Source: a virus. Taken from it: DNA of 64,000 nucleotides. Location: the IMG/VR virus record IMGVR_UViG_3300035698_007036, positions 1 to 64,000 of that record; one strand, given 5' to 3'. The translations under genes were made by a program, and so were the position numbers. This document shows positions 1 to 64,000 of this stretch, piece by piece. The notes beneath the pieces are model-generated. The model was not told the DNA's origin. It was given only the letters and a program-made list of their open reading frames with translations, and did not search any database. Numbering within the stretch: the stretch's first letter is position 1; each line of letters opens with the position of its first letter.

Positions 1-17
1 GTTCAGGAGAAGAAGAA

Positions 18-638
18 ATGAAATACAACAAGGAAATAGTCAAGTCTGACGGCCGTCGCCTAGTAGGTGGCGGTCCCAGAGATATGCAGAGACGTCAGAA
101 GATGGATTCAGCAGTTGATGAAGCTACTATGACTTCTGTGTTAAGAGGGGAGATTAATAATTTAAGGGACGAATTAAGTAACCGCACTACAAGTAGAGAC
201 GTAGTAGAATTTACTGCTGAACAAGTAGATGAGGAAATAAATAAGGCAGTTAAGTTAGTCATAAGGGAGTTAAACGGTAAACATACGATTGTTGTCAAAG
301 AATTAGAATCCAAAATTACAAGCTTCAAAGAACGTCTTGATAGCAAGGATATGATAATTAGAGAACTGAAGGATACTCTAGCCTCAGGAGGTCAAAGAGC
401 AGTCGCTCCTGTGGAGGACGAAGTAGGAAGTCCAGACCGTCCTCAGATGGAGACAGTATTTATAGATCCATTAGAGACCGGGGCAGGGTCTGGCCTTGTA
501 TCCCACATAACTGTTGAGGATGTCTCAATAGAAGAAAAGGAAAAGATGGATGATAAGGTCGCCAAGCTGCGAAACATTTTAGGTAAATTACCTGTTAATA
601 ACAAACCTAAAATAAGATACAATATAGAGGAGGAATAG
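18..638 (+). CDS. Coiled-coil protein immediately upstream of the actin-like ATPase (possible adaptor)
   Basis: 206-aa ORF, AGGAG SD at 5-9, heptad-rich middle (ELESKITSFKERLDSKDMIIRELKDTL), stop 4 nt before the actin gene. Confidence 0.55.
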   Translation: MKYNKEIVKSDGRRLVGGGPRDMQRRQKMDSAVDEATMTSVLRGEINNLRDELSNRTTSRDVVEFTAEQVDEEINKAVKLVIRELNGKHTIVVKELESKITSFKERLDSKDMIIRELKDTLASGGQRAVAPVEDEVGSPDRPQMETVFIDPLETGAGSGLVSHITVEDVSIEEKEKMDDKVAKLRNILGKLPVNNKPKIRYNIEEE

Positions 639-642
639 AATT

Positions 643-1638
643 ATGAATTATGGCCTGGATGTTGGAACAAATATGATCGTAGCCGCCACGGTTGACCCAG
701 AGGGCAAGCCTCTAGTAAGGATGCAGAGGGACGCCTTCTATAGAATTGTTCCTAAGTCAGAAGTTAATAGAAATGGGATTAGAATGTCCCTTGAAAGGAG
801 AGGGGCCAATTTTATTGAAGACGGTGCCGACTTTATTATAGTTGGTGAGGATGCTCTTGAGATGGCCATAGAAAGAAATGATATTGCCAAGAGACCACTG
901 AAAAAAGGTGTCATTAGTCCAAGAGAAAAAGACTCCCTCCCAATGCTGAAACTTATTATTGAGAGTCTAGTAGGGAAGGGAAATGGTGACGATCAGTTAG
1001 TTTACTCCGTACCAGCCCGCCCAATAGACTCTGATTTTGATATAGTTTACCACAAGGAGATGCTTGAGTACTACATAGGGCAGATGGGCTATAAGGCCTT
1101 TGCCCTAAACGAGGCCTATGCTATAGGCCTTTCCGAGTTATTAGACGAGGGTCTGACAGGTATATGCCTCTCTTACGGTGCCGGTATGACGAATATAGCT
1201 GTCATTATTGATGGAGCCAGTCTTTTGGAATTTAGCGTTACTAGAGCCGGTGACTTCATTGACGAGTCTGTAGGTAAAGCCCTCGATATTTCCCCAAGTC
1301 TTGTACAGATGGAGAAAGAGGCAGGTGTGGACTTGTTGAAGCCTCAAGATAAGATTATGGAGGCTGTCGGTATTTATTATAATTCAGTTATAAACTATAC
1401 ACTACAGAATATAGCTTACGAGCTTAAGAGACAAAAGGACAAAGGTAAACTACCTATGTTCAGAAATCCAGTTCCTGTTATAGTTTCTGGTGGCCTGACA
1501 CAGGCCAATGGATTTGAGCAGAGGGTGGAGCAGATAATAAATGGCATGGATTTTCCTCTCAAAGTTGGTAAAATAGTGAGAGCTAAAGATCCAATGAGGG
1601 CAGTTGCACAGGGATGTTACCTGGCTACTACTCTTTAG
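643..1638 (+). CDS. Actin-fold ATPase (MreB/MamK/ParM-like)
   Basis: Phosphate-1 GLDVGTNMI, connect-1 LNEAYAIG, phosphate-2 LSYGAGMTNI, AGDFID..EKE, adenosine VIVSGGLT, connect-2 AVAQG; 331 aa. Confidence 0.85.
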   Translation: MNYGLDVGTNMIVAATVDPEGKPLVRMQRDAFYRIVPKSEVNRNGIRMSLERRGANFIEDGADFIIVGEDALEMAIERNDIAKRPLKKGVISPREKDSLPMLKLIIESLVGKGNGDDQLVYSVPARPIDSDFDIVYHKEMLEYYIGQMGYKAFALNEAYAIGLSELLDEGLTGICLSYGAGMTNIAVIIDGASLLEFSVTRAGDFIDESVGKALDISPSLVQMEKEAGVDLLKPQDKIMEAVGIYYNSVINYTLQNIAYELKRQKDKGKLPMFRNPVPVIVSGGLTQANGFEQRVEQIINGMDFPLKVGKIVRAKDPMRAVAQGCYLATTL

Positions 1639-1647
1639 GAGAACAAT

Positions 1648-2133
1648 ATGATAAATCTAAAAGCAAAAATCCCTGGAGCACCTAGCTTCAGATATCGGGA
1701 GTTTATTAAATCTGACACAGCCTTAAGGAAAGGGATAGATAATACTCCTACTAACGCACAATGGGGATCTATTGAGCGTTTAGCAGTTAATGTTCTACAA
1801 CCAGTCAGAGACAGATTTGGCAGTTTGAGAATAACCTCTGGTTTTAGGAGTATTGAGTTATGTGAGGAGATAGGAAGTAGTAAATCTTCTAATCACGCTA
1901 GAGGGGAAGCTTCTGATGTAGAGCCTGTTGATGTACACACTAAAATGATCGATATTGTAGAGTATATATACAGGGAGCTAGACTTCAGAACGTTGATAAT
2001 GGAGTATTTTCCAGACGGTTGGATACATGTGGATTACAGGATAGGCGGAAATGTTAAAAGATTGAAGTTAAAGGATTCCAACCACAATTACACCGATGTA
2101 ACGCTAGAAGAAGCCCTGTCTATTTACGGGTAG
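1648..2133 (+). CDS. Peptidase M15-family Zn peptidase, probable endolysin
   Basis: ITSGFRS, SNHARGEASD (SxHxxGxAxD) and WIHV Zn-ligand motifs. Confidence 0.85.
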   Translation: MINLKAKIPGAPSFRYREFIKSDTALRKGIDNTPTNAQWGSIERLAVNVLQPVRDRFGSLRITSGFRSIELCEEIGSSKSSNHARGEASDVEPVDVHTKMIDIVEYIYRELDFRTLIMEYFPDGWIHVDYRIGGNVKRLKLKDSNHNYTDVTLEEALSIYG

Positions 2134-2173
2134 TGGTAAGAGTATTAAAAAATTTAAGGAGGATTTAAGAATT

Positions 2174-2398
2174 ATGAGCGAGAGACATACTGGAGTAGTA
2201 AAATGGTTTAACAATGAAAGAGGTTATGGTTTTATTTTGGATGGTAGTATTGACGAGGAAGATGCTACAGAGTACTTTGTACATTTTTCCAGCGTAAGTA
2301 TGGAAGGGTACAAGACCCTTAAAACCGGCCAGCCAGTAACCTTTGAGTTGAAAGAAACTGAAAAAGGAATTCAAGCGGTTAGTGTAGAACTAGCCTAG
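2174..2398 (+). CDS. csp: Cold-shock domain protein
   Basis: GVVKWFNNERGYGFI (RNP-1), FVHFSSV (RNP-2), GYKTL..GQ.V.F; 74 aa. Confidence 0.93.
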   Translation: MSERHTGVVKWFNNERGYGFILDGSIDEEDATEYFVHFSSVSMEGYKTLKTGQPVTFELKETEKGIQAVSVELA

Positions 2399-2487
2399 CC
2401 AAGTATTTGGTTGCCCGCCATAACAATGACCAACTGACTTTAAAAACATCAGGTTCCTAGTCAGTGAGCCGTAAAAAGGAGGAAGTT

Positions 2488-3243
2488 ATGACATACAAAG
2501 AAAAGTTTGTTACAGTTATTAAAAACAACGGAAGAATTTTAAGAGACGTAAATGGAGCGGTAAGGATCCCTTTTGGTTCAGAGTATTCTATTTATATGAA
2601 GAATCTACATTCACGAAAAGCTGTAGTCAGTGTTAGTATAGATGGTGATGATACTCTAGACGGTAATCGTATAGTATTAGGTGCTGGAGGTACTACAGAA
2701 CTTAAGGGTTTTATGAAAGACAATGCTGTAAAGAATAGATTCAGATTCATCAACAAAACTGAAGAGATTGTGGAGCACCGTGGGGATAGGATAGATGATG
2801 GGGTTGTAAGAATTGAGTTTAGATTCGAGAGAGAGCTACCGGTTGTAGTTCCTATGGTCACAAATCACATTTTTCCCTACAGTGGTCCGTCTACAGATTG
2901 GTCTTATAGGAACAATAACTCTTCAGGATGTATTTCTGCCAGTGGTGCTACTTACGGGGCTTCTAATTGTTTTTTCTCTCAAACTAAAAGCTGTGCTCCT
3001 AAGCCTGACGAGGGAATTACAGTAGCAGGATCCCTCACTAACCAACAATTTTATTATACTAGTGTGGGCGACCTTGAGCCAGTATCAGGGGTTATAGTGC
3101 TAAGATTAAAAGGATCTACCACACGTGGAAAAAAGGTTATGAGACCTATAACCACTAAAACGAAGATTACTTGTCCTACTTGCGGGAGAAGTTGGAAGTC
3201 CGCAATGAAGTATTGTGGCAACTGTTCAACCTACATAGGGTAA
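2488..3243 (+). CDS. Hypothetical protein with C-terminal zinc ribbon
   Basis: ATG 2488 follows AGGAGG (ORF track starts at 2464); C-terminal CPTC..CGNC. Confidence 0.6.
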   Translation: MTYKEKFVTVIKNNGRILRDVNGAVRIPFGSEYSIYMKNLHSRKAVVSVSIDGDDTLDGNRIVLGAGGTTELKGFMKDNAVKNRFRFINKTEEIVEHRGDRIDDGVVRIEFRFERELPVVVPMVTNHIFPYSGPSTDWSYRNNNSSGCISASGATYGASNCFFSQTKSCAPKPDEGITVAGSLTNQQFYYTSVGDLEPVSGVIVLRLKGSTTRGKKVMRPITTKTKITCPTCGRSWKSAMKYCGNCSTYIG

Positions 3244-3283
3244 ACAACAAATGGTGGGCAGCCATTTATTAAGGGGATTTAGA

Positions 3284-3700
3284 ATGCGACTAGCAGAATT
3301 ACTTATGAGAAGAAAATATATAGAACGTAAAATAGAGCAACTACAGTCTGTTTTATGTAACCTAGTGCAGAGTGATAAGACGTCTCAAAGCGAATTAAGT
3401 CTATTAAGAACGGCGTTATACGAGTCACTGGAAAAAAGCCAGCATTATTCGATGCAGATAGACTCTGCTAACACACAGATAGAATTGTCAGTAGGAAATA
3501 CTCAAGTGACGTTAGACAAGGCTATACATATCAGAAGAACTCTTAAAAGAAAACTTGACAGTGCTAGTGATTTAATAAATAATAGTAGTGGTAATGTAGA
3601 TATACATAGCTTTCTGACTCAAAGAGACGCTTTCTATGAGGAATTTTTAATGTTAGACAAGACAATAAAAATGTTGGAATGGAGTGCCACTCTTGATTAA
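3284..3700 (+). CDS. DIP1984-like helical protein
   Basis: Starts MRLAELLMRRKYIERKIEQL and ends LDKTIKMLEWSATL, resembling the DIP1984 family termini as recalled; ATG 3284 after AAGGGGA. Confidence 0.55.
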   Translation: MRLAELLMRRKYIERKIEQLQSVLCNLVQSDKTSQSELSLLRTALYESLEKSQHYSMQIDSANTQIELSVGNTQVTLDKAIHIRRTLKRKLDSASDLINNSSGNVDIHSFLTQRDAFYEEFLMLDKTIKMLEWSATLD

Positions 3701-3941
3701 GAAACTTTGGGTAAAATGGGACGGACTAGATATAGAGTGTATGTGTGACGGTCAACGTAGGAAGTGCGTGGCTAAACCTGGAGAGGTATTAGAGTGTAAG
3801 GAGTATGTGGTTAAATTTGTGGAAGTTGGTAGAAGCGAAGGTGAGGCTGAAAAACAAGTTAAGGATTTCGGCGATGCCGTTAAGAAATTCGAACGCGACC
3901 TTCAAAAGAGAATTAAACAAATGAACAAATTCGTGAGGTGA
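3684..3941 (+). CDS. Hypothetical protein
   Basis: 85-aa ORF overlapping the previous stop, four Cys in the N-terminal half, C-terminal helix. Confidence 0.5.
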   Translation: MPLLIKKLWVKWDGLDIECMCDGQRRKCVAKPGEVLECKEYVVKFVEVGRSEGEAEKQVKDFGDAVKKFERDLQKRIKQMNKFVR

Positions 3942-3944
3942 TTC

Positions 3945-4226
3945 ATGGGCCTATTCAATAATTATTTAGATAAGTACTTGACAAAATTAAGAAAGATGCT
4001 TATATTGTATTTAGCAGGGAAGAGGCTTCCAGTTATTCTTAATTGTAAAGTATATGACGATGTCATCAAATTTAATAAAGATGTCTACGGTGATATACTT
4101 ACTTCTAATTGCAATATAGAGAAGATAGAGAAGCACATTCAAGACGAGGCCGCTGTCATGACCAGTTGTGCCAGGAAAGGTATTATGAAGAGAGGTAATG
4201 TATTTGTCTTATCACCATGGACTTAA
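3945..4226 (+). CDS. Hypothetical protein
   Basis: 93-aa ORF with GAGGT SD, fills the operon gap. Confidence 0.55.
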   Translation: MGLFNNYLDKYLTKLRKMLILYLAGKRLPVILNCKVYDDVIKFNKDVYGDILTSNCNIEKIEKHIQDEAAVMTSCARKGIMKRGNVFVLSPWT

Positions 4227-4238
4227 AGGAGAGTTAAT

Positions 4239-4883
4239 ATGATTATTGGAATTTGTGGACGTGCACAAAACGGCAAGGATACGATAGGTAAGATGTTAGC
4301 AGATGCTCTATTTGACAAAACAGGTAATAAGTATGTCTTAATGGCATACGCCACTGAACTTAAGAAGAGAGTCCAAAAGGACTTTGACTTGAGTTATGAA
4401 CAATTGTGGGGAAGCAGTAAAGAGGTTCCAGATCATAGATACCCCAAGAATAGAAATAACCATATTGCTGGTCGTAGAGATACTGACGAGATTAAGGAAA
4501 ACTACTGGACCCCACGGGAGATCTTACAAGAGTATGGGCAGTTCTTTAGAACCATAGATTATGATTTCTGGGTCAAAGCCTTGTTTAATACGATAGATGA
4601 GAAGGCTTACAAGAATGTTATACTGACCGATGTAAGACACCCCAACGAAGCCGATCCAGTGAAGAAGCGTAATGGTTGTACAATAAAAATAGAAAGAAAT
4701 GTAGAGACCTGGGTTCACAACCAAAATCATATTTCTGAAACGGCTATGAATAAATACAAAGTAGATTTTGAAGTTAAGAATTTTGGAGATTTAAGTGACC
4801 TGCGACAAACAGCAATAGCCTTGGCTGATGCTGTAGTAAGCAGTGTCAACACCACAAAGGAAATAAAAATAATTGGAGGGTAA
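4239..4883 (+). CDS. Deoxynucleoside monophosphate kinase (T4 gp1-like)
   Basis: P-loop IIGICGRAQNGKDT, TPREILQEYG, TDVRHPNE, HISE motifs. Confidence 0.88.
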   Translation: MIIGICGRAQNGKDTIGKMLADALFDKTGNKYVLMAYATELKKRVQKDFDLSYEQLWGSSKEVPDHRYPKNRNNHIAGRRDTDEIKENYWTPREILQEYGQFFRTIDYDFWVKALFNTIDEKAYKNVILTDVRHPNEADPVKKRNGCTIKIERNVETWVHNQNHISETAMNKYKVDFEVKNFGDLSDLRQTAIALADAVVSSVNTTKEIKIIGG

Positions 4884-4884
4884 A

Positions 4885-5421
4885 ATGGCTAAAATGGCTA
4901 AAATGAAAGATGTTACAGTGAGCATCGCAAAAGACAAGATTATGTATACCAATATTTCTAAGAGTGCTGATGGGTATAACTCTGCTCGTTTGGTGGCCAA
5001 GATGGGTGAAAAGGAGTATATGTCCATTTCTTACGAGTGGGAGGGCGAAGGAGTTCCTGGATTTGCTATGGATCTTATGAGCTCAATGCAGGCAGCTGAA
5101 ATTAAGTCTGGTGAGGTAGCGTCTAGTTGGGCTGAAGATTACAATGTCTGGGCTAAGAAGAAAGGCCTACCACCATGGATGAAGAAAGATGACAAAGATG
5201 GAGAAGACGAGGAAGACAATAAGGACAAGAAAGGTAAGAAGGACAAGAAGGAGAAGAAAGATAAGAAGTCCAAAGGTGCTGATGGTACAAAACCAGTTCC
5301 TGCTGACACTACTAAATCAAAATCTCCAGGAGTATGTTCTAACTGTGGTCTTGCAGATGCAGATTGTACTTGTGACGGTAAGAAACAGCTTCAGAAAACA
5401 AAAGAGAAAAAAGGGAGTTAA
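4885..5421 (+). CDS. Lys/Asp-rich hypothetical protein with C-terminal Cys cluster
   Basis: GGAGG SD at 4875-4879; KDKKGKKDKKEKKDKK tract; CSNC..CTC. Confidence 0.6.
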   Translation: MAKMAKMKDVTVSIAKDKIMYTNISKSADGYNSARLVAKMGEKEYMSISYEWEGEGVPGFAMDLMSSMQAAEIKSGEVASSWAEDYNVWAKKKGLPPWMKKDDKDGEDEEDNKDKKGKKDKKEKKDKKSKGADGTKPVPADTTKSKSPGVCSNCGLADADCTCDGKKQLQKTKEKKGS

Positions 5422-5452
5422 CAAAAAGCTAAATAGGGGGCAATTAACAATC

Positions 5453-5869
5453 ATGGAAAAGGAAAAGATAAATGCTCATTTTGTTCCAGTACGAAGGCGT
5501 CATGGTGGCTTTACAAACAACCAGCCTAAAAGTCTTGTAGGGGTTACCAGTAGGCCTATAACTTACGAGTTTGGTTTGAGGTCCGTTGACAAAGAGAAAG
5601 AATTCCTTAGTTATGTAGACAGAATTACTGATATATTTCTCGGCGTAACTTTAGACAGAATAAGAATTAGAAATACAGGGACTAGTAGATATAAGCTAAT
5701 GTGCAAGATTTCCGTGTACGGGGAGTCTGAGGCCTTGTTTAGATGGAACAAGAATATGGCGTCAATTTTAACATTTGTAAATGAAGATTACCATAGTAAT
5801 ATAGAATATCCCAGCAAAACAGTGAAGACTGATAAGCAGGGAGGTAGGGAGGAAATGAATAATGGATAA
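5453..5869 (+). CDS. Hypothetical protein (paralog of 5862-6239)
   Basis: Probable ATG 5453; the upstream part of the 5189 ORF overlaps the previous gene; shares a C-terminal motif with the next gene. Confidence 0.55.
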   Translation: MEKEKINAHFVPVRRRHGGFTNNQPKSLVGVTSRPITYEFGLRSVDKEKEFLSYVDRITDIFLGVTLDRIRIRNTGTSRYKLMCKISVYGESEALFRWNKNMASILTFVNEDYHSNIEYPSKTVKTDKQGGREEMNNG

Positions 5870-6239
5870 GGACCATATGGAAAGAGAGAGGATTGCTAGG
5901 AAGATTAACATATGTGACATGTATTACAGTACAAATACGAGTGCAGGAAATCCTTATAACGATGGGAGATGCCTATCTGGAACTTTCCGTTTAAATAGGG
6001 TTGGTATAAGCCAGGCAGAAGTTATGAGATACATATACCCTATTTCAAATGAGGTTCAGGGTGTGTGTGTAAGGCAGTGCAAATGGCTTACGCTTCGTAC
6101 TGGTAAGGGTATAGTACTCAGAATGTCTGTTGTAGGACATAGTAACGAGTTGGCCCGTTGGAAGGACAACATGGATAATATATTTATGTATTTCAATGGA
6201 GAGCATTACAGAGAGACTATAAAATTTATGGAGGCATAA
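5862..6239 (+). CDS. Hypothetical protein (paralog of 5453-5869)
   Basis: GGAGG SD; SVVGHSNELARWKDNM matches SVYGESEALFRWNKNM of the upstream gene. Confidence 0.6.
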   Translation: MDKDHMERERIARKINICDMYYSTNTSAGNPYNDGRCLSGTFRLNRVGISQAEVMRYIYPISNEVQGVCVRQCKWLTLRTGKGIVLRMSVVGHSNELARWKDNMDNIFMYFNGEHYRETIKFMEA

Positions 6240-6241
6240 TA

Positions 6242-6481
6242 ATGCCAGTATCTGAAGGTGATTATAGAGAGCCTTACTGGGTTAAGATGCGTGATCGTTA
6301 TCCCATGAGTTACGACAAAAAAGATAGATTTAACACCATTAATCCAAGACACTCAATGGCTAGATATAATGGTGACCCGGATACAGGATGGAAACAAGCG
6401 GGATACAATCCTAATCAACAATCTACCAGAGTAGAGAAAATTAATTTGACTAGTGATACTATTACGCTAAGGCCGTATTAA
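6242..6481 (+). CDS. Hypothetical protein
   Basis: 79-aa ORF with GGAGG SD. Confidence 0.55.
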   Translation: MPVSEGDYREPYWVKMRDRYPMSYDKKDRFNTINPRHSMARYNGDPDTGWKQAGYNPNQQSTRVEKINLTSDTITLRPY

Positions 6482-6496
6482 CTGAAAGGAGTTTTA

Positions 6497-7081
6497 ATGG
6501 TAGACGCAAAGGTAAAGGAAGCAACGTTTAAGGAAGAATTGGCTTTAATTTTTGATGAAAGTATAAAAGAATTCACGAGGCTGTGTGTTATATCGGCTCC
6601 TGATTACTTCTTCACTGATTGTCCAGCCTCGTCAACAGGTAAATACCACCCATTAGATGAGTTAAGTTGGGACGGTACTATTATCCACACCAAGAAGGTA
6701 GTGACAACTGCTTATGAGATGTGTCGTGGATTAAACTGTGAGAACAATAGAGATGAGATTCTGGCAGCATGTATTATTCATGATCTAAGAAAGAAAGGTG
6801 AGACTAATAGTACTGGACATACACTTAAGAACCATCCTGATTTAGGTGCCAAGTTAGTTGATCAGGTTCAATCCGAAACTGGGATACTTACTGATGGGTC
6901 TTACCAGGTTATAAGAACCAGTGTAGGATACCACTATGGGCCCTGGAGTACTGACCCTTGGAAAAAGGATGTCAGTACTTATACACCGGAGGAACTTTGT
7001 GTATATCTGTCTGATTATATAGCCAGTAAAAGATGCGTAGCTGTTAACTACAGAAGGGGGAATGGTGACCATGGACTTTAA
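6497..7081 (+). CDS. HD-domain phosphohydrolase
   Basis: PASSTGKYHP, IIHTKKV, IIHDLRK (HD), HP, YHYGPW, LSDYIAS. Confidence 0.85.
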   Translation: MVDAKVKEATFKEELALIFDESIKEFTRLCVISAPDYFFTDCPASSTGKYHPLDELSWDGTIIHTKKVVTTAYEMCRGLNCENNRDEILAACIIHDLRKKGETNSTGHTLKNHPDLGAKLVDQVQSETGILTDGSYQVIRTSVGYHYGPWSTDPWKKDVSTYTPEELCVYLSDYIASKRCVAVNYRRGNGDHGL

Positions 7082-7364
7082 AGTAGATGGCGACATAGGA
7101 GAGCTCAAGCCAGGAGCTACACCAAGAAGATGGGAACCTGAAGGAGGGGTGAACAAGCATAATGAAAGAATACATAGAGAAAGCAAAGTGATAGACAATA
7201 AAAATTTGCCTTTTACTTTCTCTAAACCAAGGAAGCCTGGGCGTCAGACAGTTTTGGCTTGTGTGGAGTGTGGACATAAAATTAGTGGTTCAATATACAC
7301 AGTAGGCCTAGTTTGCCCTGAATGTAATAAATTCGTTAGGGTTAAGGAGGTAGTTTATGCTTAG
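7062..7364 (+). CDS. Zinc-ribbon protein
   Basis: CVEC..CPEC near the C-terminus. Confidence 0.6.
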   Translation: MVTMDFKVDGDIGELKPGATPRRWEPEGGVNKHNERIHRESKVIDNKNLPFTFSKPRKPGRQTVLACVECGHKISGSIYTVGLVCPECNKFVRVKEVVYA

Positions 7365-7791
7365 ACGAAAATCCCCTTATGGGAGAAGAGGACGACCTCT
7401 AGGATACAAATTAACAGAAGAAAGTAAAAAGGCTATAAGTGAAGCAAAAAGGGGACAGAGGCATAGAGAAGAAACAAAAGATAAGATATCAAGGTCATTG
7501 ATAGTTCATTTTAGAAAGCAGAACCCTCTTTCAGAGGAAATAATAACAAGGTATTGTAGAATAAGTGATGATAGAACATGCGGATGGATAAATGATGTAC
7601 GTGAGGAGCTAGACGCATGTGAGGATATAATGACCCAGAGGTCTATGAGAAATTCTAGAAGAATAGAATTAACTTGTGGGGATTATATAGAGTATTTTAG
7701 TCATGAGATGACTCCAGAAATAATAACCTTGTTTGTTGAGCATTGTAAAAATAATGACTTAAATCCAGAAGAATACTTCGACAGTATGTAG
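7357..7791 (+). CDS. NUMOD3-motif DNA-binding protein
   Basis: RRGRP followed by two NUMOD3-like units (LTEESKKAISEAKRG; HREETKDKISRSL); no nuclease motif seen. Confidence 0.65.
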   Translation: MLRRKSPYGRRGRPLGYKLTEESKKAISEAKRGQRHREETKDKISRSLIVHFRKQNPLSEEIITRYCRISDDRTCGWINDVREELDACEDIMTQRSMRNSRRIELTCGDYIEYFSHEMTPEIITLFVEHCKNNDLNPEEYFDSM

Positions 7792-7799
7792 GAGACAAA

Positions 7800-8324
7800 A
7801 TGGCAGGAAGACCAAAGAATCCACCAAAACCTAAGAAAATGTTAAAAGAAATTATGCCTGTCAATCTCATCTTTGATCCAGAAGAGCTTGAGTTGTATAA
7901 CAATCTGGTGGATGTATATCTAAACGATTTCGACGAGAATGATTTAACGTCTGCTGATATGGATGATGTAATGGGGTTAGCTATCAATAAAGTATTAGAA
8001 ATGAGATTACTTAAGGATAGCAAAGGAGATTCGGCGAAACACATAGATGTTTCTAACGCCATGGAGAAGCTCAGAAAACAGTCAGAAAAGATGAAGGAAA
8101 ATTTATCTTCGAGACGTAGGGATAGAATAGATCCAAATAAGTATAAAGGTTTCTCTATAGTAAATCTGGCTGTAGCCTTTGATAATGAGCGTAAGAGAAA
8201 ACTAATGGACAAGCGTAATGACTTAAAAGTTAAGGAGCATGAGTCTTTAGAACAAAGAAAAGGTTATGTAGGAAATAAATACGATTCAGATGTAAAGGAT
8301 AGGGAGGAAGTAGAATATGATTAA
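7800..8324 (+). CDS. Putative terminase small subunit
   Basis: N-terminal MAGRPKNPPKP typical of TerS, helical body, position directly upstream of TerL genes. Confidence 0.55.
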   Translation: MAGRPKNPPKPKKMLKEIMPVNLIFDPEELELYNNLVDVYLNDFDENDLTSADMDDVMGLAINKVLEMRLLKDSKGDSAKHIDVSNAMEKLRKQSEKMKENLSSRRRDRIDPNKYKGFSIVNLAVAFDNERKRKLMDKRNDLKVKEHESLEQRKGYVGNKYDSDVKDREEVEYD

Positions 8325-9054
8325 CAGTAATTTAGAAAATCCAATATTGATACTCAACAGTTTCATTGGTACACAGCTGTCTCCTGTACAGACTGCTGCC
8401 TTTAATGCTATGTGGTACAATCAGCACAGTATAGAGTTTGGGTGTAGGGCCTCCGGAAAAACTTTTCTGTTGGCAGCGATGGCCATACTTTTACCTATAA
8501 TTTTTCCTAAAACAGATATAGCATCTTCAGTAGTGATATGTCCCACTTTTAGACAGTCTAAAATGGTATTTAAAGAAATACAAAAATTTTATAATAGGTC
8601 GGAATATTTTAGATCTTGCGTTATAGAGGAGCCTTTTAAAGATCAATTCGGTTGGTCTGTGAGGTTCAAAACCGGGGATAAAATAACTGGTTTAGCTGAC
8701 CTAAGTTTAAACGAAGAGACATTAGCACACCGCACCGTTTTAATAGATGAGGGTTCCAGTGTACCAAAAGAACGGATTTATAAAGTATTGGGGTTTGACG
8801 AGTCCGTCAAAACCATAAAGCCTATAGCACCTAAGACGGTAATAATGTCTACTGGAACACATACCAACAGCCATATGTATAAGTTAAGTAGCACCTTTAA
8901 TAGTTTTAGTTGGCCTGGAGGTTATTCTGTACATAGAACACCTGTATGTGACGCACCTATGGGTTGGTATGAGCTTGAAAATTTGAAGAATGTAGCAAAC
9001 CTTATTTCTAAAGAAGAATACGCAATGGAGTATGATGCTATGTTCGTTATATAA
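8317..9054 (+). CDS. Terminase-large-subunit-like ATPase lacking the nuclease domain
   Basis: Q motif (SPVQ), Walker A GCRASGKT, PTFRQSKMVF, Walker B LIDEG, ends at EYAMEYDAMF. Confidence 0.75.
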   Translation: MINSNLENPILILNSFIGTQLSPVQTAAFNAMWYNQHSIEFGCRASGKTFLLAAMAILLPIIFPKTDIASSVVICPTFRQSKMVFKEIQKFYNRSEYFRSCVIEEPFKDQFGWSVRFKTGDKITGLADLSLNEETLAHRTVLIDEGSSVPKERIYKVLGFDESVKTIKPIAPKTVIMSTGTHTNSHMYKLSSTFNSFSWPGGYSVHRTPVCDAPMGWYELENLKNVANLISKEEYAMEYDAMFVI

Positions 9055-9078
9055 AAATTAAGGGGGACCAATAAATCT

Positions 9079-10815
9079 TTGGCACACACTGATTATGAAA
9101 ACTTTGATCTAATTATGGATCAGGGGATGGACATGGTCAAGTTTTATAGGGAGAATCCATGCATTGCTGCCTACGATCTATTAAATGTTGATCTCGCACC
9201 AATACAACGAGTAGTTTTTGAGGACATGTGGTTTAGGAATTACGTTATTACCGTAGCAGGTCGTGGCTTCGGTAAGACATTTTTACTAGGCACTCTTGCG
9301 TCTTTAAGTTGCTTGTTATACCCAGGATATAGAGTTGGACTTATAGCCCCAGTCTTTCGTCAGTCTAAAATGATATTCTCTGAAGTTGAAAAGATATGGG
9401 CCAAATCGGAAATACTACAGGAAGCTACGGAAAAAAGACCTACCAGAGGATCAGATACCTGTTACCTCAAATTTAAGCCGTTCGGAGTTACGAACGGTTC
9501 TTTTATTGAAGCCCTACCACTCGGCGACGGTTCAAAAATTCGTGGATCGCGTTTCTATTTAATCCTTATTGATGAGTTAGCACAAGTCCCAGATAAAGTT
9601 CTTGATATGGTTATTCGTCCTATGGGTGCTACCACTCTAGAGCCTATGATGAATGTACGTCGTATCGAACGACAGAAGAGATTGTTAGAGATGGGACTTA
9701 TAACAGAAGATGATATGGAAGGCAATGCTGTGAATAAGATGGTGATGACTTCTTCCGGTTATTTCAAGTTTAATCACATGTGGCGTCGTATGAAGGATTA
9801 CTGGGCACAGATCGAAGAGCACGGTAATAAATCTCAATATGCTATATGGCAGGTGCCTTTCTGGGATCTTCCAGAAGGCTTTCTAGACAGGAACAATATT
9901 TCTGAAGCTAAACGTGTTATGTCAAATGCCGAATATCGAATGGAATACGAGGCGGCTATGATTGCTGATTCGGAAGGTTTTTTTAAGGCCTCGCTTCTTG
10001 AGGCTTGTACTATGGGTAGTAATTTCTCAATAGAATTACGCGGAGAGAAAAAAGCTAATTATGTTATAGGAATCGATCCTAATCAAGGGGGGGATGCTTC
10101 TTGTGGCGTAGTTGTAATAAAGATGGGTGGTATACATCAAGTGGTCAATGTCCTTGAACTTAAGAAAAAGACTACACAAGAACTCACTAAATCTGTGCAA
10201 GATCTATGTGATACCTACAACGTTGTACGTATATTTGTGGACAAGGGCGGCGGAGGTAAAGCTGTAATGGATCTATTGGAGGATGGTTATGATGGCTACG
10301 AGCCGATTATAGACAGAACCAATGATGATCACAAGCACTTACAGGGGCGGCACATTCTTGAAATGGTAAACTTCAATCCATCCTGGATATCGGATGCCAA
10401 CTTTACCACTTTGGCAATGCTAGAAGACAATAGATTACGTTTTCCAGAAGCACCAGTAATGTCAACTTTAGACACTATGGATGCAGCATTTGAGAGTATA
10501 CAGACAATGAAGTCCCAGATGCTTAATATAATAGTAACACAGACTGCTACTGGCGTATTACATTTTGATACACCAAAAAAAGGCCAGAACAAAGACTTGT
10601 ACTCTGCTATTATTCTAGCTGCCCATGGTGTTCGTATGGTACAGAAAGAAATGGAGGATGATGGAGAGCCTATTCTACATAATAATAGTGGGATGGTAAG
10701 AGGTCGTTCTGGTCAGAGTGCTTCTTGGGATCCTATAAATAGAAACAGTGGTCCTGTATTACCGGTTACTGGATCTAACCTACATTTAGCAGTATTAAAA
10801 AAGCGAATTAAGTAA
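9079..10815 (+). CDS. terL: Terminase large subunit
   Basis: APIQ, Walker A AGRGFGKT, Walker B ILIDE, coupling MTSS, RNase H-like nuclease IGIDP..VDKGGGG..KDLYSA; TTG start with SD. Confidence 0.92.
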   Translation: MAHTDYENFDLIMDQGMDMVKFYRENPCIAAYDLLNVDLAPIQRVVFEDMWFRNYVITVAGRGFGKTFLLGTLASLSCLLYPGYRVGLIAPVFRQSKMIFSEVEKIWAKSEILQEATEKRPTRGSDTCYLKFKPFGVTNGSFIEALPLGDGSKIRGSRFYLILIDELAQVPDKVLDMVIRPMGATTLEPMMNVRRIERQKRLLEMGLITEDDMEGNAVNKMVMTSSGYFKFNHMWRRMKDYWAQIEEHGNKSQYAIWQVPFWDLPEGFLDRNNISEAKRVMSNAEYRMEYEAAMIADSEGFFKASLLEACTMGSNFSIELRGEKKANYVIGIDPNQGGDASCGVVVIKMGGIHQVVNVLELKKKTTQELTKSVQDLCDTYNVVRIFVDKGGGGKAVMDLLEDGYDGYEPIIDRTNDDHKHLQGRHILEMVNFNPSWISDANFTTLAMLEDNRLRFPEAPVMSTLDTMDAAFESIQTMKSQMLNIIVTQTATGVLHFDTPKKGQNKDLYSAIILAAHGVRMVQKEMEDDGEPILHNNSGMVRGRSGQSASWDPINRNSGPVLPVTGSNLHLAVLKKRIK

Positions 10816-10832
10816 CCTGCTTATTATATAGA
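10813..10832 (+). promoter_or_regulatory. Candidate phage late promoter TAAC-N10-TATAGA
   Basis: TAACCTGCTTATTATATAGA, nearly identical to 28454-28473; overlaps the terL stop codon. Confidence 0.45.
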
Positions 10833-10857
10833 GTTGTGTTTAGGAGAAACAAAAACA

Positions 10858-11877
10858 ATGGAATTTAGAAATATACCGCTTTGGGACATATTCAAATGCT
10901 TGACTGTTATTTTCCTAATGACAGTAGCTTATGTTAAGGGTGATGAACTAATAGATAAGATATTTAGAAAGCCAGTGCAAGGCTCTACTATAACTGCACC
11001 GCAGATTGCAAGAATAGCTGAAAATTTAGTTCAGGTCCAAAACATAGCTAATCAGAAAAGATTTGATTCCTTGATGAAACAGATGAGGAATGACCAGTCT
11101 AATTATGCTGCTTCTACCGACGGTAAGATACGAGACGCTCTAAAGGCAGCTGAGGCATACGCTAAAGCTAGTGGTGCTCAGATAACCACTTTAGGACAGA
11201 CTGTGGCTCAACTAGACACCTCATTTAAAGAAACTATAGCTTCCATAAACTATGTTGATGAGGAGGTACCTACGAGATCCTACGAGGATTACGACTTAAA
11301 ACGTACAATGCCTGGTGGTGTAGAGCTGCCAGTGGGATGGGTTAAGTATCACCCAGATTGGAAAGATGACGACAAGTTAGTTCAGTATCATTATCCTTTA
11401 GAATATTACACTCGTATAATTCGTTCCCAGAATCAAAATGGAACGTTTGCGTATCATACAGAGGCTTGGATAGAAAACAATTTTGTTAAAAGCTCGAAAG
11501 GGATTAAGTATCCTGTAAGGTTAAAGGATGTACAATTTGAAGAACGGCCTTTGACCGTAAAGAGTTGGAGCTTTAATCCTCGTTTAGGTTTAGGGGCAGT
11601 GTTCTCTACCTCGGCTTTTTGTCCAGCCTTGGATTTGAGTATGTTTTCATACGGAAAAACCAATGTGGATATGGATTGGAGATTTTTAACTGTAGGTATA
11701 GGTGCTACAGGCCTTGGCAGTGACTCTGATACCTCAATAATAGGGGTATTCACACCTGTACAATATAATTTGGGAAAAGTCGTGCCTTTTATAGAAAACT
11801 TCTTTATAGGTCCTACTGTTTCAGTAAGCACAGAGAGCACTACTGGATATGGTGCTACAGCGTCAATACCATTTTAA
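10858..11877 (+). CDS. Membrane-anchored protein with coiled coil and beta-rich C-terminus
   Basis: N-terminal hydrophobic helix (IFKCLTVIFLMTVAYV), coiled coil, amphipathic beta strands ending in Phe. Confidence 0.55.
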   Translation: MEFRNIPLWDIFKCLTVIFLMTVAYVKGDELIDKIFRKPVQGSTITAPQIARIAENLVQVQNIANQKRFDSLMKQMRNDQSNYAASTDGKIRDALKAAEAYAKASGAQITTLGQTVAQLDTSFKETIASINYVDEEVPTRSYEDYDLKRTMPGGVELPVGWVKYHPDWKDDDKLVQYHYPLEYYTRIIRSQNQNGTFAYHTEAWIENNFVKSSKGIKYPVRLKDVQFEERPLTVKSWSFNPRLGLGAVFSTSAFCPALDLSMFSYGKTNVDMDWRFLTVGIGATGLGSDSDTSIIGVFTPVQYNLGKVVPFIENFFIGPTVSVSTESTTGYGATASIPF

Positions 11878-11892
11878 AAGAGGGGGTATAGT

Positions 11893-12099
11893 ATGGCAGT
11901 AAATGATGGCTTTATGCAATCACCATGGTGGACAACAGTAACAGGTGTAGAACCGGACGACTACATTGCTGGTGACTATACTAGAGGAAGATCGTCAGGA
12001 GTTACTTACACTATGGATGATCTAATTGGAAGACATGACTACATTAAAACAACCGACCCTGCTACCGCTTCCGGTACTCCGGGGACAATATTAATATAA
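11893..12099 (+). CDS. Small hypothetical (possible virion) protein
   Basis: 68-aa ORF with G-rich SD directly before the portal. Confidence 0.55.
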   Translation: MAVNDGFMQSPWWTTVTGVEPDDYIAGDYTRGRSSGVTYTMDDLIGRHDYIKTTDPATASGTPGTILI

Positions 12100-12111
12100 T
12101 AAGGAAGAAAT

Positions 12112-14100
12112 ATGAATCCTAACAAAATAGCAGAAATTACAGCAGAGCTAAAAGAAAAATACCCTGATGTTGGTATTCGAAGCATCCAGGTTAATCCAGA
12201 AGACGGAACTTCAACCTTTTTTGTCAACCCGACTAGGAAGTCTCTAGCATTTTTGGATAAGCCAGGTCAAGCCGTAACGCCGCATATCTATAGAGAAAAA
12301 GCTGCTGCTGTAATTACACGAGACTTTGTAGAACGGACTGTATTGGATCTGGCACAGAAAGATCCATATACTGAGGACCCGAAAGATTCCTTTAAGAGGG
12401 CCGAGAAATACTATTATACTGAACCTATTGTGGGTACCACAGTAAATTTGCTGGCCAGTTTGGCATCTGCCGGATTTGAGAATGATATAGACGATCCAAA
12501 TATACAAAATTTTTATGATACTTGGGCATTTGATGTAAACCTTCCTCAGATAATAGAGTGGGTATTTTTGGACTTCTTTAAAGTAGGGCATGTAACAACC
12601 TACAAAGTCCTTTCCAAATACGAACCACGTGTTTCAAATATGAGCCCTACTCCAGGACAGAAACCAAAGAAAGTAGCACAAAAAGCCACAGGTGAGTTGG
12701 ACGACTTAATGCTACAGCATGAAAAACATTGCGAGGGGTTGATAAAAGGTGCCGTAAAGGATGCTTATGAAAACGGTATAAAAGACCCTGTCAAACTACA
12801 AGAGGTAGAGAAGGCGGCAAAAAAGAACATATGGTCCAAGGGTTTTATGCCTGTAGCTTATACGGTCCTAAATCCCCAATTAGTAACCATTGAAGGAAAT
12901 TTACTTTTCAACAACGTAAGTGTTAAACTCAAACCACCCAATGAACTTCGAGATCTCCTTAAAAAACCCTCAAGCGAGCAAACTGAAGATGAAAAAGAAC
13001 TGATAAAAGCACTACCTTCCGACTTAAAGTCGGCTGCAACAACAGGTAACGACTACTTGTTGGATCCTCGTTTAGTAGGGCAGGTTACTTACAGAAAGAT
13101 GCCTTATGAGCGTTATGCTAGACCTAGAACTTTGAGACTGTTTGACTCTATAGAGTATAAGCGTAATCTTAGGGAAGCCGACCTTAGTACTCTTGACGGT
13201 ATTTCTAACTATATCCTTAAAATTACGATAGGTAATGATGATTACCCGGTAACCGGACAAGAAGAGCTTGAAGCTGTAGCACAGTTATTCAATACACCAT
13301 CAAAATCATTTGATGTGGTTTGGAATCATACATTAAGTATTGAGAAGATAGTATCTCCGGAAATTGAGGCTATCCTCGGCAAAGAGAAGTATGCTCAGGT
13401 AAACGAAGATATTTCTGGTGGTCTAGGTATCACTCGTGCTATGATTGATGGTACTGGTGAGACGACAGCGGCTGAAATCTCATTACTAATTAAAGGTATT
13501 GGTTCTGAGATATCCTATGCCCGTAGGGAAGTGGAAAGGTGGATATATAATGAGTATAGGCAAATAGCTGAAGCCGCAGGTTTTGATAGATTTCCTAGAA
13601 TTAGATGGGATGAAGGTATTCTAAAAGATGATATCCTTTGGATGAACACTATGGCACAGTTAGTAGATCGTAGAATGCTAAGTTACCAGACATCACTCGA
13701 AGAGTTGGGTTATGACTATGAAACAGAACTTAAGAGGATGGAAGAGGAAATGCCGATTGTACAAAAGGGCACCCTCGGTATATTGGGATCTCCTTGGCAA
13801 CAGTCTAGCACCCAGACAACGCAGAAGGCTCCTAAAGGAACACCATCGAGTGGTAGACCTAAAGGTCAAACAAATACCAAAACTCAAAATACGAATCCAC
13901 AGAAAAAAGTAACACAACAACCCGGTAAAAAGCCAACACAAAATCAAAAGAAAACAGCGTCTATAGATCTGAACTTTGTTACTAACTTTAGCAAAGATCA
14001 GTTGGCAGCATTCCTTGGCGGGGCTAAAAGTAGGATGAACGCCAGTGAGTATGCTGAACTTCTAGAGGCAGTTCTTGAGGAGGTAAATAATAATGGCTAA
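12112..14100 (+). CDS. Portal protein
   Basis: 662 aa between TerL and protease; DFFKVGHV, LSYQTSLEELGYDYETE, C-terminal GRP-containing disordered tail typical of portals. Confidence 0.8.
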   Translation: MNPNKIAEITAELKEKYPDVGIRSIQVNPEDGTSTFFVNPTRKSLAFLDKPGQAVTPHIYREKAAAVITRDFVERTVLDLAQKDPYTEDPKDSFKRAEKYYYTEPIVGTTVNLLASLASAGFENDIDDPNIQNFYDTWAFDVNLPQIIEWVFLDFFKVGHVTTYKVLSKYEPRVSNMSPTPGQKPKKVAQKATGELDDLMLQHEKHCEGLIKGAVKDAYENGIKDPVKLQEVEKAAKKNIWSKGFMPVAYTVLNPQLVTIEGNLLFNNVSVKLKPPNELRDLLKKPSSEQTEDEKELIKALPSDLKSAATTGNDYLLDPRLVGQVTYRKMPYERYARPRTLRLFDSIEYKRNLREADLSTLDGISNYILKITIGNDDYPVTGQEELEAVAQLFNTPSKSFDVVWNHTLSIEKIVSPEIEAILGKEKYAQVNEDISGGLGITRAMIDGTGETTAAEISLLIKGIGSEISYARREVERWIYNEYRQIAEAAGFDRFPRIRWDEGILKDDILWMNTMAQLVDRRMLSYQTSLEELGYDYETELKRMEEEMPIVQKGTLGILGSPWQQSSTQTTQKAPKGTPSSGRPKGQTNTKTQNTNPQKKVTQQPGKKPTQNQKKTASIDLNFVTNFSKDQLAAFLGGAKSRMNASEYAELLEAVLEEVNNNG

Positions 14101-15238
14101 CAAACCTATATTTTTGGAAGCCCAAATTGAATTACACGAGGAAACGGCGGCACGAAGAGAAAAGGCCAGTGCCATTATAGATTTACCACAAGGTAAGAAT
14201 AAGCAACCAGATTTACTTTACTTCTCTGCTATATTTGTTTCTTCAGGAGAGAACTTGAATCATGCATATTTTCTCCCATCAGAATTGGTAAAGGCAGAAC
14301 ATACCATTATCAATAAGGCACTAGATGTAGAACATAGAGAAGAGGAGATTATAGGACATATTTACGAACGAGCTTTCATGACCAAAGATGGTAAGAAAAT
14401 GGAAATAAGAGAACTTGCCTCTATGGAAACAGCCAGTTTGAATCAGAAAGATTTACACGTAGCTATTGCCGGTATAGTGTATAAGAATAGATTTCCTAAC
14501 TTGGCAGAAGAGGTGGTTCAAGGTAAATGGAAAGTATCTATGGAAGCCTATTACCAGGATTATGATGTAAAAGTAGGGGATATGACATTGGACAGAAGAG
14601 AAGCTGAAATGCTCGGCTTGGCCAGTGTAGATGCAAGTGTTTTAGGTAAAACGGCTAAGGTTATAAAACAAGGTAAAGAAGTAGCAGAGGGTACGGTAGC
14701 ACGTGTCCTGAGAGGTATTACTTTTTCAGGGTGCGGTGTGGTCAAGAAACCAGCCAATCCACCATCCGTAATTATGGAAACCGCTAAAGACAACACAGGC
14801 AAAGAGATTATAATACTAGACTATGACAAAGTTGCCAAGCTCGATACGGAACTATTACAGGATGATAATAAAGTAACCTCGGTTAATGTAGAGGGGAGTA
14901 ATTCCATTATTCCTGTCGATGAGAAATCGGAATTAGAACACAAAGACACAGTTGGCATTTGTGTAAATTATAAAAAACGTATCCTAGATGCTACATTTGA
15001 GGGACCAGGTACTAAAGTTTTAAGAGAGCATTGGTGTACTAAATACGATGCTTCATGCACATCAGACTCTCGTGACACTACCGATCCTAAGTGCCTGTAT
15101 GTACAAGCCACCATGAAACAGGCTAGTGCAGCAATTAGAGAAAGAGTTACTAAAAGGAAGAATAGCGATAACAGGCAAGCTTTGTTGTCAGATCTCGACA
15201 AGGCAGTTACTACAGCTGATAGACTTCTTAAGGCTTAA
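14093..15238 (+). CDS. Prohead (capsid maturation) protease
   Basis: DVEH..IIGH (His), VSMEA (Ser), FSGCGVVKKPANP, matching the HK97/herpes-type protease pattern. Confidence 0.78.
   Translation: MANKPIFLEAQIELHEETAARREKASAIIDLPQGKNKQPDLLYFSAIFVSSGENLNHAYFLPSELVKAEHTIINKALDVEHREEEIIGHIYERAFMTKDGKKMEIRELASMETASLNQKDLHVAIAGIVYKNRFPNLAEEVVQGKWKVSMEAYYQDYDVKVGDMTLDRREAEMLGLASVDASVLGKTAKVIKQGKEVAEGTVARVLRGITFSGCGVVKKPANPPSVIMETAKDNTGKEIIILDYDKVAKLDTELLQDDNKVTSVNVEGSNSIIPVDEKSELEHKDTVGICVNYKKRILDATFEGPGTKVLREHWCTKYDASCTSDSRDTTDPKCLYVQATMKQASAAIRERVTKRKNSDNRQALLSDLDKAVTTADRLLKA
14874..14892 (+). promoter_or_regulatory. Candidate internal late promoter TAAC-N9-TGTAGA
   Basis: TAACCTCGGTTAATGTAGA inside the protease gene, about 400 nt upstream of the head-gene cluster. 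Confidence 0.3.
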
Positions 15239-15292
15239 CAGCTGGTTGCAACGAGCCAGTTAAAACAATAATCGTAAAGGAGGATTTAAATT

Positions 15293-15721
15293 ATGCCAGA
15301 TCTCGGTCAAGGTCAAACAGGAACTTTAAAAAGTATTCCTAAATTGACAAGAATTAATGGTGATGACAATTCAAAAGCTATTTATCGTAACATGGGTAAC
15401 AACCATGCGTATCCATTTATTTGGGCGACTACGGTAACTATGGCTTCTGGTGTGTCAGAAGTAACGTTAGCTAGTGGTATTAAATTTCATGGATATGACT
15501 TGGCTACTTACGGTAGTGTTTCAATAACACCTTGCTATAATGCCGGTGCCATCTATGTAACCAAAGACACTACAGCTAACACCATCACTTGTACAGCAAC
15601 AACTGTTGGAGCAGATGATGGAAGTTCTACTCTCGATGTTATGTTTATGTTGGGAGCAGATATGGTAATCGGAGGTATTTATTGTAGAGGCAATACTGGT
15701 GCTATGCCATCACTACCATAA
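15293..15721 (+). CDS. Small beta-rich virion (head) protein
   Basis: AGGAGG SD, Thr/Gly-rich beta strands, position in head module. Confidence 0.55.
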   Translation: MPDLGQGQTGTLKSIPKLTRINGDDNSKAIYRNMGNNHAYPFIWATTVTMASGVSEVTLASGIKFHGYDLATYGSVSITPCYNAGAIYVTKDTTANTITCTATTVGADDGSSTLDVMFMLGADMVIGGIYCRGNTGAMPSLP

Positions 15722-15829
15722 TCAATGAATAAAAAGTTTGGACATGGAAAAGGGACTCTTAATGCCAAGACATATTGGCGTCAGGTTGGTGACATCATAA
15801 ATGATAATTTTATAGAGGAGGATTTTTAC

Positions 15830-16582
15830 ATGGATGAAAAAATGATTCAAGAGATCAAGGCTACAGTAGATAGCTTCTTTTCAGAAAAAGAAGAAGCCGA
15901 GGTCCGCAGAAAAACAGAGGAAGCTTTACAAAAGTCCGCTGAAACAATTAGCGAGTTGACAGTAGCTTTGGAGGAAAAGAATTCTAAATCCGAAGAAGTT
16001 GCTACAAAAGTCAAAGAGCTCGAAGAGGAAATAGCGGAACTTAAGTCCGGGCTTGAGGCGGCTCAGACAGAAAAAGCTTCTACTGAAGAAAAGCTGACTA
16101 AAGCTACCACAACAATTGAGGAAATGAAAAAGGATCAAGCCACAGAATTAAGGCTTGCCGATCTTGAGAAGGCAGGAGTAGCTAGCGGTAAGGAAGCTCA
16201 GACTGCCAAGATCCGTGAAATGAGTGACGAAGAGTTTGCTGCTTATAAAGAAGAAAGAATTGAACTCAGAAACGCGGTAATCGCAGAACTTGACTCTAGT
16301 GATGATGGGTCATCAACTGCAGAAGAAGAGGCTGCAGCCAAACTTGCTTCCGAAGAAGAAGAGGCAGCAGCAGCAGAAGCAGCAGCAGCAGAAGCAGTGG
16401 CTGCAGCAGCGTCCGCTTCAGCGGAAGAAGGTGTTAAAACTATTCCAGCAAAAGTTGATCAAACCCAATCCATTTCCGCCGCATTGAATTTCGAAACAGT
16501 ACCATCTAAGGATGTTACTAAGAGATATGAGGAAATGGGCCAAGCAATGGCCGACCTAATGACTGGTAAAAAAGATAAGTAA
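15830..16582 (+). CDS. Capsid scaffolding protein
   Basis: GGAGG SD before ATG 15830; acidic coiled coil with Glu/Ala tract; lies between protease and capsid genes. Confidence 0.72.
   Translation: MDEKMIQEIKATVDSFFSEKEEAEVRRKTEEALQKSAETISELTVALEEKNSKSEEVATKVKELEEEIAELKSGLEAAQTEKASTEEKLTKATTTIEEMKKDQATELRLADLEKAGVASGKEAQTAKIREMSDEEFAAYKEERIELRNAVIAELDSSDDGSSTAEEEAAAKLASEEEEAAAAEAAAAEAVAAAASASAEEGVKTIPAKVDQTQSISAALNFETVPSKDVTKRYEEMGQAMADLMTGKKDK
16361..16410 (+). repeat. GCA-rich low-complexity repeat encoding EAAAAEAAAAEAVAAA
   Basis: gaggcagcagcagcagaagcagcagcagcagaagcagtggctgcagcagc. Confidence 0.8.
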
Positions 16583-16600
16583 TAAGGAGGAGATAGGATT

Positions 16601-17236
16601 ATGTTTATTCCAAGACATCCCGTAGTGGAAAATCAGTTTTGTAGTTATGGAGCCGTACTAGGTGGTTCTGCTGGTATAGGTGGAGTTGTAGCCTATGCAG
16701 GTTCTGTTGTTTACCTTAATACAACAGCTACGAATCAAGAAGCGATTGTTTTTAAGATGGCTCATGGTGCGACTGAAACACCTTTCGGATTTTCTATGCA
16801 AAAGGTAAAGACAGGTTATCATCAAGTACATCCAGCAGGATTTATGATGCCTGGAGATCTAGGATCTTCAGATGTTATTGCACAGGCCACTTATGGTGCA
16901 ACTGGTGCTGTTACTGGTACCAAGGAAGTACCAGTTGGTGTAGCACATCTCGGTATTTGGGACACAGTACATTACACCTGTTCCGGTGGTACTGGAACTC
17001 CTACAGCTCTTACGCCTGGTATGCTTTTGTATGCCTCAGCTGACGAAGCTAAGCTTACCAGCAGTGTTGCAGCTTCCGGTGATGATACAGCGGCCACTAA
17101 TTTGGCCGGTGGCTTTAGAGTACTTAACGTTACCACTGTATGTGCCCGTGTAGTTAAGGGTGCTTCTGTTGCTAAGGTTACTGCTAACGTCAATAATACT
17201 ACGTTATATCCAATTAGAGTCAAACTTTTGGTCTAA
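16601..17236 (+). CDS. Head decoration/cement protein
   Basis: 211 aa, Gly/Ala/Thr-rich, directly upstream of the major capsid gene. Confidence 0.65.
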   Translation: MFIPRHPVVENQFCSYGAVLGGSAGIGGVVAYAGSVVYLNTTATNQEAIVFKMAHGATETPFGFSMQKVKTGYHQVHPAGFMMPGDLGSSDVIAQATYGATGAVTGTKEVPVGVAHLGIWDTVHYTCSGGTGTPTALTPGMLLYASADEAKLTSSVAASGDDTAATNLAGGFRVLNVTTVCARVVKGASVAKVTANVNNTTLYPIRVKLLV

Positions 17237-17314
17237 TTGGTTTTTTGTTTCAAATTGGATTAAGGCACGGATAGTGCTTCCAAAACTAATAAATACTTAG
17301 GAGGAGTTGTTACT

Positions 17315-18388
17315 ATGGATAGACAAGAAATGATGGAGCTCTACAGAGCTACCGCCGAAATTAATACTGCCGAGGGAGTTGCAGCGTACCGTGCGTTTGC
17401 TGCTGCCCTAACAACTCCAATCTTACAGAAGATCGAATTAGAGTCTATCATGAGACAGTTGTTTTCTGTCGAACGATTGGGTCCTGGTGCTCAGGCTTCA
17501 TACCCAGTTGCTGAAGACTTTGAAATCCCAGTGTGGGTTCTTCCAGGATTGGGTTATGTGGCACAGAACTTCATTGAAGGTATTGGTGAAGAAGTGTATG
17601 TTCCTACATTCGCAATCAATGCTTCTGCGGATTGGAAACTAACGTATGCTAGAGATTCTCGTATTGATATTCCGACACGTGCGGCTGCGAGAGTTGCTAA
17701 AGATTTGGCAAATTACGAAGAAGAGTGTGGTTGGAGAGTTATTATTCCTGCCGTTTCAGCACCATTCTCCGGTAAAGGGCTGTTGGGCTCTCGTCCAGCA
17801 CCTATTTATGAGATTAATCCTGCATCTACCGGTGCTGGTTATCTCTCTAAAGAACTCATTAACAAAATGATCGTGGGATTCAAAAGAATTGGTCGTACAT
17901 TGACTGATCTTTATGTCTCTCCAGAAGACGCAGCCGATATCCGTGAGTGGACCGATACTGATATCGATCCCGTAACCAGACGTGAGATTTTCCAGGCATC
18001 TGGCATGGGTTCCATTTGGAATGTAAGACTTCATGAAATTCAGCATCTAGGTGCTACCGGTCTTTACAACATCAACGGTAGTACGTCTGCTTATGGTAAG
18101 TTCCTTGCCGATTCTGGTACTGAGGCTTACAATGCTTATACTCTTGACAATCCTAATGTTACCGCAGCTGATGGTACGATTGATACATTAGGTGAGACTC
18201 AGGTATTTGGTTTCGATATGGGCAGTAACGATTCTCTAGTTATGCCTATTCGTAAAGAGTATGAAGCTCATGACGATCCTACTCTGTTGAGAGTCCAGAA
18301 ACAAGGTTTCTTTGGGTGGCAGGAAATTGGGTTTGCCTGTCTCGACAGTAGAATGATGGGTATGGGTGTTATTGACAGAAGCCTGTAA
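17315..18388 (+). CDS. Major capsid protein (HK97 fold)
   Basis: 357 aa, AGGAGG SD, strongly biased codons, position after scaffold/decoration, terminal QGFFGWQEIGFACLD strand pattern, downstream hairpin. Confidence 0.85.
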   Translation: MDRQEMMELYRATAEINTAEGVAAYRAFAAALTTPILQKIELESIMRQLFSVERLGPGAQASYPVAEDFEIPVWVLPGLGYVAQNFIEGIGEEVYVPTFAINASADWKLTYARDSRIDIPTRAAARVAKDLANYEEECGWRVIIPAVSAPFSGKGLLGSRPAPIYEINPASTGAGYLSKELINKMIVGFKRIGRTLTDLYVSPEDAADIREWTDTDIDPVTRREIFQASGMGSIWNVRLHEIQHLGATGLYNINGSTSAYGKFLADSGTEAYNAYTLDNPNVTAADGTIDTLGETQVFGFDMGSNDSLVMPIRKEYEAHDDPTLLRVQKQGFFGWQEIGFACLDSRMMGMGVIDRSL

Positions 18389-18405
18389 TATTTGAATAGT
18401 GTATT

Positions 18406-18428
18406 GTGCCCCGCCTTGTGCGGGGCAC
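18406..18428 (+). terminator. GC-rich hairpin after the capsid gene (terminator or mRNA stabiliser; no U-tract)
   Basis: GTGCCCCGC-cttgt-GCGGGGCAC, perfect 9-bp stem followed by TAAAAA. Confidence 0.55.
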
Positions 18429-18442
18429 TAAAAAGGGGCTTA

Positions 18443-18757
18443 ATGATTCATACATTTTTTAATACACTATTGGCGGTTATTTCTGTAGAAGCAATAACCA
18501 ACATTTTAACCAAATCGGAGCTTTTTCTTCCAGTTAGGAGATTTATGTTCGAGAGAAAGAACATAAAGTTGTCCAACTGGATTCATAATTTATTAGACTG
18601 CGGTTATTGTACTTCTGTTTGGGTTGGATGGTTTATAGCAATACTGTATTTGAATGATCTATTATGTAACTTCTTTATTATTGGAATAGTGTTACATCGT
18701 ATGTCAAATCTATTACATCATGTGATAGATAGAGTTTGGGGCAAAGAACCTATATAA
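18443..18757 (+). CDS. DUF1360-like small membrane protein (possible holin)
   Basis: Hydrophobic helices with LLDCGYCTSVWVG; ATG 18443 after AAGGGG. Confidence 0.6.
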   Translation: MIHTFFNTLLAVISVEAITNILTKSELFLPVRRFMFERKNIKLSNWIHNLLDCGYCTSVWVGWFIAILYLNDLLCNFFIIGIVLHRMSNLLHHVIDRVWGKEPI

Positions 18758-18794
18758 AGGACAAGGCAAGTAAACAGAAAAGGAGAAGAAAATT

Positions 18795-19271
18795 ATGAAC
18801 GGATACGTAATGAATAAGTCTAGTTTATGGGCACACGCTATGAAACGGTCAGTAGGCCCAGGTCAGAAAGTTCCTTTGAACGAGCTTTATGACCAATATG
18901 GAAAGAAACATAACTTACAATCTGGCGAAGAGTTTGTGGAGTGGTTAAAGACTATCAAATTAAGGGACAACACCAAATGGTCTGTAGTTTTAGACACTGA
19001 TAAAAACACAGCTGAGCAGATTGAAGCTGAAAATGTTCAAAAAGAACTAAAAACTATAACCACTGCAGAGGATATTTCCCCAAAAAAAATGACAGTTTCC
19101 GATGTAGCGGCTTTGTCAGTTAGAAAAGCAAGAGAGATTTTACCGCAGATAAGTGATATAAAACTATTAAAATACTCTCTCCAAGAGGCTAATCAACTGG
19201 CAAACAAGGATAGTTTGTGTAGGCTGGTCAGAAAAAGGATTCAAGAATTGGAGATTTCAGGTTTTAGATAA
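18795..19271 (+). CDS. Hypothetical protein (post-capsid gene)
   Basis: 158 aa with AGGAG SD. Confidence 0.6.
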   Translation: MNGYVMNKSSLWAHAMKRSVGPGQKVPLNELYDQYGKKHNLQSGEEFVEWLKTIKLRDNTKWSVVLDTDKNTAEQIEAENVQKELKTITTAEDISPKKMTVSDVAALSVRKAREILPQISDIKLLKYSLQEANQLANKDSLCRLVRKRIQELEISGFR

Positions 19272-19303
19272 AGAAAATATAAGTAAGTGAGGAGGGGACG
19301 TAA

Positions 19304-20593
19304 ATGGCTAGAAGTTTATTCCGACAACTAGAACAAATTAGACGTTCTGCGGCGTATGACGATGCCATATCCAGTGTTAATACATCGGCAGTGGCTGAGC
19401 CAACCGTTTCTGGGTCTTTAGAAGGTGATTTAAATATCATACGTACCTTAATTAAGGGTCTTAAAGGTACTACCAATTGGTATGATGACTTGGGGAGTTA
19501 TTTTGATCCTACTACCACTGATTCAGGTAATACAGCCCTTAAAGATCTTACTCTAGACAATTTATCAGGTAACACTTTAGACGCTGTTACTGTGATTGTG
19601 GCTGTTACCGAGGACAATTCTGGAGCTGGTTATACGGTTTCTACAGTAAGTTCGGGTGTGCTTGTTCTAACGTCAACGCAATACGCCACCCCTGAAGACA
19701 GGCGTGGTCTAACAATTTATGCCTCTACCTCCAACACTGGAAGTTATTACGATGAAGGCGGTGATATTAGAGTAACTCGTATCGATGTTCTTAACGGTTC
19801 GAACGACTCAGAAATACAAGATGGTAGTGGTAATGTTGTTTACGCGTTGTTTCATGATGGGGCAGATTTTGGTGCCACAGGTTCCGAGACTGATGTTTAC
19901 GCAAGATTCTATGCTAACGGTTCACCAATTACTATGGTGTCAGGAGTTACAAATGTTGAGCTTGTTTATCCTCAAAGGAAAGTCATGTCTGAGATGGAAG
20001 AATATGACTGGATGAGGACAGATTTTGTTAGTTCTTGGGAAGGTGATGTTGAGCTAACTGAAGACATTTCCAATTTGTGGAGTTTCACAGGAGCATCTGA
20101 CAGCGATACCTCCCCGCAGCCCTGGAATAATACTACCATTAATTATCTACTTTCTTCGGATCCCACAGATCTCAAGAGTGCCATTGACTTGATTAATGAT
20201 GGTGTTGGTAGTAGAAATTATACAGAAGATAATTATGTTACTGACGGTGAATCAATTACAGCCTCTATCGACTCTTTGGATCAAGAGGTGGCAGATTTAA
20301 CAACAGCTATTGCTACAGTTTCCAGTAACAAGTATGTGGAGTCTGTTTCTGGTGCTATCACTGCCGGTGTTGTTCATTCGCTTCCATACTCTATAACTTT
20401 TACACCTAGCTCAACAGCTGGTCGAGAAGGAAAGAACATGGATATATTTGTAGATGGTCAGTTGCTTGCAGCTGACACTGGTGCTAACGGTGCTAATGCA
20501 GATAGGGATTATGGTGAAACCACTACCTCCGGTGTTACCTTCAGATTTAATATTCAAGCAGATAGAAATATCACTTACATTGTTAGACAGTAA
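19304..20593 (+). CDS. Virion structural protein (head fibre/neck-like)
   Basis: Acidic Ser/Thr/Gly-rich 429 aa with short coiled coils and a C-terminal beta domain (DIFVDGQLL..DYGET). Confidence 0.6.
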   Translation: MARSLFRQLEQIRRSAAYDDAISSVNTSAVAEPTVSGSLEGDLNIIRTLIKGLKGTTNWYDDLGSYFDPTTTDSGNTALKDLTLDNLSGNTLDAVTVIVAVTEDNSGAGYTVSTVSSGVLVLTSTQYATPEDRRGLTIYASTSNTGSYYDEGGDIRVTRIDVLNGSNDSEIQDGSGNVVYALFHDGADFGATGSETDVYARFYANGSPITMVSGVTNVELVYPQRKVMSEMEEYDWMRTDFVSSWEGDVELTEDISNLWSFTGASDSDTSPQPWNNTTINYLLSSDPTDLKSAIDLINDGVGSRNYTEDNYVTDGESITASIDSLDQEVADLTTAIATVSSNKYVESVSGAITAGVVHSLPYSITFTPSSTAGREGKNMDIFVDGQLLAADTGANGANADRDYGETTTSGVTFRFNIQADRNITYIVRQ

Positions 20594-20664
20594 CAATTAA
20601 AAATCTAAATGGAGTTTAGAACCCTTACGAATAATACTTAGAGTTAAGGGGCGGAAAGGAAATT

Positions 20665-21024
20665 ATGTTAGAGGATAGAGCTGAAAGGAATAAGTTAAGA
20701 AGTGTGGTTTTAAATGCTGAAAAGAGAGAGATTATAACCAAAGAAGAAGCTGGTTTTGTGGTCTCTCTTATTGAAAGATTTAGGCTTGACATTGAGAAGA
20801 AAGTCAAAGCTCTGCACATGTTACAGGGTGAGATAGGCCAACTTAAGTCCAATGAGCAAGTAATCATTAATATGATAGAGAATATGGTGGCAGCGGCAGA
20901 AAGAGATATAGCCCGCCAGGAAACAATGGCTAGACTGAAAGAGTCTAGAGAGGTTGAAAAGGCGAGAGAGGCCGAGCGTAAGCAACCAGTACCAGCTGAG
21001 CAGGCCGACACAATAGACGACTAA
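20665..21024 (+). CDS. Coiled-coil hypothetical protein
   Basis: 119 aa, heptad pattern. Confidence 0.55.
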   Translation: MLEDRAERNKLRSVVLNAEKREIITKEEAGFVVSLIERFRLDIEKKVKALHMLQGEIGQLKSNEQVIINMIENMVAAAERDIARQETMARLKESREVEKAREAERKQPVPAEQADTIDD

Positions 21025-21085
21025 CCAAGGCTGCTTTAAGGTCGTTATATTAAGATATAAGGACGGGAAATGAATTAAAAACCTT

Positions 21086-21202
21086 AAAGGGGCACAACTA
21101 CATGGCTAACAACTCGATACCCAATAATAAGGAAAAAGCTCCGGCAGTATTGCTATATCCTTATTCTGGCTCTAGGGTTTTAGCCTTTTTTTGTGCTCTT
21201 TT
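21086..21202 (+). other. Long imperfect RNA hairpin in the intergenic region
   Basis: Nested pairings: 21086-97 with 21191-202, GGCTAA with TTAGCC, AACTC with GGGTT, AATAAGGA with TCCTTATT. Confidence 0.45.
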
Positions 21203-21248
21203 GGAGGGGGCTAATGTGACCTCAAAAGTCATTGGAGGAAGATAAATT

Positions 21249-21890
21249 ATGATAATTTTACGTAGACCACAAGCACCCTCCCCCATAATATTGTTGGCAG
21301 AGGAGCCTCTGGGTACTAAAGATGGGGTTAACCAAACATATGAAACGCAGTATGTTTATAGACCTGGCAGAATTGAAGTAATATATAATGGGCAGGTTTT
21401 ACACAGTCCTGATGACTTCGATGAAACTAGTTCACAAGGATTTATATTTAATCAAATAGCTCCGGATTCTTCTGACGAATTAAGAGTTAACTACGAAGTC
21501 GATGCTTGTAATGCAGACCCAGCCAATCATTCAGATCTACCTCATTTTTTTACTCAACTGGTAGACACACCTAGTAATTACAACACATCCGGAGGGCTTT
21601 ATGTAAAGGTTAAGGAGGATAGAAGCGGATTAGAGTTCGTGGCCGATACAACAAGGGCAGGTACCAGTTTTCTATCCGTCGGCGTTACCTCTGTTATAGT
21701 TACGTTTGATGACCCCCTTGCTTCTGCTAGTTATGCTTTAACTGTTACTTTAGAGAACACAGTTGATGTAGCTCCACTTTTCTACTCAACCACGACAATT
21801 AGCCGAGCCTCCACTGGTTTTGAGGTGGCATTTTCAGGAGCAATGGATTCAAATAATTATATTTTAAATTGGCAAGCTATCCCAGTGTAG
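21249..21890 (+). CDS. Virion fibre-associated protein
   Basis: GTKDGVN..F/Y..VIYNGQ domain, FTQLVDTP fibre-type motif, C-terminal lectin/gp53-like beta domain. Confidence 0.55.
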   Translation: MIILRRPQAPSPIILLAEEPLGTKDGVNQTYETQYVYRPGRIEVIYNGQVLHSPDDFDETSSQGFIFNQIAPDSSDELRVNYEVDACNADPANHSDLPHFFTQLVDTPSNYNTSGGLYVKVKEDRSGLEFVADTTRAGTSFLSVGVTSVIVTFDDPLASASYALTVTLENTVDVAPLFYSTTTISRASTGFEVAFSGAMDSNNYILNWQAIPV

Positions 21891-21965
21891 TTATACAGGT
21901 AGGTTAAAGACCATACTGTATTGTGCTATTTATAATTCTATTTTATACTTATAAGGAACTTTGTA

Positions 21966-22490
21966 ATGATCCGAGTTGATATTAATGAGTCGTTTCCACT
22001 TACAGCGATGATACTTGACGAGTGTTCTGGCGAAATAGTGTCAAGTGCTGTAGTACAATATAATGTATGTAATGTGACTGACGTTACGACTGTCTCTGGG
22101 GTATTCGAGGAGTCTGTTGTAGAGCCTGGAGTTTATAAGGCTATTGTTTCTATCGGCGTAGCCGGTACTTATAGAGCATATGCCACTTGTTCCGGTTACA
22201 ATGTTGGAACTGAAGATATAGTAGTTAATGCTGAGAGTATCTATGAGCTCACAAAACAGAATAGGTACTACAACATTTCAGCAGAGGATGTTCTTAGAAC
22301 CAACCCTATTTCTACAGCCTCGCAGACAGCGAGAAATGTACCTGTGAACCAGACCGATTACATAATTAATAGAGTTAAATTAAACACGGACAGTGACTGG
22401 TCAGGCTCTACTGTGGCTTCTGGGACCATTTATGCTCATTATAGACTTGTCACAGACTCACTTCCATATAAAATGGGTGGGCCCTACTAA
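21966..22490 (+). CDS. Virion structural protein (Ig-like N-terminus)
   Basis: EPGVYKA..AGTYRAY beta-sandwich pattern. Confidence 0.5.
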   Translation: MIRVDINESFPLTAMILDECSGEIVSSAVVQYNVCNVTDVTTVSGVFEESVVEPGVYKAIVSIGVAGTYRAYATCSGYNVGTEDIVVNAESIYELTKQNRYYNISAEDVLRTNPISTASQTARNVPVNQTDYIINRVKLNTDSDWSGSTVASGTIYAHYRLVTDSLPYKMGGPY

Positions 22491-22936
22491 TGATGAATAT
22501 TAAGTACATATCTTCAGCTGGCTATGATTTTTGGTCAGAAGAGTGTACAGGTTCCGGTACTACTGGAAGTGGTGTGGGTTATGGTTCTATACAACTGGAA
22601 TACGGTTGGCAGCTAGTGGCTATACCAATTGAATACGGATATTGGAGTTCCGCTTCTAACACACATGTACATGATGAAGTTACTGTGGCAAAATTTGAGA
22701 ACTATGTTTTAGACCAATTAACAAGTCTTTATGGTGCAAGCATAGTGGAAGTAGCTAATACCTATCCTGGTGATTTACAAGCGTTCTATAGTTATGTTGT
22801 AGGTTCTACACCAGAGACAAGCCCACATAACTGGCAGCTTATTTACAACGATACTGGTAACAAAGAGATTAGTGGTTTTTGGATAAAAGTAATAGGGCCT
22901 GCTGCCCCTTATATTATAACCTGGGGAGAAGTGTAA
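22490..22936 (+). CDS. Virion structural protein
   Basis: LEYGWQLVAIP and GFWIKV motifs; translationally coupled (TAATG). Confidence 0.5.
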   Translation: MMNIKYISSAGYDFWSEECTGSGTTGSGVGYGSIQLEYGWQLVAIPIEYGYWSSASNTHVHDEVTVAKFENYVLDQLTSLYGASIVEVANTYPGDLQAFYSYVVGSTPETSPHNWQLIYNDTGNKEISGFWIKVIGPAAPYIITWGEV

Positions 22937-25228
22937 ATGGCATTAAGTATAACCATTGATGGTTTTGTTTATAAAGGTGATAGTTCATTAAGTTCGTCAG
23001 ATGTGGCTTATCAGGCCTACTTTTATAAAGTTAATGCAGGCTCCTCTACCTCTAAATGGAATGATAAAAGAATAGTAGAAAATACAGGATATTACAACAT
23101 AAATATAGGAGATGGGGATTGGCTAACACAAGACGGTTCGGCTTCAACCAATGATATAGTTGTAATAGTTTTTTGGGACCCAGCCGCAGATAGCAGGTTG
23201 GACGTTTGTACATTGCTAAATGAATGGTCTTGCTTTAGAATAGTACTAGATGGTTCCAGTACTTACACAACACAAGCTCAAGTGAAATCTAACATCTGCC
23301 CTAACTTAAGTTGGTCATTAGGTTCTGATGGTCTGGTGGGGGTGAATGTCATAGCTAGTAATAGCAGTAACGATACACATCAGTGGGATTTTATGAGTAC
23401 CACGTTTTACCAGAGAAATCTTTGGTACACCTCATTGATGACCGTAAATGTAGTGAACAACAGTGTTTATAGTTGGGGAGACACAAATCAAGATACTGTA
23501 TCTGGTGCAGGAAACGGTAGCCATAGTTATGTTGCAGCTGGGGATTATGACGTGGAGCTGGTTGTTGAGGATGAATGTGGTTGTACAGTAACTGGTACAG
23601 ATCAAGTAAGAATAGAATGGAATGCCCCAGTCCCAAATATAGAGCAAGTTCCTGCAGCCCCGGATCCAAATGTGCCAGTGTCCTTTAATTATATTGGAAC
23701 AGACCCTGACAGTGGTATAACAAGTATAGATTGGACAATAAACGATACAGGTGTCTATGGTACCACTAATACCACCACTACAGTAAGCAGGGATGACAAC
23801 GTACCGCATACAAGCGGTCAAGGTACAGACTGGTGTAGCGAGGTAACCTCCTCTGGTGCGTACACCAATCCTGGATCACATGTAGTAGCCATTGTAGTTC
23901 ATTGGTGGGATGGTTTCGCATCGCAGACTATAAACTACAGTGAAACATACAGCCAGGGAATTTTTAGTGGTCCAACAGTTGATTTTACACAGGTTCCAGT
24001 AGAGGCCACAGTAGCCAGTGGAATCACATTCGTTAATACTTCAACAAGCACCTCACGTGTAGGCACAGGATTACCAGACTGTGGGGAATATGACTGGACA
24101 TGGACAGTAGACGGGACGCCTACAGAGTATAACGATAAGATTTATACTTATGAACTTGAAGTTACCCCTGGGTCTGTAGATTCACAAGTTAAACTATGTG
24201 CCAATTGGAGTGACGGTTGGGTTTCCCACGAAACTTGTGTTGAGAAAGAAGTTGTGTTTAATACTGCTGCAACAGTTTCAGAACAAGATTGTTTTTTCAA
24301 TTTAAATATTGTAGGAACTTCTAGCGACGGTTCCACAACAGGTTATAGTTGGACAATAGCTTCCGGAATTTCAGATACCGGTCCGTGGACTGAGACTTGG
24401 GCAACACCAACTGGTGTAGAACAGAATGACAAGAAGGTTTGTTTCACATCTGTAGGGTGGTATAATATAACAGGTTATGTATATGGCACAGGGACCACTA
24501 CAAGTGATTCTGAAACACTTTACATTGATGTTGTATGTCCGGCAACCACATCAGGTATAGAGGTTATATCGCACCTTTGGAATGGTACAGGGGTACTTGA
24601 CGTAGGCGGCGATTGGGTACATACCCAATATGGAACAGAGACTGCCGAATCTAAGCATACTGGAACAAATGGTCTAGATGCTTCAGGTATGAAGAAGACC
24701 AGTAAGATTTGGTTCACCAACCCAGATGGTGCTGTAGACGCCAACGTCTATGATGCTTTTGTAATGTGGATAAACGTACGATCTTGGCAAGCTGGAAAAG
24801 ATATAACTGTAGAGCTCCATACTCTAGGAGGAAACAGTGTCTATGTATATTTAAGTAGATACTTGACCGAGGATGCTACAGGGGTATGGCAAAAAGTTTC
24901 CATTCCGCTTACTCACTTCGGTAACACTGGTAGTTTCAATGTAGATAGACTAAGGTTATGGCCAGATGGTAACATAGGACTATGGTTAGATGATATATAC
25001 TTCAGTATTGGTGCTATGATAGGTGTGGCTGTATGTGATCCTGATATGTATGGTGAGGAGTTTGGCCAATACGGTGTTACGGCTGATACATTGGTACCAA
25101 GTGGACAATCAGGTGCTGGGTTAATTCCTAGCGGTAAAGTAGGAGCAGGTTTTGTTCCAAGTGGCCAAGCAGCACAAGGGTTTGTACCTTCTGGAAAACC
25201 AGTATTTCCAGGACCAAGTAATTTATAA
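22937..25228 (+). CDS. PKD/Ig-repeat and carbohydrate-binding-module virion protein
   Basis: YSWGD..SHSYVAAGDYDVELVVED (PKD), repeated Ig-like units, WQKVSIPLTHF (CBM-like), C-terminal 10-aa repeats. Confidence 0.65.
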   Translation: MALSITIDGFVYKGDSSLSSSDVAYQAYFYKVNAGSSTSKWNDKRIVENTGYYNINIGDGDWLTQDGSASTNDIVVIVFWDPAADSRLDVCTLLNEWSCFRIVLDGSSTYTTQAQVKSNICPNLSWSLGSDGLVGVNVIASNSSNDTHQWDFMSTTFYQRNLWYTSLMTVNVVNNSVYSWGDTNQDTVSGAGNGSHSYVAAGDYDVELVVEDECGCTVTGTDQVRIEWNAPVPNIEQVPAAPDPNVPVSFNYIGTDPDSGITSIDWTINDTGVYGTTNTTTTVSRDDNVPHTSGQGTDWCSEVTSSGAYTNPGSHVVAIVVHWWDGFASQTINYSETYSQGIFSGPTVDFTQVPVEATVASGITFVNTSTSTSRVGTGLPDCGEYDWTWTVDGTPTEYNDKIYTYELEVTPGSVDSQVKLCANWSDGWVSHETCVEKEVVFNTAATVSEQDCFFNLNIVGTSSDGSTTGYSWTIASGISDTGPWTETWATPTGVEQNDKKVCFTSVGWYNITGYVYGTGTTTSDSETLYIDVVCPATTSGIEVISHLWNGTGVLDVGGDWVHTQYGTETAESKHTGTNGLDASGMKKTSKIWFTNPDGAVDANVYDAFVMWINVRSWQAGKDITVELHTLGGNSVYVYLSRYLTEDATGVWQKVSIPLTHFGNTGSFNVDRLRLWPDGNIGLWLDDIYFSIGAMIGVAVCDPDMYGEEFGQYGVTADTLVPSGQSGAGLIPSGKVGAGFVPSGQAAQGFVPSGKPVFPGPSNL
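25088..25207 (+). repeat. Four 10-aa (30-nt) repeats x-[LF]-[VI]-PSG
   Basis: TLVPSGQSGA GLIPSGKVGA GFVPSGQAAQ GFVPSGKPVF. Confidence 0.8.
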
Positions 25229-25240
25229 TAGGAGGAAGTT

Positions 25241-26209
25241 ATGGCCGTTAATTTAACATTTACTGTCGGTAATATAGATGCCGTAATGGAGATTTACGAC
25301 AGAATACAGATCATGAGATTTATAGGGACTTCTCCACCTTCGAGTACTATAGATCTTATTGAGTATACTACCATCTCTGGCAGGGATAGTGTAAATGATA
25401 GAGATAATGTATCTGATATAGTACTCAATAGTAGATACAGTCAGTATTATTACACAGACCCAGTTGGTGTAGCCGATGATTGGTATATTTCAAGATATTA
25501 TAATGACGCAGATAGTAGTTCTTCGGCCTGGGCCGATCCTATATTGGGCGAGGCCGGCGACATTTATTATAACCCAATGTTTCCTCCAGAAATAGAATAT
25601 GGTACAGCTGACCAAATGGTAATATCTAGAATAAGGACCTTGATAGGGGATCCCAAAGGATTAAGACGTGAGTACGGTGACGAGGCTCAGTCATCAATTC
25701 ATTCAGATGGTAAGACTTATGAGATGGATGAAAAAGGTTGGCCCTCTAGCATAATGATGAACAACATTCAGTATCCAAGAACCAACGATTATAATTTAAG
25801 TAATCCATCAATTAACGGTTACAGATTTTTAAGGTTTACAGAGGTAATTAACACTACAACTTGGTCAGGTTGTCAAGAATATGGTGTAGACATTTGGTAT
25901 TACACGTTTAGGTTTAGCGACAAAGAAATAATGGATGCTTATGATAGATGTCCACCACCTCCAGGCCTGTCAACAGCCAATTCTACCTCAGAGGCGTACA
26001 TGACTTACACTTCTATAGATTTAATAATGCAAGAAGGATGGGAAGACGCTATAGAGGACGGTGCCAAGATTGCTGATGAGGGTTCTACGTATGATCCATC
26101 ACCTGGCCTGGGCTACAGAAAGACTTTATTGGCAACGTTACAAAAAAGGCTGGATACTTTAATAAACGCTCTAGTATTAAAAGGTATAGAGGGCGTAAGA
26201 GTAGACTAA
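25241..26209 (+). CDS. Head-tail connector/adaptor
   Basis: ISRIRTLIGD and FSDKEI motifs typical of adaptors; synteny. Confidence 0.6.
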   Translation: MAVNLTFTVGNIDAVMEIYDRIQIMRFIGTSPPSSTIDLIEYTTISGRDSVNDRDNVSDIVLNSRYSQYYYTDPVGVADDWYISRYYNDADSSSSAWADPILGEAGDIYYNPMFPPEIEYGTADQMVISRIRTLIGDPKGLRREYGDEAQSSIHSDGKTYEMDEKGWPSSIMMNNIQYPRTNDYNLSNPSINGYRFLRFTEVINTTTWSGCQEYGVDIWYYTFRFSDKEIMDAYDRCPPPPGLSTANSTSEAYMTYTSIDLIMQEGWEDAIEDGAKIADEGSTYDPSPGLGYRKTLLATLQKRLDTLINALVLKGIEGVRVD

Positions 26210-26220
26210 ACTAAAATAGG

Positions 26221-26877
26221 ATGCTAACTATGAAAAACAGGATTCGACCAAAAACTAAAAGAAGATTTCAGGAACGTATACGTGATGTTATTAAAGGGTT
26301 GAGCCGTAAAGTATTAGTATATAAACAACCTATAAGAACAGAATGCCCTAACTGTTACTTCGATAAGCTAACAGGTAAATCTTCTGGTAAATGTAGATGG
26401 ACAGCTGTAACAGCTGTTGTAGAACAAGATATTTGGGCTGCTGCAAATCTACCTACTGAAGGTTCGTCCGGAACAGCCCCGTCTGACTGTTCTGTACAGA
26501 CCACATACAGGTATAAATACTTTGTTAAAGGTCGTTGTCCAGTTTGTTTAGGTAGGGGTTATCTAGAAACTCAGCGTAGGAGATGGGTAGATGCTTTAGT
26601 TACCTGGGATCCTTCCGCAAGGGGTACTGGTAACGAAATGATCTATACTCCGGCAGGTACTGAAGGTTCTACTATAATCCAACTGAAAACAGATCCAGCT
26701 TACTATGATTTATTCAAGAACTCTAATAAGATTATAATAGATGGTATAGAGTGTAGAATGTCAAGACCTCCGGTATTAAGGGGATTAGGTAACCAGGCCA
26801 TATTAATAATAACAGCCTTCACCACGGAGAAACCTAGTTTGGATACAGCTGAAATAATAAAGGATTATTCTACATAA
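26221..26877 (+). CDS. Head closure/neck protein with Zn-finger-like insert
   Basis: CPNC..CPVCLGRG insert, IIIDGIECR closure-type end; synteny. Confidence 0.55.
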   Translation: MLTMKNRIRPKTKRRFQERIRDVIKGLSRKVLVYKQPIRTECPNCYFDKLTGKSSGKCRWTAVTAVVEQDIWAAANLPTEGSSGTAPSDCSVQTTYRYKYFVKGRCPVCLGRGYLETQRRRWVDALVTWDPSARGTGNEMIYTPAGTEGSTIIQLKTDPAYYDLFKNSNKIIIDGIECRMSRPPVLRGLGNQAILIITAFTTEKPSLDTAEIIKDYST

Positions 26878-27518
26878 TGATAAGAGCAATGAAAACTGTA
26901 GAGAAGACCATAGACTCTCTCATAAAACAAGAACTTGAAAAAGAGTTCGAGAATAGGATGCCCGAGATAAGGGGCCTAATATTAGAAGAGTACCATATGG
27001 AATTGGAGTCAGCCGTTACAGACAGAAAAAGTAGAACCAACCCTGGCTTACCTAAATACGTAGAGGCTTTTGAAAAAGAACTAAGTAATTTTAATATGTT
27101 AAATATAAAATCTGCCGGATTAGTAATTAGCATGCCATCAGTAGATAACTTTGATTGGTCTTCTGGTACACTAAGAGTTATAAAGCATGTACTGGAAGGC
27201 ACGGCTGGGATTTATGTAGAGATAGATGCTGAGCAGTATGAACAAATGTACGGTAAGAGGCCTATAGGTTTACAGGCGTTCGATGAAACCGGCCGCAAGA
27301 AGGATATGGTTTACATAATAAGATATACCTCTACAGTTCGGAGAAAAGAGAAAGAGGCATTTGGTAAACGAGAACTTGTAAGATACCCATTCTCTAATAC
27401 ACCTCCGATAGACATATTTAAATCGGCAAATAGTCATGTGGAAAAAAATATTAAAAGTTGGATAGACGACGCACTTAAACGTGCTTTAAAGCGTCTTAAG
27501 ACGGAATATAGGGGATAA
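26877..27518 (+). CDS. Neck/tail completion protein (putative)
   Basis: Synteny between closure and terminator genes; coupled start. Confidence 0.45.
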   Translation: MIRAMKTVEKTIDSLIKQELEKEFENRMPEIRGLILEEYHMELESAVTDRKSRTNPGLPKYVEAFEKELSNFNMLNIKSAGLVISMPSVDNFDWSSGTLRVIKHVLEGTAGIYVEIDAEQYEQMYGKRPIGLQAFDETGRKKDMVYIIRYTSTVRRKEKEAFGKRELVRYPFSNTPPIDIFKSANSHVEKNIKSWIDDALKRALKRLKTEYRG

Positions 27519-27524
27519 TATACA

Positions 27525-28448
27525 ATGAAAAAGTTAAGAAAAGAAGACCTTTCCCTCTATTACTATTTGAGAGATAGAGTGCTGTGCGACTTCGTAGAGG
27601 AGGAAGAAAATGTAGCCCTCTCATATGTAGAAGAATTATCTTGTAGATATGAAAGTGAAGTTTACATAGCTCTTACAGAGATGGTACCTTCCCCTACAGA
27701 AAGAGGACGAGGTTGGGTGTGTTTCGATACCACATTCAGTGGTACTGGTCAATGCATAGGTTCTTATGTTACGACTTCTGGTACCAGAACAGACGGGGAA
27801 CCCACAAGTATAGGGACCCCAGAACAGTCTTATAGGATTACAGTGTATGATGCGTTGGGTATTGCTATCCCAGATACTGAATATATGGTAGATTATATAG
27901 ATGGTAGAGTCATAACATCTGGAACTGTAACCCCTGCTGCCATAGATTACGAATTTCATTATGTGTCACTAGTAGATGAATGGGCCGCAATTGAAGCAGC
28001 TGATCCCCCAGTTGTGGTTATAGATATGTATGGAACTGACAAGGCAGGCTTTCAGCTAGGCTCCGGGAAAAAGACCATAAGAAAAGTAGATATACATATA
28101 TTCGCCTCTGATACAGCAGAAAGAAATGACCTGGTAGAGGTTATATATGATGGGCTTTACCTAAAGAGTGCTCCACTGTTCGCCTTTCCAAATGGAAGTG
28201 CGTTAGATTATGATGGGACATTTTTAGGTCGTAAGGAAGAAGCAAACAAATTAAAAACTTTGTTTGATAGGTCTAGAGAGACAGGTGTAATAGGTAATAT
28301 GCTATTTGATAGTGTAGTGTCAAGGCATGTAAGTTTACCACTCTTGATGACAAGGAGTACTGACGAGGTTATGCTTAGTGATTTAAATGCGTACCGATCA
28401 AAGATAAGTTTTGATTTGGTAACATACGTAAATCCCGAAGAATTATAA
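27525..28448 (+). CDS. Tail terminator protein (putative)
   Basis: PPVVVID, RKVDIHIFA..AERNDL pattern; directly upstream of the tail tube. Confidence 0.6.
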   Translation: MKKLRKEDLSLYYYLRDRVLCDFVEEEENVALSYVEELSCRYESEVYIALTEMVPSPTERGRGWVCFDTTFSGTGQCIGSYVTTSGTRTDGEPTSIGTPEQSYRITVYDALGIAIPDTEYMVDYIDGRVITSGTVTPAAIDYEFHYVSLVDEWAAIEAADPPVVVIDMYGTDKAGFQLGSGKKTIRKVDIHIFASDTAERNDLVEVIYDGLYLKSAPLFAFPNGSALDYDGTFLGRKEEANKLKTLFDRSRETGVIGNMLFDSVVSRHVSLPLLMTRSTDEVMLSDLNAYRSKISFDLVTYVNPEEL

Positions 28449-28453
28449 TTAAC

Positions 28454-28473
28454 TAACCTCGTTATTATATAGA
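28454..28473 (+). promoter_or_regulatory. Candidate phage late promoter TAAC-N10-TATAGA
   Basis: TAACCTCGTTATTATATAGA, 150 nt upstream of the tail tube gene. Confidence 0.5.
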
Positions 28474-28622
28474 TGGGCGTATTCACATTCGTCCGGATAG
28501 GGATTGCCGCCTATTGGGTCGCCTCAACCTGATTACAGGCATAAGGAAACGAATTTCAGATACCAACCTGATAATTGAATTTGTTCAAAAAAAAATAAGG
28601 ATAATGGGAGGAATGAGTAATT

Positions 28623-30278
28623 ATGGCTAGAAATAGAATAATTTATGCTTCTCAAAGTGTCTGGGTTAATGGTGATGTTCTTTATCGTGTGCAGTCTCTA
28701 GGAAGCACAACGACCTTTACCAACGAAGACATCTTTGAACTTGGTCATCTTGACATCGTAGATGTCGTTGATGATGTACCGGCCGTTGCTGTGACTTTGA
28801 ATACAAATGATTTCGGTGATGTCGGAACCTTTGCTACTTTGGCTCAAGTTGTACCCACTAAGCGAGACATGATTGCAAATGCAATTGATGGTAATGCTAA
28901 TTTAGTAGTGGTAGAATCTGACGGAATTTCAGAAGTATCATATTTGCATGGAGTTTCAATTGCAGATTTTGCTGTTGTGTGTGGTAACCTTCCGGGCGTT
29001 ACTCTTTGGGCACCGGTCCAAGATGAATGTTCTCTTGGAGCATTAACCAGTAATATTGACCAAACTTTGTTTTTGGACGAAGTTTATATTAACAGCTTGG
29101 AGTTTAGTTATACTACTGGTGCCAACTCAACTGAGAACTACGGTGCTGAAACTGACCAGAAAATGTGGTTATTGAATGCCGCACGTTTTGTGAATTATGA
29201 TACGGCATCCGGTACAGGCGGTCTATTGTCAGCTGAGGATATTGTTAATGGATATATTGATCTTACAATCGCTTCAGGTACTACTATTGCTACGCTTTCA
29301 ACTGGAACTGATGCATCATCAGGCTTCCTAAGAAAGGATCTTGATGGTCAGCCAGCATGTACTTGGTATAATGATGATCTTGTAGAAATCACCAATTTTG
29401 AAGTAGCAGTAGGAATTGCAGCAACGACTACTACTTTTGTTTATGAATCTTCAGCTACTACTGGTGGATATCATAGACTTTGGTTTCCAACCGCTCCTAC
29501 AGCAACTACAACTCTTGCAATAGGCGATAAAGTAGAGGCCATTTATGCTGCTGATGCGTACGGTACTGGTACTTCCAATAAGTATTTTGAATTATTGTCA
29601 AGTACTCAAAGACCTGATATGATAGGTGCCCTTAGACAGGGTCAGATAGAGGCTTATATTGTGGATCCTACAGATACTGTATACAATGCCGCCTGGAGAT
29701 TGACAGGTGTAACTATCAGTTCGGATCTTACTCGTGAGCCTTTGGCAGAACTTGGACATCTTGGACCTTATGATCGTCCATTAACAGTTCCGATTCCAAT
29801 TACCGTAACTGTCGATTCTACGGCCGGTGATTTGGAAAACTGGGCTAAAGTAGCTAAACAGCTTGCCGCTTATACTGGTAACACTCTCGATGATATCAGT
29901 TTGGCAGATCTTATGGTGGTCGAGGACCTTAAACTAGTTGTTATGGTTTACGGTCAGACTGATGAAGAAGCCGGTGGTACTGGTGCAAATAGGACCATTG
30001 GGACCAACTCACCACTTGTAGGTCAGAACTATTTTGTAGACGGTTCTTTGAATGATGGTGGTGCTGTTTACGCAGAAGGCGGGCGTGAGTATCCACTGAA
30101 GACCCTTGTTGTAGAGCATCTTAAAATGACTGATGAAGGTATGACGTTGGATATGGGAGCTAATGCTACCCAGACATTTGGTTTTAGATCTACCAACGAT
30201 CTTTATGTTGTTAAGGGTTATGTGCCTGTAACAAAAATTGCAAACAGTTCTGGTAGAAATATCAGACGTAATGCGTAG
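28623..30278 (+). CDS. Major tail tube protein with two tandem tube domains
   Basis: 551 aa, biased codons, RVQSL..FELGHL and RLTGV..AELGHL duplicated halves; position before chaperones and TMP; hairpin downstream. Confidence 0.78.
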   Translation: MARNRIIYASQSVWVNGDVLYRVQSLGSTTTFTNEDIFELGHLDIVDVVDDVPAVAVTLNTNDFGDVGTFATLAQVVPTKRDMIANAIDGNANLVVVESDGISEVSYLHGVSIADFAVVCGNLPGVTLWAPVQDECSLGALTSNIDQTLFLDEVYINSLEFSYTTGANSTENYGAETDQKMWLLNAARFVNYDTASGTGGLLSAEDIVNGYIDLTIASGTTIATLSTGTDASSGFLRKDLDGQPACTWYNDDLVEITNFEVAVGIAATTTTFVYESSATTGGYHRLWFPTAPTATTTLAIGDKVEAIYAADAYGTGTSNKYFELLSSTQRPDMIGALRQGQIEAYIVDPTDTVYNAAWRLTGVTISSDLTREPLAELGHLGPYDRPLTVPIPITVTVDSTAGDLENWAKVAKQLAAYTGNTLDDISLADLMVVEDLKLVVMVYGQTDEEAGGTGANRTIGTNSPLVGQNYFVDGSLNDGGAVYAEGGREYPLKTLVVEHLKMTDEGMTLDMGANATQTFGFRSTNDLYVVKGYVPVTKIANSSGRNIRRNA

Positions 30279-30291
30279 TAAGGAACCCGGA

Positions 30292-30317
30292 TCAGGTGGG
30301 GCTTAGGTCCCACCTGA
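30292..30317 (+). terminator. Hairpin after the tail tube gene
   Basis: TCAGGTGGGGC-ttag-GTCCCACCTGA, 11-bp stem with one G-U pair; weak U-tract. Confidence 0.6.
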
Positions 30318-30346
30318 CTTAATCTATTAAAGGAGGAATTAAAGGT

Positions 30347-30610
30347 ATGGCTACTGAGAAGCTAACAGCTGCAGATAGAAGCAGGGAAAAGTTGAAGGGT
30401 CAAATCAAGACGGAAATTACAGCCCTTTTCGAAAACGCACTAGATTTTGCTCACGTGGCATGTCCGCCATCAACTTATCCCCAATTAAGATCAAAGATAT
30501 TGAGAGTAGGTAACAACTGTATTCGTAACTTGGGCAATAAGCTCAAGCAATATGATATTGAATACAAGGCTACAATTGAAGATATAATAGAAATTAAACC
30601 CAAAAAATAA
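30347..30610 (+). CDS. Hypothetical helical protein
   Basis: 87 aa, AGGAGG SD. Confidence 0.6.
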   Translation: MATEKLTAADRSREKLKGQIKTEITALFENALDFAHVACPPSTYPQLRSKILRVGNNCIRNLGNKLKQYDIEYKATIEDIIEIKPKK

Positions 30611-30650
30611 GAATTACGGACAATAAAAAAGGTAAAGGAGAATTTAAGAA

Positions 30651-31388
30651 ATGGCTGAAGAAAAAAGAGATGAAAGACGTAGTTTTACAGGACCTGATGG
30701 AGAGGATACTATCTTCATTGCACCACCGAGTGCTGAAGATATTCGCGGAGCGGATTGGCAATATAGTAAAACATATACCAGATGTCTTGTAGAGGGCATT
30801 ACCACAAGTGCAGAAATGATGGACATTCTGACAAGAAGAGGTATCATTGGTCAGGAGTTTGAAAAAAGGGCCAAGGAACTAGCAGTCAATCTAAATGTGA
30901 AGATAAATGATCTTGACGTCGTTGAATCAATGGATGAAAAGCGTGATCTTTCTCTTGAGATAGCTTCCGCTAGAGAAGAGCTTTACCAGTGGAATCAACG
31001 TCTGAACGGTCCCATGAATAATACTTGTGAAAGTATTTCCGACGATGCTCGTTTGGAATTCCTCACATCCTGTATGATACAGAAGGAGGATGATAGTAGG
31101 GTATGGGTCTCTTACGATGCTTTCCTAACGGATAGAACTAACGCCCTACCTATTAAAGCGAGATTCGAGGTCATGCTTTATTTACAAGGACTCAATTCGG
31201 ATTTCATAGACCAAACACCAGAAGCCAAAGCCATGAAGGAAGTTGAAGAGGACATAATGGCACGGGCAGAGGAGGCACTAAAGACGGCTCAGGCTATTGA
31301 GGATGAAATGAATAAGGAGGCCACAGTTGCTTCAGAGCCTAAGAAGGTAGTAAAAAAGACCACAAAAAGAGCTCCTAAGAAAAAATAA
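30651..31388 (+). CDS. Tail assembly chaperone (G-like, putative)
   Basis: Acidic helical 245 aa between tube and TMP. Confidence 0.6.
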   Translation: MAEEKRDERRSFTGPDGEDTIFIAPPSAEDIRGADWQYSKTYTRCLVEGITTSAEMMDILTRRGIIGQEFEKRAKELAVNLNVKINDLDVVESMDEKRDLSLEIASAREELYQWNQRLNGPMNNTCESISDDARLEFLTSCMIQKEDDSRVWVSYDAFLTDRTNALPIKARFEVMLYLQGLNSDFIDQTPEAKAMKEVEEDIMARAEEALKTAQAIEDEMNKEATVASEPKKVVKKTTKRAPKKK

Positions 31389-31390
31389 AT

Positions 31391-32422
31391 ATGTTTTCGC
31401 ATGAAGAAGCTGAAAGACTATTGCTAAAGATATTTAGCGGCAAAGAGATGGTCCTTGTCGAGAAAGACGACAGGGACATCTTTGTCCTATTTAAGCATCC
31501 CACTAATGATATAAAGATGCGAGCAAATATTATTTACGATGATGCTTACAAGAGAGCTATAGATGGTGGGATGCTTTCCATAGAAGATATGGAAGAGCTT
31601 ATTGAAAAACGAAATTTATACACAGAATCCGATAAGCAGAGAGTGTCAAAGCTCGAAAGTCAGTTAGAGGCTCAGGGAGTTTTATTGGCAAGGACCGTTA
31701 AAGTGGCCGCCAACCAAGAAAGAATAAAAGGGATCATAAAAAAGATAAGAGATGAATTAAATGAAATAAGGTTCAAAAAGAATTCAAAACTAATGATGGC
31801 CGCAGAAAATAAAGCGGAGGAAGTAAGGTCGTCTTATTATTGCTGGGCCTGTACCTATAAGTTTGAAGAAGATGAACGTTACTGGGACACCTACCAAAAT
31901 TTTAATAATGAAACCTCTATAGTATTTAAGGACAGAGTTTTATTATCCTTCATGCAGTTCTATAGCGGTATACCTACTACTGAGATGCGATTCCTGTCTA
32001 GGCACAACATGTGGCGTATTAGGTACATAACTAGTCAGAAAACCACAGAACAGCTTTTCGGCGTACCGACTTCCGAATACACTAATGACATGATCAGTCT
32101 GACTTACTGGTCTAATTTTTACCAAAATATATTTGAAATGGCTCCAGAGAGTCGTCCTCCTGATTCCATAATAGAGGATGATGAGTCTTTGGATGCGTAC
32201 ATGGGTGAGTATTACAGTGAGCGGAACCGTGAGGACGCAACCAGGCGAAGCACAATAAAAACTAAGGGCAAACTTTCGGCTTTTGACAAAGAAGAAGTCA
32301 TTGTGATGAAATCGAACGAATTATATCAAGAAATAGACTATGATAAGCCAAGGGAAGCACAGCGGCTCAAGGATAAAGACCTTTCTTCTATCAAGAAGAA
32401 AGCCAGGAAACGGCGTAGATAG
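31391..32422 (+). CDS. Tail assembly chaperone (T-like, putative)
   Basis: 343 aa directly before TMP; FYQNIFEM..RPPDSIIEDDESLD motif. Confidence 0.55.
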   Translation: MFSHEEAERLLLKIFSGKEMVLVEKDDRDIFVLFKHPTNDIKMRANIIYDDAYKRAIDGGMLSIEDMEELIEKRNLYTESDKQRVSKLESQLEAQGVLLARTVKVAANQERIKGIIKKIRDELNEIRFKKNSKLMMAAENKAEEVRSSYYCWACTYKFEEDERYWDTYQNFNNETSIVFKDRVLLSFMQFYSGIPTTEMRFLSRHNMWRIRYITSQKTTEQLFGVPTSEYTNDMISLTYWSNFYQNIFEMAPESRPPDSIIEDDESLDAYMGEYYSERNREDATRRSTIKTKGKLSAFDKEEVIVMKSNELYQEIDYDKPREAQRLKDKDLSSIKKKARKRRR

Positions 32423-32488
32423 GTTAGGAATCAGGATTAGGGTTTAAAAAAGAAGTGAGTATTTACGATACTTTTGGAGGTGCTGGCT

Positions 32489-35400
32489 TTGGGAGAAACT
32501 TATGATGTTAATTTAAAAACCACCGTTGATAGATCTAGTGGGGCGGGAAGTAAATCCGCAGGCATTTCCCCTAATGATGTTAAAGAATTCATCAAAGCAA
32601 CAAAAGACAATGAGAAGGCTACAAAACGCTTACCTAAAGATATAGCGTTAGCCATAGCTCCAATTTTGAAAGGGGCTTTTAAACAGCAAGGTGTTAGTAA
32701 GGATTCGTCTGGACAATCAATAGACGCTCTTGCTACTAAACTAGCCTCACAAATAGGTAGACAGCTCGCCAAACAGTTGGCTATTCATGCCAAAGCTCCA
32801 GCAGTAACCCAAAAAGCCACAGCCACGTCTAACAAATCTGACAAAAATACTAAAGCCTTAAAAGACAGTATAGACAAACAGACTACCAAGATAGTTAGTG
32901 CTATTTTGAAAGGCATTTCTGCGACGTCAGGCAAACAAAAATCAATTATATCTCCGGATTTTGGTAAACAGATAGCCACTGAAGTAGCCAATGCTGTAAG
33001 AAAAGTTATGGCTAGCAATGTTAGTCAGGCCAAAGAGTCAATTGACTCCGGTAAATTGGCCAACGTTATCTCTAAGCGGGTGTCTTCTGCTATAGACAAG
33101 ACCAGCCTGAAAAACACTGAGCCAGCTAAACTGATTAAGTTTTTAGCAGGCCAAGGACAAAACGGAAAAGACATTGTAAAAGTTTTAGAAGCTTTACAAA
33201 TGGAGATAAAAAGACAGAGCAAAGCCGGAAGTCTTCAAATGCCCAAAGAATTAGTTACAGGAATAAACCAGATAAAAACGGCTTTAGACAAAGTAGCTAA
33301 TCAAAAAACAACTGAACAAGATGGTAAGTCAGCTAAGGAGATAACCAAAGCAGCTGGCGACCTCGCTAAAGCTGTAGATAAGTTAACTTCTGTGGTAGGT
33401 GCTTTAGAGAGTACCGCTAAGAAAGCCAGTGCTGCCAATAGATCTGTTGACAAGATGGCAACTGGCTTAGCCAATTCAGGACAAACAGTGGGTAGGGTAG
33501 TTAAACCTATAAAGCAAAAGATAGAGGCTAAAATAGATAAGATAAATGATACCGAACTTAGAAGAAGTTTTAAAGCCCTTTTATCAGATGTAGAGAAAAC
33601 CATAGCTGCTAGCTACAAGTTAAAGATAACTCCTGAGATAGAAAAACTTATTAATCTTAAGAAAGAACTTGAAGCTAAAATTAGAAATATAGGAATTAGA
33701 TCTAAGGTGCCTGTTGAGGTAGAAGTAGATACCGTTAGTATGGACAAGCAACTAAAAAAGACGGAATCCAATGTTTTAAAGTTCAAGAAAAAAATAGAGA
33801 ATATAGAAATAGAAGGTCCTACAATTAACTTTAAAGCCGCCGCTTCTCCTAAAGGCGACTTCTCTGAGGTGTTAAAAAGAGTAGAGAAACGAATAGCGGA
33901 ATTTACTAAGCAAGAAGAAAAAGAGATAGTTGTTAAGATAGACCAGCAGAAGGGCTCTGTGAAAGGTTTCCAGGTCCAAGTAGAGAGTCTAAATAGGGTT
34001 TTGGATGAACTCAACAAAAAAGCTCAAGGCTCATCCCCTCTGAGTGGCTTTGAAGCTAATGATATAAATGCTGTAGCTAAGAAGATAGATGATCTGACTA
34101 CTAAAATGAGAAATGCAACGCTAGAATCAGCAAGATTGCAGGCTGAGTTAGCTGATATACAGTTAGACCCCATTACCAAAAGTGACGCTGAAAAAATAGT
34201 TAAGCCTTTAGTCGATGCGTTTAACCAAATAGAGGTCCTTTCTAAAAAGATAACCGGCAGTTTAGGTAAGGATGTACAGACTAGTTTTAAAGATGTAAAG
34301 ATCCGTTACAGTGAGGGTAATATAAAAGAAGCTCAGACTTCTGCTAAAGTGTTGAGTAAAGATCTCGGTGCCATAGGTCCGACGGCTCAGCAGGTTAAAT
34401 CTCTCGTAGATGATCTCGATAAGACTCTTGGGGCAGCGGTAAAGGGAGCATCAGAGCGGTATATTAAAGGTGCTAATTCTGTAGAGAAAGTAATGTATGT
34501 TCTTACAGATGCTATAATGGACTATGCTGGAAGTGTAAAATCAGCTCCTGATTTAAACAAGTCGGCCGATAGGCTGGTTAGAAGTATTGAAGATGCGGCA
34601 GATAAATTTGTAAGTTTAGGTAAGCAGGCTGCAGAGGCAATGAAGTATGTTGATAAATTTGAAATGCCACGTTATAATACAGGTGCTGGTAGATCTACTG
34701 ACCTAACAGCCCAAACAGCTAAACGCTTTCCTCCAATAGGTTCTGAAAAGATAAGAGCTAAAGAACTTATAAAATATACACAGACCACAATAAAACCACA
34801 TTATGAAGGTATACAGTCTGCTGGAACGCCAGGAATGGCTAGCGACAAGTCACAGTCAATGGTTGAACAAAGAGTAAGGGAGCTATCTAATTCCTTGGCA
34901 AAGCTTCAAGAAGATATGCTTAAAAATTTGGATAGAAACCTCGAGGGCACTTTTGCTAAATGGAAGGTAGTTAAGGATCCTGGACAGACTTCGAAAGACT
35001 ACGAAAAGATATTTAAGGTAACTGGTGGGGCCAACGCCAAAACTGCTGGAAAAGAATGGGCAGTTCAAATAGCCTCAGCCAAGAATCTTAGAGAGGCCAT
35101 AATAGATGCAAGTAAGGGCCTTAAGACATATAGTACTTCACTAGAACAGCAAGTTAGAAGAATGCCAGTTAAAAAACTTGTCAAATTATATGAGGACAGC
35201 CTTGTTGATTTGGAAGTTTTGGCCACACAAGGTAAGCCTGATGTTAGAAGGCAAAAAGTTGCCTCTTGGATACGCTCTACACCTAATGTGGAGTCTAAAG
35301 ATTGGAACCTGGACGATGATGAGAAGACTAAATTTAAGGAGATAAGAAAAACAGTATCAAGAAAGACTGGGCTTAAGGGTTCCGATATTTTAAAGGAAAT

Positions 35401-38400
35401 AGAAAAAAGCCTAAAGGGTTATGGTGATGACTCATTAGCTGAGCTTTACAAAAAGACATATGCTAGATCAGAAGCTCAAAGATCTATACAGGAGGGTTAT
35501 AAAAAGAAAGGTGCTGGTGGTGTAACTGTAACAGAGCCATTAGTACGTACTTTGGCCGTTCCGGCAGCTAAAATGGATATACAGGGCAATATAACTTTTG
35601 AGACCGCTTCTGGTGCTAAAAGAGGTGTGGCTGAATTTGCTACCTTTAGGTCTGGATTTGAAAAGATGTATGAAAAGCTTCAGTCAAAAGGTGGATCAGG
35701 TTACGATATAGCTGGAGAGTACGATAAACAAGTACGTTCTTTTGCTGTAAAAGTTCCAGCAGGTATGAACAGTCAAGCCAAAGAAACGGCTAAGAAGATG
35801 ATACTGGATCTAGCTTCCAAGGGAGGACCAGAAGATTTTTCCTTTATTATAGAGCAGTATAACGATGCTATAGTAAATAAGGGGGTTAAGCTCAGAAAAT
35901 CTAATGTCATAACGAGTGATGAGGAACTAACCAAGTTTGTTACTGAAAAGTCTTCCAGCATTAATAATAGCTTTAAGGACAACCCCATGGCTTTGGCAAA
36001 GAACATAGAAAACGTAATAGATGACTATGATAGGGCCGGAGTGACCGCACTAGACTTCGTAAGATCCATGGACAGTATAGATTTTGAGAATGTGTACGAC
36101 GTATATGATAAAGTTCTAAACGGACTTACTGTCGGTTTACAGCCATTGGAGAACTTAGCCAAGAATCCTAATTATTCAAGTAATATCAGGGACTACGAAA
36201 AAGCAATACGTCAGGTAGAGCAGTTAATGCCCGTTGTTGAACCAGGCCGTCCACGTAGAGGTGCCTACCAGGCAGGAGTAACTCATGTAACTTCAAGAAC
36301 TTCTGATGTATTTAGTGGAGAATCCCGTCTTACCCCAGAAGATCAAAAGAAACATATTACGGATATTAATTTAAGAGCCAAAGAGATGATGGAAGAAGCT
36401 AAAACACTTAGAAAATTAAGTGAAAAGATGCCTGAAACTTTTAAAGAGAGAAAGGGTCAGCCTCCATCTAGAATTAAAACTCTGACTTCATTAGGTCTTC
36501 CAGAATCTACCATTTCTGCTATTCTAGAAAGAGGTAAAGCAAGGGGCGGAGATACTAATGACTTCTCAAAAGGTACAGATTACTTAAAAGCTTTGGGTGG
36601 TACAACCGTTCAAATGCAGACCCAGCCCATACATGCTATGGCCCCTTTTGGGATGCAGGCAGGGCATAGAGGTAGAGCAGGTATGGGTTCTATAACCCGC
36701 AGTATGTCATTTGATAGAGAGATAAATAAGACTATATCTGACTTAAAGGGCACCCCTGTAAAGGGTACAGTTACTGATTTTCCAGCTGTGAGAACTACCG
36801 AAGAGCAGGAGTTAATAGCCGGAGGAAGATATGGTAGAAGTGGTTATGGTTTTAATGCGGCTACAGAATTTAAATCAGTAGCCGGTACTCATGAGGATAC
36901 TATTCAGGTAGCAGGTAAGATTGCTGATGCTTTAACTAGTAGAATAAAGACTGTTATGTTTCCAGCTTCTGGCGGACGCTTGGGCAGTCCAGGAGCTGCT
37001 GGTGAAAGGGAATCTTACGTAGGGGATATAACCCCTAAAATGATAAGCGACACTTCCTCAGAAATAGTTAAAGTTTTGGGAATGTCAAAAAACTATGAGG
37101 GTAGGGCTGATCAAGCTTTAATAGAAGAAGTTAATAAAACAGTTAGTGTAGTAAGAGGTGAGAATGTAGAAGTGCAGGCAGCAAAGATTGCTGAAGTATT
37201 TTTAAATCACTTTGGAAGAAAATTTATGACACGGTCTGGTACCAAAGGTGTTGGTATAACACCTACAAATCTAAATGAGAAGGATGCTAAATTTCAACTT
37301 AAAGTCGGTAAGAAAAAAGGCCTTGGTGTTTATGAAGATCCAAAGTCTATGGGTGAATTAGCGTCAGTAATAATGCTTAAAAATAGAAAAGAACTTGAAA
37401 GTAGTTTTTTCAACAAAGTTGGTGCTGGTCAAGGTCCCAAAGACAGTAAGGAAATTAGATCCGAATTCGAGAAAACCAGAAAAGCTATTTTAGATTCTGG
37501 TAATAAATTTATGATAGAGGCCTTAAGAAACAAGGACCTTGGGGTAGCCACTGAGGGCGAGGCTAACACTAACCAAGCCTTATTTACTACGTTTAAAGAC
37601 ATGATGGCTAGCCCAGCTATTAATCAGCAGTTTACTGGTAATAGTGTTGCTGATATATCTAAACTTAAAGACTTTTATATGAAGACTGGTGGAGACAAAG
37701 CAAGTTTAACTAAAATGAAACCGATAGAGGTTAGAATAAATTCCTCAAGTGTTGGTAGAAGAGGGTTACAGTCTGAAGTACTGGAAGCCGTCTTAGGCAA
37801 CGTAGTAGGAAAAGCCAAGCACGGATCCACAGTAATTGAATCAGATATACCTAATGAACAATACCAGAACTTACTGACCGGTGGTAAAGATCAAAGTGGC
37901 CAATACAAATCCGGCACGTTAAGTAAATATTCCAAAGCCTTGGGCTATAAAAAAGCTCTTGATAGTACCAAAGACCTTGAATCTGAAATATCTGACATAT
38001 ACGGAGTCGATGGTTTAGGCAGGAAAGTTTCTGAGGAGGCCTCTACTTTAAGTGAGTTAGCGTCGTCTGGAGCAGGTTCTAAGGTTTTAGGAGAACAACG
38101 AGCAGCCGTTGAGAAGGCTAAAACAGCCTTAGACGAGGCCGAAGCTAAAGTAGCCGAGGCTATGAACCTAGAAGAGACTTCTAACTTCTATTCCAATGTT
38201 ATTGACGAGTTTGGTAAGAAGCGAAGAGGCCTCATTTCTACACAACATTTTATTCAGATAGCTGAAGAACCAGGTGAGCAGCAAGATTGGAAAGCTGGAC
38301 AAGTCAAAGATCTTAAGAAAGGAATAAAGCTAAACCAGTTAGCTTACTCCGCATACGGTACTATTTTTGGCGAGCAATCAGCGGTAATTGATGAGATAAG

Positions 38401-41400
38401 GGAAAACCTTACTGATGCGTCTCAACAAAATTGGGAATATATAAAAGCGTTACAGTACATGAGCAACGATCAATCCGATGCCACTGACAAATATAAAGCA
38501 AGTTTAGAAAACGCACTCAAGAGTACTGGCAAGCAGGTAAAGTTAGGTGATCTTAAATCTTTTACCAGGTCTACAGGTACACTTACAGGAAAAAGAGACG
38601 ATCCTTCAAGCCTTAAAAATACTATAATGGATCATGAGAAATATTCTACACCTTTCTTAGTAGAGATACCAAAAACTAATTCACCAATAGATAAATTAGG
38701 TAAAGAGTTTGAAGATTTTTATGTACCAGGTCCACAAGCCAGAAGTGTTTATCCAGAGAATTTAGTAGCAGGCGAATATGGTATTGATAAAGTATCTAGA
38801 AGGATACAGCATGTAATAAACTCAGCTAAACAAGTAGAAGATTTTTCTAAAGACCCTATGGGGTCTATAGATCAAAATGAATTTATAAATATGGTAAGGC
38901 AGAACTTGTTCGAGCTTGAGCAACAGGCTATGGGATTTGAAAGAACTATCAATCCTCAAAATGCCCAGTTCAACATAGGTGAACTACAGGGTATGTTTAG
39001 TAAGCTAAGCACACTCCTATCAAATGATGCCGCCATACCAGTTTCTAAAGGCTTTAAACCAGAAGCGTTTAAAAATGTAAAGATGACTGAACAAGAAACA
39101 ATGCAACGTTTTATTGTTGAAAGAATGAAAGAAGTTGATCGAGGAGATACTTACAACTCTGGTATAAATAAAGGACAAATAAAGACCATACAGGGGGCTT
39201 ATGTAGAGTCCATAAAAAGGCTAGTTGATATGTACGTAGGAGTTTCTCCAGAGGTTAAGCAAGGATATTACAAAGCCGAAGACGTTAAGATGTTAATAGC
39301 TAACGATGATCTAACATCTCCATTAATTGAAGCTATGATGAAAGGTGAACCAGAAGGCATTGTAGAAGGCCTTGGGACACAAGCTAAGTACTTTAAATCA
39401 AATAATGTAGGCCAATTAAAAGAAAGAGTAGACAAATATCTTAATTGGCATGGCGAAAAGGTTAATGCTTATCCGGCTATAAATAGACGTCTGGGCGATC
39501 AAGTTGAACCTAAAAAGAAAAAAGAGGAAATGAAAGTCATTGCTGGCACCTTAGGAATAGGGGATAAGCTTAAGAAGGAGACCCTTCTTAAGAGAGCCGG
39601 TACATTAGAGAAAGCTAAAGTAGACTATCAAAATGAATTAGCTCAAATGACTTTAGGTAAAAAGGGTGCCGTACAAGAGACTTTGTTTACCAGGAGAATT
39701 CCTGCGGCCTATGGTAAGGCTGTAGCCGCAACTGTTGATAGAACAGAAGAAATGAAAACGTTTCTAGTGGAGATGGATTCTATTTATGATGAATTGTCAA
39801 CAGCTACTCGACTCAATGATGTTGTAACTCCCAATAAAGCTACTGAACTTGCCAAGACTATAGATTCTGCTCAGAAAGAGCTTGAAGACATAAGAGTACG
39901 ACATGTTGAAAGGGTAGATAAAGCAAGACAAGGTTCTAATTTACCTGTTCTAAAACAAAACGAGCTTATGATACCTGAAGCTTCTGCTAGGTTGTTGCCT
40001 GCACAGTTCCCCAAACCATATAAATTTGGAAAAATGGGATCAGTTACTGAAGACAAGGGAACATCAGAAACTGGTAAGAACTTTGATGAGTTAATCAAGT
40101 ATAGAAATAGATTAGAGAGCTATATAGCTAAGAATCCAGGTTCTGATATAGTAAAAGGAATGAATGAATTTATGGAGAAAGAACTAATTCCTTACGTGGA
40201 GAGTGTTCGTTTTCCATTCACTGGTATATCATCAGTACTTCCTTCCAAAGGACGTGTAACAAAGAAGGGTGATTTTAGAGGTATAGGGGATCAGACTGTA
40301 ATAGTACCAGGTGCTCCGGAAATGTCACCAGAAGATTTTAGTAATTTTCAAAAGCAAATAGAAAAAATACAAACAGTAAGAGGATCATTGTCCAAAACTA
40401 GAGAAGGCCTCTTGTCTAAACCTGGTGGTTCCCCTCAGTCTCCAGAAGTCAAAAGTTTAACCACCACTATTAACAGGTTAGATAAGGCTATAGATGACGT
40501 CATTCCTAAATACTTAGCCCATCAACAGAAGCTTGATTTCGACGGTGACTCTCTATTCGTACATACAGCAAAGCTGAAGGAAGCCAGAGCAGAAATTAAG
40601 CAACATTATGAGACTGTAATACAAACACCTAGTAAAGACGGTATGCCTGCCAGTTTTCTAGCATCCCACAGCGGAAAATTTGCTTCTGACGCTATCGAGC
40701 CCTTTGTGCAAAATGCTGTTTTAGCCGATATGAAGATGGGTTTTGATAAGAAGCAAGGAGGCAAAGGTGAAGAATTCCTTAGAACTCCAACTTTTTCTGA
40801 AGACCTTAGCTACATATCTACTGAGAAACAATTAGACTTTCTTAAAACCCGTATGGGTGACTACGGTGACATAATAAGAGAAGCCCTCGATGCTGTACAG
40901 GCTCCAGAAGGTTTGTCCACTGAGATTTTAAAATCAGTAAGAGAAATTTCCGGAAAAGACGGTGTTACGTCTGGTGATGTACTTACAGCTATACAGGGGA
41001 TTACATCTAATAAGCCAGCATCAGCAGATGCTTATGTTAAAGCCGGTTTAGAGAAACGTACAGGAGAAGAAAAGTATAAGGATTTCATTAGTGCTCAAAC
41101 TTATAAAATACATACAGGACCTGAAGTAGAGTCCTTAACTAGAATGCAGAGAGTTATAGAGACATATGCCGGATTTGGCAAAGAGGGCCTTATAGGTAAG
41201 GGCTCTGAGTCTAGGGCACGCCCTGAATTTGAGGAACGCTGGCCATCAGATATGCCTGGTTTATTTGGACCAAGGGGTGGAGTACAAGAATTTAATACCA
41301 TGTTAAATGAAATGTCTCGTTTTGGTCAGCAGGCTGGTATGGACGTTAAGCACGCTGGTGCCAACCCAGTAATACAAGAGATAGTGAGTCTTTTGACAAA

Positions 41401-44400
41401 GGGTGGTAAAGAGGCTGACAAACCTTACGGCGGTGTTGATGAGCTGTTAGATAAAGTTTCTTCAGGTGATAAAACCTTAGGTGGTCTACAAGACATACAA
41501 GATGCTATAAATGATGCGGTTGATAAAAGAGTAGGTGTGTTAAGCACAAAACAGCTAAGGGGCCAACTTTCTAAGCTTGTGACACAGCGTGGTGATGACC
41601 CTTCAGCCATAGGTGAGATGGATAGGCCTGAGCTTATAAGTACAGTTAAGAAGCAAGTAGGCTTAGAACCTTTTTTCAAGGATATGGCAGACATAATTTA
41701 CAAAGAGGCCCTGTCTGGTATACAGCAACAGTTGGCTAATATGACCCCTGAAGCCCATGATAAGACCACAACAGGTTTCAAAGGCACAGACGAGCAATTT
41801 GCCAAAGACACTCTTGCCCAAGAGATGCGTGGTGGTGGTATAAACATTGCTAAACATATTACTAAAGCCCTTCATCCTTTATATACATATAGAACTAGCG
41901 GTGCCAATTTAGGATCAGAACAGCAAAAAGCTGTACAAAGAGTTGGCGGCGTTAATAGTCCTGACTTACAACCTGGTAAGTTAAGTGAAGATAGATTTAA
42001 TAGTATGAGAAAGAAAGCCATCCAATCCCAGTCTGTAACTGCTAATTTAAGCAGGGATTTACAGACTGCTGTCCAATATGCAGAGAGGGGAACTTATTCT
42101 GAGTTGGTATATAGTGGTCTAGAGTCTCTACATAAACAATCCAAAGATGTAAAAAAGGCTGCCTCGACTTTTGATGATTATAAACCTACCCTAGGTGCTG
42201 TAGGAGATGCTGGGGCTGCTGCCGAGCTAGCTAAGTACGGAACTTTGATGAATGACTTTACGGATGCCCAGTTAACGTCATCTAGCGTTCTGACCGGTGA
42301 AATGGCTGAAAGTATAAAGGGTATAATAACTACAGGACCTACGGATATAACCAAAAGTAAAGATTTAAATAATATGAGAGACGAGATAGAGAGGCTCTCG
42401 AAGTTAGCAGGAGTTCCAAGACTAAGTGATGTTTCTGAAAATGAAATAGATAATTTAACTGGAATATTTGGAGAATTTGTAGATAAAAATGCATCGCCTG
42501 ACATAAAAAACGATGAGGCACAAAAGACAAAGCTTGTAAATAATCTTAAAGAAAAGACTAAAGCACTTCACCAGTTACAAAAAGTTATAGATGCTTTAAG
42601 AGTTAGGGCTGTAGAATCAGAAGCTATCTTAAATTTGATACCTTCTAATGTAGACATTGGTGGGGTAATGGTAGGGGCTAAGTCTTTTGATAGACCAGGT
42701 CCGGAGACCATAAAGGACGAGGGTGGGAATGTTGTAATAAAAAAAGCATATGAAAGAGGAATCATAGGAACAAGTGCTCCAATAGATACTGATATGTTAG
42801 ACCAGGGACAATTTAGATCATCAACAAGTTCTCCTCAATTCTATAGTAATCGCGGCCCAGGTACACCAGGTGGTGGAGTCCCAGGTGAGTGTGTTCGTGT
42901 AACCAATTGTGACGGTCCTCTAGACGTCAGGGTGGTTGATATAGCTTCAGGAGTCAATATAGGGACTTTGGCGTCTGCCTCAGAAAGAGTTGGGGCAACT
43001 CTGCAAGATAAGATGGCGTCTAATAGAATAGCCACTGAACAATTTGTACAGGATTTGAGAAAAAACGCCTCCGACTTAAGTGGAGGAAAAGACGAACCTT
43101 GGACTCACGACAAATATGTAGAGGAAACTCAAGGTAGATATACAACCCAACAAGCCTACAGGGCTAGTGGTCTGGCTGGCGGAACTTTAGAAGATAAATC
43201 TGAATCCCTTTCAGCACAGCAGGCTCAGGTAATAAAAATAATTAAAGAGATGACAGGTGTACATCAGGCGAGAGGTATTAGTGAGATAAATGATACTCCT
43301 AATGAGCCAACGGGCGGTATAGCTGACGCTAAGTATGCTGCAAGAACTGAACTTGGTACACTACTACATTTAAAAGAGCAGAAACAGTTAGTTAAAGATT
43401 ATGGAGATAGGGCAGTAATAGAGAAAACTCTTAAAGTCAATCCGAATACTTCTGACAGTGGTATTAAAGAGGGTCTGACAGGCTCTATGCTTTCTAACTA
43501 TATTTCAGGGCATGTTGACGCCATACTTAAGAAAGAGGGTGCTGGCGGTGGGATAGGTGAAATAGATAAGTTTTCTGATATTGAGTCTGTAATAGATTTT
43601 AAAACCTCTGGCCAGAATTTTATGGACGCTTTAAATTCAGCCGGTTTTAAAGATACTCCTGAGTATACACCAGAAAAAATGAAGGCTTTATCTGATATAC
43701 CTAATGGTGAATTCTATGTAGAAAAATTAGAGAATGCTCGTCATCAGGTTAACGTCTATCTTGAAGGATTACGTCAGATGCTAGGCGGAACTGTTGAAGA
43801 TTTTGAGAATGTAACCGGTGAACTATCGTTTATTAATAACATGGATTCAGGAGACAGAATTAAAGTCAAGTTCAAATTTGACGAGCAGGCCTTCGAAAAT
43901 GATATGGCTGCTGTTAGAAAAGCAAGAGAATTGATAAGTGAGTATTTAGCTAATGCTGACAAAACATTAACCCCATCACAGCTACATACCAAGCCTGAAG
44001 ACATAAAATATCAGGGTGCGTTAAGATCAGCAGTTGGTTCTGGAAAAGTAGGCAAGTTTGCTTTTAAGGGGGCAGCATCTCCAGAATATTTAAGAAATGC
44101 TGAAGAAGAGAACATGGTTAGACAGAAATCAGGCTTCTCTATGGTTGGCGATGCAGATTTAAACAGAAATATAAGAAATGCCCAGTCGTTTATCACTGGT
44201 GATTTAAAACCAAAAGCCCACGGAGCTGCTATGGAAGCCTCCACTATGGCAGAGAGAGCCCGTGAGGAGACTAGAAAATCTGGTATAGACCAGACTAGAA
44301 GTGTTCGTATGCAAGCCGACAAGTACGGTGATCAAGGAGCTTTAGGGAATATAGATGATGAATTTTCCCGTGCCCAAAGAGGCCCTACTAATCAAAGAGG

Positions 44401-47400
44401 AGTTTCAGCCGTTTTCGTTGCCCTTAAAGCTATGCATGAACAAGCCATATTAGCTCAACAAGACGAAGGAATAGATTTTGAGATGGACGTCTCTAAATTG
44501 CCAGAGTCACTTGGTGGCCTTATAGATAAGGTGTCGCAAGTGGGCCCAGATTTTGGTGAGTATGTCTCAAAGGTCAACGAGCTTATAGATACTGGTGAAT
44601 TAAAACAATATGAGATAAACAAGTCTTATAAAATATATAGAATAGCTATGGGAAATTTCTATATTAAAAGAGCTGAAGCTGCTAAGAAGCAGATGGAAGA
44701 GCTTTACACTCAAGAAAAGAACACTGGGGAGCCAGCAGGTTCAAAGCAAGCTTATGATAGGTATAGAGCTATAGTAGAGGGTCTTCAGAAAAGGATCCAA
44801 GGTACTATAGGACAAAGAACAGACATTTATACTAAAGATAGAAGGTACTTTAGTCCTCAGTTAGCTAAAGAAGCTGGGACATACCTTACTCCAAAAGACA
44901 TTATGGATAAGTCTTCAGGACCTTTGGGCAGTAATGACAAACTTAAAGGTATGTTTGAAAGCATAATATTTGACATAGATAAGAAAGGTAGTAAGGGGAT
45001 AGATAAGGGAAGAAATATGGCCCGTTCCCCTGTAGAAAAAGTAAGAGAAGCCTTCAAAATGATGAGTAAACCTAAAGACAAAGAAGGTAAGGAATTAGAT
45101 ATAGATCTAGTCTCTCTTTTAAGAGACGGGGAAAGAATGAAAAGAGTAGGATCGGATCTTAAAGAAGATTGGGATTTTGCTGGGGTAGTAGATAATATAT
45201 CTAGGCTCAGAGCAGCCCTACAGATGTTTGTAAAGAACAACATAAGTGAAGATTTTAAGATTAATGAGCAACAGAATTTAAATGAGGTCATAAAACTTCT
45301 TAAGACTTTAGAAAACAATTATGTGAAGTTTGGTAAGAGTATAGGTAAGAGTAAAAAAGAATGGGGCGATATGGGGCTGGTCAAGGTACCGCCAATTCTT
45401 GCCCCTGTAGATCAAGAGTCTATGCATGAGAGAAATCTACAGCAAACTCGTAAATATTTTAAAAGAACAGAAGGTGAAGGTGGTGCTAAAATAGGCGAGC
45501 GTTTTACTTATCCAGTTAAAGTACTTGGCGAAGCTGGTCAGCAAATAAAAAATCAACAAATACATTTTTATAAATACGGTGAAGCTATAGATTATGCTGG
45601 TGATAAGCTTGGTCTATTTAAAGAAAAACAAGAAGATGTAATGAAGTTTATACAAGGTGGCAATAGGACTATGGGCTCTGCCATTATGCGTGCTGTTAGA
45701 TGGGGTGCAGCTTCTTCTATAGTGTATGGCGGATGGCAGAAGGTAATGGACTCCATAGATATGATGTCCGACGTTGAGACAGAGATAGCACAATTGAGAA
45801 TGGTGATGAGTCCACTTGAAACTGATTTTGATGCTATGGGCAAGTCCGCGTTTGGTTTCGCTAAACAATATGGAGTGCCTGTTAAAAGTGTTCTAAAATC
45901 TATGAAGGTGTTCGCTCAACAGGGTTTGAGTCAATCAGATGTTATTGAAAGAACACAGACTTCTACATTAGCATCAAATGTTACTACTCTTGAGGCTAAG
46001 GATGCTACTGAAGCTTTAACTGCCACTATGAAAGTCTTTAGAAATGAGATAGGCTCTTCTGCTCATGCCCTTGACGCTTGGAGTGAGGTTGAAGCTAAAC
46101 ACGCTATTACTGCTGGTGATATGGCTGATGCTATTAAGAAATCAGCATCGGCTGGTAAGAACGCTGGTTTTACGTTTGATCAGTTAAATGGTATTATCGC
46201 TTCTATAGGTTCTACCACAAGACAGACTGGTAAAGAGGTAGGCACCTCCCTAAGATTTATATTCAGACGTCTAGCCTCTGAAAAAGGACCTAAAGAGTTA
46301 GCAAAATTAGGCATCCCAGTACTTGAAAATTCTGGAGAATTGAGGAAAGGTTTTGACATACTAGATGATCTATCTTCTCAATGGGACGGGTTAACCAGAG
46401 CTCAGAAAATGAATGTTGCTCAAGCAGTCGGTGGTACTAGACAGTATAACCAACTACTTGTTTTAATGGATAATTGGGACGAAGCTCTGTCAGCTATAGA
46501 GGATAGTACTAACTCTAAGGGGTCGGCTGAGAGAAGAAACCTTGAGTTAATGAAGACTTACAGTAAGCAGGTTGAACAGGTTAAAGCAGCAGCATCCGAA
46601 GCAGGTGTTTCTTTGGGCAAATTAGTATTACCTACATTTAAAGCCGGGCTTACTGGCCTCAAGGGTTTTTTAGAATTTGTTAACAATATACCATCAGGTA
46701 TAAAATTGACCACCGCTGCTTTATCTGGCCTAATAATTTACTTTGCCAAGGGTGCTGATGCTATACAAGGGTTTCTTGAATACTTTAGAGGCGGTAAATC
46801 CATTATATCAGACTTCGGACGCTCCCTTTCAGACGAATGGAAGTTAACTCAATCTGAGGTTTTTGGTTCTGGGGAATTTGCCAGCTATGACGCCACTCTA
46901 AATGTAAAGAAGGTCAAAGTAAAAGATTTAATAGACTTTAAATCCATGGGCAATATCGATCCTGAGTCTACAAAGGATTTACTGGGGTCTAACATGGGAG
47001 ACTTTCATTCCTCAGTAGGTAAGTCTCTGTTCCTTTTGAAATCAGTTGCTACGGAATACAACAAGTGGTTAGCTGAAAGCTTTAAAGATACCAGTGATAC
47101 TGCTGATAAATATTTAGGAAAACCATTACAAAGAGCCGGACAAGTTGCTGATAAAGCCGGTCGTTCCCTGATCTCATCAGGACTTAAGTCCATTGATAAG
47201 GGTGGTACATTTGGTGCAATAACTGGTGCTGCTACAGGGGCATTGGGTGCAGGAGCTTCTGCTATAGGCAAGTCGTCCGAATTTGCTGGCGAGTTAGAAC
47301 AGACAATAACAAAGAAATTTGGTAGGCCCGCTGGTAGAATGTTCAATGAGATGGCCCAAAATTCTAAGGGGTTTTTAAGTGTAATAACGCCGTTAGCTGT

Positions 47401-50400
47401 CTCTTTGACAGCTGCCGGTGGTGCTGCTTACGTAATGTATAAACACTATAAAAATCTAGCAATGTCAGCACAAGATTATGAGAAGTCTATTTACGGTATA
47501 AGAAGGGCTAATGAGAGTGAATTAAAGACCGTAAAAAGTAGGATCAATGAGTATTCTAAACTTGAGAGGTCTATAGAGAAAGCATCACAGGTTACCGCTC
47601 CAGGAGTTAAAAAGAAGAGACAAGGGTTAGAAACTTATGAAAGTCCTCTAACAACTATGGCTGGAGTAATTTCTGATGTTAGGGATTTCTCTAATAGGTT
47701 AGGAGATACCAATACAGAATTAGTAGCAGGATATGATAAATTTGGTAATGCTGTAATAAGAACTTCTAACAATTTAAAAGAATATCTTAAAGTCCTAGAA
47801 TCCACTGCCCGTAAGGACATGGCCAAGGTGGAGATAGATGTAGCAGCCAGATTTGTCACCGATCTTACGAAGACTGGCGGCACTGAAAAATGGAAAGAGG
47901 AACTTAAAGCCCTTGCTTCTGAAATTCCAGTAATTGGTGAAATGGTGGCAAGTGGTATAAGTGTAGGTCCAGCTAAAGCATTAGAAACCATAACTGGTAA
48001 ACTGAATGACCTTATAGTACTTAAGAATAAATTTCCTATGTCCAATGCTTTCGATAAGGACATTAAGAAATACCAAGAGCAATTGTCTAAAGTAAGATCC
48101 TCCTTTAGTGCTACTTACGAAGACTTTAAAAGAGTTCTTGCTGGGATATCTACGGAAGGCATGTCTCGTGATGATGTATCTAAAATATTCAGTTCCCCTG
48201 AAATTCGCAAGGGTTACGAGCTAATGATAGACATTGAACCGAGATTCCAATTAAACGCTGTCAAGGGTAAAATAAAACCAGAAGATATAATAGGTTCTGA
48301 TGTACTAAGTAGAACTCTTAACTTCGATTTTGATGTAACTAAGGAACTTACTAAGGCCCGTCTAGAATCATCCTCTGTAATGCAGAGAGAGGGTAAAGCG
48401 TTGTCCGGGGACATATTACTCTTTATGGACGATGTAGCTAGTAAATACAATATGGCAGGAAGCCAAGCACAGATTTCACTTAAGGAAACAACCGATGGGG
48501 TTTTTGAATGGTTTGTTACATACTTCAATACTAAAACATTACGTGTAGAAGAACGCCCATTTGAAGGTGCCATGATGGATATGGTTGAAAACATTTTTCC
48601 TAAAAATAAAATTGAAGATGAACTTAGTGAAAGAATAGATTCTCTTAATGAATTTATGGCAGGGGCGTCTGCTGGATTAAGAGGTGTTAATCCAAAAGAT
48701 TTTAAGAAGGATTTTAATTTAGGTGAGCGTTTCTTCAGTGAGGTTCCTACCACTACACTAATCCAATCCGACAAAGGCTTTACGCCAGGCGAAGGGTTTG
48801 GAGTCTCAGATTTCCAAAAAGATTGGCAGAAGTCTGCACAGGACTATTTCTTTACTCCAATGAAAGATTATAAAAATCAAGTAGAAGAACTTCAGAAGCT
48901 GAAATTAAGCGGCCTCGAAGAGGCTGGGTCAGTTAGCTTATCTAAAGAGCTATATGAAAATCTAACCAGTTTACAAAATGTTCTAAAGAACAATCAAGTA
49001 GTTTTACAGTACAGAGCTGTCTTTGCTGACCTTACTAAAACTATGGAGGCAGGGACACGTGCTCTTAAAGAAGAATTAGCAGTAGAGAAAAGTCGTCAGC
49101 AGATAAGTAAAGATACAGCCGGTTATATGAAAGGTATATCATCAGGCCTTGACAATATGGATTTGGGGTCTCAGAAGTATTCAGATTTATCCGATAAACA
49201 ACGTGCTTTAAGAAGTTCAGGTACTTATAGGGATTTGGCCTCCAGAGCTAGTGAGATCAATATAGAAAGACAGCAAACCGAAAAGGGTGTGTACGATACT
49301 GATCGTGCTTTAGTGGCGTTAGATAGTATCTCAGACGTTTCTAAAGGCTTTGGTGCGTCTATGACTGCCGAGGAGATGAAAAAATATGTCGATATTATAG
49401 CCAAGACAGATGATGCTGGGGCACAGTCTATTGCTATAGAAACCAGTAAGGTTGTAGACAATACCGCTGCTACGGTGGAGAGATTAGATAAGCTTATAGA
49501 AAATCAAGGTGGCGGAAGATCTACAGAAGACACCATAAAGAAAGCAATACCTTTCTTTACAGCTTCTTTTGATGATAATGACAACATTGCAAATACCATG
49601 GAAAATTTAGCCGAAATGCGAGATAGTGCAGCTGCTAAGGGTAATACAGCAGATGTTGTGTCCGCTAATAGGGCTTTAGATGTAGTGACAAAAGAATTAG
49701 TAGACAAAGTAGGATACGAAAAAGCTGGAAAAACTGTTAAAGGTGGAATACTTCCCTCGATATGGGATCCTATAAAGCAATTTAAACCAGAGGAATTTTC
49801 ACAGAGAGCTTTTGGTGGCATGTCCTTCGATGATTTTTCTACTCAAATTAAATCAGGTATGACAGAAGACCAAGCCAAGGTGTTTGATAATAGTAAAGCA
49901 GTTAAAGAGTTAGTATCTTTACAGGCTACTGCTGGAACAGAACCACTTATAGACTCTAAGAATTGGATTAAAACTACTGCTGCTCTAGGTGTTGGAGCTC
50001 AAGGATTTAAGAGCTACGCCACAAAAGAGTTAGAACAACTCAGAACACAGAAAACTGAGACTGTTAATGCCATCGAGACTAGATCTGCTGAAGGTAAAGA
50101 CGTGGCCCAATTTGAAGAAAAACTTACAACGCTAAACGATAAGATAGGTGGAGCTGAAAAACGAGAAGATTACTCTAATTTAGTAAAGAATACTGCTATT
50201 GTTTCTGCTGCCATAATGGAGCTCTCTAAAGCTACTGGTAGTACAGAAGGTACCATACAGACCCTAGGAGCTAGTGCAGTTGCTGCTGCTGTTGCCATGA
50301 AATCTTTATCAGCAATTACTGGTACTGATATGCCAGCGGAAATTAAAGCATCCGCTGATAAAATGGCAACAGCTGGAAAAGGTTTTATAGATAAAAACAG

Positions 50401-53400
50401 TGCCACACCAGTAGAAAAAGTTGAGTTCATGGTCAATAGTAAGAAGTTTATGGATGCTTTTAAGAAAGAAATGGAAACTCAAGGCTTCAACGTCAACGCA
50501 TCCCAATTTCCAGGATTTGCCGATGGCGGTGTTATGACCGGTAGTGGTATGGTCACAGGCCCTGGAGGCCCTACTGACGATAGAGTTCCTTATGTCAGAG
50601 CAGGTAAACATGTAGGAAATCTTTCGCCTAAAGAGTTTGTAATAAAAGAGGCATCAGCCAGAGGTAAGTATGCGGAGCTAAATCATCTTAATAAAACTGG
50701 CGAGTTTCCTGATAAGAAAAATAGTATGTGGGATAATATAAAGGAACGTCCCATTAGTTCAGCATTACTAGGCCTTAGCGGCTTGTCCGGTATGGCCGGT
50801 AATATGCTTAAGAATCCGGCATTATTGTTAGCCGGTATGGGAGGCATTGCCTCAGGTACTGCCGCCGCCGCTCTAGGTTACGCCGAAGGCGGTTCTCTTG
50901 ATGATGCCTTGTTTGACACTCAGTTTAAATTACGTGCTTTAAAAAAGAGTGTTCCTCATAGACTTAAGGGTTTAGGTGTTGATCCTTTAAACAGAGGCAA
51001 GGCCACTATGAAGAGTTTGGCTCTAGATGACAAATTATCTAATGCCTTATTTGACGCTCAGTCCAAAGCAAGAGGTCTTAAGTCCAGTATGCCTCATAGA
51101 TTAAAAGGGACAGGGCGTGAAGCTTTAGGCAGAAGTAAGTCAGCCATAGAGACTTTTAGACGTGGTTCTGATAAAATCCCGAACACTATGTTTGATGCCC
51201 AGTTCAAAGCAAGAGGCCTTAAGTCCAGTATACCGCACAAACTGAAAGGCATGGGTCTTGATGCCATGGCCAAGGCAGGCCAGTTTGGGGACAAAATCTC
51301 GGATGCCATGTTTGATGCCCAGTTCAAAGCAAGAGGCCTTAAGTCCAGTATACCGCACAAACTGAAAGGCATGGGTCTTGATGCCATGGCCAAGGCAGGC
51401 CAGTTTGGGGACAAAATCTCGGATACCATGTTTGATGCCCAGTTCAAAGCAAGAGGCCTTAAGTCCAGTATACCTTACGGTCTAAAAGGATTAGGTCGTG
51501 ATGCCTTAGGTCGAGGCAAATCAGCCGTAGAAGCCCTTAAATATGGGCCAACAGGTGAGAAGATTTCCGGGGCCTTGTTCGACGCCCGGTCAAAGGCTAG
51601 AGGTCTTAGTAAAGCCATGCCTCATAAGTTCAAAGGTCTAGGTGTAGACGCTCTTAAAGGTATAGCTAGCAAAGGGGCTGGTAAATTAGCTAAAGGATTC
51701 GGCATTAAAGCCGGATTGAAGTTGGCAGCTTCAGTAGGTTCTAAGTTTATTCCAGGCTTGAATGTGCTATCTTGGGGGGCTACTATATATGACGTAGTAA
51801 AAATGATGTCTAAAGCTAAGCCAGCGGTAGCTGCGGCAAAAGGATTGTCTCTCGGGGGATCTCCTGATAGTATAATGGCTATGGTCAGCCCCGGAGAGTG
51901 GATAGTTCCGGCTGACAAGGTTAGAGGTAATTTGTCCAAGTTAAAGCAATTAAATAAGACAGGTATGTTACCAGGATATGCTGACGGGGGCCTTGTCGGA
52001 GGTAATACTTCACCTGATGCCCCATCGTCATCTACCGAGCCTTCTACTATTAAAGTAGATTTAAGCGATAGTAGTTTAAAAGTCTTAAGAACAGCTGTAG
52101 GTGCTGGAGCCGCTGCTACAGGTGCCGGTTATTTAGCTAGTAAATCCGAAGCAAAAACTAGATTGGCTACCGCATCAAAAGAAGCGGAAGAGCAGTCAAG
52201 AGTGTTTGCTAAAGTAATAGAGGATAATAGTGAAGCGGCCCAAGGGGTAATAGATGGCATGAGAACTACCTCTGTTGAATCTAACAGGATAATTAACCCT
52301 GTTCCAACAGAAGAGCGATCTCGCGTTCTAGACACCGGGGCTGAGAAAGAAAAAGTAGCCTCTGATATGAAAAAGATCAGAGATCGTATAGTTAAAGAGC
52401 ATGAAAGACTTAATGATGAGATGGCTGAAATAGCCAAAGAAGCTTCAAAAATAGAAATAGCAGAACAATTTAAAAGAGAGAAAGAAAATTTAGACAGGAC
52501 TTTAAAAGAGATAGACCTTACTAGTGGTATAAGAGCAAATTTAGAGAAAGCTACCTATCAACAAGACCCCACTAGCTTTTTTTCACCACCTAAAAAATCG
52601 GATCTATTAAGCGGTTTTTACAGGCCTCAAACTACAGACTTTGGTGTAACGAGAGAGTCTGAGATGACTCCGGAACAATCTATGGTTTATAGAGAGATAT
52701 CATTGTTTCCCGGTAAGATGCGATCATTTTTTGAGGCCATTTCAGTAGGTGATAGCTCTATACAGAAAAAAATAAGGGCGTACGCTGGAGTGTCTGCCGG
52801 AGATGCTTTTAAGAAGCTTGATGATCTAAAAAATAAGAGACAACAAGTAAGTGATGTATCGACTGATGTTCAGAAGAGAAAAGCAGAACTGGAATCTAGG
52901 AAATCAGACGGACTTTCTAGTGCCGAGTCTGAAGAACTTGACAAGTTAAATGATTCTGCCGAAGAGTTACAAGATACTTTTACGGATCTTACTGGTGAAA
53001 TAGGTACTTTACAGGCCACTATAAAGAAAGCCATAACTACAGAAACCATAAGACTGGCAAATAGATCGACTGCCAGAGAGGATTTGGCCAGAGAAGGAAA
53101 ATTTGCTGATCGTAAATATGGGAGAACTGGGGCTGTTACAAAAGCAACTACAGGTTTTCCTGGAGAAGTATCAACTTCCCAGAGCTACAAAGAGTTGTCC
53201 GTTATGCAGCAGGTTTATTTAGACATGAGCAACAAGCAAAAGAAGGGCTATGATGCTTTCTATAGAGGTCTTGAAGAGATAGGTCATATGGAGTCCAATT
53301 TAGCTAATGCTCAAGGAGAAAAAGTAAAAGCCATAGAAGAAGGGGATACGGATGCTGTAGCTAAATACGGTGCACAAATATCAGACTTGAAAAATAAAAT

Positions 53401-56400
53401 GTCGAATGCTAGAGACGTTACACAGGAATACGGTAACGCTTTAAGGAAAATAGTTGATGTAAAAAATGTCATTAGGGAACTTAGTTCAGCTTTGGATCAG
53501 TTAAAGGTTTCCGATGCTATAAGAAATTTTCCAGGTACGAGAGAAATGAATGATAAATACTCTAAGCTTTATGGTGGTGGCCATCCAGGAGCTCGTACAG
53601 ATGTATCAGCCATGGAACAAAGAAATGCTGCTGAAGTAGGTATCAATTTAGAACATCTTAAATCTACACAGTATGAAAAACAATTAGCAGCTATTCTTCA
53701 TGATTTGAGCTCTGGCAATTTGTCTGGTGAGGCCTATAATCAAAAAGTAATGGAAGCCATGGATATTGTTACGACTAAGCCAGGTAGAGATGAGTCCAGT
53801 ATTAGACAGCGAGAAGAGAATGATGCCCTTAATAAGCAGAAGGATGTTTTCGTCAATTTAGTTTCAGCTTTAGAAAGATTGAAGCAATCTGGCCGATTTT
53901 CTGAAGGTGAGGTATATAATTTTAGCAAGGGTCAAGCTGCATTGACAGGTGTGATTACCAGGGCTGCTACCCCAGTAACTAAAGATGAGAGAATGACACA
54001 TGTTGAGAAGCAATATAATTGGTGGGAAAAGATACCTCTTTTTAGGGACCAATATATGGCCGATAGAAAAATTACAGAAGATGGTGGAGATAATCAGTAC
54101 ATAGGATACACTCAAAAAGATATGAAAGAAACGCAAGGACGCCTACAAGATGCCATGAAAGAAGTTCCAACCATGGATGTTATGCAAGCACGTGCTGGAA
54201 ATTCAGAGATTGTAGACGAACTTAAAAAGCAAACTACTTTAATGGAGAAAAAAGTTTTTGAAGAAAAACATAGTCTCATTAATAGTCTTTTGGGTTCATT
54301 GACTGTTGGTACACAGAAAAAAAGAGAAGGAGGCCGCATCTTTGGTGCTGGAGGTCCTACTGACGACAAGGTTCCTGCTTACTTAAGTCCTGGAGAGTAT
54401 GTAGTTAAAGCTAGTTCTGCTAAAAAGTTAGGCTACGCCACACTAGAAAACATAAATAGTACTGGGGATGTTCCTAAATTTGCAGAAGGTGGCTCTCCAG
54501 AGGAAAAACTTGCGGACAAAATTAAGCGTGCAAGAGCAGCCGAAAAAGAAAAGGCTCTTCCTTGGAATCAAAAAGGTAATGATAAAATTAAAGAGATTTA
54601 TACATTACCTATAAAAGATGAATCGGTTGTAGGTCTCGAAAGACTATTTTCTTCAGGGTTATCAAGCATCTATGAAACTTCCGCAAATGGGACCAAACTT
54701 GATCCTTATTTACCGGCTGGAATAACTCATGAGGAAGTCACTAATAGACAGACTTTTGAGGCTAATAGAGCAGTGGTGACAAAATTTACTAAAGCTGAAG
54801 ATGACAGACGACAATATGCGAAAAGAGCTAAAAATAAGAATAATATTGAGGATTGGAGAGATACTATCGAGCGTAGAATTCCAGGTGAATTGGCTGTATC
54901 TAACAAATTTTTAGATATACCTAGTGCTGGTTATGGCCAGTTTGGGGTAACAAAGGACCGTATTGGTACAGAAGTACAGATGCTTATTGATTATCAGAGA
55001 CAATTAGAAAAACTTAAAGAAAATAAAGATACTCTTGACAACGCTATAAAAAATAAATATGGCAAAGATGCTGGATTGGATCTCTCCACCAAGTTGTGGG
55101 GAGGTATTGATTCCAAAACTGAGGAACCTGTACCTGGTACTATAGCAGAACAAACAGCACGAATTGCTGTTGCGTTGAAGGGCTTTAAAGATGGCAATAT
55201 GGATTTTACTGATAAGGTTAATAGAAATTTGTTACAATCCATTGTAGAAACACAAAAACAAAATATAGCCCCAGCTGCCAAGTTTATGGATTCAGTTTCA
55301 AAGGGTAATAAATATAAAGACGTGTTTGGTGTCAATAAATGGAAAACATACGCGACCGTAAATCCGGCCCGTTTTAATGAAATAGATAAATTATTGGCCG
55401 AAGGGCACATTGACGAGGCAAAAAAAGAATTTGAAGTCTGGCAAAAAAAGTTTGAGAAAAATGGAGGGCCAAGTGCTGATGATATATCTAGTAAGTATTC
55501 CAAGAGAAATTATATAGGGGAGGACGAAGGGCAAGCTATACTTGATAGGATGAAAGAGATTGGGGGTTTAACCGGAGATCCTGAGAGCTACGGTAGAGAA
55601 AAATATGGACTTCGTAGAGTAGAGCCTAAGAAAAAGAAATCCTTATTTGATTTATTCGATCAACAATTTGTAGGGGCTCCGACATCTTCTAGAGTTTTTC
55701 ATGCTGGCGGTATTATGCCGTTTACGGGTAATGCGTTTTTACAGAAAGGCGAGGTAGTAATACCACAATCGTTTGGCGACGGTGGCCCTGTGGCATCTAG
55801 TGTTAAAGCTCTAATGTCTAGAGATTCTAATGAGCTTAAAGGCACTGCCACTGTCAAAATAGACGCCTCAGATTTCCAGAGAGCTGTTGATGATCTTACT
55901 TCCCATAAAATGGAATTAAGTAGGACTGAGGTTACAGTAAATACAGAAGGAGTCAAAATACCAGTCGATGCGGAAGGCATCACTGTAAAAGTTGATACTA
56001 CGGATGCTAGGGTAAAGGTTGACACTGAAGGTGCTTTTGTTAAGGTAGACACTACTGGTGCTATGGTAGGGGTTGATACTTCAGGGGAGAAAGTTGGTGT
56101 AGACACTACTGGTGCTATGGTAGGGGTTGATACTACCGGTGTGTTAGTTGGTGTTGATACTACCAATGCTACAATTAAAGTTGACACGACAGGTATTAGT
56201 GTCCCAGTAAATACCTCCGGTTCGAAGGTAGCGTTAGATGTTTCTGGTATTCAGGAAGCTGTTGAGACCGCTTTAAGAAACGCTAATGGGTCAAGTTCTG
56301 TTGGTGCTGAGGAAGTAGCTAGAGTGGCTGAAGCACTAGCTGATATCACTAATAGACTAGATTCTAAAATAGCCAATTTAGAAAACGATATGAGTAATGT

Positions 56401-56620
56401 AACTATGGTAAATATAGATAGGGAAACTTTAAGCCCTGTAGTTTCAGAGATAGTGGGAGCCGAGATTGATCGTGTGAAGATGGATATTGTAGCCAATACT
56501 CAAACTATATCATCTTTGGAATCAGACATACTTAGACAGTCAAGATACGTTGAGGTAAAGATGAGCCAAAAGGATGACGATATTAACGATCTTAAAAACT
56601 GGACAAGGAGCATGGCGTAA
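32489..56620 (+). CDS. Giant tape measure protein fused to a single-chain two-barrel RNA polymerase and a PD-(D/E)XK nuclease
   Basis: About 8,040 aa; GGAGGT SD at 32476-81 favours TTG 32489; tape-measure core from about 45670; RNAP and nuclease motifs listed in separate features. Confidence 0.88.
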   Translation: MGETYDVNLKTTVDRSSGAGSKSAGISPNDVKEFIKATKDNEKATKRLPKDIALAIAPILKGAFKQQGVSKDSSGQSIDALATKLASQIGRQLAKQLAIHAKAPAVTQKATATSNKSDKNTKALKDSIDKQTTKIVSAILKGISATSGKQKSIISPDFGKQIATEVANAVRKVMASNVSQAKESIDSGKLANVISKRVSSAIDKTSLKNTEPAKLIKFLAGQGQNGKDIVKVLEALQMEIKRQSKAGSLQMPKELVTGINQIKTALDKVANQKTTEQDGKSAKEITKAAGDLAKAVDKLTSVVGALESTAKKASAANRSVDKMATGLANSGQTVGRVVKPIKQKIEAKIDKINDTELRRSFKALLSDVEKTIAASYKLKITPEIEKLINLKKELEAKIRNIGIRSKVPVEVEVDTVSMDKQLKKTESNVLKFKKKIENIEIEGPTINFKAAASPKGDFSEVLKRVEKRIAEFTKQEEKEIVVKIDQQKGSVKGFQVQVESLNRVLDELNKKAQGSSPLSGFEANDINAVAKKIDDLTTKMRNATLESARLQAELADIQLDPITKSDAEKIVKPLVDAFNQIEVLSKKITGSLGKDVQTSFKDVKIRYSEGNIKEAQTSAKVLSKDLGAIGPTAQQVKSLVDDLDKTLGAAVKGASERYIKGANSVEKVMYVLTDAIMDYAGSVKSAPDLNKSADRLVRSIEDAADKFVSLGKQAAEAMKYVDKFEMPRYNTGAGRSTDLTAQTAKRFPPIGSEKIRAKELIKYTQTTIKPHYEGIQSAGTPGMASDKSQSMVEQRVRELSNSLAKLQEDMLKNLDRNLEGTFAKWKVVKDPGQTSKDYEKIFKVTGGANAKTAGKEWAVQIASAKNLREAIIDASKGLKTYSTSLEQQVRRMPVKKLVKLYEDSLVDLEVLATQGKPDVRRQKVASWIRSTPNVESKDWNLDDDEKTKFKEIRKTVSRKTGLKGSDILKEIEKSLKGYGDDSLAELYKKTYARSEAQRSIQEGYKKKGAGGVTVTEPLVRTLAVPAAKMDIQGNITFETASGAKRGVAEFATFRSGFEKMYEKLQSKGGSGYDIAGEYDKQVRSFAVKVPAGMNSQAKETAKKMILDLASKGGPEDFSFIIEQYNDAIVNKGVKLRKSNVITSDEELTKFVTEKSSSINNSFKDNPMALAKNIENVIDDYDRAGVTALDFVRSMDSIDFENVYDVYDKVLNGLTVGLQPLENLAKNPNYSSNIRDYEKAIRQVEQLMPVVEPGRPRRGAYQAGVTHVTSRTSDVFSGESRLTPEDQKKHITDINLRAKEMMEEAKTLRKLSEKMPETFKERKGQPPSRIKTLTSLGLPESTISAILERGKARGGDTNDFSKGTDYLKALGGTTVQMQTQPIHAMAPFGMQAGHRGRAGMGSITRSMSFDREINKTISDLKGTPVKGTVTDFPAVRTTEEQELIAGGRYGRSGYGFNAATEFKSVAGTHEDTIQVAGKIADALTSRIKTVMFPASGGRLGSPGAAGERESYVGDITPKMISDTSSEIVKVLGMSKNYEGRADQALIEEVNKTVSVVRGENVEVQAAKIAEVFLNHFGRKFMTRSGTKGVGITPTNLNEKDAKFQLKVGKKKGLGVYEDPKSMGELASVIMLKNRKELESSFFNKVGAGQGPKDSKEIRSEFEKTRKAILDSGNKFMIEALRNKDLGVATEGEANTNQALFTTFKDMMASPAINQQFTGNSVADISKLKDFYMKTGGDKASLTKMKPIEVRINSSSVGRRGLQSEVLEAVLGNVVGKAKHGSTVIESDIPNEQYQNLLTGGKDQSGQYKSGTLSKYSKALGYKKALDSTKDLESEISDIYGVDGLGRKVSEEASTLSELASSGAGSKVLGEQRAAVEKAKTALDEAEAKVAEAMNLEETSNFYSNVIDEFGKKRRGLISTQHFIQIAEEPGEQQDWKAGQVKDLKKGIKLNQLAYSAYGTIFGEQSAVIDEIRENLTDASQQNWEYIKALQYMSNDQSDATDKYKASLENALKSTGKQVKLGDLKSFTRSTGTLTGKRDDPSSLKNTIMDHEKYSTPFLVEIPKTNSPIDKLGKEFEDFYVPGPQARSVYPENLVAGEYGIDKVSRRIQHVINSAKQVEDFSKDPMGSIDQNEFINMVRQNLFELEQQAMGFERTINPQNAQFNIGELQGMFSKLSTLLSNDAAIPVSKGFKPEAFKNVKMTEQETMQRFIVERMKEVDRGDTYNSGINKGQIKTIQGAYVESIKRLVDMYVGVSPEVKQGYYKAEDVKMLIANDDLTSPLIEAMMKGEPEGIVEGLGTQAKYFKSNNVGQLKERVDKYLNWHGEKVNAYPAINRRLGDQVEPKKKKEEMKVIAGTLGIGDKLKKETLLKRAGTLEKAKVDYQNELAQMTLGKKGAVQETLFTRRIPAAYGKAVAATVDRTEEMKTFLVEMDSIYDELSTATRLNDVVTPNKATELAKTIDSAQKELEDIRVRHVERVDKARQGSNLPVLKQNELMIPEASARLLPAQFPKPYKFGKMGSVTEDKGTSETGKNFDELIKYRNRLESYIAKNPGSDIVKGMNEFMEKELIPYVESVRFPFTGISSVLPSKGRVTKKGDFRGIGDQTVIVPGAPEMSPEDFSNFQKQIEKIQTVRGSLSKTREGLLSKPGGSPQSPEVKSLTTTINRLDKAIDDVIPKYLAHQQKLDFDGDSLFVHTAKLKEARAEIKQHYETVIQTPSKDGMPASFLASHSGKFASDAIEPFVQNAVLADMKMGFDKKQGGKGEEFLRTPTFSEDLSYISTEKQLDFLKTRMGDYGDIIREALDAVQAPEGLSTEILKSVREISGKDGVTSGDVLTAIQGITSNKPASADAYVKAGLEKRTGEEKYKDFISAQTYKIHTGPEVESLTRMQRVIETYAGFGKEGLIGKGSESRARPEFEERWPSDMPGLFGPRGGVQEFNTMLNEMSRFGQQAGMDVKHAGANPVIQEIVSLLTKGGKEADKPYGGVDELLDKVSSGDKTLGGLQDIQDAINDAVDKRVGVLSTKQLRGQLSKLVTQRGDDPSAIGEMDRPELISTVKKQVGLEPFFKDMADIIYKEALSGIQQQLANMTPEAHDKTTTGFKGTDEQFAKDTLAQEMRGGGINIAKHITKALHPLYTYRTSGANLGSEQQKAVQRVGGVNSPDLQPGKLSEDRFNSMRKKAIQSQSVTANLSRDLQTAVQYAERGTYSELVYSGLESLHKQSKDVKKAASTFDDYKPTLGAVGDAGAAAELAKYGTLMNDFTDAQLTSSSVLTGEMAESIKGIITTGPTDITKSKDLNNMRDEIERLSKLAGVPRLSDVSENEIDNLTGIFGEFVDKNASPDIKNDEAQKTKLVNNLKEKTKALHQLQKVIDALRVRAVESEAILNLIPSNVDIGGVMVGAKSFDRPGPETIKDEGGNVVIKKAYERGIIGTSAPIDTDMLDQGQFRSSTSSPQFYSNRGPGTPGGGVPGECVRVTNCDGPLDVRVVDIASGVNIGTLASASERVGATLQDKMASNRIATEQFVQDLRKNASDLSGGKDEPWTHDKYVEETQGRYTTQQAYRASGLAGGTLEDKSESLSAQQAQVIKIIKEMTGVHQARGISEINDTPNEPTGGIADAKYAARTELGTLLHLKEQKQLVKDYGDRAVIEKTLKVNPNTSDSGIKEGLTGSMLSNYISGHVDAILKKEGAGGGIGEIDKFSDIESVIDFKTSGQNFMDALNSAGFKDTPEYTPEKMKALSDIPNGEFYVEKLENARHQVNVYLEGLRQMLGGTVEDFENVTGELSFINNMDSGDRIKVKFKFDEQAFENDMAAVRKARELISEYLANADKTLTPSQLHTKPEDIKYQGALRSAVGSGKVGKFAFKGAASPEYLRNAEEENMVRQKSGFSMVGDADLNRNIRNAQSFITGDLKPKAHGAAMEASTMAERAREETRKSGIDQTRSVRMQADKYGDQGALGNIDDEFSRAQRGPTNQRGVSAVFVALKAMHEQAILAQQDEGIDFEMDVSKLPESLGGLIDKVSQVGPDFGEYVSKVNELIDTGELKQYEINKSYKIYRIAMGNFYIKRAEAAKKQMEELYTQEKNTGEPAGSKQAYDRYRAIVEGLQKRIQGTIGQRTDIYTKDRRYFSPQLAKEAGTYLTPKDIMDKSSGPLGSNDKLKGMFESIIFDIDKKGSKGIDKGRNMARSPVEKVREAFKMMSKPKDKEGKELDIDLVSLLRDGERMKRVGSDLKEDWDFAGVVDNISRLRAALQMFVKNNISEDFKINEQQNLNEVIKLLKTLENNYVKFGKSIGKSKKEWGDMGLVKVPPILAPVDQESMHERNLQQTRKYFKRTEGEGGAKIGERFTYPVKVLGEAGQQIKNQQIHFYKYGEAIDYAGDKLGLFKEKQEDVMKFIQGGNRTMGSAIMRAVRWGAASSIVYGGWQKVMDSIDMMSDVETEIAQLRMVMSPLETDFDAMGKSAFGFAKQYGVPVKSVLKSMKVFAQQGLSQSDVIERTQTSTLASNVTTLEAKDATEALTATMKVFRNEIGSSAHALDAWSEVEAKHAITAGDMADAIKKSASAGKNAGFTFDQLNGIIASIGSTTRQTGKEVGTSLRFIFRRLASEKGPKELAKLGIPVLENSGELRKGFDILDDLSSQWDGLTRAQKMNVAQAVGGTRQYNQLLVLMDNWDEALSAIEDSTNSKGSAERRNLELMKTYSKQVEQVKAAASEAGVSLGKLVLPTFKAGLTGLKGFLEFVNNIPSGIKLTTAALSGLIIYFAKGADAIQGFLEYFRGGKSIISDFGRSLSDEWKLTQSEVFGSGEFASYDATLNVKKVKVKDLIDFKSMGNIDPESTKDLLGSNMGDFHSSVGKSLFLLKSVATEYNKWLAESFKDTSDTADKYLGKPLQRAGQVADKAGRSLISSGLKSIDKGGTFGAITGAATGALGAGASAIGKSSEFAGELEQTITKKFGRPAGRMFNEMAQNSKGFLSVITPLAVSLTAAGGAAYVMYKHYKNLAMSAQDYEKSIYGIRRANESELKTVKSRINEYSKLERSIEKASQVTAPGVKKKRQGLETYESPLTTMAGVISDVRDFSNRLGDTNTELVAGYDKFGNAVIRTSNNLKEYLKVLESTARKDMAKVEIDVAARFVTDLTKTGGTEKWKEELKALASEIPVIGEMVASGISVGPAKALETITGKLNDLIVLKNKFPMSNAFDKDIKKYQEQLSKVRSSFSATYEDFKRVLAGISTEGMSRDDVSKIFSSPEIRKGYELMIDIEPRFQLNAVKGKIKPEDIIGSDVLSRTLNFDFDVTKELTKARLESSSVMQREGKALSGDILLFMDDVASKYNMAGSQAQISLKETTDGVFEWFVTYFNTKTLRVEERPFEGAMMDMVENIFPKNKIEDELSERIDSLNEFMAGASAGLRGVNPKDFKKDFNLGERFFSEVPTTTLIQSDKGFTPGEGFGVSDFQKDWQKSAQDYFFTPMKDYKNQVEELQKLKLSGLEEAGSVSLSKELYENLTSLQNVLKNNQVVLQYRAVFADLTKTMEAGTRALKEELAVEKSRQQISKDTAGYMKGISSGLDNMDLGSQKYSDLSDKQRALRSSGTYRDLASRASEINIERQQTEKGVYDTDRALVALDSISDVSKGFGASMTAEEMKKYVDIIAKTDDAGAQSIAIETSKVVDNTAATVERLDKLIENQGGGRSTEDTIKKAIPFFTASFDDNDNIANTMENLAEMRDSAAAKGNTADVVSANRALDVVTKELVDKVGYEKAGKTVKGGILPSIWDPIKQFKPEEFSQRAFGGMSFDDFSTQIKSGMTEDQAKVFDNSKAVKELVSLQATAGTEPLIDSKNWIKTTAALGVGAQGFKSYATKELEQLRTQKTETVNAIETRSAEGKDVAQFEEKLTTLNDKIGGAEKREDYSNLVKNTAIVSAAIMELSKATGSTEGTIQTLGASAVAAAVAMKSLSAITGTDMPAEIKASADKMATAGKGFIDKNSATPVEKVEFMVNSKKFMDAFKKEMETQGFNVNASQFPGFADGGVMTGSGMVTGPGGPTDDRVPYVRAGKHVGNLSPKEFVIKEASARGKYAELNHLNKTGEFPDKKNSMWDNIKERPISSALLGLSGLSGMAGNMLKNPALLLAGMGGIASGTAAAALGYAEGGSLDDALFDTQFKLRALKKSVPHRLKGLGVDPLNRGKATMKSLALDDKLSNALFDAQSKARGLKSSMPHRLKGTGREALGRSKSAIETFRRGSDKIPNTMFDAQFKARGLKSSIPHKLKGMGLDAMAKAGQFGDKISDAMFDAQFKARGLKSSIPHKLKGMGLDAMAKAGQFGDKISDTMFDAQFKARGLKSSIPYGLKGLGRDALGRGKSAVEALKYGPTGEKISGALFDARSKARGLSKAMPHKFKGLGVDALKGIASKGAGKLAKGFGIKAGLKLAASVGSKFIPGLNVLSWGATIYDVVKMMSKAKPAVAAAKGLSLGGSPDSIMAMVSPGEWIVPADKVRGNLSKLKQLNKTGMLPGYADGGLVGGNTSPDAPSSSTEPSTIKVDLSDSSLKVLRTAVGAGAAATGAGYLASKSEAKTRLATASKEAEEQSRVFAKVIEDNSEAAQGVIDGMRTTSVESNRIINPVPTEERSRVLDTGAEKEKVASDMKKIRDRIVKEHERLNDEMAEIAKEASKIEIAEQFKREKENLDRTLKEIDLTSGIRANLEKATYQQDPTSFFSPPKKSDLLSGFYRPQTTDFGVTRESEMTPEQSMVYREISLFPGKMRSFFEAISVGDSSIQKKIRAYAGVSAGDAFKKLDDLKNKRQQVSDVSTDVQKRKAELESRKSDGLSSAESEELDKLNDSAEELQDTFTDLTGEIGTLQATIKKAITTETIRLANRSTAREDLAREGKFADRKYGRTGAVTKATTGFPGEVSTSQSYKELSVMQQVYLDMSNKQKKGYDAFYRGLEEIGHMESNLANAQGEKVKAIEEGDTDAVAKYGAQISDLKNKMSNARDVTQEYGNALRKIVDVKNVIRELSSALDQLKVSDAIRNFPGTREMNDKYSKLYGGGHPGARTDVSAMEQRNAAEVGINLEHLKSTQYEKQLAAILHDLSSGNLSGEAYNQKVMEAMDIVTTKPGRDESSIRQREENDALNKQKDVFVNLVSALERLKQSGRFSEGEVYNFSKGQAALTGVITRAATPVTKDERMTHVEKQYNWWEKIPLFRDQYMADRKITEDGGDNQYIGYTQKDMKETQGRLQDAMKEVPTMDVMQARAGNSEIVDELKKQTTLMEKKVFEEKHSLINSLLGSLTVGTQKKREGGRIFGAGGPTDDKVPAYLSPGEYVVKASSAKKLGYATLENINSTGDVPKFAEGGSPEEKLADKIKRARAAEKEKALPWNQKGNDKIKEIYTLPIKDESVVGLERLFSSGLSSIYETSANGTKLDPYLPAGITHEEVTNRQTFEANRAVVTKFTKAEDDRRQYAKRAKNKNNIEDWRDTIERRIPGELAVSNKFLDIPSAGYGQFGVTKDRIGTEVQMLIDYQRQLEKLKENKDTLDNAIKNKYGKDAGLDLSTKLWGGIDSKTEEPVPGTIAEQTARIAVALKGFKDGNMDFTDKVNRNLLQSIVETQKQNIAPAAKFMDSVSKGNKYKDVFGVNKWKTYATVNPARFNEIDKLLAEGHIDEAKKEFEVWQKKFEKNGGPSADDISSKYSKRNYIGEDEGQAILDRMKEIGGLTGDPESYGREKYGLRRVEPKKKKSLFDLFDQQFVGAPTSSRVFHAGGIMPFTGNAFLQKGEVVIPQSFGDGGPVASSVKALMSRDSNELKGTATVKIDASDFQRAVDDLTSHKMELSRTEVTVNTEGVKIPVDAEGITVKVDTTDARVKVDTEGAFVKVDTTGAMVGVDTSGEKVGVDTTGAMVGVDTTGVLVGVDTTNATIKVDTTGISVPVNTSGSKVALDVSGIQEAVETALRNANGSSSVGAEEVARVAEALADITNRLDSKIANLENDMSNVTMVNIDRETLSPVVSEIVGAEIDRVKMDIVANTQTISSLESDILRQSRYVEVKMSQKDDDINDLKNWTRSMA
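36250..41900 (+). other. RNA polymerase beta-beta' domain within the TMP (boundaries approximate)
   Basis: GTHED (36884-98), GRKFMTRSGTKG (37214-49), PIEVRINSSSVGRR (37721-), LGKKG..RR (39638-724), RFP (40208-16), DFDGD (40535-49), GQQAGMDVKHAG (41324-59). Confidence 0.88.
43150..43950 (+). other. PD-(D/E)XK RecB/Cas4-like nuclease domain within the TMP
   Basis: GTLLH (43355-69), SGHVDAI (D at 43517), VIDFKTS (43589-609), HQVNVY (43742-59). Confidence 0.78.
45671..46800 (+). other. Tape-measure core domain (TP901/SPbeta-like) within the TMP
   Basis: DVETEIAQLRMV, FAQQG, SNVTTL, GFTFDQL, TRQTGKEVGTSLRFIFRRL, GGTRQYNQLLVLMDNW, GSAERR, followed by hydrophobic helices. Confidence 0.85.
51188..51474 (+). 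repeat. Near-perfect 120-bp (40-aa) tandem repeat, about 2.4 copies, inside the TMP
   Basis: Units start at 51188, 51308 and 51428 with a single mismatch (51305 vs 51425); degenerate copies flank from about 50900 to 51660. Confidence 0.95.
55931..56248 (+). repeat. Twelve 9-aa V-x-V-D-T-x-G repeats near the TMP C-terminus
   Basis: VKVDTTDAR VKVDTEGAF VKVDTTGAM VGVDTSGEK VGVDTTGAM and so on. Confidence 0.9.
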
Positions 56621-58623
56621 TGGCTGAGCAATATATACAAAATAATTTCTGGAACACTTACGGGAGTACCACTAACTTATACACTGTTAGTTGTGAACAA
56701 GAAAATACTACAAGCGTAGCAGCAGATGTACTAAAATACTACGGTATAGAAGTTAGAAACGATGAGGTAGGTGGTAAATTACCTGATATAGATATACGAC
56801 ATATGAATGCTTTAGACCTAATCAAACTATCGCTCTTAGAAGCTTCCTGTGATGCTGAGGTTGGGAAGCCTTATGAGATGTTTATGGATTATGAAAACAA
56901 TCAAGCAGAATTTAGACAAGTAGGATATAACTCTGGAAATATATTTGATGTTTACTACACTATCCAGACATCTTCCTATAATGAATATTGTAGTGGTGTA
57001 ATGGTCACAGGAAGGGATCCTTTGCCTAGACGTAAGACTGAAGCAGATGGACTAGAATGGAGACCTATATGGGGCACTGATCCTGAACTTAGGCACATAT
57101 ATGATACAACTGATATGGTTAGCAATTGTAACAGATACGAATTTTTTCAACAATGTACTATAGCCTTTAGAGACCCCCATTTAAATACAGCATATGCTGA
57201 TGGTATTGATAATTTATACGAGACGCAAACTCCGTATGAGAAGATACAAGGTTACGTTATACAAAGAAATAGTAGCTCTCTCTATATGACTGCAGATGTC
57301 ACTATAGTAGACTCTAATAAGACACAGATACCTATTAAGCTAACCAATGATACTATAACGCCTGATATAGGTACGCTCTTTAAGCCAATTGCAGTTAGTA
57401 CCGACATGCTTGAGACTGACTGTTGGACAGAGTTGACAAGCGTACCATCAGAATTTGAACAAATAGGTGTAAAAGTAGAAATACCTGAAACATTTAGATT
57501 TACAACCAAATATGGACAAGTCGTAGATAATTTTGTTGATATTGTAAAAGTTTACGTTGTTGGTGTAAGATTGACTCAATGCCAGAGTTGGCCTAATGAG
57601 GACAAAGCCGGTATAGCTGATCCTTCAGCCAGTAATTCAGAGATTTGGATAAGCATGAATGACTTTAAGGCGGAGATATTTGGCATGCAACCAGGGGTAA
57701 ATTATGTGGTTGGGTATGACCCAAGCCCAAATGCACAATTCAAAACACCATATATAGTTTTTGCCGATGCTTCATATGATACTGATAAAGCTATATATGG
57801 CACAGGGTGTACGTGTAATATAAGGCCTACTTCACCGGTAGCCAGCTATACCGATGACTTACTTAATATAAAGAGGACTATACTACCTACTGGAGGCGGC
57901 GGAGGGATAATGGTTCACGATGTTTGGGCTATAGTAGAACTTAACTGTCCATCTATAACTATAACAGATCCGAAGGGACATGCCAAGGATGTAGCTGAAA
58001 ATCTGGATTATAATTTGTTTCCAGTAATAGTAGTAGATGAACCCCCACCAGTAGCTTTTAATGGTACAATAATAGACCAAACTGTGGGTATAAAAGACAA
58101 TGATCCTACTAAATCGCAGAATTTCACAGATACTCCTTATGAATTAGCTATGGACCAGATGGCTAAAGGTGGAGGTTTACAACTACATCTTTCTTTTTTA
58201 GAGGCTGAAGAGTGTAGGAAACTGTCGGTGTCTTTACATACTTATATGAATAGAGGAAATAATATAGAAACGGTATCTATCTGTGGGCCCAATTGTGAGC
58301 CTGTATTAGGTGGCTACGGTGCCCACGGTATAGTAAATAATATACAATATCAGTATAGTGATAGAGGGTCTTACACCATATCTGTTACGGAAGGTCCAGG
58401 TTTAATAGGGGATTTTGGAAGCTCTTCTACAGGTGTTAATTTAAAAGATGTAGAAAGCAAATCTTCACAAGCTACAGTTATAGATGATTTAGGTAACGGC
58501 GTGTATTTTAAAGTAAGGGTGGACGGCTTCGGTGATTTTGTAGCCTTCAATATGTCACAAGATGTAATAAGGGTTGGTGATGTTGTACAAGTTACTATTC
58601 ATAATATACCAATAGAGGATTAA
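56620..58623 (+). CDS. Tail tip/baseplate protein (putative hub)
   Basis: 667 aa coupled to the TMP stop (TAATG), beta-rich, C-terminal OB-like segment. Confidence 0.5.
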   Translation: MAEQYIQNNFWNTYGSTTNLYTVSCEQENTTSVAADVLKYYGIEVRNDEVGGKLPDIDIRHMNALDLIKLSLLEASCDAEVGKPYEMFMDYENNQAEFRQVGYNSGNIFDVYYTIQTSSYNEYCSGVMVTGRDPLPRRKTEADGLEWRPIWGTDPELRHIYDTTDMVSNCNRYEFFQQCTIAFRDPHLNTAYADGIDNLYETQTPYEKIQGYVIQRNSSSLYMTADVTIVDSNKTQIPIKLTNDTITPDIGTLFKPIAVSTDMLETDCWTELTSVPSEFEQIGVKVEIPETFRFTTKYGQVVDNFVDIVKVYVVGVRLTQCQSWPNEDKAGIADPSASNSEIWISMNDFKAEIFGMQPGVNYVVGYDPSPNAQFKTPYIVFADASYDTDKAIYGTGCTCNIRPTSPVASYTDDLLNIKRTILPTGGGGGIMVHDVWAIVELNCPSITITDPKGHAKDVAENLDYNLFPVIVVDEPPPVAFNGTIIDQTVGIKDNDPTKSQNFTDTPYELAMDQMAKGGGLQLHLSFLEAEECRKLSVSLHTYMNRGNNIETVSICGPNCEPVLGGYGAHGIVNNIQYQYSDRGSYTISVTEGPGLIGDFGSSSTGVNLKDVESKSSQATVIDDLGNGVYFKVRVDGFGDFVAFNMSQDVIRVGDVVQVTIHNIPIED

Positions 58624-58634
58624 AGGAGCAGAGT

Positions 58635-59225
58635 ATGGCTATAGAAAGAGTAAAAATAAGGGCTAGAATAACTATAGGAAGTTTAGTAGTCGAGACTCCT
58701 TACATACAATCTTTCAATGTGAACGTCGCTAGAGGTCAGATATCTACTTTTTCAGCACAACTAAAAGTACTGGCAGCAGAAATAGTTGATAAAATAACAG
58801 GTTCTGGTATAATCATACAGGCTGGTGAAAATTCACCAAGTAAAACAATTTTTTCTGGTGTAGTAAAGAGGGCGAAGATAACCCCAGTTTTTGACGATCC
58901 CTCTTTTATTTTAATGAGTCTGGATGGTCAAGACGTTTTAAGTTATCTTTCAGGTAAGAAATATACCAGGCGTTGCAGAGCAACTGCCGCAACATGGGTC
59001 AGTTTAGATAATGTTTTAAGACCTGGGCTTAGAACTGGTAAATTTAGAGCTCAGGGGTCTATGTCAACTACTATAGTTCCTGTAGATGGTCTTATGAATA
59101 ATCAAAATCCGGTGACAACTACCCCCTCAACTATTCTTGACAGGGCTGCCTCCAACATGTCAACAACGGGAGATGTGATGACGATGTCTCAAATTGTTAC
59201 TATTTTAAATTACGATCCTGACTAA
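58635..59225 (+). CDS. Baseplate hub-like tail protein
   Basis: IQSFNV..STFSAQL..IFSGVV pattern of gp27/gpD-like N-domains. Confidence 0.5.
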   Translation: MAIERVKIRARITIGSLVVETPYIQSFNVNVARGQISTFSAQLKVLAAEIVDKITGSGIIIQAGENSPSKTIFSGVVKRAKITPVFDDPSFILMSLDGQDVLSYLSGKKYTRRCRATAATWVSLDNVLRPGLRTGKFRAQGSMSTTIVPVDGLMNNQNPVTTTPSTILDRAASNMSTTGDVMTMSQIVTILNYDPD

Positions 59226-59241
59226 GCTAAAAGGAGACAAT

Positions 59242-59628
59242 ATGGCAGAACAATCAAGCACAACAGCTGTACACTTACTAGCTGGTATGAAAGCCGAAAT
59301 GAGTATACCAAGACTGGCCGCTAATCCCAAAGCACCTTTTGCGGCCCAGGGCGAATATATGACTGAACATGGAACTAAAATAACTTTACAAAATGGATTT
59401 TATGTAGAGGATACTTCAGTAGGTGAAATAACTTCTGTATCATCAGACAAAATTGCCATAACTTATTGGCACAAGAAAGCCGAAAAAAACACAGTGTGGT
59501 TCATAGCAGCCAATAGATTACAAAAAGCTCGTTTTGATGTCATAGCAGTATCAATCCACGACCATTCAAATATTGTACAAGGTGGTCCTGCTTATGGTAC
59601 TTATTTTAGTGATAGTGAGGAGGACTAA
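59242..59628 (+). CDS. Tail tip protein with C-terminal HxH
   Basis: SIHDHS near the C-terminus; AGGAG SD. Confidence 0.45.
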   Translation: MAEQSSTTAVHLLAGMKAEMSIPRLAANPKAPFAAQGEYMTEHGTKITLQNGFYVEDTSVGEITSVSSDKIAITYWHKKAEKNTVWFIAANRLQKARFDVIAVSIHDHSNIVQGGPAYGTYFSDSEED

Positions 59629-59631
59629 AAG

Positions 59632-60216
59632 ATGGCTAATGAGTGCTGTCAGATTGTTAGCGATCTAGATCTTGGTTTAGAGGCATGTATAATTTCTATA
59701 AATGTCAGTAGTAATACTGAAACATTTTGGTTATGTAACGAGGTCAAACTTGGCCCTACTATAGGCACTGTATCTATATCAGCCTATGCTAACAGTAGAG
59801 TGTACGTGGGATGTCCCAGTAAAGCTGGCGTTTCTGTAAATTGGATGAGGCGTTATGATTGTGATGATAACGTTGTACACTTTTTGAATAATGGTCAGGG
59901 ACAGTCTTATATATCAGGAGAAACTGCAGGATTGGTTGAGATAATTAATACTACTGGCCGAACATATCCTGTAATCAGTGCCAGTGCTTCGTCGGGACCG
60001 GCTTCAACTTATATGAAGACTGACAGGGAGGATGGTTTTGGGTTAACGTACTCTGGAGACCCTTGGAATTTTGATACATCCGATTTGGAAACCATTGTAA
60101 TAGATAATTTCGGAGTGGCGGCTGGAAATATGTATTTACAGAATTTTGATCTAACCCTAACCCCAGGAACTTTACCAGTGGCAAATTTCTCATTTATGTT
60201 TTTTATTGACGATTAA
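59632..60216 (+). CDS. Minor tail protein (tube-fold-like)
   Basis: Beta-rich, resembles 61040-61708 at both ends. Confidence 0.45.
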   Translation: MANECCQIVSDLDLGLEACIISINVSSNTETFWLCNEVKLGPTIGTVSISAYANSRVYVGCPSKAGVSVNWMRRYDCDDNVVHFLNNGQGQSYISGETAGLVEIINTTGRTYPVISASASSGPASTYMKTDREDGFGLTYSGDPWNFDTSDLETIVIDNFGVAAGNMYLQNFDLTLTPGTLPVANFSFMFFIDD

Positions 60217-60228
60217 GGGGGATGTACT

Positions 60229-60516
60229 ATGGCAGATGAAATGCAACCGGGAGTACAATATAAACTAAGAGCTGGTTCTCCCATGCCCACAACTGGTGGA
60301 AAGTTTGTATGGCATACATTTAAAGTTGAAAAATTTTTAGTAGAGAATTATATTTGTACTGAAGATCTACCAGGAAGCGACGATTTTAGAGGTCAGGGTG
60401 GGGATTACATTTCGGCCAGTTTTTCTAGAGTAGGGGTGAGAGGTGGCACAGTTTTTCAGGGTAAGAAAACCAAAAGCCCTACATTTATTGAAGAAGATGA
60501 TCCAGAAATGGGTTAA
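60229..60516 (+). CDS. Hypothetical tail-region protein
   Basis: 95 aa with SD. Confidence 0.55.
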   Translation: MADEMQPGVQYKLRAGSPMPTTGGKFVWHTFKVEKFLVENYICTEDLPGSDDFRGQGGDYISASFSRVGVRGGTVFQGKKTKSPTFIEEDDPEMG

Positions 60517-60531
60517 TAAAGGGAGTGTGTT

Positions 60532-60786
60532 ATGGCAGATAGTCCGGTGGATTTCATAGAATGTACGTCGTTAAACATATCTTATGATGTTATGGGTATA
60601 GCCACGTTAAGTTTTACTGTTGTTCATAATTATTATTCTGCTAGCATGCTATCAAGTTATAAAGAGATAGGACCTGTTGGTGGTCAGACATTCAGTGGTT
60701 ATATAACTGATGCTTATATGAGTGCTATATTAAAAACTGACGGTTGGTATGAGACTCAAGTAACTCTTATAACTACAACTAATTAA
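60532..60786 (+). CDS. Hypothetical tail-region protein
   Basis: 84 aa, beta-rich, GQTFSGYI. Confidence 0.55.
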   Translation: MADSPVDFIECTSLNISYDVMGIATLSFTVVHNYYSASMLSSYKEIGPVGGQTFSGYITDAYMSAILKTDGWYETQVTLITTTN

Positions 60787-60798
60787 GGAGAAACTGAT

Positions 60799-60999
60799 AT
60801 GGCATGTGGCGGGTGTGCGAGAAGACAAGCAGCAAAAAGTGCTAACGCAGCTAACCCAGTTATGGGTGGATATAGATATCTTACCGATGTTCAAATAAGA
60901 GCAAGACTTGAGGCTTATAAAAAAAGATACTGTAATGAATGTAGTAAAAGATACGAATGTGACTATTCTTCGTACATAACATGTAAGAATATCACTTAA
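60799..60999 (+). CDS. Small Cys-rich protein
   Basis: MACGGC..CNEC..C..C; AGGAG SD. Confidence 0.6.
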   Translation: MACGGCARRQAAKSANAANPVMGGYRYLTDVQIRARLEAYKKRYCNECSKRYECDYSSYITCKNIT

Positions 61000-61004
61000 T
61001 AATG

Positions 61005-61023
61005 TAACTTATATAGATATAGA
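61005..61023 (+). promoter_or_regulatory. Candidate late promoter TAAC-N9-TATAGA
   Basis: TAACTTATATAGATATAGA just upstream of the SD for 61040. Confidence 0.35.
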
Positions 61024-61039
61024 AAAGGAGGAAGTTGTT

Positions 61040-61708
61040 ATGGCCATTATTATAGGATTTGCCACCCAGGTAGGGGGAGATTTTGTTGGGGCCTGTGCGA
61101 CATCGGTAAGTTGGGGTTACAGCCCTAATGTACAGAGACTTTATTGTCTAGGACCACCGGCTCAGGCAGCGTACAGTATTGAAAAACCAACAGAAAATTT
61201 AACTATAGCGATTTACCAAGAAACTGGTGGACCTTCTACCCATGATGTCTCTGCCAGTGAATCTTGTGACGATCTTATTACCATTTCGGCAGCAGTTGAT
61301 CCAGGCTCTTGCGTTGGGTCAGTAGATGGAGTTTCAGGCGTGTGGTATTTAACTAGTTATGGTTATTCTAAAGGTGACCCACTTCTACCAGGTACGGAAA
61401 CCTGGACCATGACAAGATGGGTTGACGGGGCAGACCCAATTTTGTCCCCTGCTCCAACACACTTTATTAGGAATGCTGCGGAAGCACAGGCGTCTGTAGA
61501 GACGGGAACCATTTGCGGTGTAAATTGGGATAGTAATTATGCTATTCTGGAGGGTCGAACTGGAAGTGTTTCAGCCGGGTCACTTGGCCAGTCTAATTCC
61601 ACTTATTATGGCGTAGCAACATCAGTAGGCGGAGCAGCTGCTCCAGCTGGGGATACATATAACGGCAGTGCCAGTTGTCCTGTTACCCCATTATGGACTG
61701 GTGTTTAA
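61040..61708 (+). CDS. Minor tail protein (tube-fold-like)
   Basis: TSVSWGYSPNVQRLYCLG resembles the tube motif QSLGSTTTFTNEDIFELG. Confidence 0.5.
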   Translation: MAIIIGFATQVGGDFVGACATSVSWGYSPNVQRLYCLGPPAQAAYSIEKPTENLTIAIYQETGGPSTHDVSASESCDDLITISAAVDPGSCVGSVDGVSGVWYLTSYGYSKGDPLLPGTETWTMTRWVDGADPILSPAPTHFIRNAAEAQASVETGTICGVNWDSNYAILEGRTGSVSAGSLGQSNSTYYGVATSVGGAAAPAGDTYNGSASCPVTPLWTGV

Positions 61709-61726
61709 TTAGAAAGGATTAAAGGC

Positions 61727-62161
61727 ATGGATAGTTTTAGCATATCAGAAATATACACTTTGGAATTAAGATGGAAAGACGTGTTATATGAGACGGACAA
61801 TATATGTAAATTTGTAGGTGCTTATTTTGCTGGTCCTGCCCTAAGTAACGCTGAAAAGATAGGCTGCAATGATAGTATTAGGTTGGATTTTTTTAAACAG
61901 TATACTATTGTTATAAGAAATGCATATGTAGCAAGATTTTCTTGGTCTGAGGTAGTTTACGCTGTGGATGGCACTGTTGCCCTTAAGGATGCCAAAATGG
62001 AACATGACAAGTTGAACAAGGTACCTAAGCTGACGGCCCCGGATTACATAGTAATAGACACACATGACCATGAGTCTGATATCCACGTTTATAATTTAAA
62101 TTACACATCTTATGTTGTAAATGAGAATCATATCATGTACAATTTCATTAAGGGGAGATAG
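61727..62161 (+). CDS. Hypothetical protein
   Basis: 144 aa with SD. Confidence 0.55.
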   Translation: MDSFSISEIYTLELRWKDVLYETDNICKFVGAYFAGPALSNAEKIGCNDSIRLDFFKQYTIVIRNAYVARFSWSEVVYAVDGTVALKDAKMEHDKLNKVPKLTAPDYIVIDTHDHESDIHVYNLNYTSYVVNENHIMYNFIKGR

Positions 62162-62163
62162 GG

Positions 62164-62505
62164 ATGGCACCAAGAGGACGAAATAGATTTTGTGGTAGAG
62201 ATGATTTTTGGGAGCATGTCTATGGTACTACAGCGTCTGGTAATCTACCAGATTGGAAGAAAGATGACCATGAGGGACATTGTTGGGCACAGTGTCCGTA
62301 TTCTACCCAAAGCAGTACATTAAGAACAAGGCTTTTGTTAGAGTTAGGAGACTCTGATCCTTTACCAACTAAAGTAGATCATACCGATAGTGGCAAAGTC
62401 CATTATATGAGAACACAAAGTAAAGGAAGTGCGTGGGGATTTGAATGTACATATGACAATTGCCCTTACTATTTGTCTAATGGGCGAAGATACTTTTATG
62501 TTTAG
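62164..62505 (+). CDS. Cys/His-rich hypothetical protein
   Basis: C..H..HC..C..H..C..C pattern. Confidence 0.55.
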   Translation: MAPRGRNRFCGRDDFWEHVYGTTASGNLPDWKKDDHEGHCWAQCPYSTQSSTLRTRLLLELGDSDPLPTKVDHTDSGKVHYMRTQSKGSAWGFECTYDNCPYYLSNGRRYFYV

Positions 62506-62516
62506 GAGGAAATAAA

Positions 62517-63488
62517 ATGGCGTTAAACGTTGACACACAAGATCTTACGAATTATCCTGGAACTGTTAAGAGGGTTTCTATCGACACAAGTTCCATCGTG
62601 CCCGCCGGTTATGAGGGGGACGAGAAAATCGTTATGACAGGATCAACTACGGCTTACAGTGACAACACAGCAAGAACTGCTATTCAGTCTCTTTATATAA
62701 CTGATTTTAAAACAGGTTGGTTAAAGAGTTCTGGTTTTGCTGGCTCTGGCGGAAAATTCGATTTGGATTTAACTCATTACAGTTTTATGTTGAAGTTCGA
62801 CAGTACCGCAAGTGGTACTGATAGCTTAGGTTACTATCAAGTGGATTTAGATTATGGTACAACGCCCATCTCAGGCGAAGCTATTGCGGCTGATATGGAA
62901 ACAAAAATTAGGGCCTTGACAATGGCAACTGCAGATACTGGGTTCTCATTGGCTTACAAGAATGCTTCTGTAGAATTTATGAACAGTAAGTTTTATATAA
63001 TTTCTGGAAGTATTGGTGAGTACTATACTGGTTCTAATAGGACATCTGTTAGAGTTAAAGCCGCGAACACTAACGACTGTACATCAGAACTAGGATTTGA
63101 CATGAATATGAACAGTGAACTAATGGCGGCTGTTTCTGTTAAAGAGGCTGCTCTAGGTGCTAATTATACATTAGGTACTACACCGCTTACTATAGGTGCT
63201 GGTACTGGTGTGGCGGCAGGTGATGCTATGATGATCACTGACGGTACCAGTACTGATTATTTTACCGCTCTTACTGGAACAACCGATACATCGGTTGTAG
63301 TAGCAGTCAGTGCAACCAATGATTTTGACGGTATAGCCAGTAGCTATGCCACTGTTTCTGGGACTAAAGTACAGCTTCTTAGAGAGCAGGATCCGGACTC
63401 TGGGCCTACATCGTGGTATACAGATATGGATTCCATCGCTCGTTGGGCTATTAAAACAATGATAAATCAGATTGATTATAGCTCTTAA
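62517..63488 (+). CDS. Virion structural protein
   Basis: Thr/Ser/Gly-rich 323 aa, AGGAGG SD. Confidence 0.55.
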   Translation: MALNVDTQDLTNYPGTVKRVSIDTSSIVPAGYEGDEKIVMTGSTTAYSDNTARTAIQSLYITDFKTGWLKSSGFAGSGGKFDLDLTHYSFMLKFDSTASGTDSLGYYQVDLDYGTTPISGEAIAADMETKIRALTMATADTGFSLAYKNASVEFMNSKFYIISGSIGEYYTGSNRTSVRVKAANTNDCTSELGFDMNMNSELMAAVSVKEAALGANYTLGTTPLTIGAGTGVAAGDAMMITDGTSTDYFTALTGTTDTSVVVAVSATNDFDGIASSYATVSGTKVQLLREQDPDSGPTSWYTDMDSIARWAIKTMINQIDYSS

Positions 63489-63498
63489 GGAGAATTAA

Positions 63499-63993
63499 AT
63501 GGCTGAGTTTTTTATACGTAATAGTCTTAATCCTAGTAAAGTTGTTCTTTGCGGTATAACATACCGACAGGTTACACCTAAAGGTAACGACGGCGAAGCT
63601 ATATGGGTTGTAGAAATAGCTACAAATGAACTGGATATCAATGACGATACTATAGCTTCGGAGTATCTTAATTTAGTAGACCTGTCCTACCTTGAAGATG
63701 AGATAACTGAAGCGGTGGTAAGGATTTCTACCAAGGTAGATTGGTCACCTCTAATAACAGATACTAGAGCTCCGTATGTTGAATCAGTTTTTCCTGCTGA
63801 GTATGAAGTTCCATTAGAAACTTCTATAGAGGTGGTAATAAGGGAGATATTACCAGCGGCTGGTATAGATATTGATTCCATAACTATGAGTGTAGCCGAC
63901 TTTGATGTGTCAAACGAATTGGAAATAACTGGAGATCCTTATGATTACAAAGTAAAATGGTCACCATTCATAAGGGTACAGGACGAATATTAA
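63499..63993 (+). CDS. Ig-like domain virion protein
   Basis: DTRAPYVESVFP..IEV..GIDIDSI (Big_5/SbsA-like pattern). Confidence 0.55.
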   Translation: MAEFFIRNSLNPSKVVLCGITYRQVTPKGNDGEAIWVVEIATNELDINDDTIASEYLNLVDLSYLEDEITEAVVRISTKVDWSPLITDTRAPYVESVFPAEYEVPLETSIEVVIREILPAAGIDIDSITMSVADFDVSNELEITGDPYDYKVKWSPFIRVQDEY

Positions 63994-64000
63994 GGAGAGT

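Follow-up and report, generated by a model that had tools for sequence, protein, structure and literature searches.

A giant tape measure gene and its domain map

The window, the whole stretch of 64,000 nucleotides that we analyzed, comes from a viral record of 119.5 kb that is 41% complete. Terminase, portal, and major head genes are followed on the same strand by one uninterrupted frame that encodes 8,048 aa with no internal stop (ORF list and translation). Its product is a phage tail tape measure protein (TMP). At aa ~4420-4760 it matched both PF10145 (94.1 bits; cut-off, 33.2) and TIGR01760 (138.4 bits; cut-off, 28.8), 14 TMP PHROGs matched at aa ~4240-5000, and phrog_4211 matched the tape measure block (E value = 3.4e-74). 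Among its relatives are proteins of 5,915 to 7,998 aa. The features are as follows.

32474..56620, +, giant tape measure gene, 8,048 aa (ORF list; TTG start as listed)
32474..34873, +, N-terminal variable region, aa 1-800, Lys/Ala/Ser-rich (BLAST coverage, 2-15/35 relatives)
34874..36172, +, conserved region before the polymerase core, aa 801-1233 (BLAST, in 32-35/35 relatives)
36173..38839, +, beta-like module, second double-psi barrel, aa 1234-2122 (motifs)
36635-36688, +, PFG..R motif of the beta-like module
within 36848-36910, +, HEDTIQV of the beta-like module (E1474, D1475)
37214-37252, +, two-lysine loop of the beta-like module (K1583, K1591)
within 37721-37798, +, GRRGLQSEVLE of the beta-like module (R1763, G1764)
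38840..39580, +, variable linker joining the beta-like and beta'-like modules, aa 2123-2369 (BLAST coverage, 13-25/35 relatives)
39581..42073, +, beta'-like module, metal-binding barrel and then helical core, aa 2370-3200
40208..40549, +, metal-binding barrel core (hhalign to the free RNAP family; DxDGD conservation)
41024..41170, +, candidate bridge helix, 49 residues, aa 2851-2899 (H482-530 in the secondary structure of model B)
41306..41359, +, candidate trigger-loop base NE..RF.QQ.GMDVKHAG, aa 2945-2962 (conserved columns)
43355..43759, +, PD-(D/E)XK nuclease-like motif set, aa 3628-3762, between polymerase and TMP core (regex)
44471..50173, +, conserved tape measure block, aa ~4000-5900 (BLAST coverage, 24-35/35 relatives)
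~45737-46747, +, curated TMP core (PF10145, TIGR01760)
47372..47437, +, hydrophobic segment, possible membrane helix, aa 4967-4988 (Kyte-Doolittle, 19-residue window >= 1.5)
50819-50875, +, second hydrophobic segment (same criterion)
51047..51709, +, five tandem repeats of 40-49 aa, xFDAQxKARGLKSS..., aa 6192-6412 (translation)
54281..54502, +, C-terminal TMP motif GGPTDDKVP...SPGEYV (phrog_25241, tail length tape measure protein, E value = 3e-14)

Searches of aa 1-4200 with Pfam, PHROGs, and NCBIfam gave no family match, and aa 801-1233 showed no significant match to the free RNA polymerase (RNAP) family described below (hhalign, E value = 0.052). The nuclease-like motifs (G..H, E, GHVD, DFK, QVNVY) were found by regex here as well as in 33 of 75 relatives, and the stretch that holds them had no Pfam match at an E value of <=1. 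Weaker copies of the GGPTDDKVP...SPGEYV motif lie near aa 6029 and 6472.

Two RNA polymerase modules in one chain

A preliminary description of this DNA had proposed a single-chain, two-barrel beta/beta' RNAP inside the TMP. The 11 strings on which it drew each occur exactly once and where it had placed them (script), among them DFDGD at 40535-40549 (aa 2688-2692), AMAPFG... at 36635-36688, GFNAATEF...HEDTIQV at 36848-36910, the two-lysine string at 37214-37252, PIEVRINSS... at 37721-37798, and LAQMTLGKKG... at 39638-39697. The extent that it had flagged, 36250-41900, lies inside a conserved block that proved to be wider (aa ~800 to ~3200, 34874-42073). Motifs, folds, a profile link to free RNAPs, the TMP models, and recurrence in relatives all support the proposal: aa ~1234-3200 are a fused beta-then-beta' two-barrel RNAP situated between the variable N terminus and the ruler. 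Within the metal barrel, RFPFTG (aa 2579-2584) is followed by a helical insert of ~60 aa and then by KLDFDGD. We assign aa 2851-2899 as a candidate bridge helix from its position; K2878, G2882, E2886, and R2890 are invariant in the relatives' alignments. In the candidate trigger-loop base, which may resemble the M-R-T-F-H motif of the beta' trigger loop, E2946, R2949, K2959, and G2962 are invariant, and M2956 and H2960 are nearly so.

Direct searches of Pfam and the PDB with the TMP polymerase modules picked up nothing beyond the DFDGD loop, and that loop only with a score under the threshold. PF00623 matched partially at 40529-40603 (14.3 bits; cut-off, 25.3), PF00562 did not match, and sequence and profile searches of the PDB returned no significant RNAP match. 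When each family profile was aligned with its E. coli subunit, the single best local hhalign match landed on the site that had been named as the counterpart, namely, RpoC 456-480, the NADFDGD stretch (E value = 0.0053), and RpoB 1063-1076 (GDKMAGRHGNKGV; E value = 0.17), each of them short and nonsignificant alone. The colinearity with cellular RNAP that had been claimed holds at the level of the fold, and in sequence it is limited to short motifs.

A sequence link came from a family of free, single-chain RNAPs of ~1,100 aa in related large phages (alignment A7), whose database entries are named "hypothetical protein." The beta-like module matched this family with hhalign values of 99.2% and 99.45% over 412 to 507 columns, which indicates, on profile evidence, that the two are homologous. 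A second, colinear match covered RFP...DFDGD (aa 2579-2718; 65.9%, E value = 5.7e-5), and the link between the beta'-like module and the family is weak (28-66%). The free family itself matched bacterial beta in the PDB (E value = 2e-5); the member from relative G002 passed the PF00623 cut-off (25.6 versus 25.3 bits), and both members tested had a weak PF00562 match (16.5 and 18.0 bits). The free enzyme is homologous to the TMP enzyme over the beta-like module and colinear with it at RFP...DFDGD, but it stands alone, is half the size, lacks the large inserts, and reaches or nears Pfam RNAP cut-offs and matches bacterial beta, as the TMP modules do not.

Structure prediction, which the preliminary description had suggested as a check, agreed in the type of fold: the models of the beta-like and beta'-like modules independently match the second-largest and largest RNAP subunits, respectively, although neither reached an E value of <=0.001 in Foldseek. 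For model B (beta'-like; pLDDT, 79.7), each of the best 50 Foldseek matches was an A or M chain from a multisubunit RNAP (E values, 3e-3 to 4e-2). Foldseek gave no RNAP match for model A (beta-like), which has a mean pLDDT of 70 and falls below 50 at residues 19-55, 73-95, and 118-138; this low-confidence barrel stretch includes E1474 and D1475.

Conservation of the catalytic residues and of the module order

The Mg-binding DFDGD loop (D2688, D2690, D2692) is intact, as is the loop with the two lysines K1583 and K1591. DxDGD was kept in 98/98 relatives with a match across the loop and K-x7-KG in 86/86. In alignments at 24-43% identity, the proposed catalytic positions E1474, D1475, K1583, R1587, K1591, R1763, and G1764 in the beta-like module and R2579, P2581, D2688, D2690, G2691, D2692, and H2697 in the beta'-like module were invariant, a pattern which indicates that the catalytic residues of the embedded polymerase are under selection. 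The polymerase module is encoded at 47 IMG/VR loci. Of 77 relatives with 4,000 aa or more, 71 had the beta-like module, the beta'-like module, and the TMP core, in that order in 71/71. Since these relatives come from independent assemblies, the assembly chimera that the preliminary description had named as a possible refutation is excluded.

A polymerase that is probably injected

Because the catalytic core of a cell-type RNAP lies ahead of the ruler part, this large, uncultured phage probably brings an RNAP of its own into the cell by injection. The explanation that best fits the evidence as a whole, and that we hold to be likely, is a TMP-embedded virion RNAP that is injected and transcribes early genes without the host RNAP; we infer that it is active, packaged in the virion, ejected, and independent of the host in early transcription. 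The protein would be built into the tail. In lambda-type tails the C terminus of the ruler is at the tail tip, so the polymerase, being N-terminal, would lie closest to the head and to the DNA. On infection, the ruler would be expelled and would form or line a passage through the envelope; the polymerase would leave last, meet the leading end of the genome, and transcribe the first genes. Transcription may also help to pull the genome, well over 200 kb long (228-269 kb in relatives), into the cell. At least some relatives seem to switch later to the free ~1,100-aa paralogous RNAP, which would amount to the use of two polymerases that has been shown for Thermus phage P23-45. The free enzyme was found in 2 of 10 relatives' records (G002 and G003), both of which also encode the TMP-fused enzyme; it was not found in one relative's record that is 89% complete, and no second RNAP was found in the 119.5-kb record studied here.

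We think it unlikely that the polymerase, though active, serves mainly a mechanical or priming role, either pulling in the genome while anchored at the pore or making primers or other RNA, with early genes read by the host or free phage RNAP. The conserved catalytic residues would be needed in any polymerase role, the relatives' genomes are large, nuclease-like and exonuclease domains share these proteins, and the free RNAP could handle expression in some relatives. However, only two of the ten records held that free enzyme, the gene-expression and mechanical roles are compatible, and in P23-45, the one case tested, the TMP-fused enzyme transcribes pre-early genes (PMC10770324).

That the protein is a polyprotein, with the polymerase cleaved away either ahead of tail assembly or while it proceeds, and working only in the producing cell, seems improbable. 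Variable linkers flank the module (aa 2123-2369 and ~3200-4000), and a folded core of ~2,000 aa is hard to fit into a tail tube, as judged from general tail-tube dimensions. Against this, the fusion and its order were kept in 71/71 relatives over 24-43% identity, which argues that the linkage itself is functional; no protease family matched the protein (Pfam, PHROGs, NCBIfam); and gp96 was detected in P23-45 virions with antibodies to its RNAP part, as reported in PMC10770324. We give very little weight to a dead polymerase relic that the ruler retains for structure or DNA binding: the sequence is too diverged for Pfam and the predicted fold of the beta-like barrel has low confidence in places, but the three aspartates (98/98), both lysines (86/86), and further residues of the active-site region are retained. 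Finally, chance resemblance or an assembly artifact is refuted, even though DFDGD alone arose in 122 of 20,000 shuffles of the protein (0.6%) and the public contigs matching 37000-46900 are short, none spanning the stretch, because each of the two modules, on its own, matches a different RNAP subunit in fold, hhalign reached 99.45% to an RNAP family, and the three-module frame recurs in dozens of independent assemblies.

Comparison with known systems

As a probably injected RNAP fused to a tape measure, the enzyme has the precedent that the preliminary description had correctly named: gp96 of P23-45, an active, virion-borne TMP of 5,002 aa with an N-terminal RNAP (DFDGD at 779-783) and counterparts in P74-26, G20c, and TSP4 (PDB 8H2M and 8H2N; Chaban et al. 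2024, PMC10770324). Both proteins carry a two-barrel RNAP with DFDGD N-terminal to the tape measure part in one polypeptide, with the lysine barrel before the metal barrel, and a separate free RNAP occurs in the P23-45 phage group as it does in G002 and G003. They differ in total length (5,002 versus 8,048 aa) and in the enzyme core, which in gp96 has ~1,100 aa and begins at residue 1, half the size of the ~2,000-aa core that begins here at aa ~1234. The gp96 enzyme is flat and clamp-less. The TMP part here is of the TP901/PF10145 type, and the Pfam search found no metallopeptidase domain such as gp96 has. The suggested sequence comparison with gp96 failed to reveal likeness beyond the DFDGD loop (hhalign, 1%, E value = 0.054).

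The best structural matches were multisubunit chains, namely, bacterial beta/beta', RPB2/RPB1, and the ASFV, vaccinia, and jumbo-phage split subunits, at 8-18% identity in structural alignments; gp96, gp66, and N4 vRNAP were not among the matches listed, which excludes nothing. With cellular and large-virus RNAPs the modules share the subunit assignment, the beta-then-beta' gene order, and the two-lysine and NADFDGD-type loops of multisubunit enzymes. The beta'-like alignment spans E. coli beta' 291..1341, and the model and aligned ranges do not extend over the N-terminal ~290 residues of beta'. The enzyme described here is one chain that is fused into a virion structural protein, misses the Pfam cut-offs, and has no known alpha, omega, or sigma partner.

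Gp66 of crAss-like phage phi14:2 (PDB 6VR4) is described as packaged and injected to start transcription and as belonging to the other major clade of two-barrel RNAPs (PMC10770324). Both gp66 and N4 vRNAP travel in the virion within a very large protein and are injected to start transcription, as the TMP enzyme probably is, but neither is part of a TMP. N4 vRNAP is of the T7 type, not two-barrel. A TMP-fused RNAP has so far been shown for one unrelated hot-spring phage only, P23-45, and the protein described here belongs, as an ordinary member, to a large, unpublished lineage of RNAPs embedded in TMPs.

A giant tape measure gene downstream of the head genes

The window's source record (G000) is one contig of 119,536 bases, 41% complete according to CheckV, and its + strand carries nearly all of its long frames; the window comprises its initial 64,000 bases. 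We found the giant open reading frame (ORF) that encodes protein P0001 in the position of a tape measure protein (TMP) gene, downstream of the terminase, portal and major head genes and on the same strand.

Features of the gene setting (coordinates, strand, feature)
9079-10815, +, large terminase (PHROGs)
12112-14100, +, portal (PHROGs)
17315-18388, +, major head protein (PHROGs)
32474-56620, +, giant TMP ORF, 8,048 residues, no stop

The middle of the protein carries a TMP core. PF10145 matched at 94.1 bits (cut-off, 33.2), TIGR01760 at 138.4 bits (cut-off, 28.8) and phrog_4211 at an E value of 3.4e-74, with matches to 13 other TMP PHROGs as well. These curated TMP matches all lay within aa ~4240 to 5000, and weaker TMP PHROG matches were obtained in the C-terminal part. 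When searched as five overlapping pieces, aa 1 to 4200 had no curated match in Pfam, PHROGs or NCBIfam. For the interval from the head genes to the TMP gene (19304-32422), ten ORFs were compared with Pfam and six of these ten with PHROGs as well, without a significant match in either; tail tube, sheath and chaperone genes were therefore not recognized. The sole match above noise in this interval was a PKD domain, below the cut-off, in a 763-aa ORF.

Five tandem repeats of 40 to 49 aa (xFDAQxKARGLKSS..HxLKGxG), two of them almost identical, occupy 51047-51709 (aa 6192-6412) of the giant ORF. The G+C content is raised in this region (0.445 in 50001-52000 versus ~0.39 to 0.41 in most other 2-kb bins). 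Beyond the window, the record holds very large ORFs at 72061-77346 (1,761 aa) and 77751-84716 (2,321 aa), the first without a PHROG match. DxDxD strings in other ORFs of the record, such as that at 72061-77346, had neither a polymerase-like context nor a PHROG match, and we rejected them.

Catalytic motifs are conserved across the family

The preliminary description had placed a single-chain two-barrel RNA polymerase (RNAP) inside the TMP. A scripted check found all 11 of the strings it quoted, each exactly once and at the position assigned to it. DFDGD lies, as claimed, at 40535-40549, or aa 2688-2692 of the giant ORF, and the proposed start of the polymerase at 36250 (aa 1259) is close to the lower limit of detectable homology, aa 1234. 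Because 122 of 20,000 shuffled versions of the protein contained DFDGD, the motif alone is weak proof, and its weight comes from conservation.

We therefore looked at how the motifs are conserved, using 254 proteins in addition to the window's own, matched by HMMs from the module alignments. The metal-binding barrel has the invariant Asp triad of an NADFDGD-type loop at aa 2688-2692, and DxDGD was present in all 98 proteins whose match spans this loop (80 DFDGD, 15 DYDGD and 1 each of DHDGD, DIDGD and DLDGD). In the second barrel, both lysines of the two-lysine loop, K1583 and K1591, fall in one 13-residue string; K-x7-KG was found in 86/86 proteins spanning the lysine loop, and the full G[RK]KxxxRxGxKG in 80 of these 86. 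An alignment of 25 whole proteins with 24 to 35% identity gave invariant columns at E1474, D1475, G1581, K1583, R1587, K1591, G1592, V1593, R1763 and G1764 in the beta-like module and at R2579, P2581, Q2685, L2687, D2688, D2690, G2691, D2692 and H2697 in the beta'-like module. A candidate bridge helix of 49 residues (aa 2851-2899) and then a conserved GMDVKHAG, the candidate trigger loop, follow the metal barrel in the expected order.

The order of the fused modules is fixed

Next, we looked for relatives of the fusion. A word-indexed search with aa 1250-3150 returned 35 proteins of 5,915 to 7,998 aa at 26 to 38% identity, and a search limited to 1,045 to 3,327 aa returned 11 proteins that look like truncated copies. 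When the 35 relatives were compared by BLAST, coverage outlined conserved blocks at aa ~800-2100, ~2400-3200 and ~4000-5900. When 1.84 billion representatives were scanned in full by HMMER with the beta'-like profile, 111 proteins passed E ≤ 0.001, and those among them that are long are giant proteins; the family numbers no fewer than 111 clusters (50% identity). In IMG/VR, 47 loci encode the module. No match was obtained by tblastn and megablast against 50,697 GenBank phage records or by a single-sequence scan of IMG/VR.

Of the 77 proteins that reach 4,000 aa or more, 71 carried both polymerase-like modules as well as the TMP core, and in all 71 the beta-like module came first, then the beta'-like module, then the core. 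The exceptions were four proteins without a detectable beta-like match and two without the TMP core. More distant members, of 4,089 to 5,563 aa, also follow this plan. That the fusion might be an assembly chimera had been named as a possible refutation; by the conservation found across the family, both a chimera and chance are ruled out. At three IMG/VR loci (L009, L036 and L010), the longest frame starts only after the beta-like module or stops early, and the giant gene there may be split, frameshifted or in another code.

In four runs labelled salt lake metagenome, contigs aligned to 37000-46900, and the pieces listed were identical to the window; these were all shorter than 820 bases and none spanned the interval, so they neither prove nor disprove continuity. 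None of the RNA sequencing runs was listed as containing the window.

Predicted folds of the two modules

We folded the two modules separately, on alignments built from DNA references to IMG/VR loci (35 rows for the beta-like alignment, A4, and 37 for the beta'-like alignment, A5). For the beta'-like module (aa 2370-3200), the model was good (pLDDT of 79.7, pTM of 0.74). A Foldseek search of this model against the PDB had no match at E ≤ 0.001, and each of its best 50 matches was a chain A or chain M from an entry for Pol I, II or III or for the African swine fever virus (ASFV) polymerase (E values of 3.3e-3 to 4e-2, probability of at most 0.84). Chains A and D of these entries are, by the usual naming, presumably the largest subunits, and chains A of Pol II are named RPB1 in the output of the PDB profile search. 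The structural alignments extend to beta' ~1340. In another fold-match listing for this model, the remaining rows were helical bundles with ~100 to 170 residues aligned. Against BFVD the list was mixed (E ≥ 2.6e-3), its high-probability rows including RNAP chains of ASFV, cowpox, Mimivirus and Pithovirus.

The model of the beta-like module (aa 1380-2110) was poorer than the beta'-like one (pLDDT of 70, pTM of 0.60), and its residues 19-55, 73-95 and 118-138, part of the barrel itself, had a pLDDT of <50. Its Foldseek search against the PDB gave helical noise, with E. coli beta at rank 28 (E value of 1.8). In the beta-like fold-match listing, RNAP chains, including those of AR9, Pol III and phiKZ, made up 8 of the best 50, the remaining rows being helical hairpins of ~70 residues; 6j9e_C and 8qma_A were confirmed as beta subunits. 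Folded separately, the two pieces thus single out the two different catalytic RNAP subunits, in the expected order. P23-45 gp96, phi14:2 gp66, QDE-1 and YonO were absent among the 50 matches listed per fold search, and a longer list may hold them. A complex prediction of A5 1-610 with A4 45-425, run without controls, scored 0.00 (mark, 0.32), a result that carries no weight either way. In the ESM Atlas, aa 801-1379 and 3201-4000 showed low recognition, with matches to unnamed and TMP clusters (at most 0.88).

A free polymerase family links the TMP module to cellular RNAP

Direct sequence comparison with cellular enzymes recovered little beyond the catalytic loops. The record's one match to PF00623 (40529-40603) sits on the DFDGD loop at 14.3 bits, versus a cut-off of 25.3, and PF00562 had no match in the record; we attribute these shortfalls to sequence divergence and not to an absent feature. 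A phmmer search of aa 1177-3176 against the PDB gave 0 matches, and the A2, A4 and A5 profiles gave coiled-coil noise there, or RPB1 at an E value of 0.05 mostly from low-complexity sequence. Aligned by hhalign with single E. coli sequences, the module profiles matched at the catalytic loops only. At the sequence level, the colinear resemblance to RpoB and RpoC that had been proposed was recovered at those loops and not as a wider match; it holds at the level of fold.

In two related genomes that are more complete, PF00623 also matched above its cut-off at a second place, in free proteins of 1,102 and 1,085 aa.

Free RNAPs in related genomes (locus and coordinates, strand, feature)
L055 4212-7520, -, free RNAP, 1,102 aa, in genome G002 (268,764 bases, 100% complete)
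L056 2335-5592, +, free RNAP, 1,085 aa, in genome G003 (228,458 bases, 86% complete)

These proteins matched PF00623 near aa 720-830 (25.6 and 24.1 bits) and, weakly, PF00562 near aa 300-470. Their family numbers 235 proteins at E ≤ 0.001, and many of the 120 members listed carry PF00562 and PF00623 in a precomputed table. A profile of 40 free RNAPs (A7) reached bacterial beta in the PDB at an E value of 2e-5, matching around the two-lysine loop, as well as beta'/A' chains at ~0.02 and gp96 (8H2N, 8H2M) at 0.03 to 0.04. The beta-like alignment in turn matched A7 (hhalign, 99.2%, E value of 2.5e-19, 412 columns), and aa 780-3220 did so over 507 columns (99.45%, E value of 5.1e-22), P0001 aa 1234-2122 corresponding to aa 136-683 of the free enzyme. 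Another match, colinear with this one, joined aa 2579-2718 to free-enzyme aa 767-834 (RFPxxG...LDFDGD; 65.9%, E value of 5.7e-5); the beta'-like profile alone scored 28% against A7.

The free RNAP was present in the records of 2 of 10 relatives (G002 and G003), the other 8 records, 40 to 89% complete, being without it. A search of the record that holds the window (119.5 kb, 41% complete) did not turn it up. Longest contigs of the same size hint at two more co-occurrences, of P0004 with P0233 (311,571) and of P0024 with P0136 (275,832). The free ~1,100-aa enzyme is a candidate non-virion polymerase. Its next large ORF neighbour in G003 encodes a ResIII/DEAD helicase with a LAGLIDADG domain interrupting it.

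A nuclease-like element between polymerase and TMP core

At 43355-43759 (aa 3628-3762), downstream of the polymerase region and ahead of the TMP core, we found a motif set resembling PD-(D/E)XK nucleases of the RecB/Cas4 type (G..H, E, GHVD, DFK, QVNVY), and a looser regular expression detected it in 33 of 75 relatives. The stretch had no Pfam match at E ≤ 1. In runs X1, X2 and X3, a contig matches window positions 42575-44909 and has unlike sequence on both sides; this 2.3-kb piece, which includes the nuclease-like motif, seems to be all that a co-occurring relative has in common with the window. Six proteins of relatives (P0031, P0032, P0034, P0044, P0045 and P0047) have a precomputed PF00929 (RNase T/DEDD 3'-5' exonuclease) domain, and one source labels a relative's fragment "3'-5' exonuclease"; PF00929 had no match in the window's protein in Pfam.

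Possible role and comparison with known systems

By computation, the window encodes a TMP with an embedded beta/beta'-type polymerase fold, conserved catalytic residues and a fixed fusion order, and its identity as a TMP-embedded RNAP is well supported. The tail houses the tape measure protein, whose C terminus is at the tip, and at infection this protein is expelled. An N-terminal polymerase would thus adjoin the DNA and exit last; it would engage the entering genome end and transcribe the first genes without the host enzyme, and it may help draw the DNA in.

More tentatively, and with more doubt than belief, we can picture an old, separate fused beta-beta' lineage, its fold closer to that of multisubunit RNAPs than to that of the single-subunit clade of phages, that entered the tail ruler in an event separate from the Thermus one. 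Anchored at the pore, it would be a motor that both initiates expression and pulls in a genome of >200 kb, with a nuclease injected alongside as an aid, and the free paralogue would be the other product of one ancient duplication.

If the polymerase reading is true, the injection of a ruler-tethered polymerase would be widespread among large uncultured phages and not a curiosity. The family would also be a natural source of minimal single-chain beta-beta' enzymes to study, and thousands of residues labelled "tape measure" or "hypothetical" deserve polymerase annotation.

Chaban et al. (2024, PMC10770324) describe gp96 of Thermus phage P23-45 as a TMP of 5,002 aa. Its N-terminal part, of ~1,100 aa, is an active two-barrel RNAP that lacks a clamp, is carried in the virion and has DFDGD at 779-783. 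Pre-early genes are transcribed by this enzyme, among them the gene for the free RNAP gp64, and gp96 and gp64 appear to derive from an old duplication (PMC10770324). Among the sources retrieved, and within their available portions, this paper alone describes a TMP-fused RNAP, and its supplementary survey (23 RNAP families, viral two-barrel RNAPs) might list the present family; PMC12619734 concerns a different lineage, without a TMP or RNAP in the portion available, and the available text of PMC7824862 makes no mention of a TMP-RNAP fusion.

We compared the modules with gp96 directly. By hhalign, the beta'-like alignment matched gp96 1-1200 around DFDGD only (1%, E value of 0.054) and the beta-like alignment scored 0.6%, and 8H2M and 8H2N were absent among the matches listed in PDB profile searches of A2, A4 and A5. 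Like gp96, the window's protein carries a two-barrel RNAP N-terminal to the TMP part in one polypeptide. Unlike in gp96, its polymerase core is about twice as long (about 2,000 aa), is preceded by ~1,230 residues and has its fold matches among multisubunit enzymes. A two-polymerase scheme as in P23-45 is thinly hinted at by the free RNAPs of G002 and G003. Since the plan is shared but the sequence is not, and size, position and fold matches differ, we did not file the protein in the gp96 family and read it, on these comparisons, as probably a separate lineage that works similarly. A TMP-fused polymerase had previously been shown in one Thermus phage group only; here it occurs in a different and much larger protein, in a family without detectable sequence kinship to gp96 whose fold is nearest to cellular beta/beta' and in which nearly all full-length members share the three-module order.

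Follow-up and report, generated by a model that had tools for sequence, protein, structure and literature searches.

The locus described here raises the question of how much of a cellular-type RNA polymerase (RNAP) a phage tail protein can carry, and whether the parts that form the clamp are among what is kept. The window, which is the whole 64,000-nucleotide stretch analysed, taken from an IMG/VR virus record, contains a single open reading frame (ORF) of 8048 aa (32474..56620, + strand, TTG start as listed) that encodes a tape-measure protein with a candidate internal RNAP and that is uninterrupted when checked in the whole 119.5-kb phage record. A first-pass annotation had read the internal module as a fused β-β' polymerase with clamp, bridge helix and trigger loop, and the five sequence strings that it quoted were all recovered where it had placed them, in a single frame.

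The known counterpart is gp96 of Thermus phage P23-45, a tape-measure-fused virion RNAP (PDB 8H2M/8H2N; Chaban et al. 2024, PMC10770324). As far as that account describes it, the polymerase module of gp96 occupies aa 327–1124 of 5002, has a 67-aa disordered connector and no C-terminal region, and is flat and clampless, in agreement with the first-pass annotation. gp96 extends RNA with rNTPs, and the authors propose that its flatness permits passage through the tail channel (PMC10770324).

Here, we consider it likely that a complete single-chain two-barrel RNAP (~aa 1200–3250), probably with a clamp-like domain, is embedded in the 8048-aa tail tape measure. Along the chain, the protein would run from a β-type barrel and its C-terminal segment, through clamp-core motifs and a helical connector, to the catalytic barrel (QKLDFDGD), and then through the bridge helix, the trigger loop and a helical C-terminal region into ~4800 residues that include the tape-measure core.

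The tape-measure protein and its relatives

The tape-measure core domain PF10145 (PhageMin_Tail, TP901-type) is located at aa 4458–4654 (45845..46435, +), where it matches with an E value of 3.3e-26 and 92.8 bits (cut-off 33.2); PHROG tape-measure families also match the protein (best 3e-70), and terminase, portal and major head genes lie upstream of the ORF. DFDGD, at aa 2688, and PF10145 fall within the same ORF, so that a single chain comprises both the RNAP and the tape measure, with the polymerase module internal. The protein contains two Cys residues in total, 3473 and 3479, both outside the polymerase module. No match was obtained in a Pfam and PHROG search with aa 1–4000, in the PDB when searched with the sequence of the protein and with the family profile, or by tblastn against 50,697 phage records.

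The protein has ~100 relatives, nearly all 6.5–8 kaa long, and the related phages are of metagenomic origin with genomes of ~190–270 kb. PF10145 is carried by 51 of 51 homologues and D.DGD is kept in the same number; their Cys content is 0–4, and they are publicly annotated as ‘tape measure protein’ only. Members of the polymerase-module family are only 25–38% identical. A more distant relative of 4651 aa (P0127) also carries PF10145, and polymerase-tape-measure fusions therefore span a wide divergence. No description of this tape-measure RNAP family was found in the literature; the supplementary survey tables of PMC10770324 may list it. A stand-alone paralogous RNAP (L073–L075; 1088–1180 aa) is encoded by three of five near-complete relatives, and was not found in the other two or in the source record, which is 41% complete.

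Three matching contigs (16–25 kb) come from metagenome bins (MAGs) labelled Gammaproteobacteria, Woesearchaeota and Fermentibacteria; these labels are mutually inconsistent and look like binning artefacts, so a host was not inferred from them. A link to ‘Moraphage’ was not established either: in the part of PMC12619734 consulted, this is a different lineage with contractile tails, for which RNAP and tape measure are unreported. In a direct-repeat scan of the 64-kb window for promoter-like repeats that could serve a virion polymerase, no convincing multi-copy intergenic motif was found.

The catalytic barrel and active site

The β'-type catalytic barrel (DPBB-A, aa ~2395–2700; 39656..40573, +) contains helical insertions and was identified by its motifs (LGKKG..F.R.IP, LPVLKQ, ESVRFPFTG, VPGAPE and QKLDFDGD), by PF00623 (Rpb1_2) and by hhalign, which matches β' 322–347, 424–455 and 458–484 to this region. 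PF00623 is found in 19 of 32 family members at E ≤ 1 (best E 4.6e-5) and gives 14.3 bits (E 0.003) with the 8048-aa protein itself, below the cut-off of 25.3; searching the β'-like part of this protein against Pfam families gave none at E ≤ 1. The DFDGD loop (aa 2688–2692, nt 40535–40549) is flanked by strands in the predicted model, and DPBB designs and Cdc48-N are among the matches listed in a wide fold search. D2688, D2690 and D2692 are invariant in all 32 aligned sequences, as are P2581 and R2579, the latter matching β' R425.

Two peculiarities that the first-pass annotation had pointed out are real. KL stands in place of the NA that precedes DFDGD in NADFDGD (QKLDFDGD, with KLDFDGD at aa 2686–2692), the residue before L being K in 30 of the 32 sequences and N in two, and L being present in all of them. 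No β' Zn-finger Cys cluster exists, as both β' Zn sites are absent and there are two Cys in 8048 aa. The proposal that loss of the Asn may alter NTP/dNTP discrimination is weak, since gp96 reads GVDFDGD, also lacks NA and, according to the published account, extends RNA with rNTPs, and since R2579 is invariant (32/32).

The bridge helix and trigger loop

The bridge helix (aa 2851–2899; 41024..41170, +) is predicted as a 49-residue helix (model H792–840) containing AQTYKIHTGPEVESLTRMQRV (aa 2874–2894, nt 41093–41155). K2878, G2882 and E2886 are invariant (32/32), T2881 and R2890 are kept in 31 and 29 of the 32 sequences respectively, and the alignment with archaeal A' stops at model residue 837, against A' 828–830. 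The trigger loop (aa 2936–2975; 41279..41398, +), which bears QQAGMDVKHAG, is modelled as two helices (H877–897 and H907–916) joined by a flexible loop (899–904) with pLDDT <50. GQQAGMDVKHAG is found at aa 2951–2962; Q, G, D, K and G of the trigger loop are invariant, the His is present in 30 of 32 sequences, and the alignment with E. coli β' G927, Q929, M932, H936 and G938 is ungapped. The pattern G.Q..M...H.G, which was picked after the match had been seen, occurs once in the 8048-aa protein compared with 0.0005 times per shuffle. DFDGD and the trigger-loop His are 272 aa apart here and 476 aa apart in E. coli. Both elements had been proposed in the first-pass annotation and are upheld, the bridge helix by the predicted helix with its invariant K, G and E, and the trigger loop by its helix-loop-helix with Q..M...H.G aligned to E. 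coli β'.

The β-like half and the stand-alone paralogue

The β-like module (aa ~1207–1975; 36092..38398, +), which holds the second barrel (DPBB-B), was recognised by motifs and by hhalign via the stand-alone paralogue. The motifs are PF..R (aa 1391–1401), HEDTIQVAG (aa 1473–1481), GRKFMTRSGTKGV (aa 1581–1593), GRRGLQSE (aa 1761–1768) and FIQIAEEP (aa ~1927–1934). In the basic motif GRKFMTRSGTKGV, which aligns to β 1064–1078 by way of the paralogue, all 31 sequences share R518, K519, R523, G525, K527 and G528 (A3 numbering). On sequence grounds, a second barrel with the basic residues of β G.K...R.G.KG thus appears to be present in the polymerase module.

The predicted model of the β part (aa 1065–2130) has a pLDDT of 68.4, with values <50 over the barrel motifs, and three fold searches with it returned no β fold; the matches were restricted to a coiled-coil hairpin inserted in the β-like barrel region (aa 1826–1906; 37949..38191, +) and all were helical hairpins. 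An ESM Atlas search with aa 1400–2120 gave scores ≤ 0.81 and no named family, and none of the 31 β-part sequences matched the Pfam Rpb2 families at E ≤ 1. The spacing from FED to GRK is ~95 aa, in a part where the model is of low confidence, compared with ~245 aa in E. coli, where it includes the flap (SBHM).

The paralogue matches the β-like region of the tape-measure family over 581 columns (hhalign probability 98.5%, E 2.1e-15) and E. coli-type β 1031–1293 with a probability of 80% (E 1.3e-5). Pfam Rpb1_2 scores 26.3, 24.5 and 22.1 bits with the paralogues (cut-off 25.3), and Rpb2_6 gives E values of 5e-4 to 4e-3. The β-then-β' order is the same as in the tape-measure module; the paralogue is compact, with 160 aa from Y.P to DFDGD compared with 603, and, unlike the 8048-aa protein, has 16–18 Cys and no tape-measure fusion. 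At the level of profile comparison, this compact enzyme is the link from the tape-measure module to cellular β, bridging phage enzymes to the cellular subunit.

In Foldseek searches with the model of the β' half (pLDDT 77.8, pTM 0.65), largest RNAP subunits account for 45 of the 50 matches listed (best E 1.9e-3), and for 11 of the 50 listed in the wide fold search. gp96 (8H2M/8H2N), gp64 (8F72), QDE-1 (2J7N) and phi14:2 gp66 (6VR4) were absent among the matches listed (best 50 per search), and a BFVD search gave one unnamed match at E 8.7e-4, the rest being noise. Direct hhalign comparison with β/β', using thin templates of 2–3 sequences each, produced four collinear β' matches and E values of 0.055 to 0.33, except for the DFDGD match at 7.8e-4. 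Motif order, profiles and fold model together bear out a seamless single-chain β-then-β' fusion inside the tape-measure protein, as first proposed. The accompanying idea of a more cellular-like lineage holds in part: cellular-type largest subunits rank first for the fold model, whereas the Zn sites and NA are absent and the Pfam cut-offs are not reached.

A probable clamp-like domain

The β' clamp-core/lid-proximal motif and the start of the first clamp helix (38717..38821, +) were placed by hhalign, by the start points of the fold alignments and by conservation. FYVPGPQARSV spans aa 2082–2092 (nt 38717–38749) and IDKVSRRIQHVIN spans aa 2104–2116, ending at nt 38821. hhalign pairs aa 2080–2151 with E. 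coli β' 240–309 at an E value of 0.11, which is weak alone and collinear with three other matches, and in VIA-align the alignments to Rpb1 open with model residue 23 (Rpb1 241) or model residues 45–50 (Rpb1 259–263). These alignments support the two strings as clamp matches. In alignment A2, conservation reaches 90% or more at Y24, P26, R31, Y34, G41 and R50 of the clamp-core motif, and Y.P...R is also found in the stand-alone paralogue. A third string that had been read as clamp, SIKRLVDMYVG (aa 2246–2256, nt 39209–39241), is not supported as such, as hhalign puts β' 298–309 at aa 2139–2151, ~95 residues upstream. The clamp motifs had also been described as coming directly after the β C-terminal motif, which is loose, the last β-like motif ending at ~aa 1975, ~107 residues before FYVPG.

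The clamp-core motifs are followed by an all-helical connector (aa ~2117–2394; 38822..39655, +; model helices H47–334, block pLDDT 47–91), mostly lineage-specific and weakly conserved, which is a candidate clamp body. The polymerase module ends in a conserved helical region of ~270 aa (aa ~2976–3235; 41399..42178, +; block pLDDT mostly 71–93), a candidate third clamp element according to the model and VIA-align. The VIA-align alignments end at model residues 1155–1158, against β' 1355–1356, Rpb1 1431–1434 and Tth β' 1470–1471, so that the structural alignments to β'/Rpb1 extend from the clamp core as far as the C-terminal conserved region. In cellular RNAP the clamp combines the β C-terminus, the β' N-terminal core with its coiled coil and the β' C-terminal region, and the motifs and alignment end points seen here are consistent with such a make-up. 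The connector and the C-terminal region probably combine into a clamp-like domain, and the lineage would then stand nearer in structure to cellular RNAP than to gp96, which is flat and clampless. Structure prediction, which the first-pass annotation had proposed as a check, gives an all-helical connector, alongside a β-like part that folded poorly (pLDDT 68.4).

A genuine polymerase could instead carry a connector that is a lineage-specific helical insertion, perhaps for tail-tube packing or as a tape-measure-like extension, with the enzyme open like gp96. No part is less conserved than the connector (column identity 0.09–0.33 over aa 2118–2357), its pLDDT falls to 47–64 in places, and the distance from lid motif to GKxG, 310 aa here and 88 in E. 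coli β', varies from 141 to 323 aa across the family; the failed match of SIKRLVDMYVG and the presence of other helical insertions in the catalytic barrel also fit such an insertion. We nevertheless regard this explanation as doubtful, because the conserved clamp-core motif and first helix stand where the connector begins, the structural alignments run from clamp core to C-terminal conserved region, and this last region is well predicted, conserved and, as far as gp96 has been described, lacking there. The retained clamp stands as regards its parts (β'-type clamp-core motifs, helical connector and C-terminal region); that a clamp lies over the cleft is what we infer.

Origin and possible role of the fusion

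gp96 and the 8048-aa protein are both two-barrel RNAPs with DFDGD upstream of a giant tape measure in the same polypeptide, a rare shared architecture. Both have a bridge helix and an N-terminal trigger loop and, as far as the P23-45 account goes, belong to phage lineages in which a stand-alone paralogous RNAP accompanies the fused one. Cys is nearly or fully absent (none in the 5002 residues of gp96 or the 616 of gp64, two in 8048 here), the paralogue described above matches the catalytic barrel of gp96 (E 1.7e-5 over 73 columns), and PF10145 extends to the distant P0127. These features would be expected if both descended from the same ancient fusion, diverged past recognition, in which case the Thermus phages would later have lost the clamp together with the N-terminal extension and the core of PF10145 type.

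Such common descent appears unlikely to us. With gp96 as a single-sequence template, hhalign of the family finds only the DFDGD region (probability 1.2–4.9%; E 0.008 for the β' part) and nothing for the β part, and gp96 and gp64, again as single-sequence templates, give no signal to β/β', whereas the paralogue does. The tape measures differ in Pfam content, gp96 having Peptidase_M23 and no PF10145, and the 8048-aa protein the reverse. The polymerase is N-terminal in gp96 and internal here, and the 310 aa from lid motif to GKxG and the ~270-aa C-terminal region contrast with the 67-aa connector and missing C-terminal region reported for gp96. As to source, the P23-45 host is thermophilic and the phage genome 84 kb, compared with ~190–270 kb in the metagenomic phages here. 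It is plausible that the present fusion arose independently of gp96.

The family, having a β-β'-like module with clamp-forming parts, seems to be a variant beyond the sole described tape-measure RNAP, P23-45 gp96. More tentatively, and with somewhat less than even confidence, it may constitute a second, independently assembled class of tape-measure virion RNAPs, in which a near-complete cellular-type enzyme with a clamp (~2000 residues) is built into a 7–8-kaa tail protein and partnered by a compact paralogue. A catalytically dead relic kept for a structural tape-measure role is very improbable, because, although the module's own sequence has no Pfam match at E ≤ 1 and has lost the Zn sites and the NA of NADFDGD, the Asp triad, β-type Lys/Arg, R425 equivalent and trigger-loop Q/H are (nearly) invariant at 25–38% identity, and gp96 is reported active despite similar losses (PMC10770324).

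By analogy with P23-45 gp96, the 8048-aa protein would be present in the virion and leave it together with the tape measure when the phage infects, the fused polymerase would transcribe the first phage genes during DNA entry, and the stand-alone polymerase would take over afterwards in those relatives that have one. If a second independent class is indeed represented, being clampless is not the property that allows a polymerase to accompany the tape measure. The enzyme would instead have to pass the tail tube in unfolded form and refold once in the host, in keeping with its near-total lack of Cys, and the two-polymerase relay of P23-45 would have arisen at least twice. With ~100 proteins that have clamp parts, the idea of flatness for tail passage becomes testable, and it has to be asked how a tail can store a ~230-kDa polymerase and let it through.

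Comparison with cellular and other single-chain RNAPs

The collinear elements shared with E. coli rpoB are PF..R, FEDS, GDK..RHGNKGV, PSRMN.GQ and VG..Y..KL.H, and those shared with rpoC are LPV.PP..RP with the first clamp helix, GK.GR.R, NR.P.LH, DFDGD..VH, the bridge helix and Q..M...H.G. In contrast to cellular β/β', there is one chain instead of two, the Zn sites are absent, KL replaces NA, most of the N-terminal 240 residues of β' are missing, both barrels contain large helical insertions and the Pfam cut-offs for Rpb1_2 and Rpb2_6 are not reached by the polymerase module. The family would offer a natural single-chain, zinc-free relative of cellular RNAP that is also cysteine-free in its polymerase module. 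Both barrels lie in one polypeptide in crAss-like phi14:2 gp66, QDE-1 and YonO as well, which are single-subunit RNAPs of phages and RNAi, and phi14:2 gp66, according to the P23-45 study, also belongs to a giant protein of the virion (PMC10770324).

Architecture of the giant tape-measure protein

The source virus record of the window is 119,536 nt long and 41% complete (CheckV). The tape-measure protein is encoded on the + strand by a single ORF of 8048 codons (nt 32474-56620), downstream of genes matching the terminase large subunit, portal and major head protein. The ORF's second half carries the TP901-type tape-measure domain PF10145 (aa 4458-4654; E 3.3e-26; 92.8 bits, cut-off 33.2), and several tape-measure PHROG families match the protein, the best at 3e-70. 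Aa 1-4000 have no significant match in Pfam or PHROGs, and no match was found for aa 1501-3300 in a PDB sequence search or for aa 1401-3200 by tblastn against 50,697 phage records.

The tape-measure part also contains four 120-nt tandem copies (window 51029-51529, 61-95% identity to the reference copy) encoding 40-aa repeats (…DAMFDAQFKARGLKSSIPHKLKG…), and two or more copies of the motif GGPTDD(R/K)VP…SPGE(F/Y)V lie in the protein's C-terminal third (50562-50590, 54348-54376). In the structural module, a 27-nt sequence, AATTAA.TAACCT..TTATTATATAGA, is found in two intergenic gaps (10806-10832 and 28447-28473, 89% identity) and may be a regulatory site.

The β′-like half and the active site

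The tape-measure protein apparently harbours an intact, conserved two-barrel active site. Every string quoted in the first-pass annotation is present, in frame and in place, including the KL that precedes DFDGD (aa 2688-2692, nt 40535-40549). The whole protein has only two Cys in 8048 aa, at 3473 and 3479, and therefore no Zn-Cys cluster, as had been proposed. Motifs picked by family conservation were compared with the E. coli β′ sequence: LGKKG..F.R.IP (from aa 2394) corresponds to GKQGRFRQNLLGKRV, ESVRFPFTG (from aa 2576) to NRAPTLHRLG and QKLDFDGD..(V)H to NADFDGDQMAVH, and LPVLKQ.E (from aa 2491) has no hhalign pairing in β′. When A2, the family alignment of this half, was aligned by hhalign to a two-sequence β′/A′ template, four local matches were obtained (A2 627-653 with β′ 458-484, E 7.8e-4; 21-92 with 240-309, E 0.11; 519-553 with 424-455, E 0.16; 325-350 with 322-347, E 0.33), which are singly weak and jointly collinear in both proteins. 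Of 32 family members, 19 are matched by Pfam RNA_pol_Rpb1_2 at E <= 1 (best E 4.6e-5), the window's own sequence being unmatched in that scan; in a genome-scale scan this Pfam model was placed at window nt 40529-40603 with 14.3 bits (E 0.003), under the 25.3-bit cut-off.

An AlphaFold2 model of aa 2060-3250, built from 32 sequences, has a mean pLDDT of 77.8 and a pTM of 0.65. Foldseek against the PDB returned nothing at E <= 1e-3; among the 50 matches listed, 45 correspond to the largest subunit of a multisubunit RNAP, led by Pol I A190 (1.9e-3), with TM-scores of ~0.1. The model's N-terminal part is specifically covered, by the half-subunit matches plastid rpoC1 (104-534 with model 1-684) and archaeal A′ (70-828 with model 1-837). 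None of the gp96, gp64, QDE-1 or phi14:2 entries, identified by the PDB codes given in PMC10770324, is among the 50 matches listed.

Both mobile elements named in the first-pass annotation are recovered. Its bridge-helix string falls within the C-terminal half of a predicted 49-residue helix (model 792-840), in which K2878, G2882 and E2886 are present in 32/32 sequences, T2881 in 31 and R2890 in 29; the proposed pairing with β′ requires a gap, and the exact register is provisional. The trigger loop is predicted as a helix, a low-confidence loop (pLDDT <50, model 899-904) and a second helix, and its motif, G2951-x-Q-x-x-M-x-x-x-H2960-x-G, aligns ungapped with β′ G927, Q929, M932, H936 and G938. 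Across the 32 sequences Q, G, D, K and G of the trigger loop are invariant, His is found in 30, and the Met position is M, L, I or F in all. Since the bridge helix and trigger loop are conserved in every two-barrel RNAP compared in PMC10770324, they do not distinguish the family from gp96.

The β-like half and a stand-alone paralogue

The model of aa 1065-2130 is poor (pLDDT 68.4, <50 over the barrel motifs), its sole match in fold searches being a coiled-coil hairpin (aa 1826-1906), and none of 31 family sequences matches the Pfam Rpb2 families at E <= 1. Five large related records (189-269 kb, 72-100% complete) have the giant fused gene in one copy apiece, and three of the five (G006, G007 and G005) also encode a stand-alone single-chain β-β′ RNAP of 1088-1180 aa (L073, L074 and L075, respectively); no such paralogue was found in the window's own record, which is 41% complete. 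The stand-alone ORF carries HGNKGVIR and LDFDGDV, contains 16-18 Cys, and matches Rpb1_2 (E 1e-5 to 1.9e-4, one of three above the cut-off) and Rpb2_6 (E 5e-4 to 4e-3). By hhalign it aligns both to the window's β-like alignment (probability 98.5%, E 2.1e-15, 581 columns, window aa 1207-2120) and to a three-sequence β template (probability 80%, E 1.3e-5, β 1031-1293).

Mapped onto E. coli β via the paralogue, window APFG....HRGR corresponds to PFLEHDDANR, HEDTIQVAG to NFEDSILVSE, GRKFMTRSGTKGV to GDKMAGRHGNKGV, IEVRINSSSVGRRGLQSEVLE to a 20-letter stretch, FIQIAEEP to YMLKLNHLVDDK and KLNQLAYSAYGTIFGE to QRFGEMEVWALEAYGA. Since these β motifs are followed downstream in the same chain by the β′ clamp-core motif, the seamless β-β′ fusion proposed earlier holds at the level of sequence, with the qualifications that the β′ N-terminus is much reduced, the flap space is short and the β-barrel has two large insertions.

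Clamp elements

In single-chain enzymes the clamp is defined as the inter-barrel connector, the helix or loop that follows the catalytic barrel, and the C-terminal region; in gp96 the connector is disordered and 67 aa long, and the C-terminal region is missing (PMC10770324). In the window protein, the motif E.FYVPG..AR..Y......G.....RR.Q.VIN (aa 2080-2116) is conserved, with Y24, P26, R31, Y34, G41 and R50 each kept in 90% or more of A2, and its hhalign partner is β′ TVLPVLPPDLRPL...DLNDLYRRVINRNN. Several structural alignments begin exactly at this motif (model 23 with Rpb1 241; model 45-50 with Rpb1 259-263), in a region of Rpb1 that we take to be the lid-proximal motif and first clamp helix. 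Of three strings put forward as clamp matches, FYVPGPQARSV and the second are borne out by hhalign and by these alignment starts; SIKRLVDMYVG is not, as the same hhalign alignment puts β′ 298-309 at aa 2139-2151.

Past the first helical hairpin the chain is helical and largely lineage-specific, and the lid motif and GKxG are 310 aa apart in the window protein, against 141-323 aa across family members and 88 aa in E. coli. C-terminal to the trigger loop are ~270 well-predicted helical residues (block pLDDT mostly 71-93), and the β′/Rpb1 structural alignments terminate in the C-terminal conserved region. All three clamp-forming parts thus exist in the window protein, and they would probably close over the cleft.

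Distribution of the family

A word-indexed search identified 51 homologues, which are 5023-7923 aa long and share 26-38% identity with the window across the module; all 51 contain PF10145 and D.DGD, with 0-4 Cys apiece, and are publicly named 'tape measure protein', nothing more specific. The 44 IMG/VR loci comprise 39 family members and five distant ones. A profile of the core (aa 2377-2984, alignment A4), run exhaustively against 1.84 billion representatives, returned 106 proteins at E <= 1e-3, 77 of them at E <= 1e-30, mostly of 6.5-8 kaa or fragments of such, and no cellular β′-like protein at significance; in a few proteins of 4-5.5 kaa the match is restricted to the catalytic barrel. P0127 (4651 aa) combines a catalytic-barrel-only match (E 4.7e-11) with PF10145 at aa 2531-2725, suggesting that tape-measure-fused RNAPs include one more lineage, more distantly related.

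Four family members (P0042, P0044, P0047 and P0051) have extra enzyme domains by precomputed Pfam, three containing the exonuclease PF00929 and one a helix-hairpin-helix and polymerase-X-type domain set. L015, a related giant gene, has two in-frame stops, both TAG (1975-1977 and 2992-2994), in an otherwise open 2847-codon stretch, one of them just upstream of the catalytic barrel, suggesting that the phage recodes or reads through TAG, or that the gene is split. Separately, a MAG labelled Woesearchaeota (G002:C9:5932-7488; L054, L058) encodes a 1158-aa open frame with weak Rpb2_6 (32.3 bits) and Rpb1_2 (21.1 bits) matches, one more single-chain two-barrel RNAP that has no relation to the query contig.

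Substrate selectivity and possible role in infection

The KL replacement had been proposed to alter NTP/dNTP discrimination. In β′, R425 and N458 presumably read the ribose. R2579 (in SVRFPFTG), aligned to R425, is invariant, and the KL position has K in 30/32 sequences and N in two, with L in all 32. The metal loop of gp96 reads GVDFDGD, and gp96 extends RNA with rNTPs (PMC10770324). An altered sugar selectivity of the window enzyme is possible, with no indication of it in the present results.

By analogy with P23-45, the window protein would be carried in the virion and exit with the tape measure at infection, whereupon the fused polymerase could transcribe the first-entering genes; the Cys-containing stand-alone paralogue, where present, would be made in the cell and continue transcription. 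The near-absence of Cys would fit unfolded passage across tail and envelope, followed by refolding.

Comparison with the P23-45 polymerases

A tape-measure-RNAP fusion as such is already known, from one paper (PMC10770324). No description of the window family was found in the open literature, although the supplementary RNAP survey of that paper, outside this search, could list it. The family differs from the known fusion in size, position in the protein, clamp elements, similarity to cellular β/β′ and tape-measure type: the tape-measure part of gp96 has Peptidase_M23 and no PF10145, whereas the window protein has PF10145 and no Peptidase_M23.

Aligned to gp96 by hhalign, the family matches around DFDGD only (probability 1.2%), as does the β′ part (E 0.008); the β part gave no signal against gp96 as a single-sequence template, and gp96 and gp64, as single-sequence templates in the same set-up, gave none against β/β′. 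Counting against the independent fusion suggested by the first-pass annotation, the tape-measure-RNAP architecture is rare and a stand-alone paralogue accompanies it in both systems. Gp96 and gp64 are also Cys-free (0 in 5002 and 0 in 616 aa), the window protein nearly so, and the stand-alone paralogue matches the gp96 catalytic barrel at E 1.7e-5. An origin of the window family independent of gp96 is about an even bet, or slightly better.
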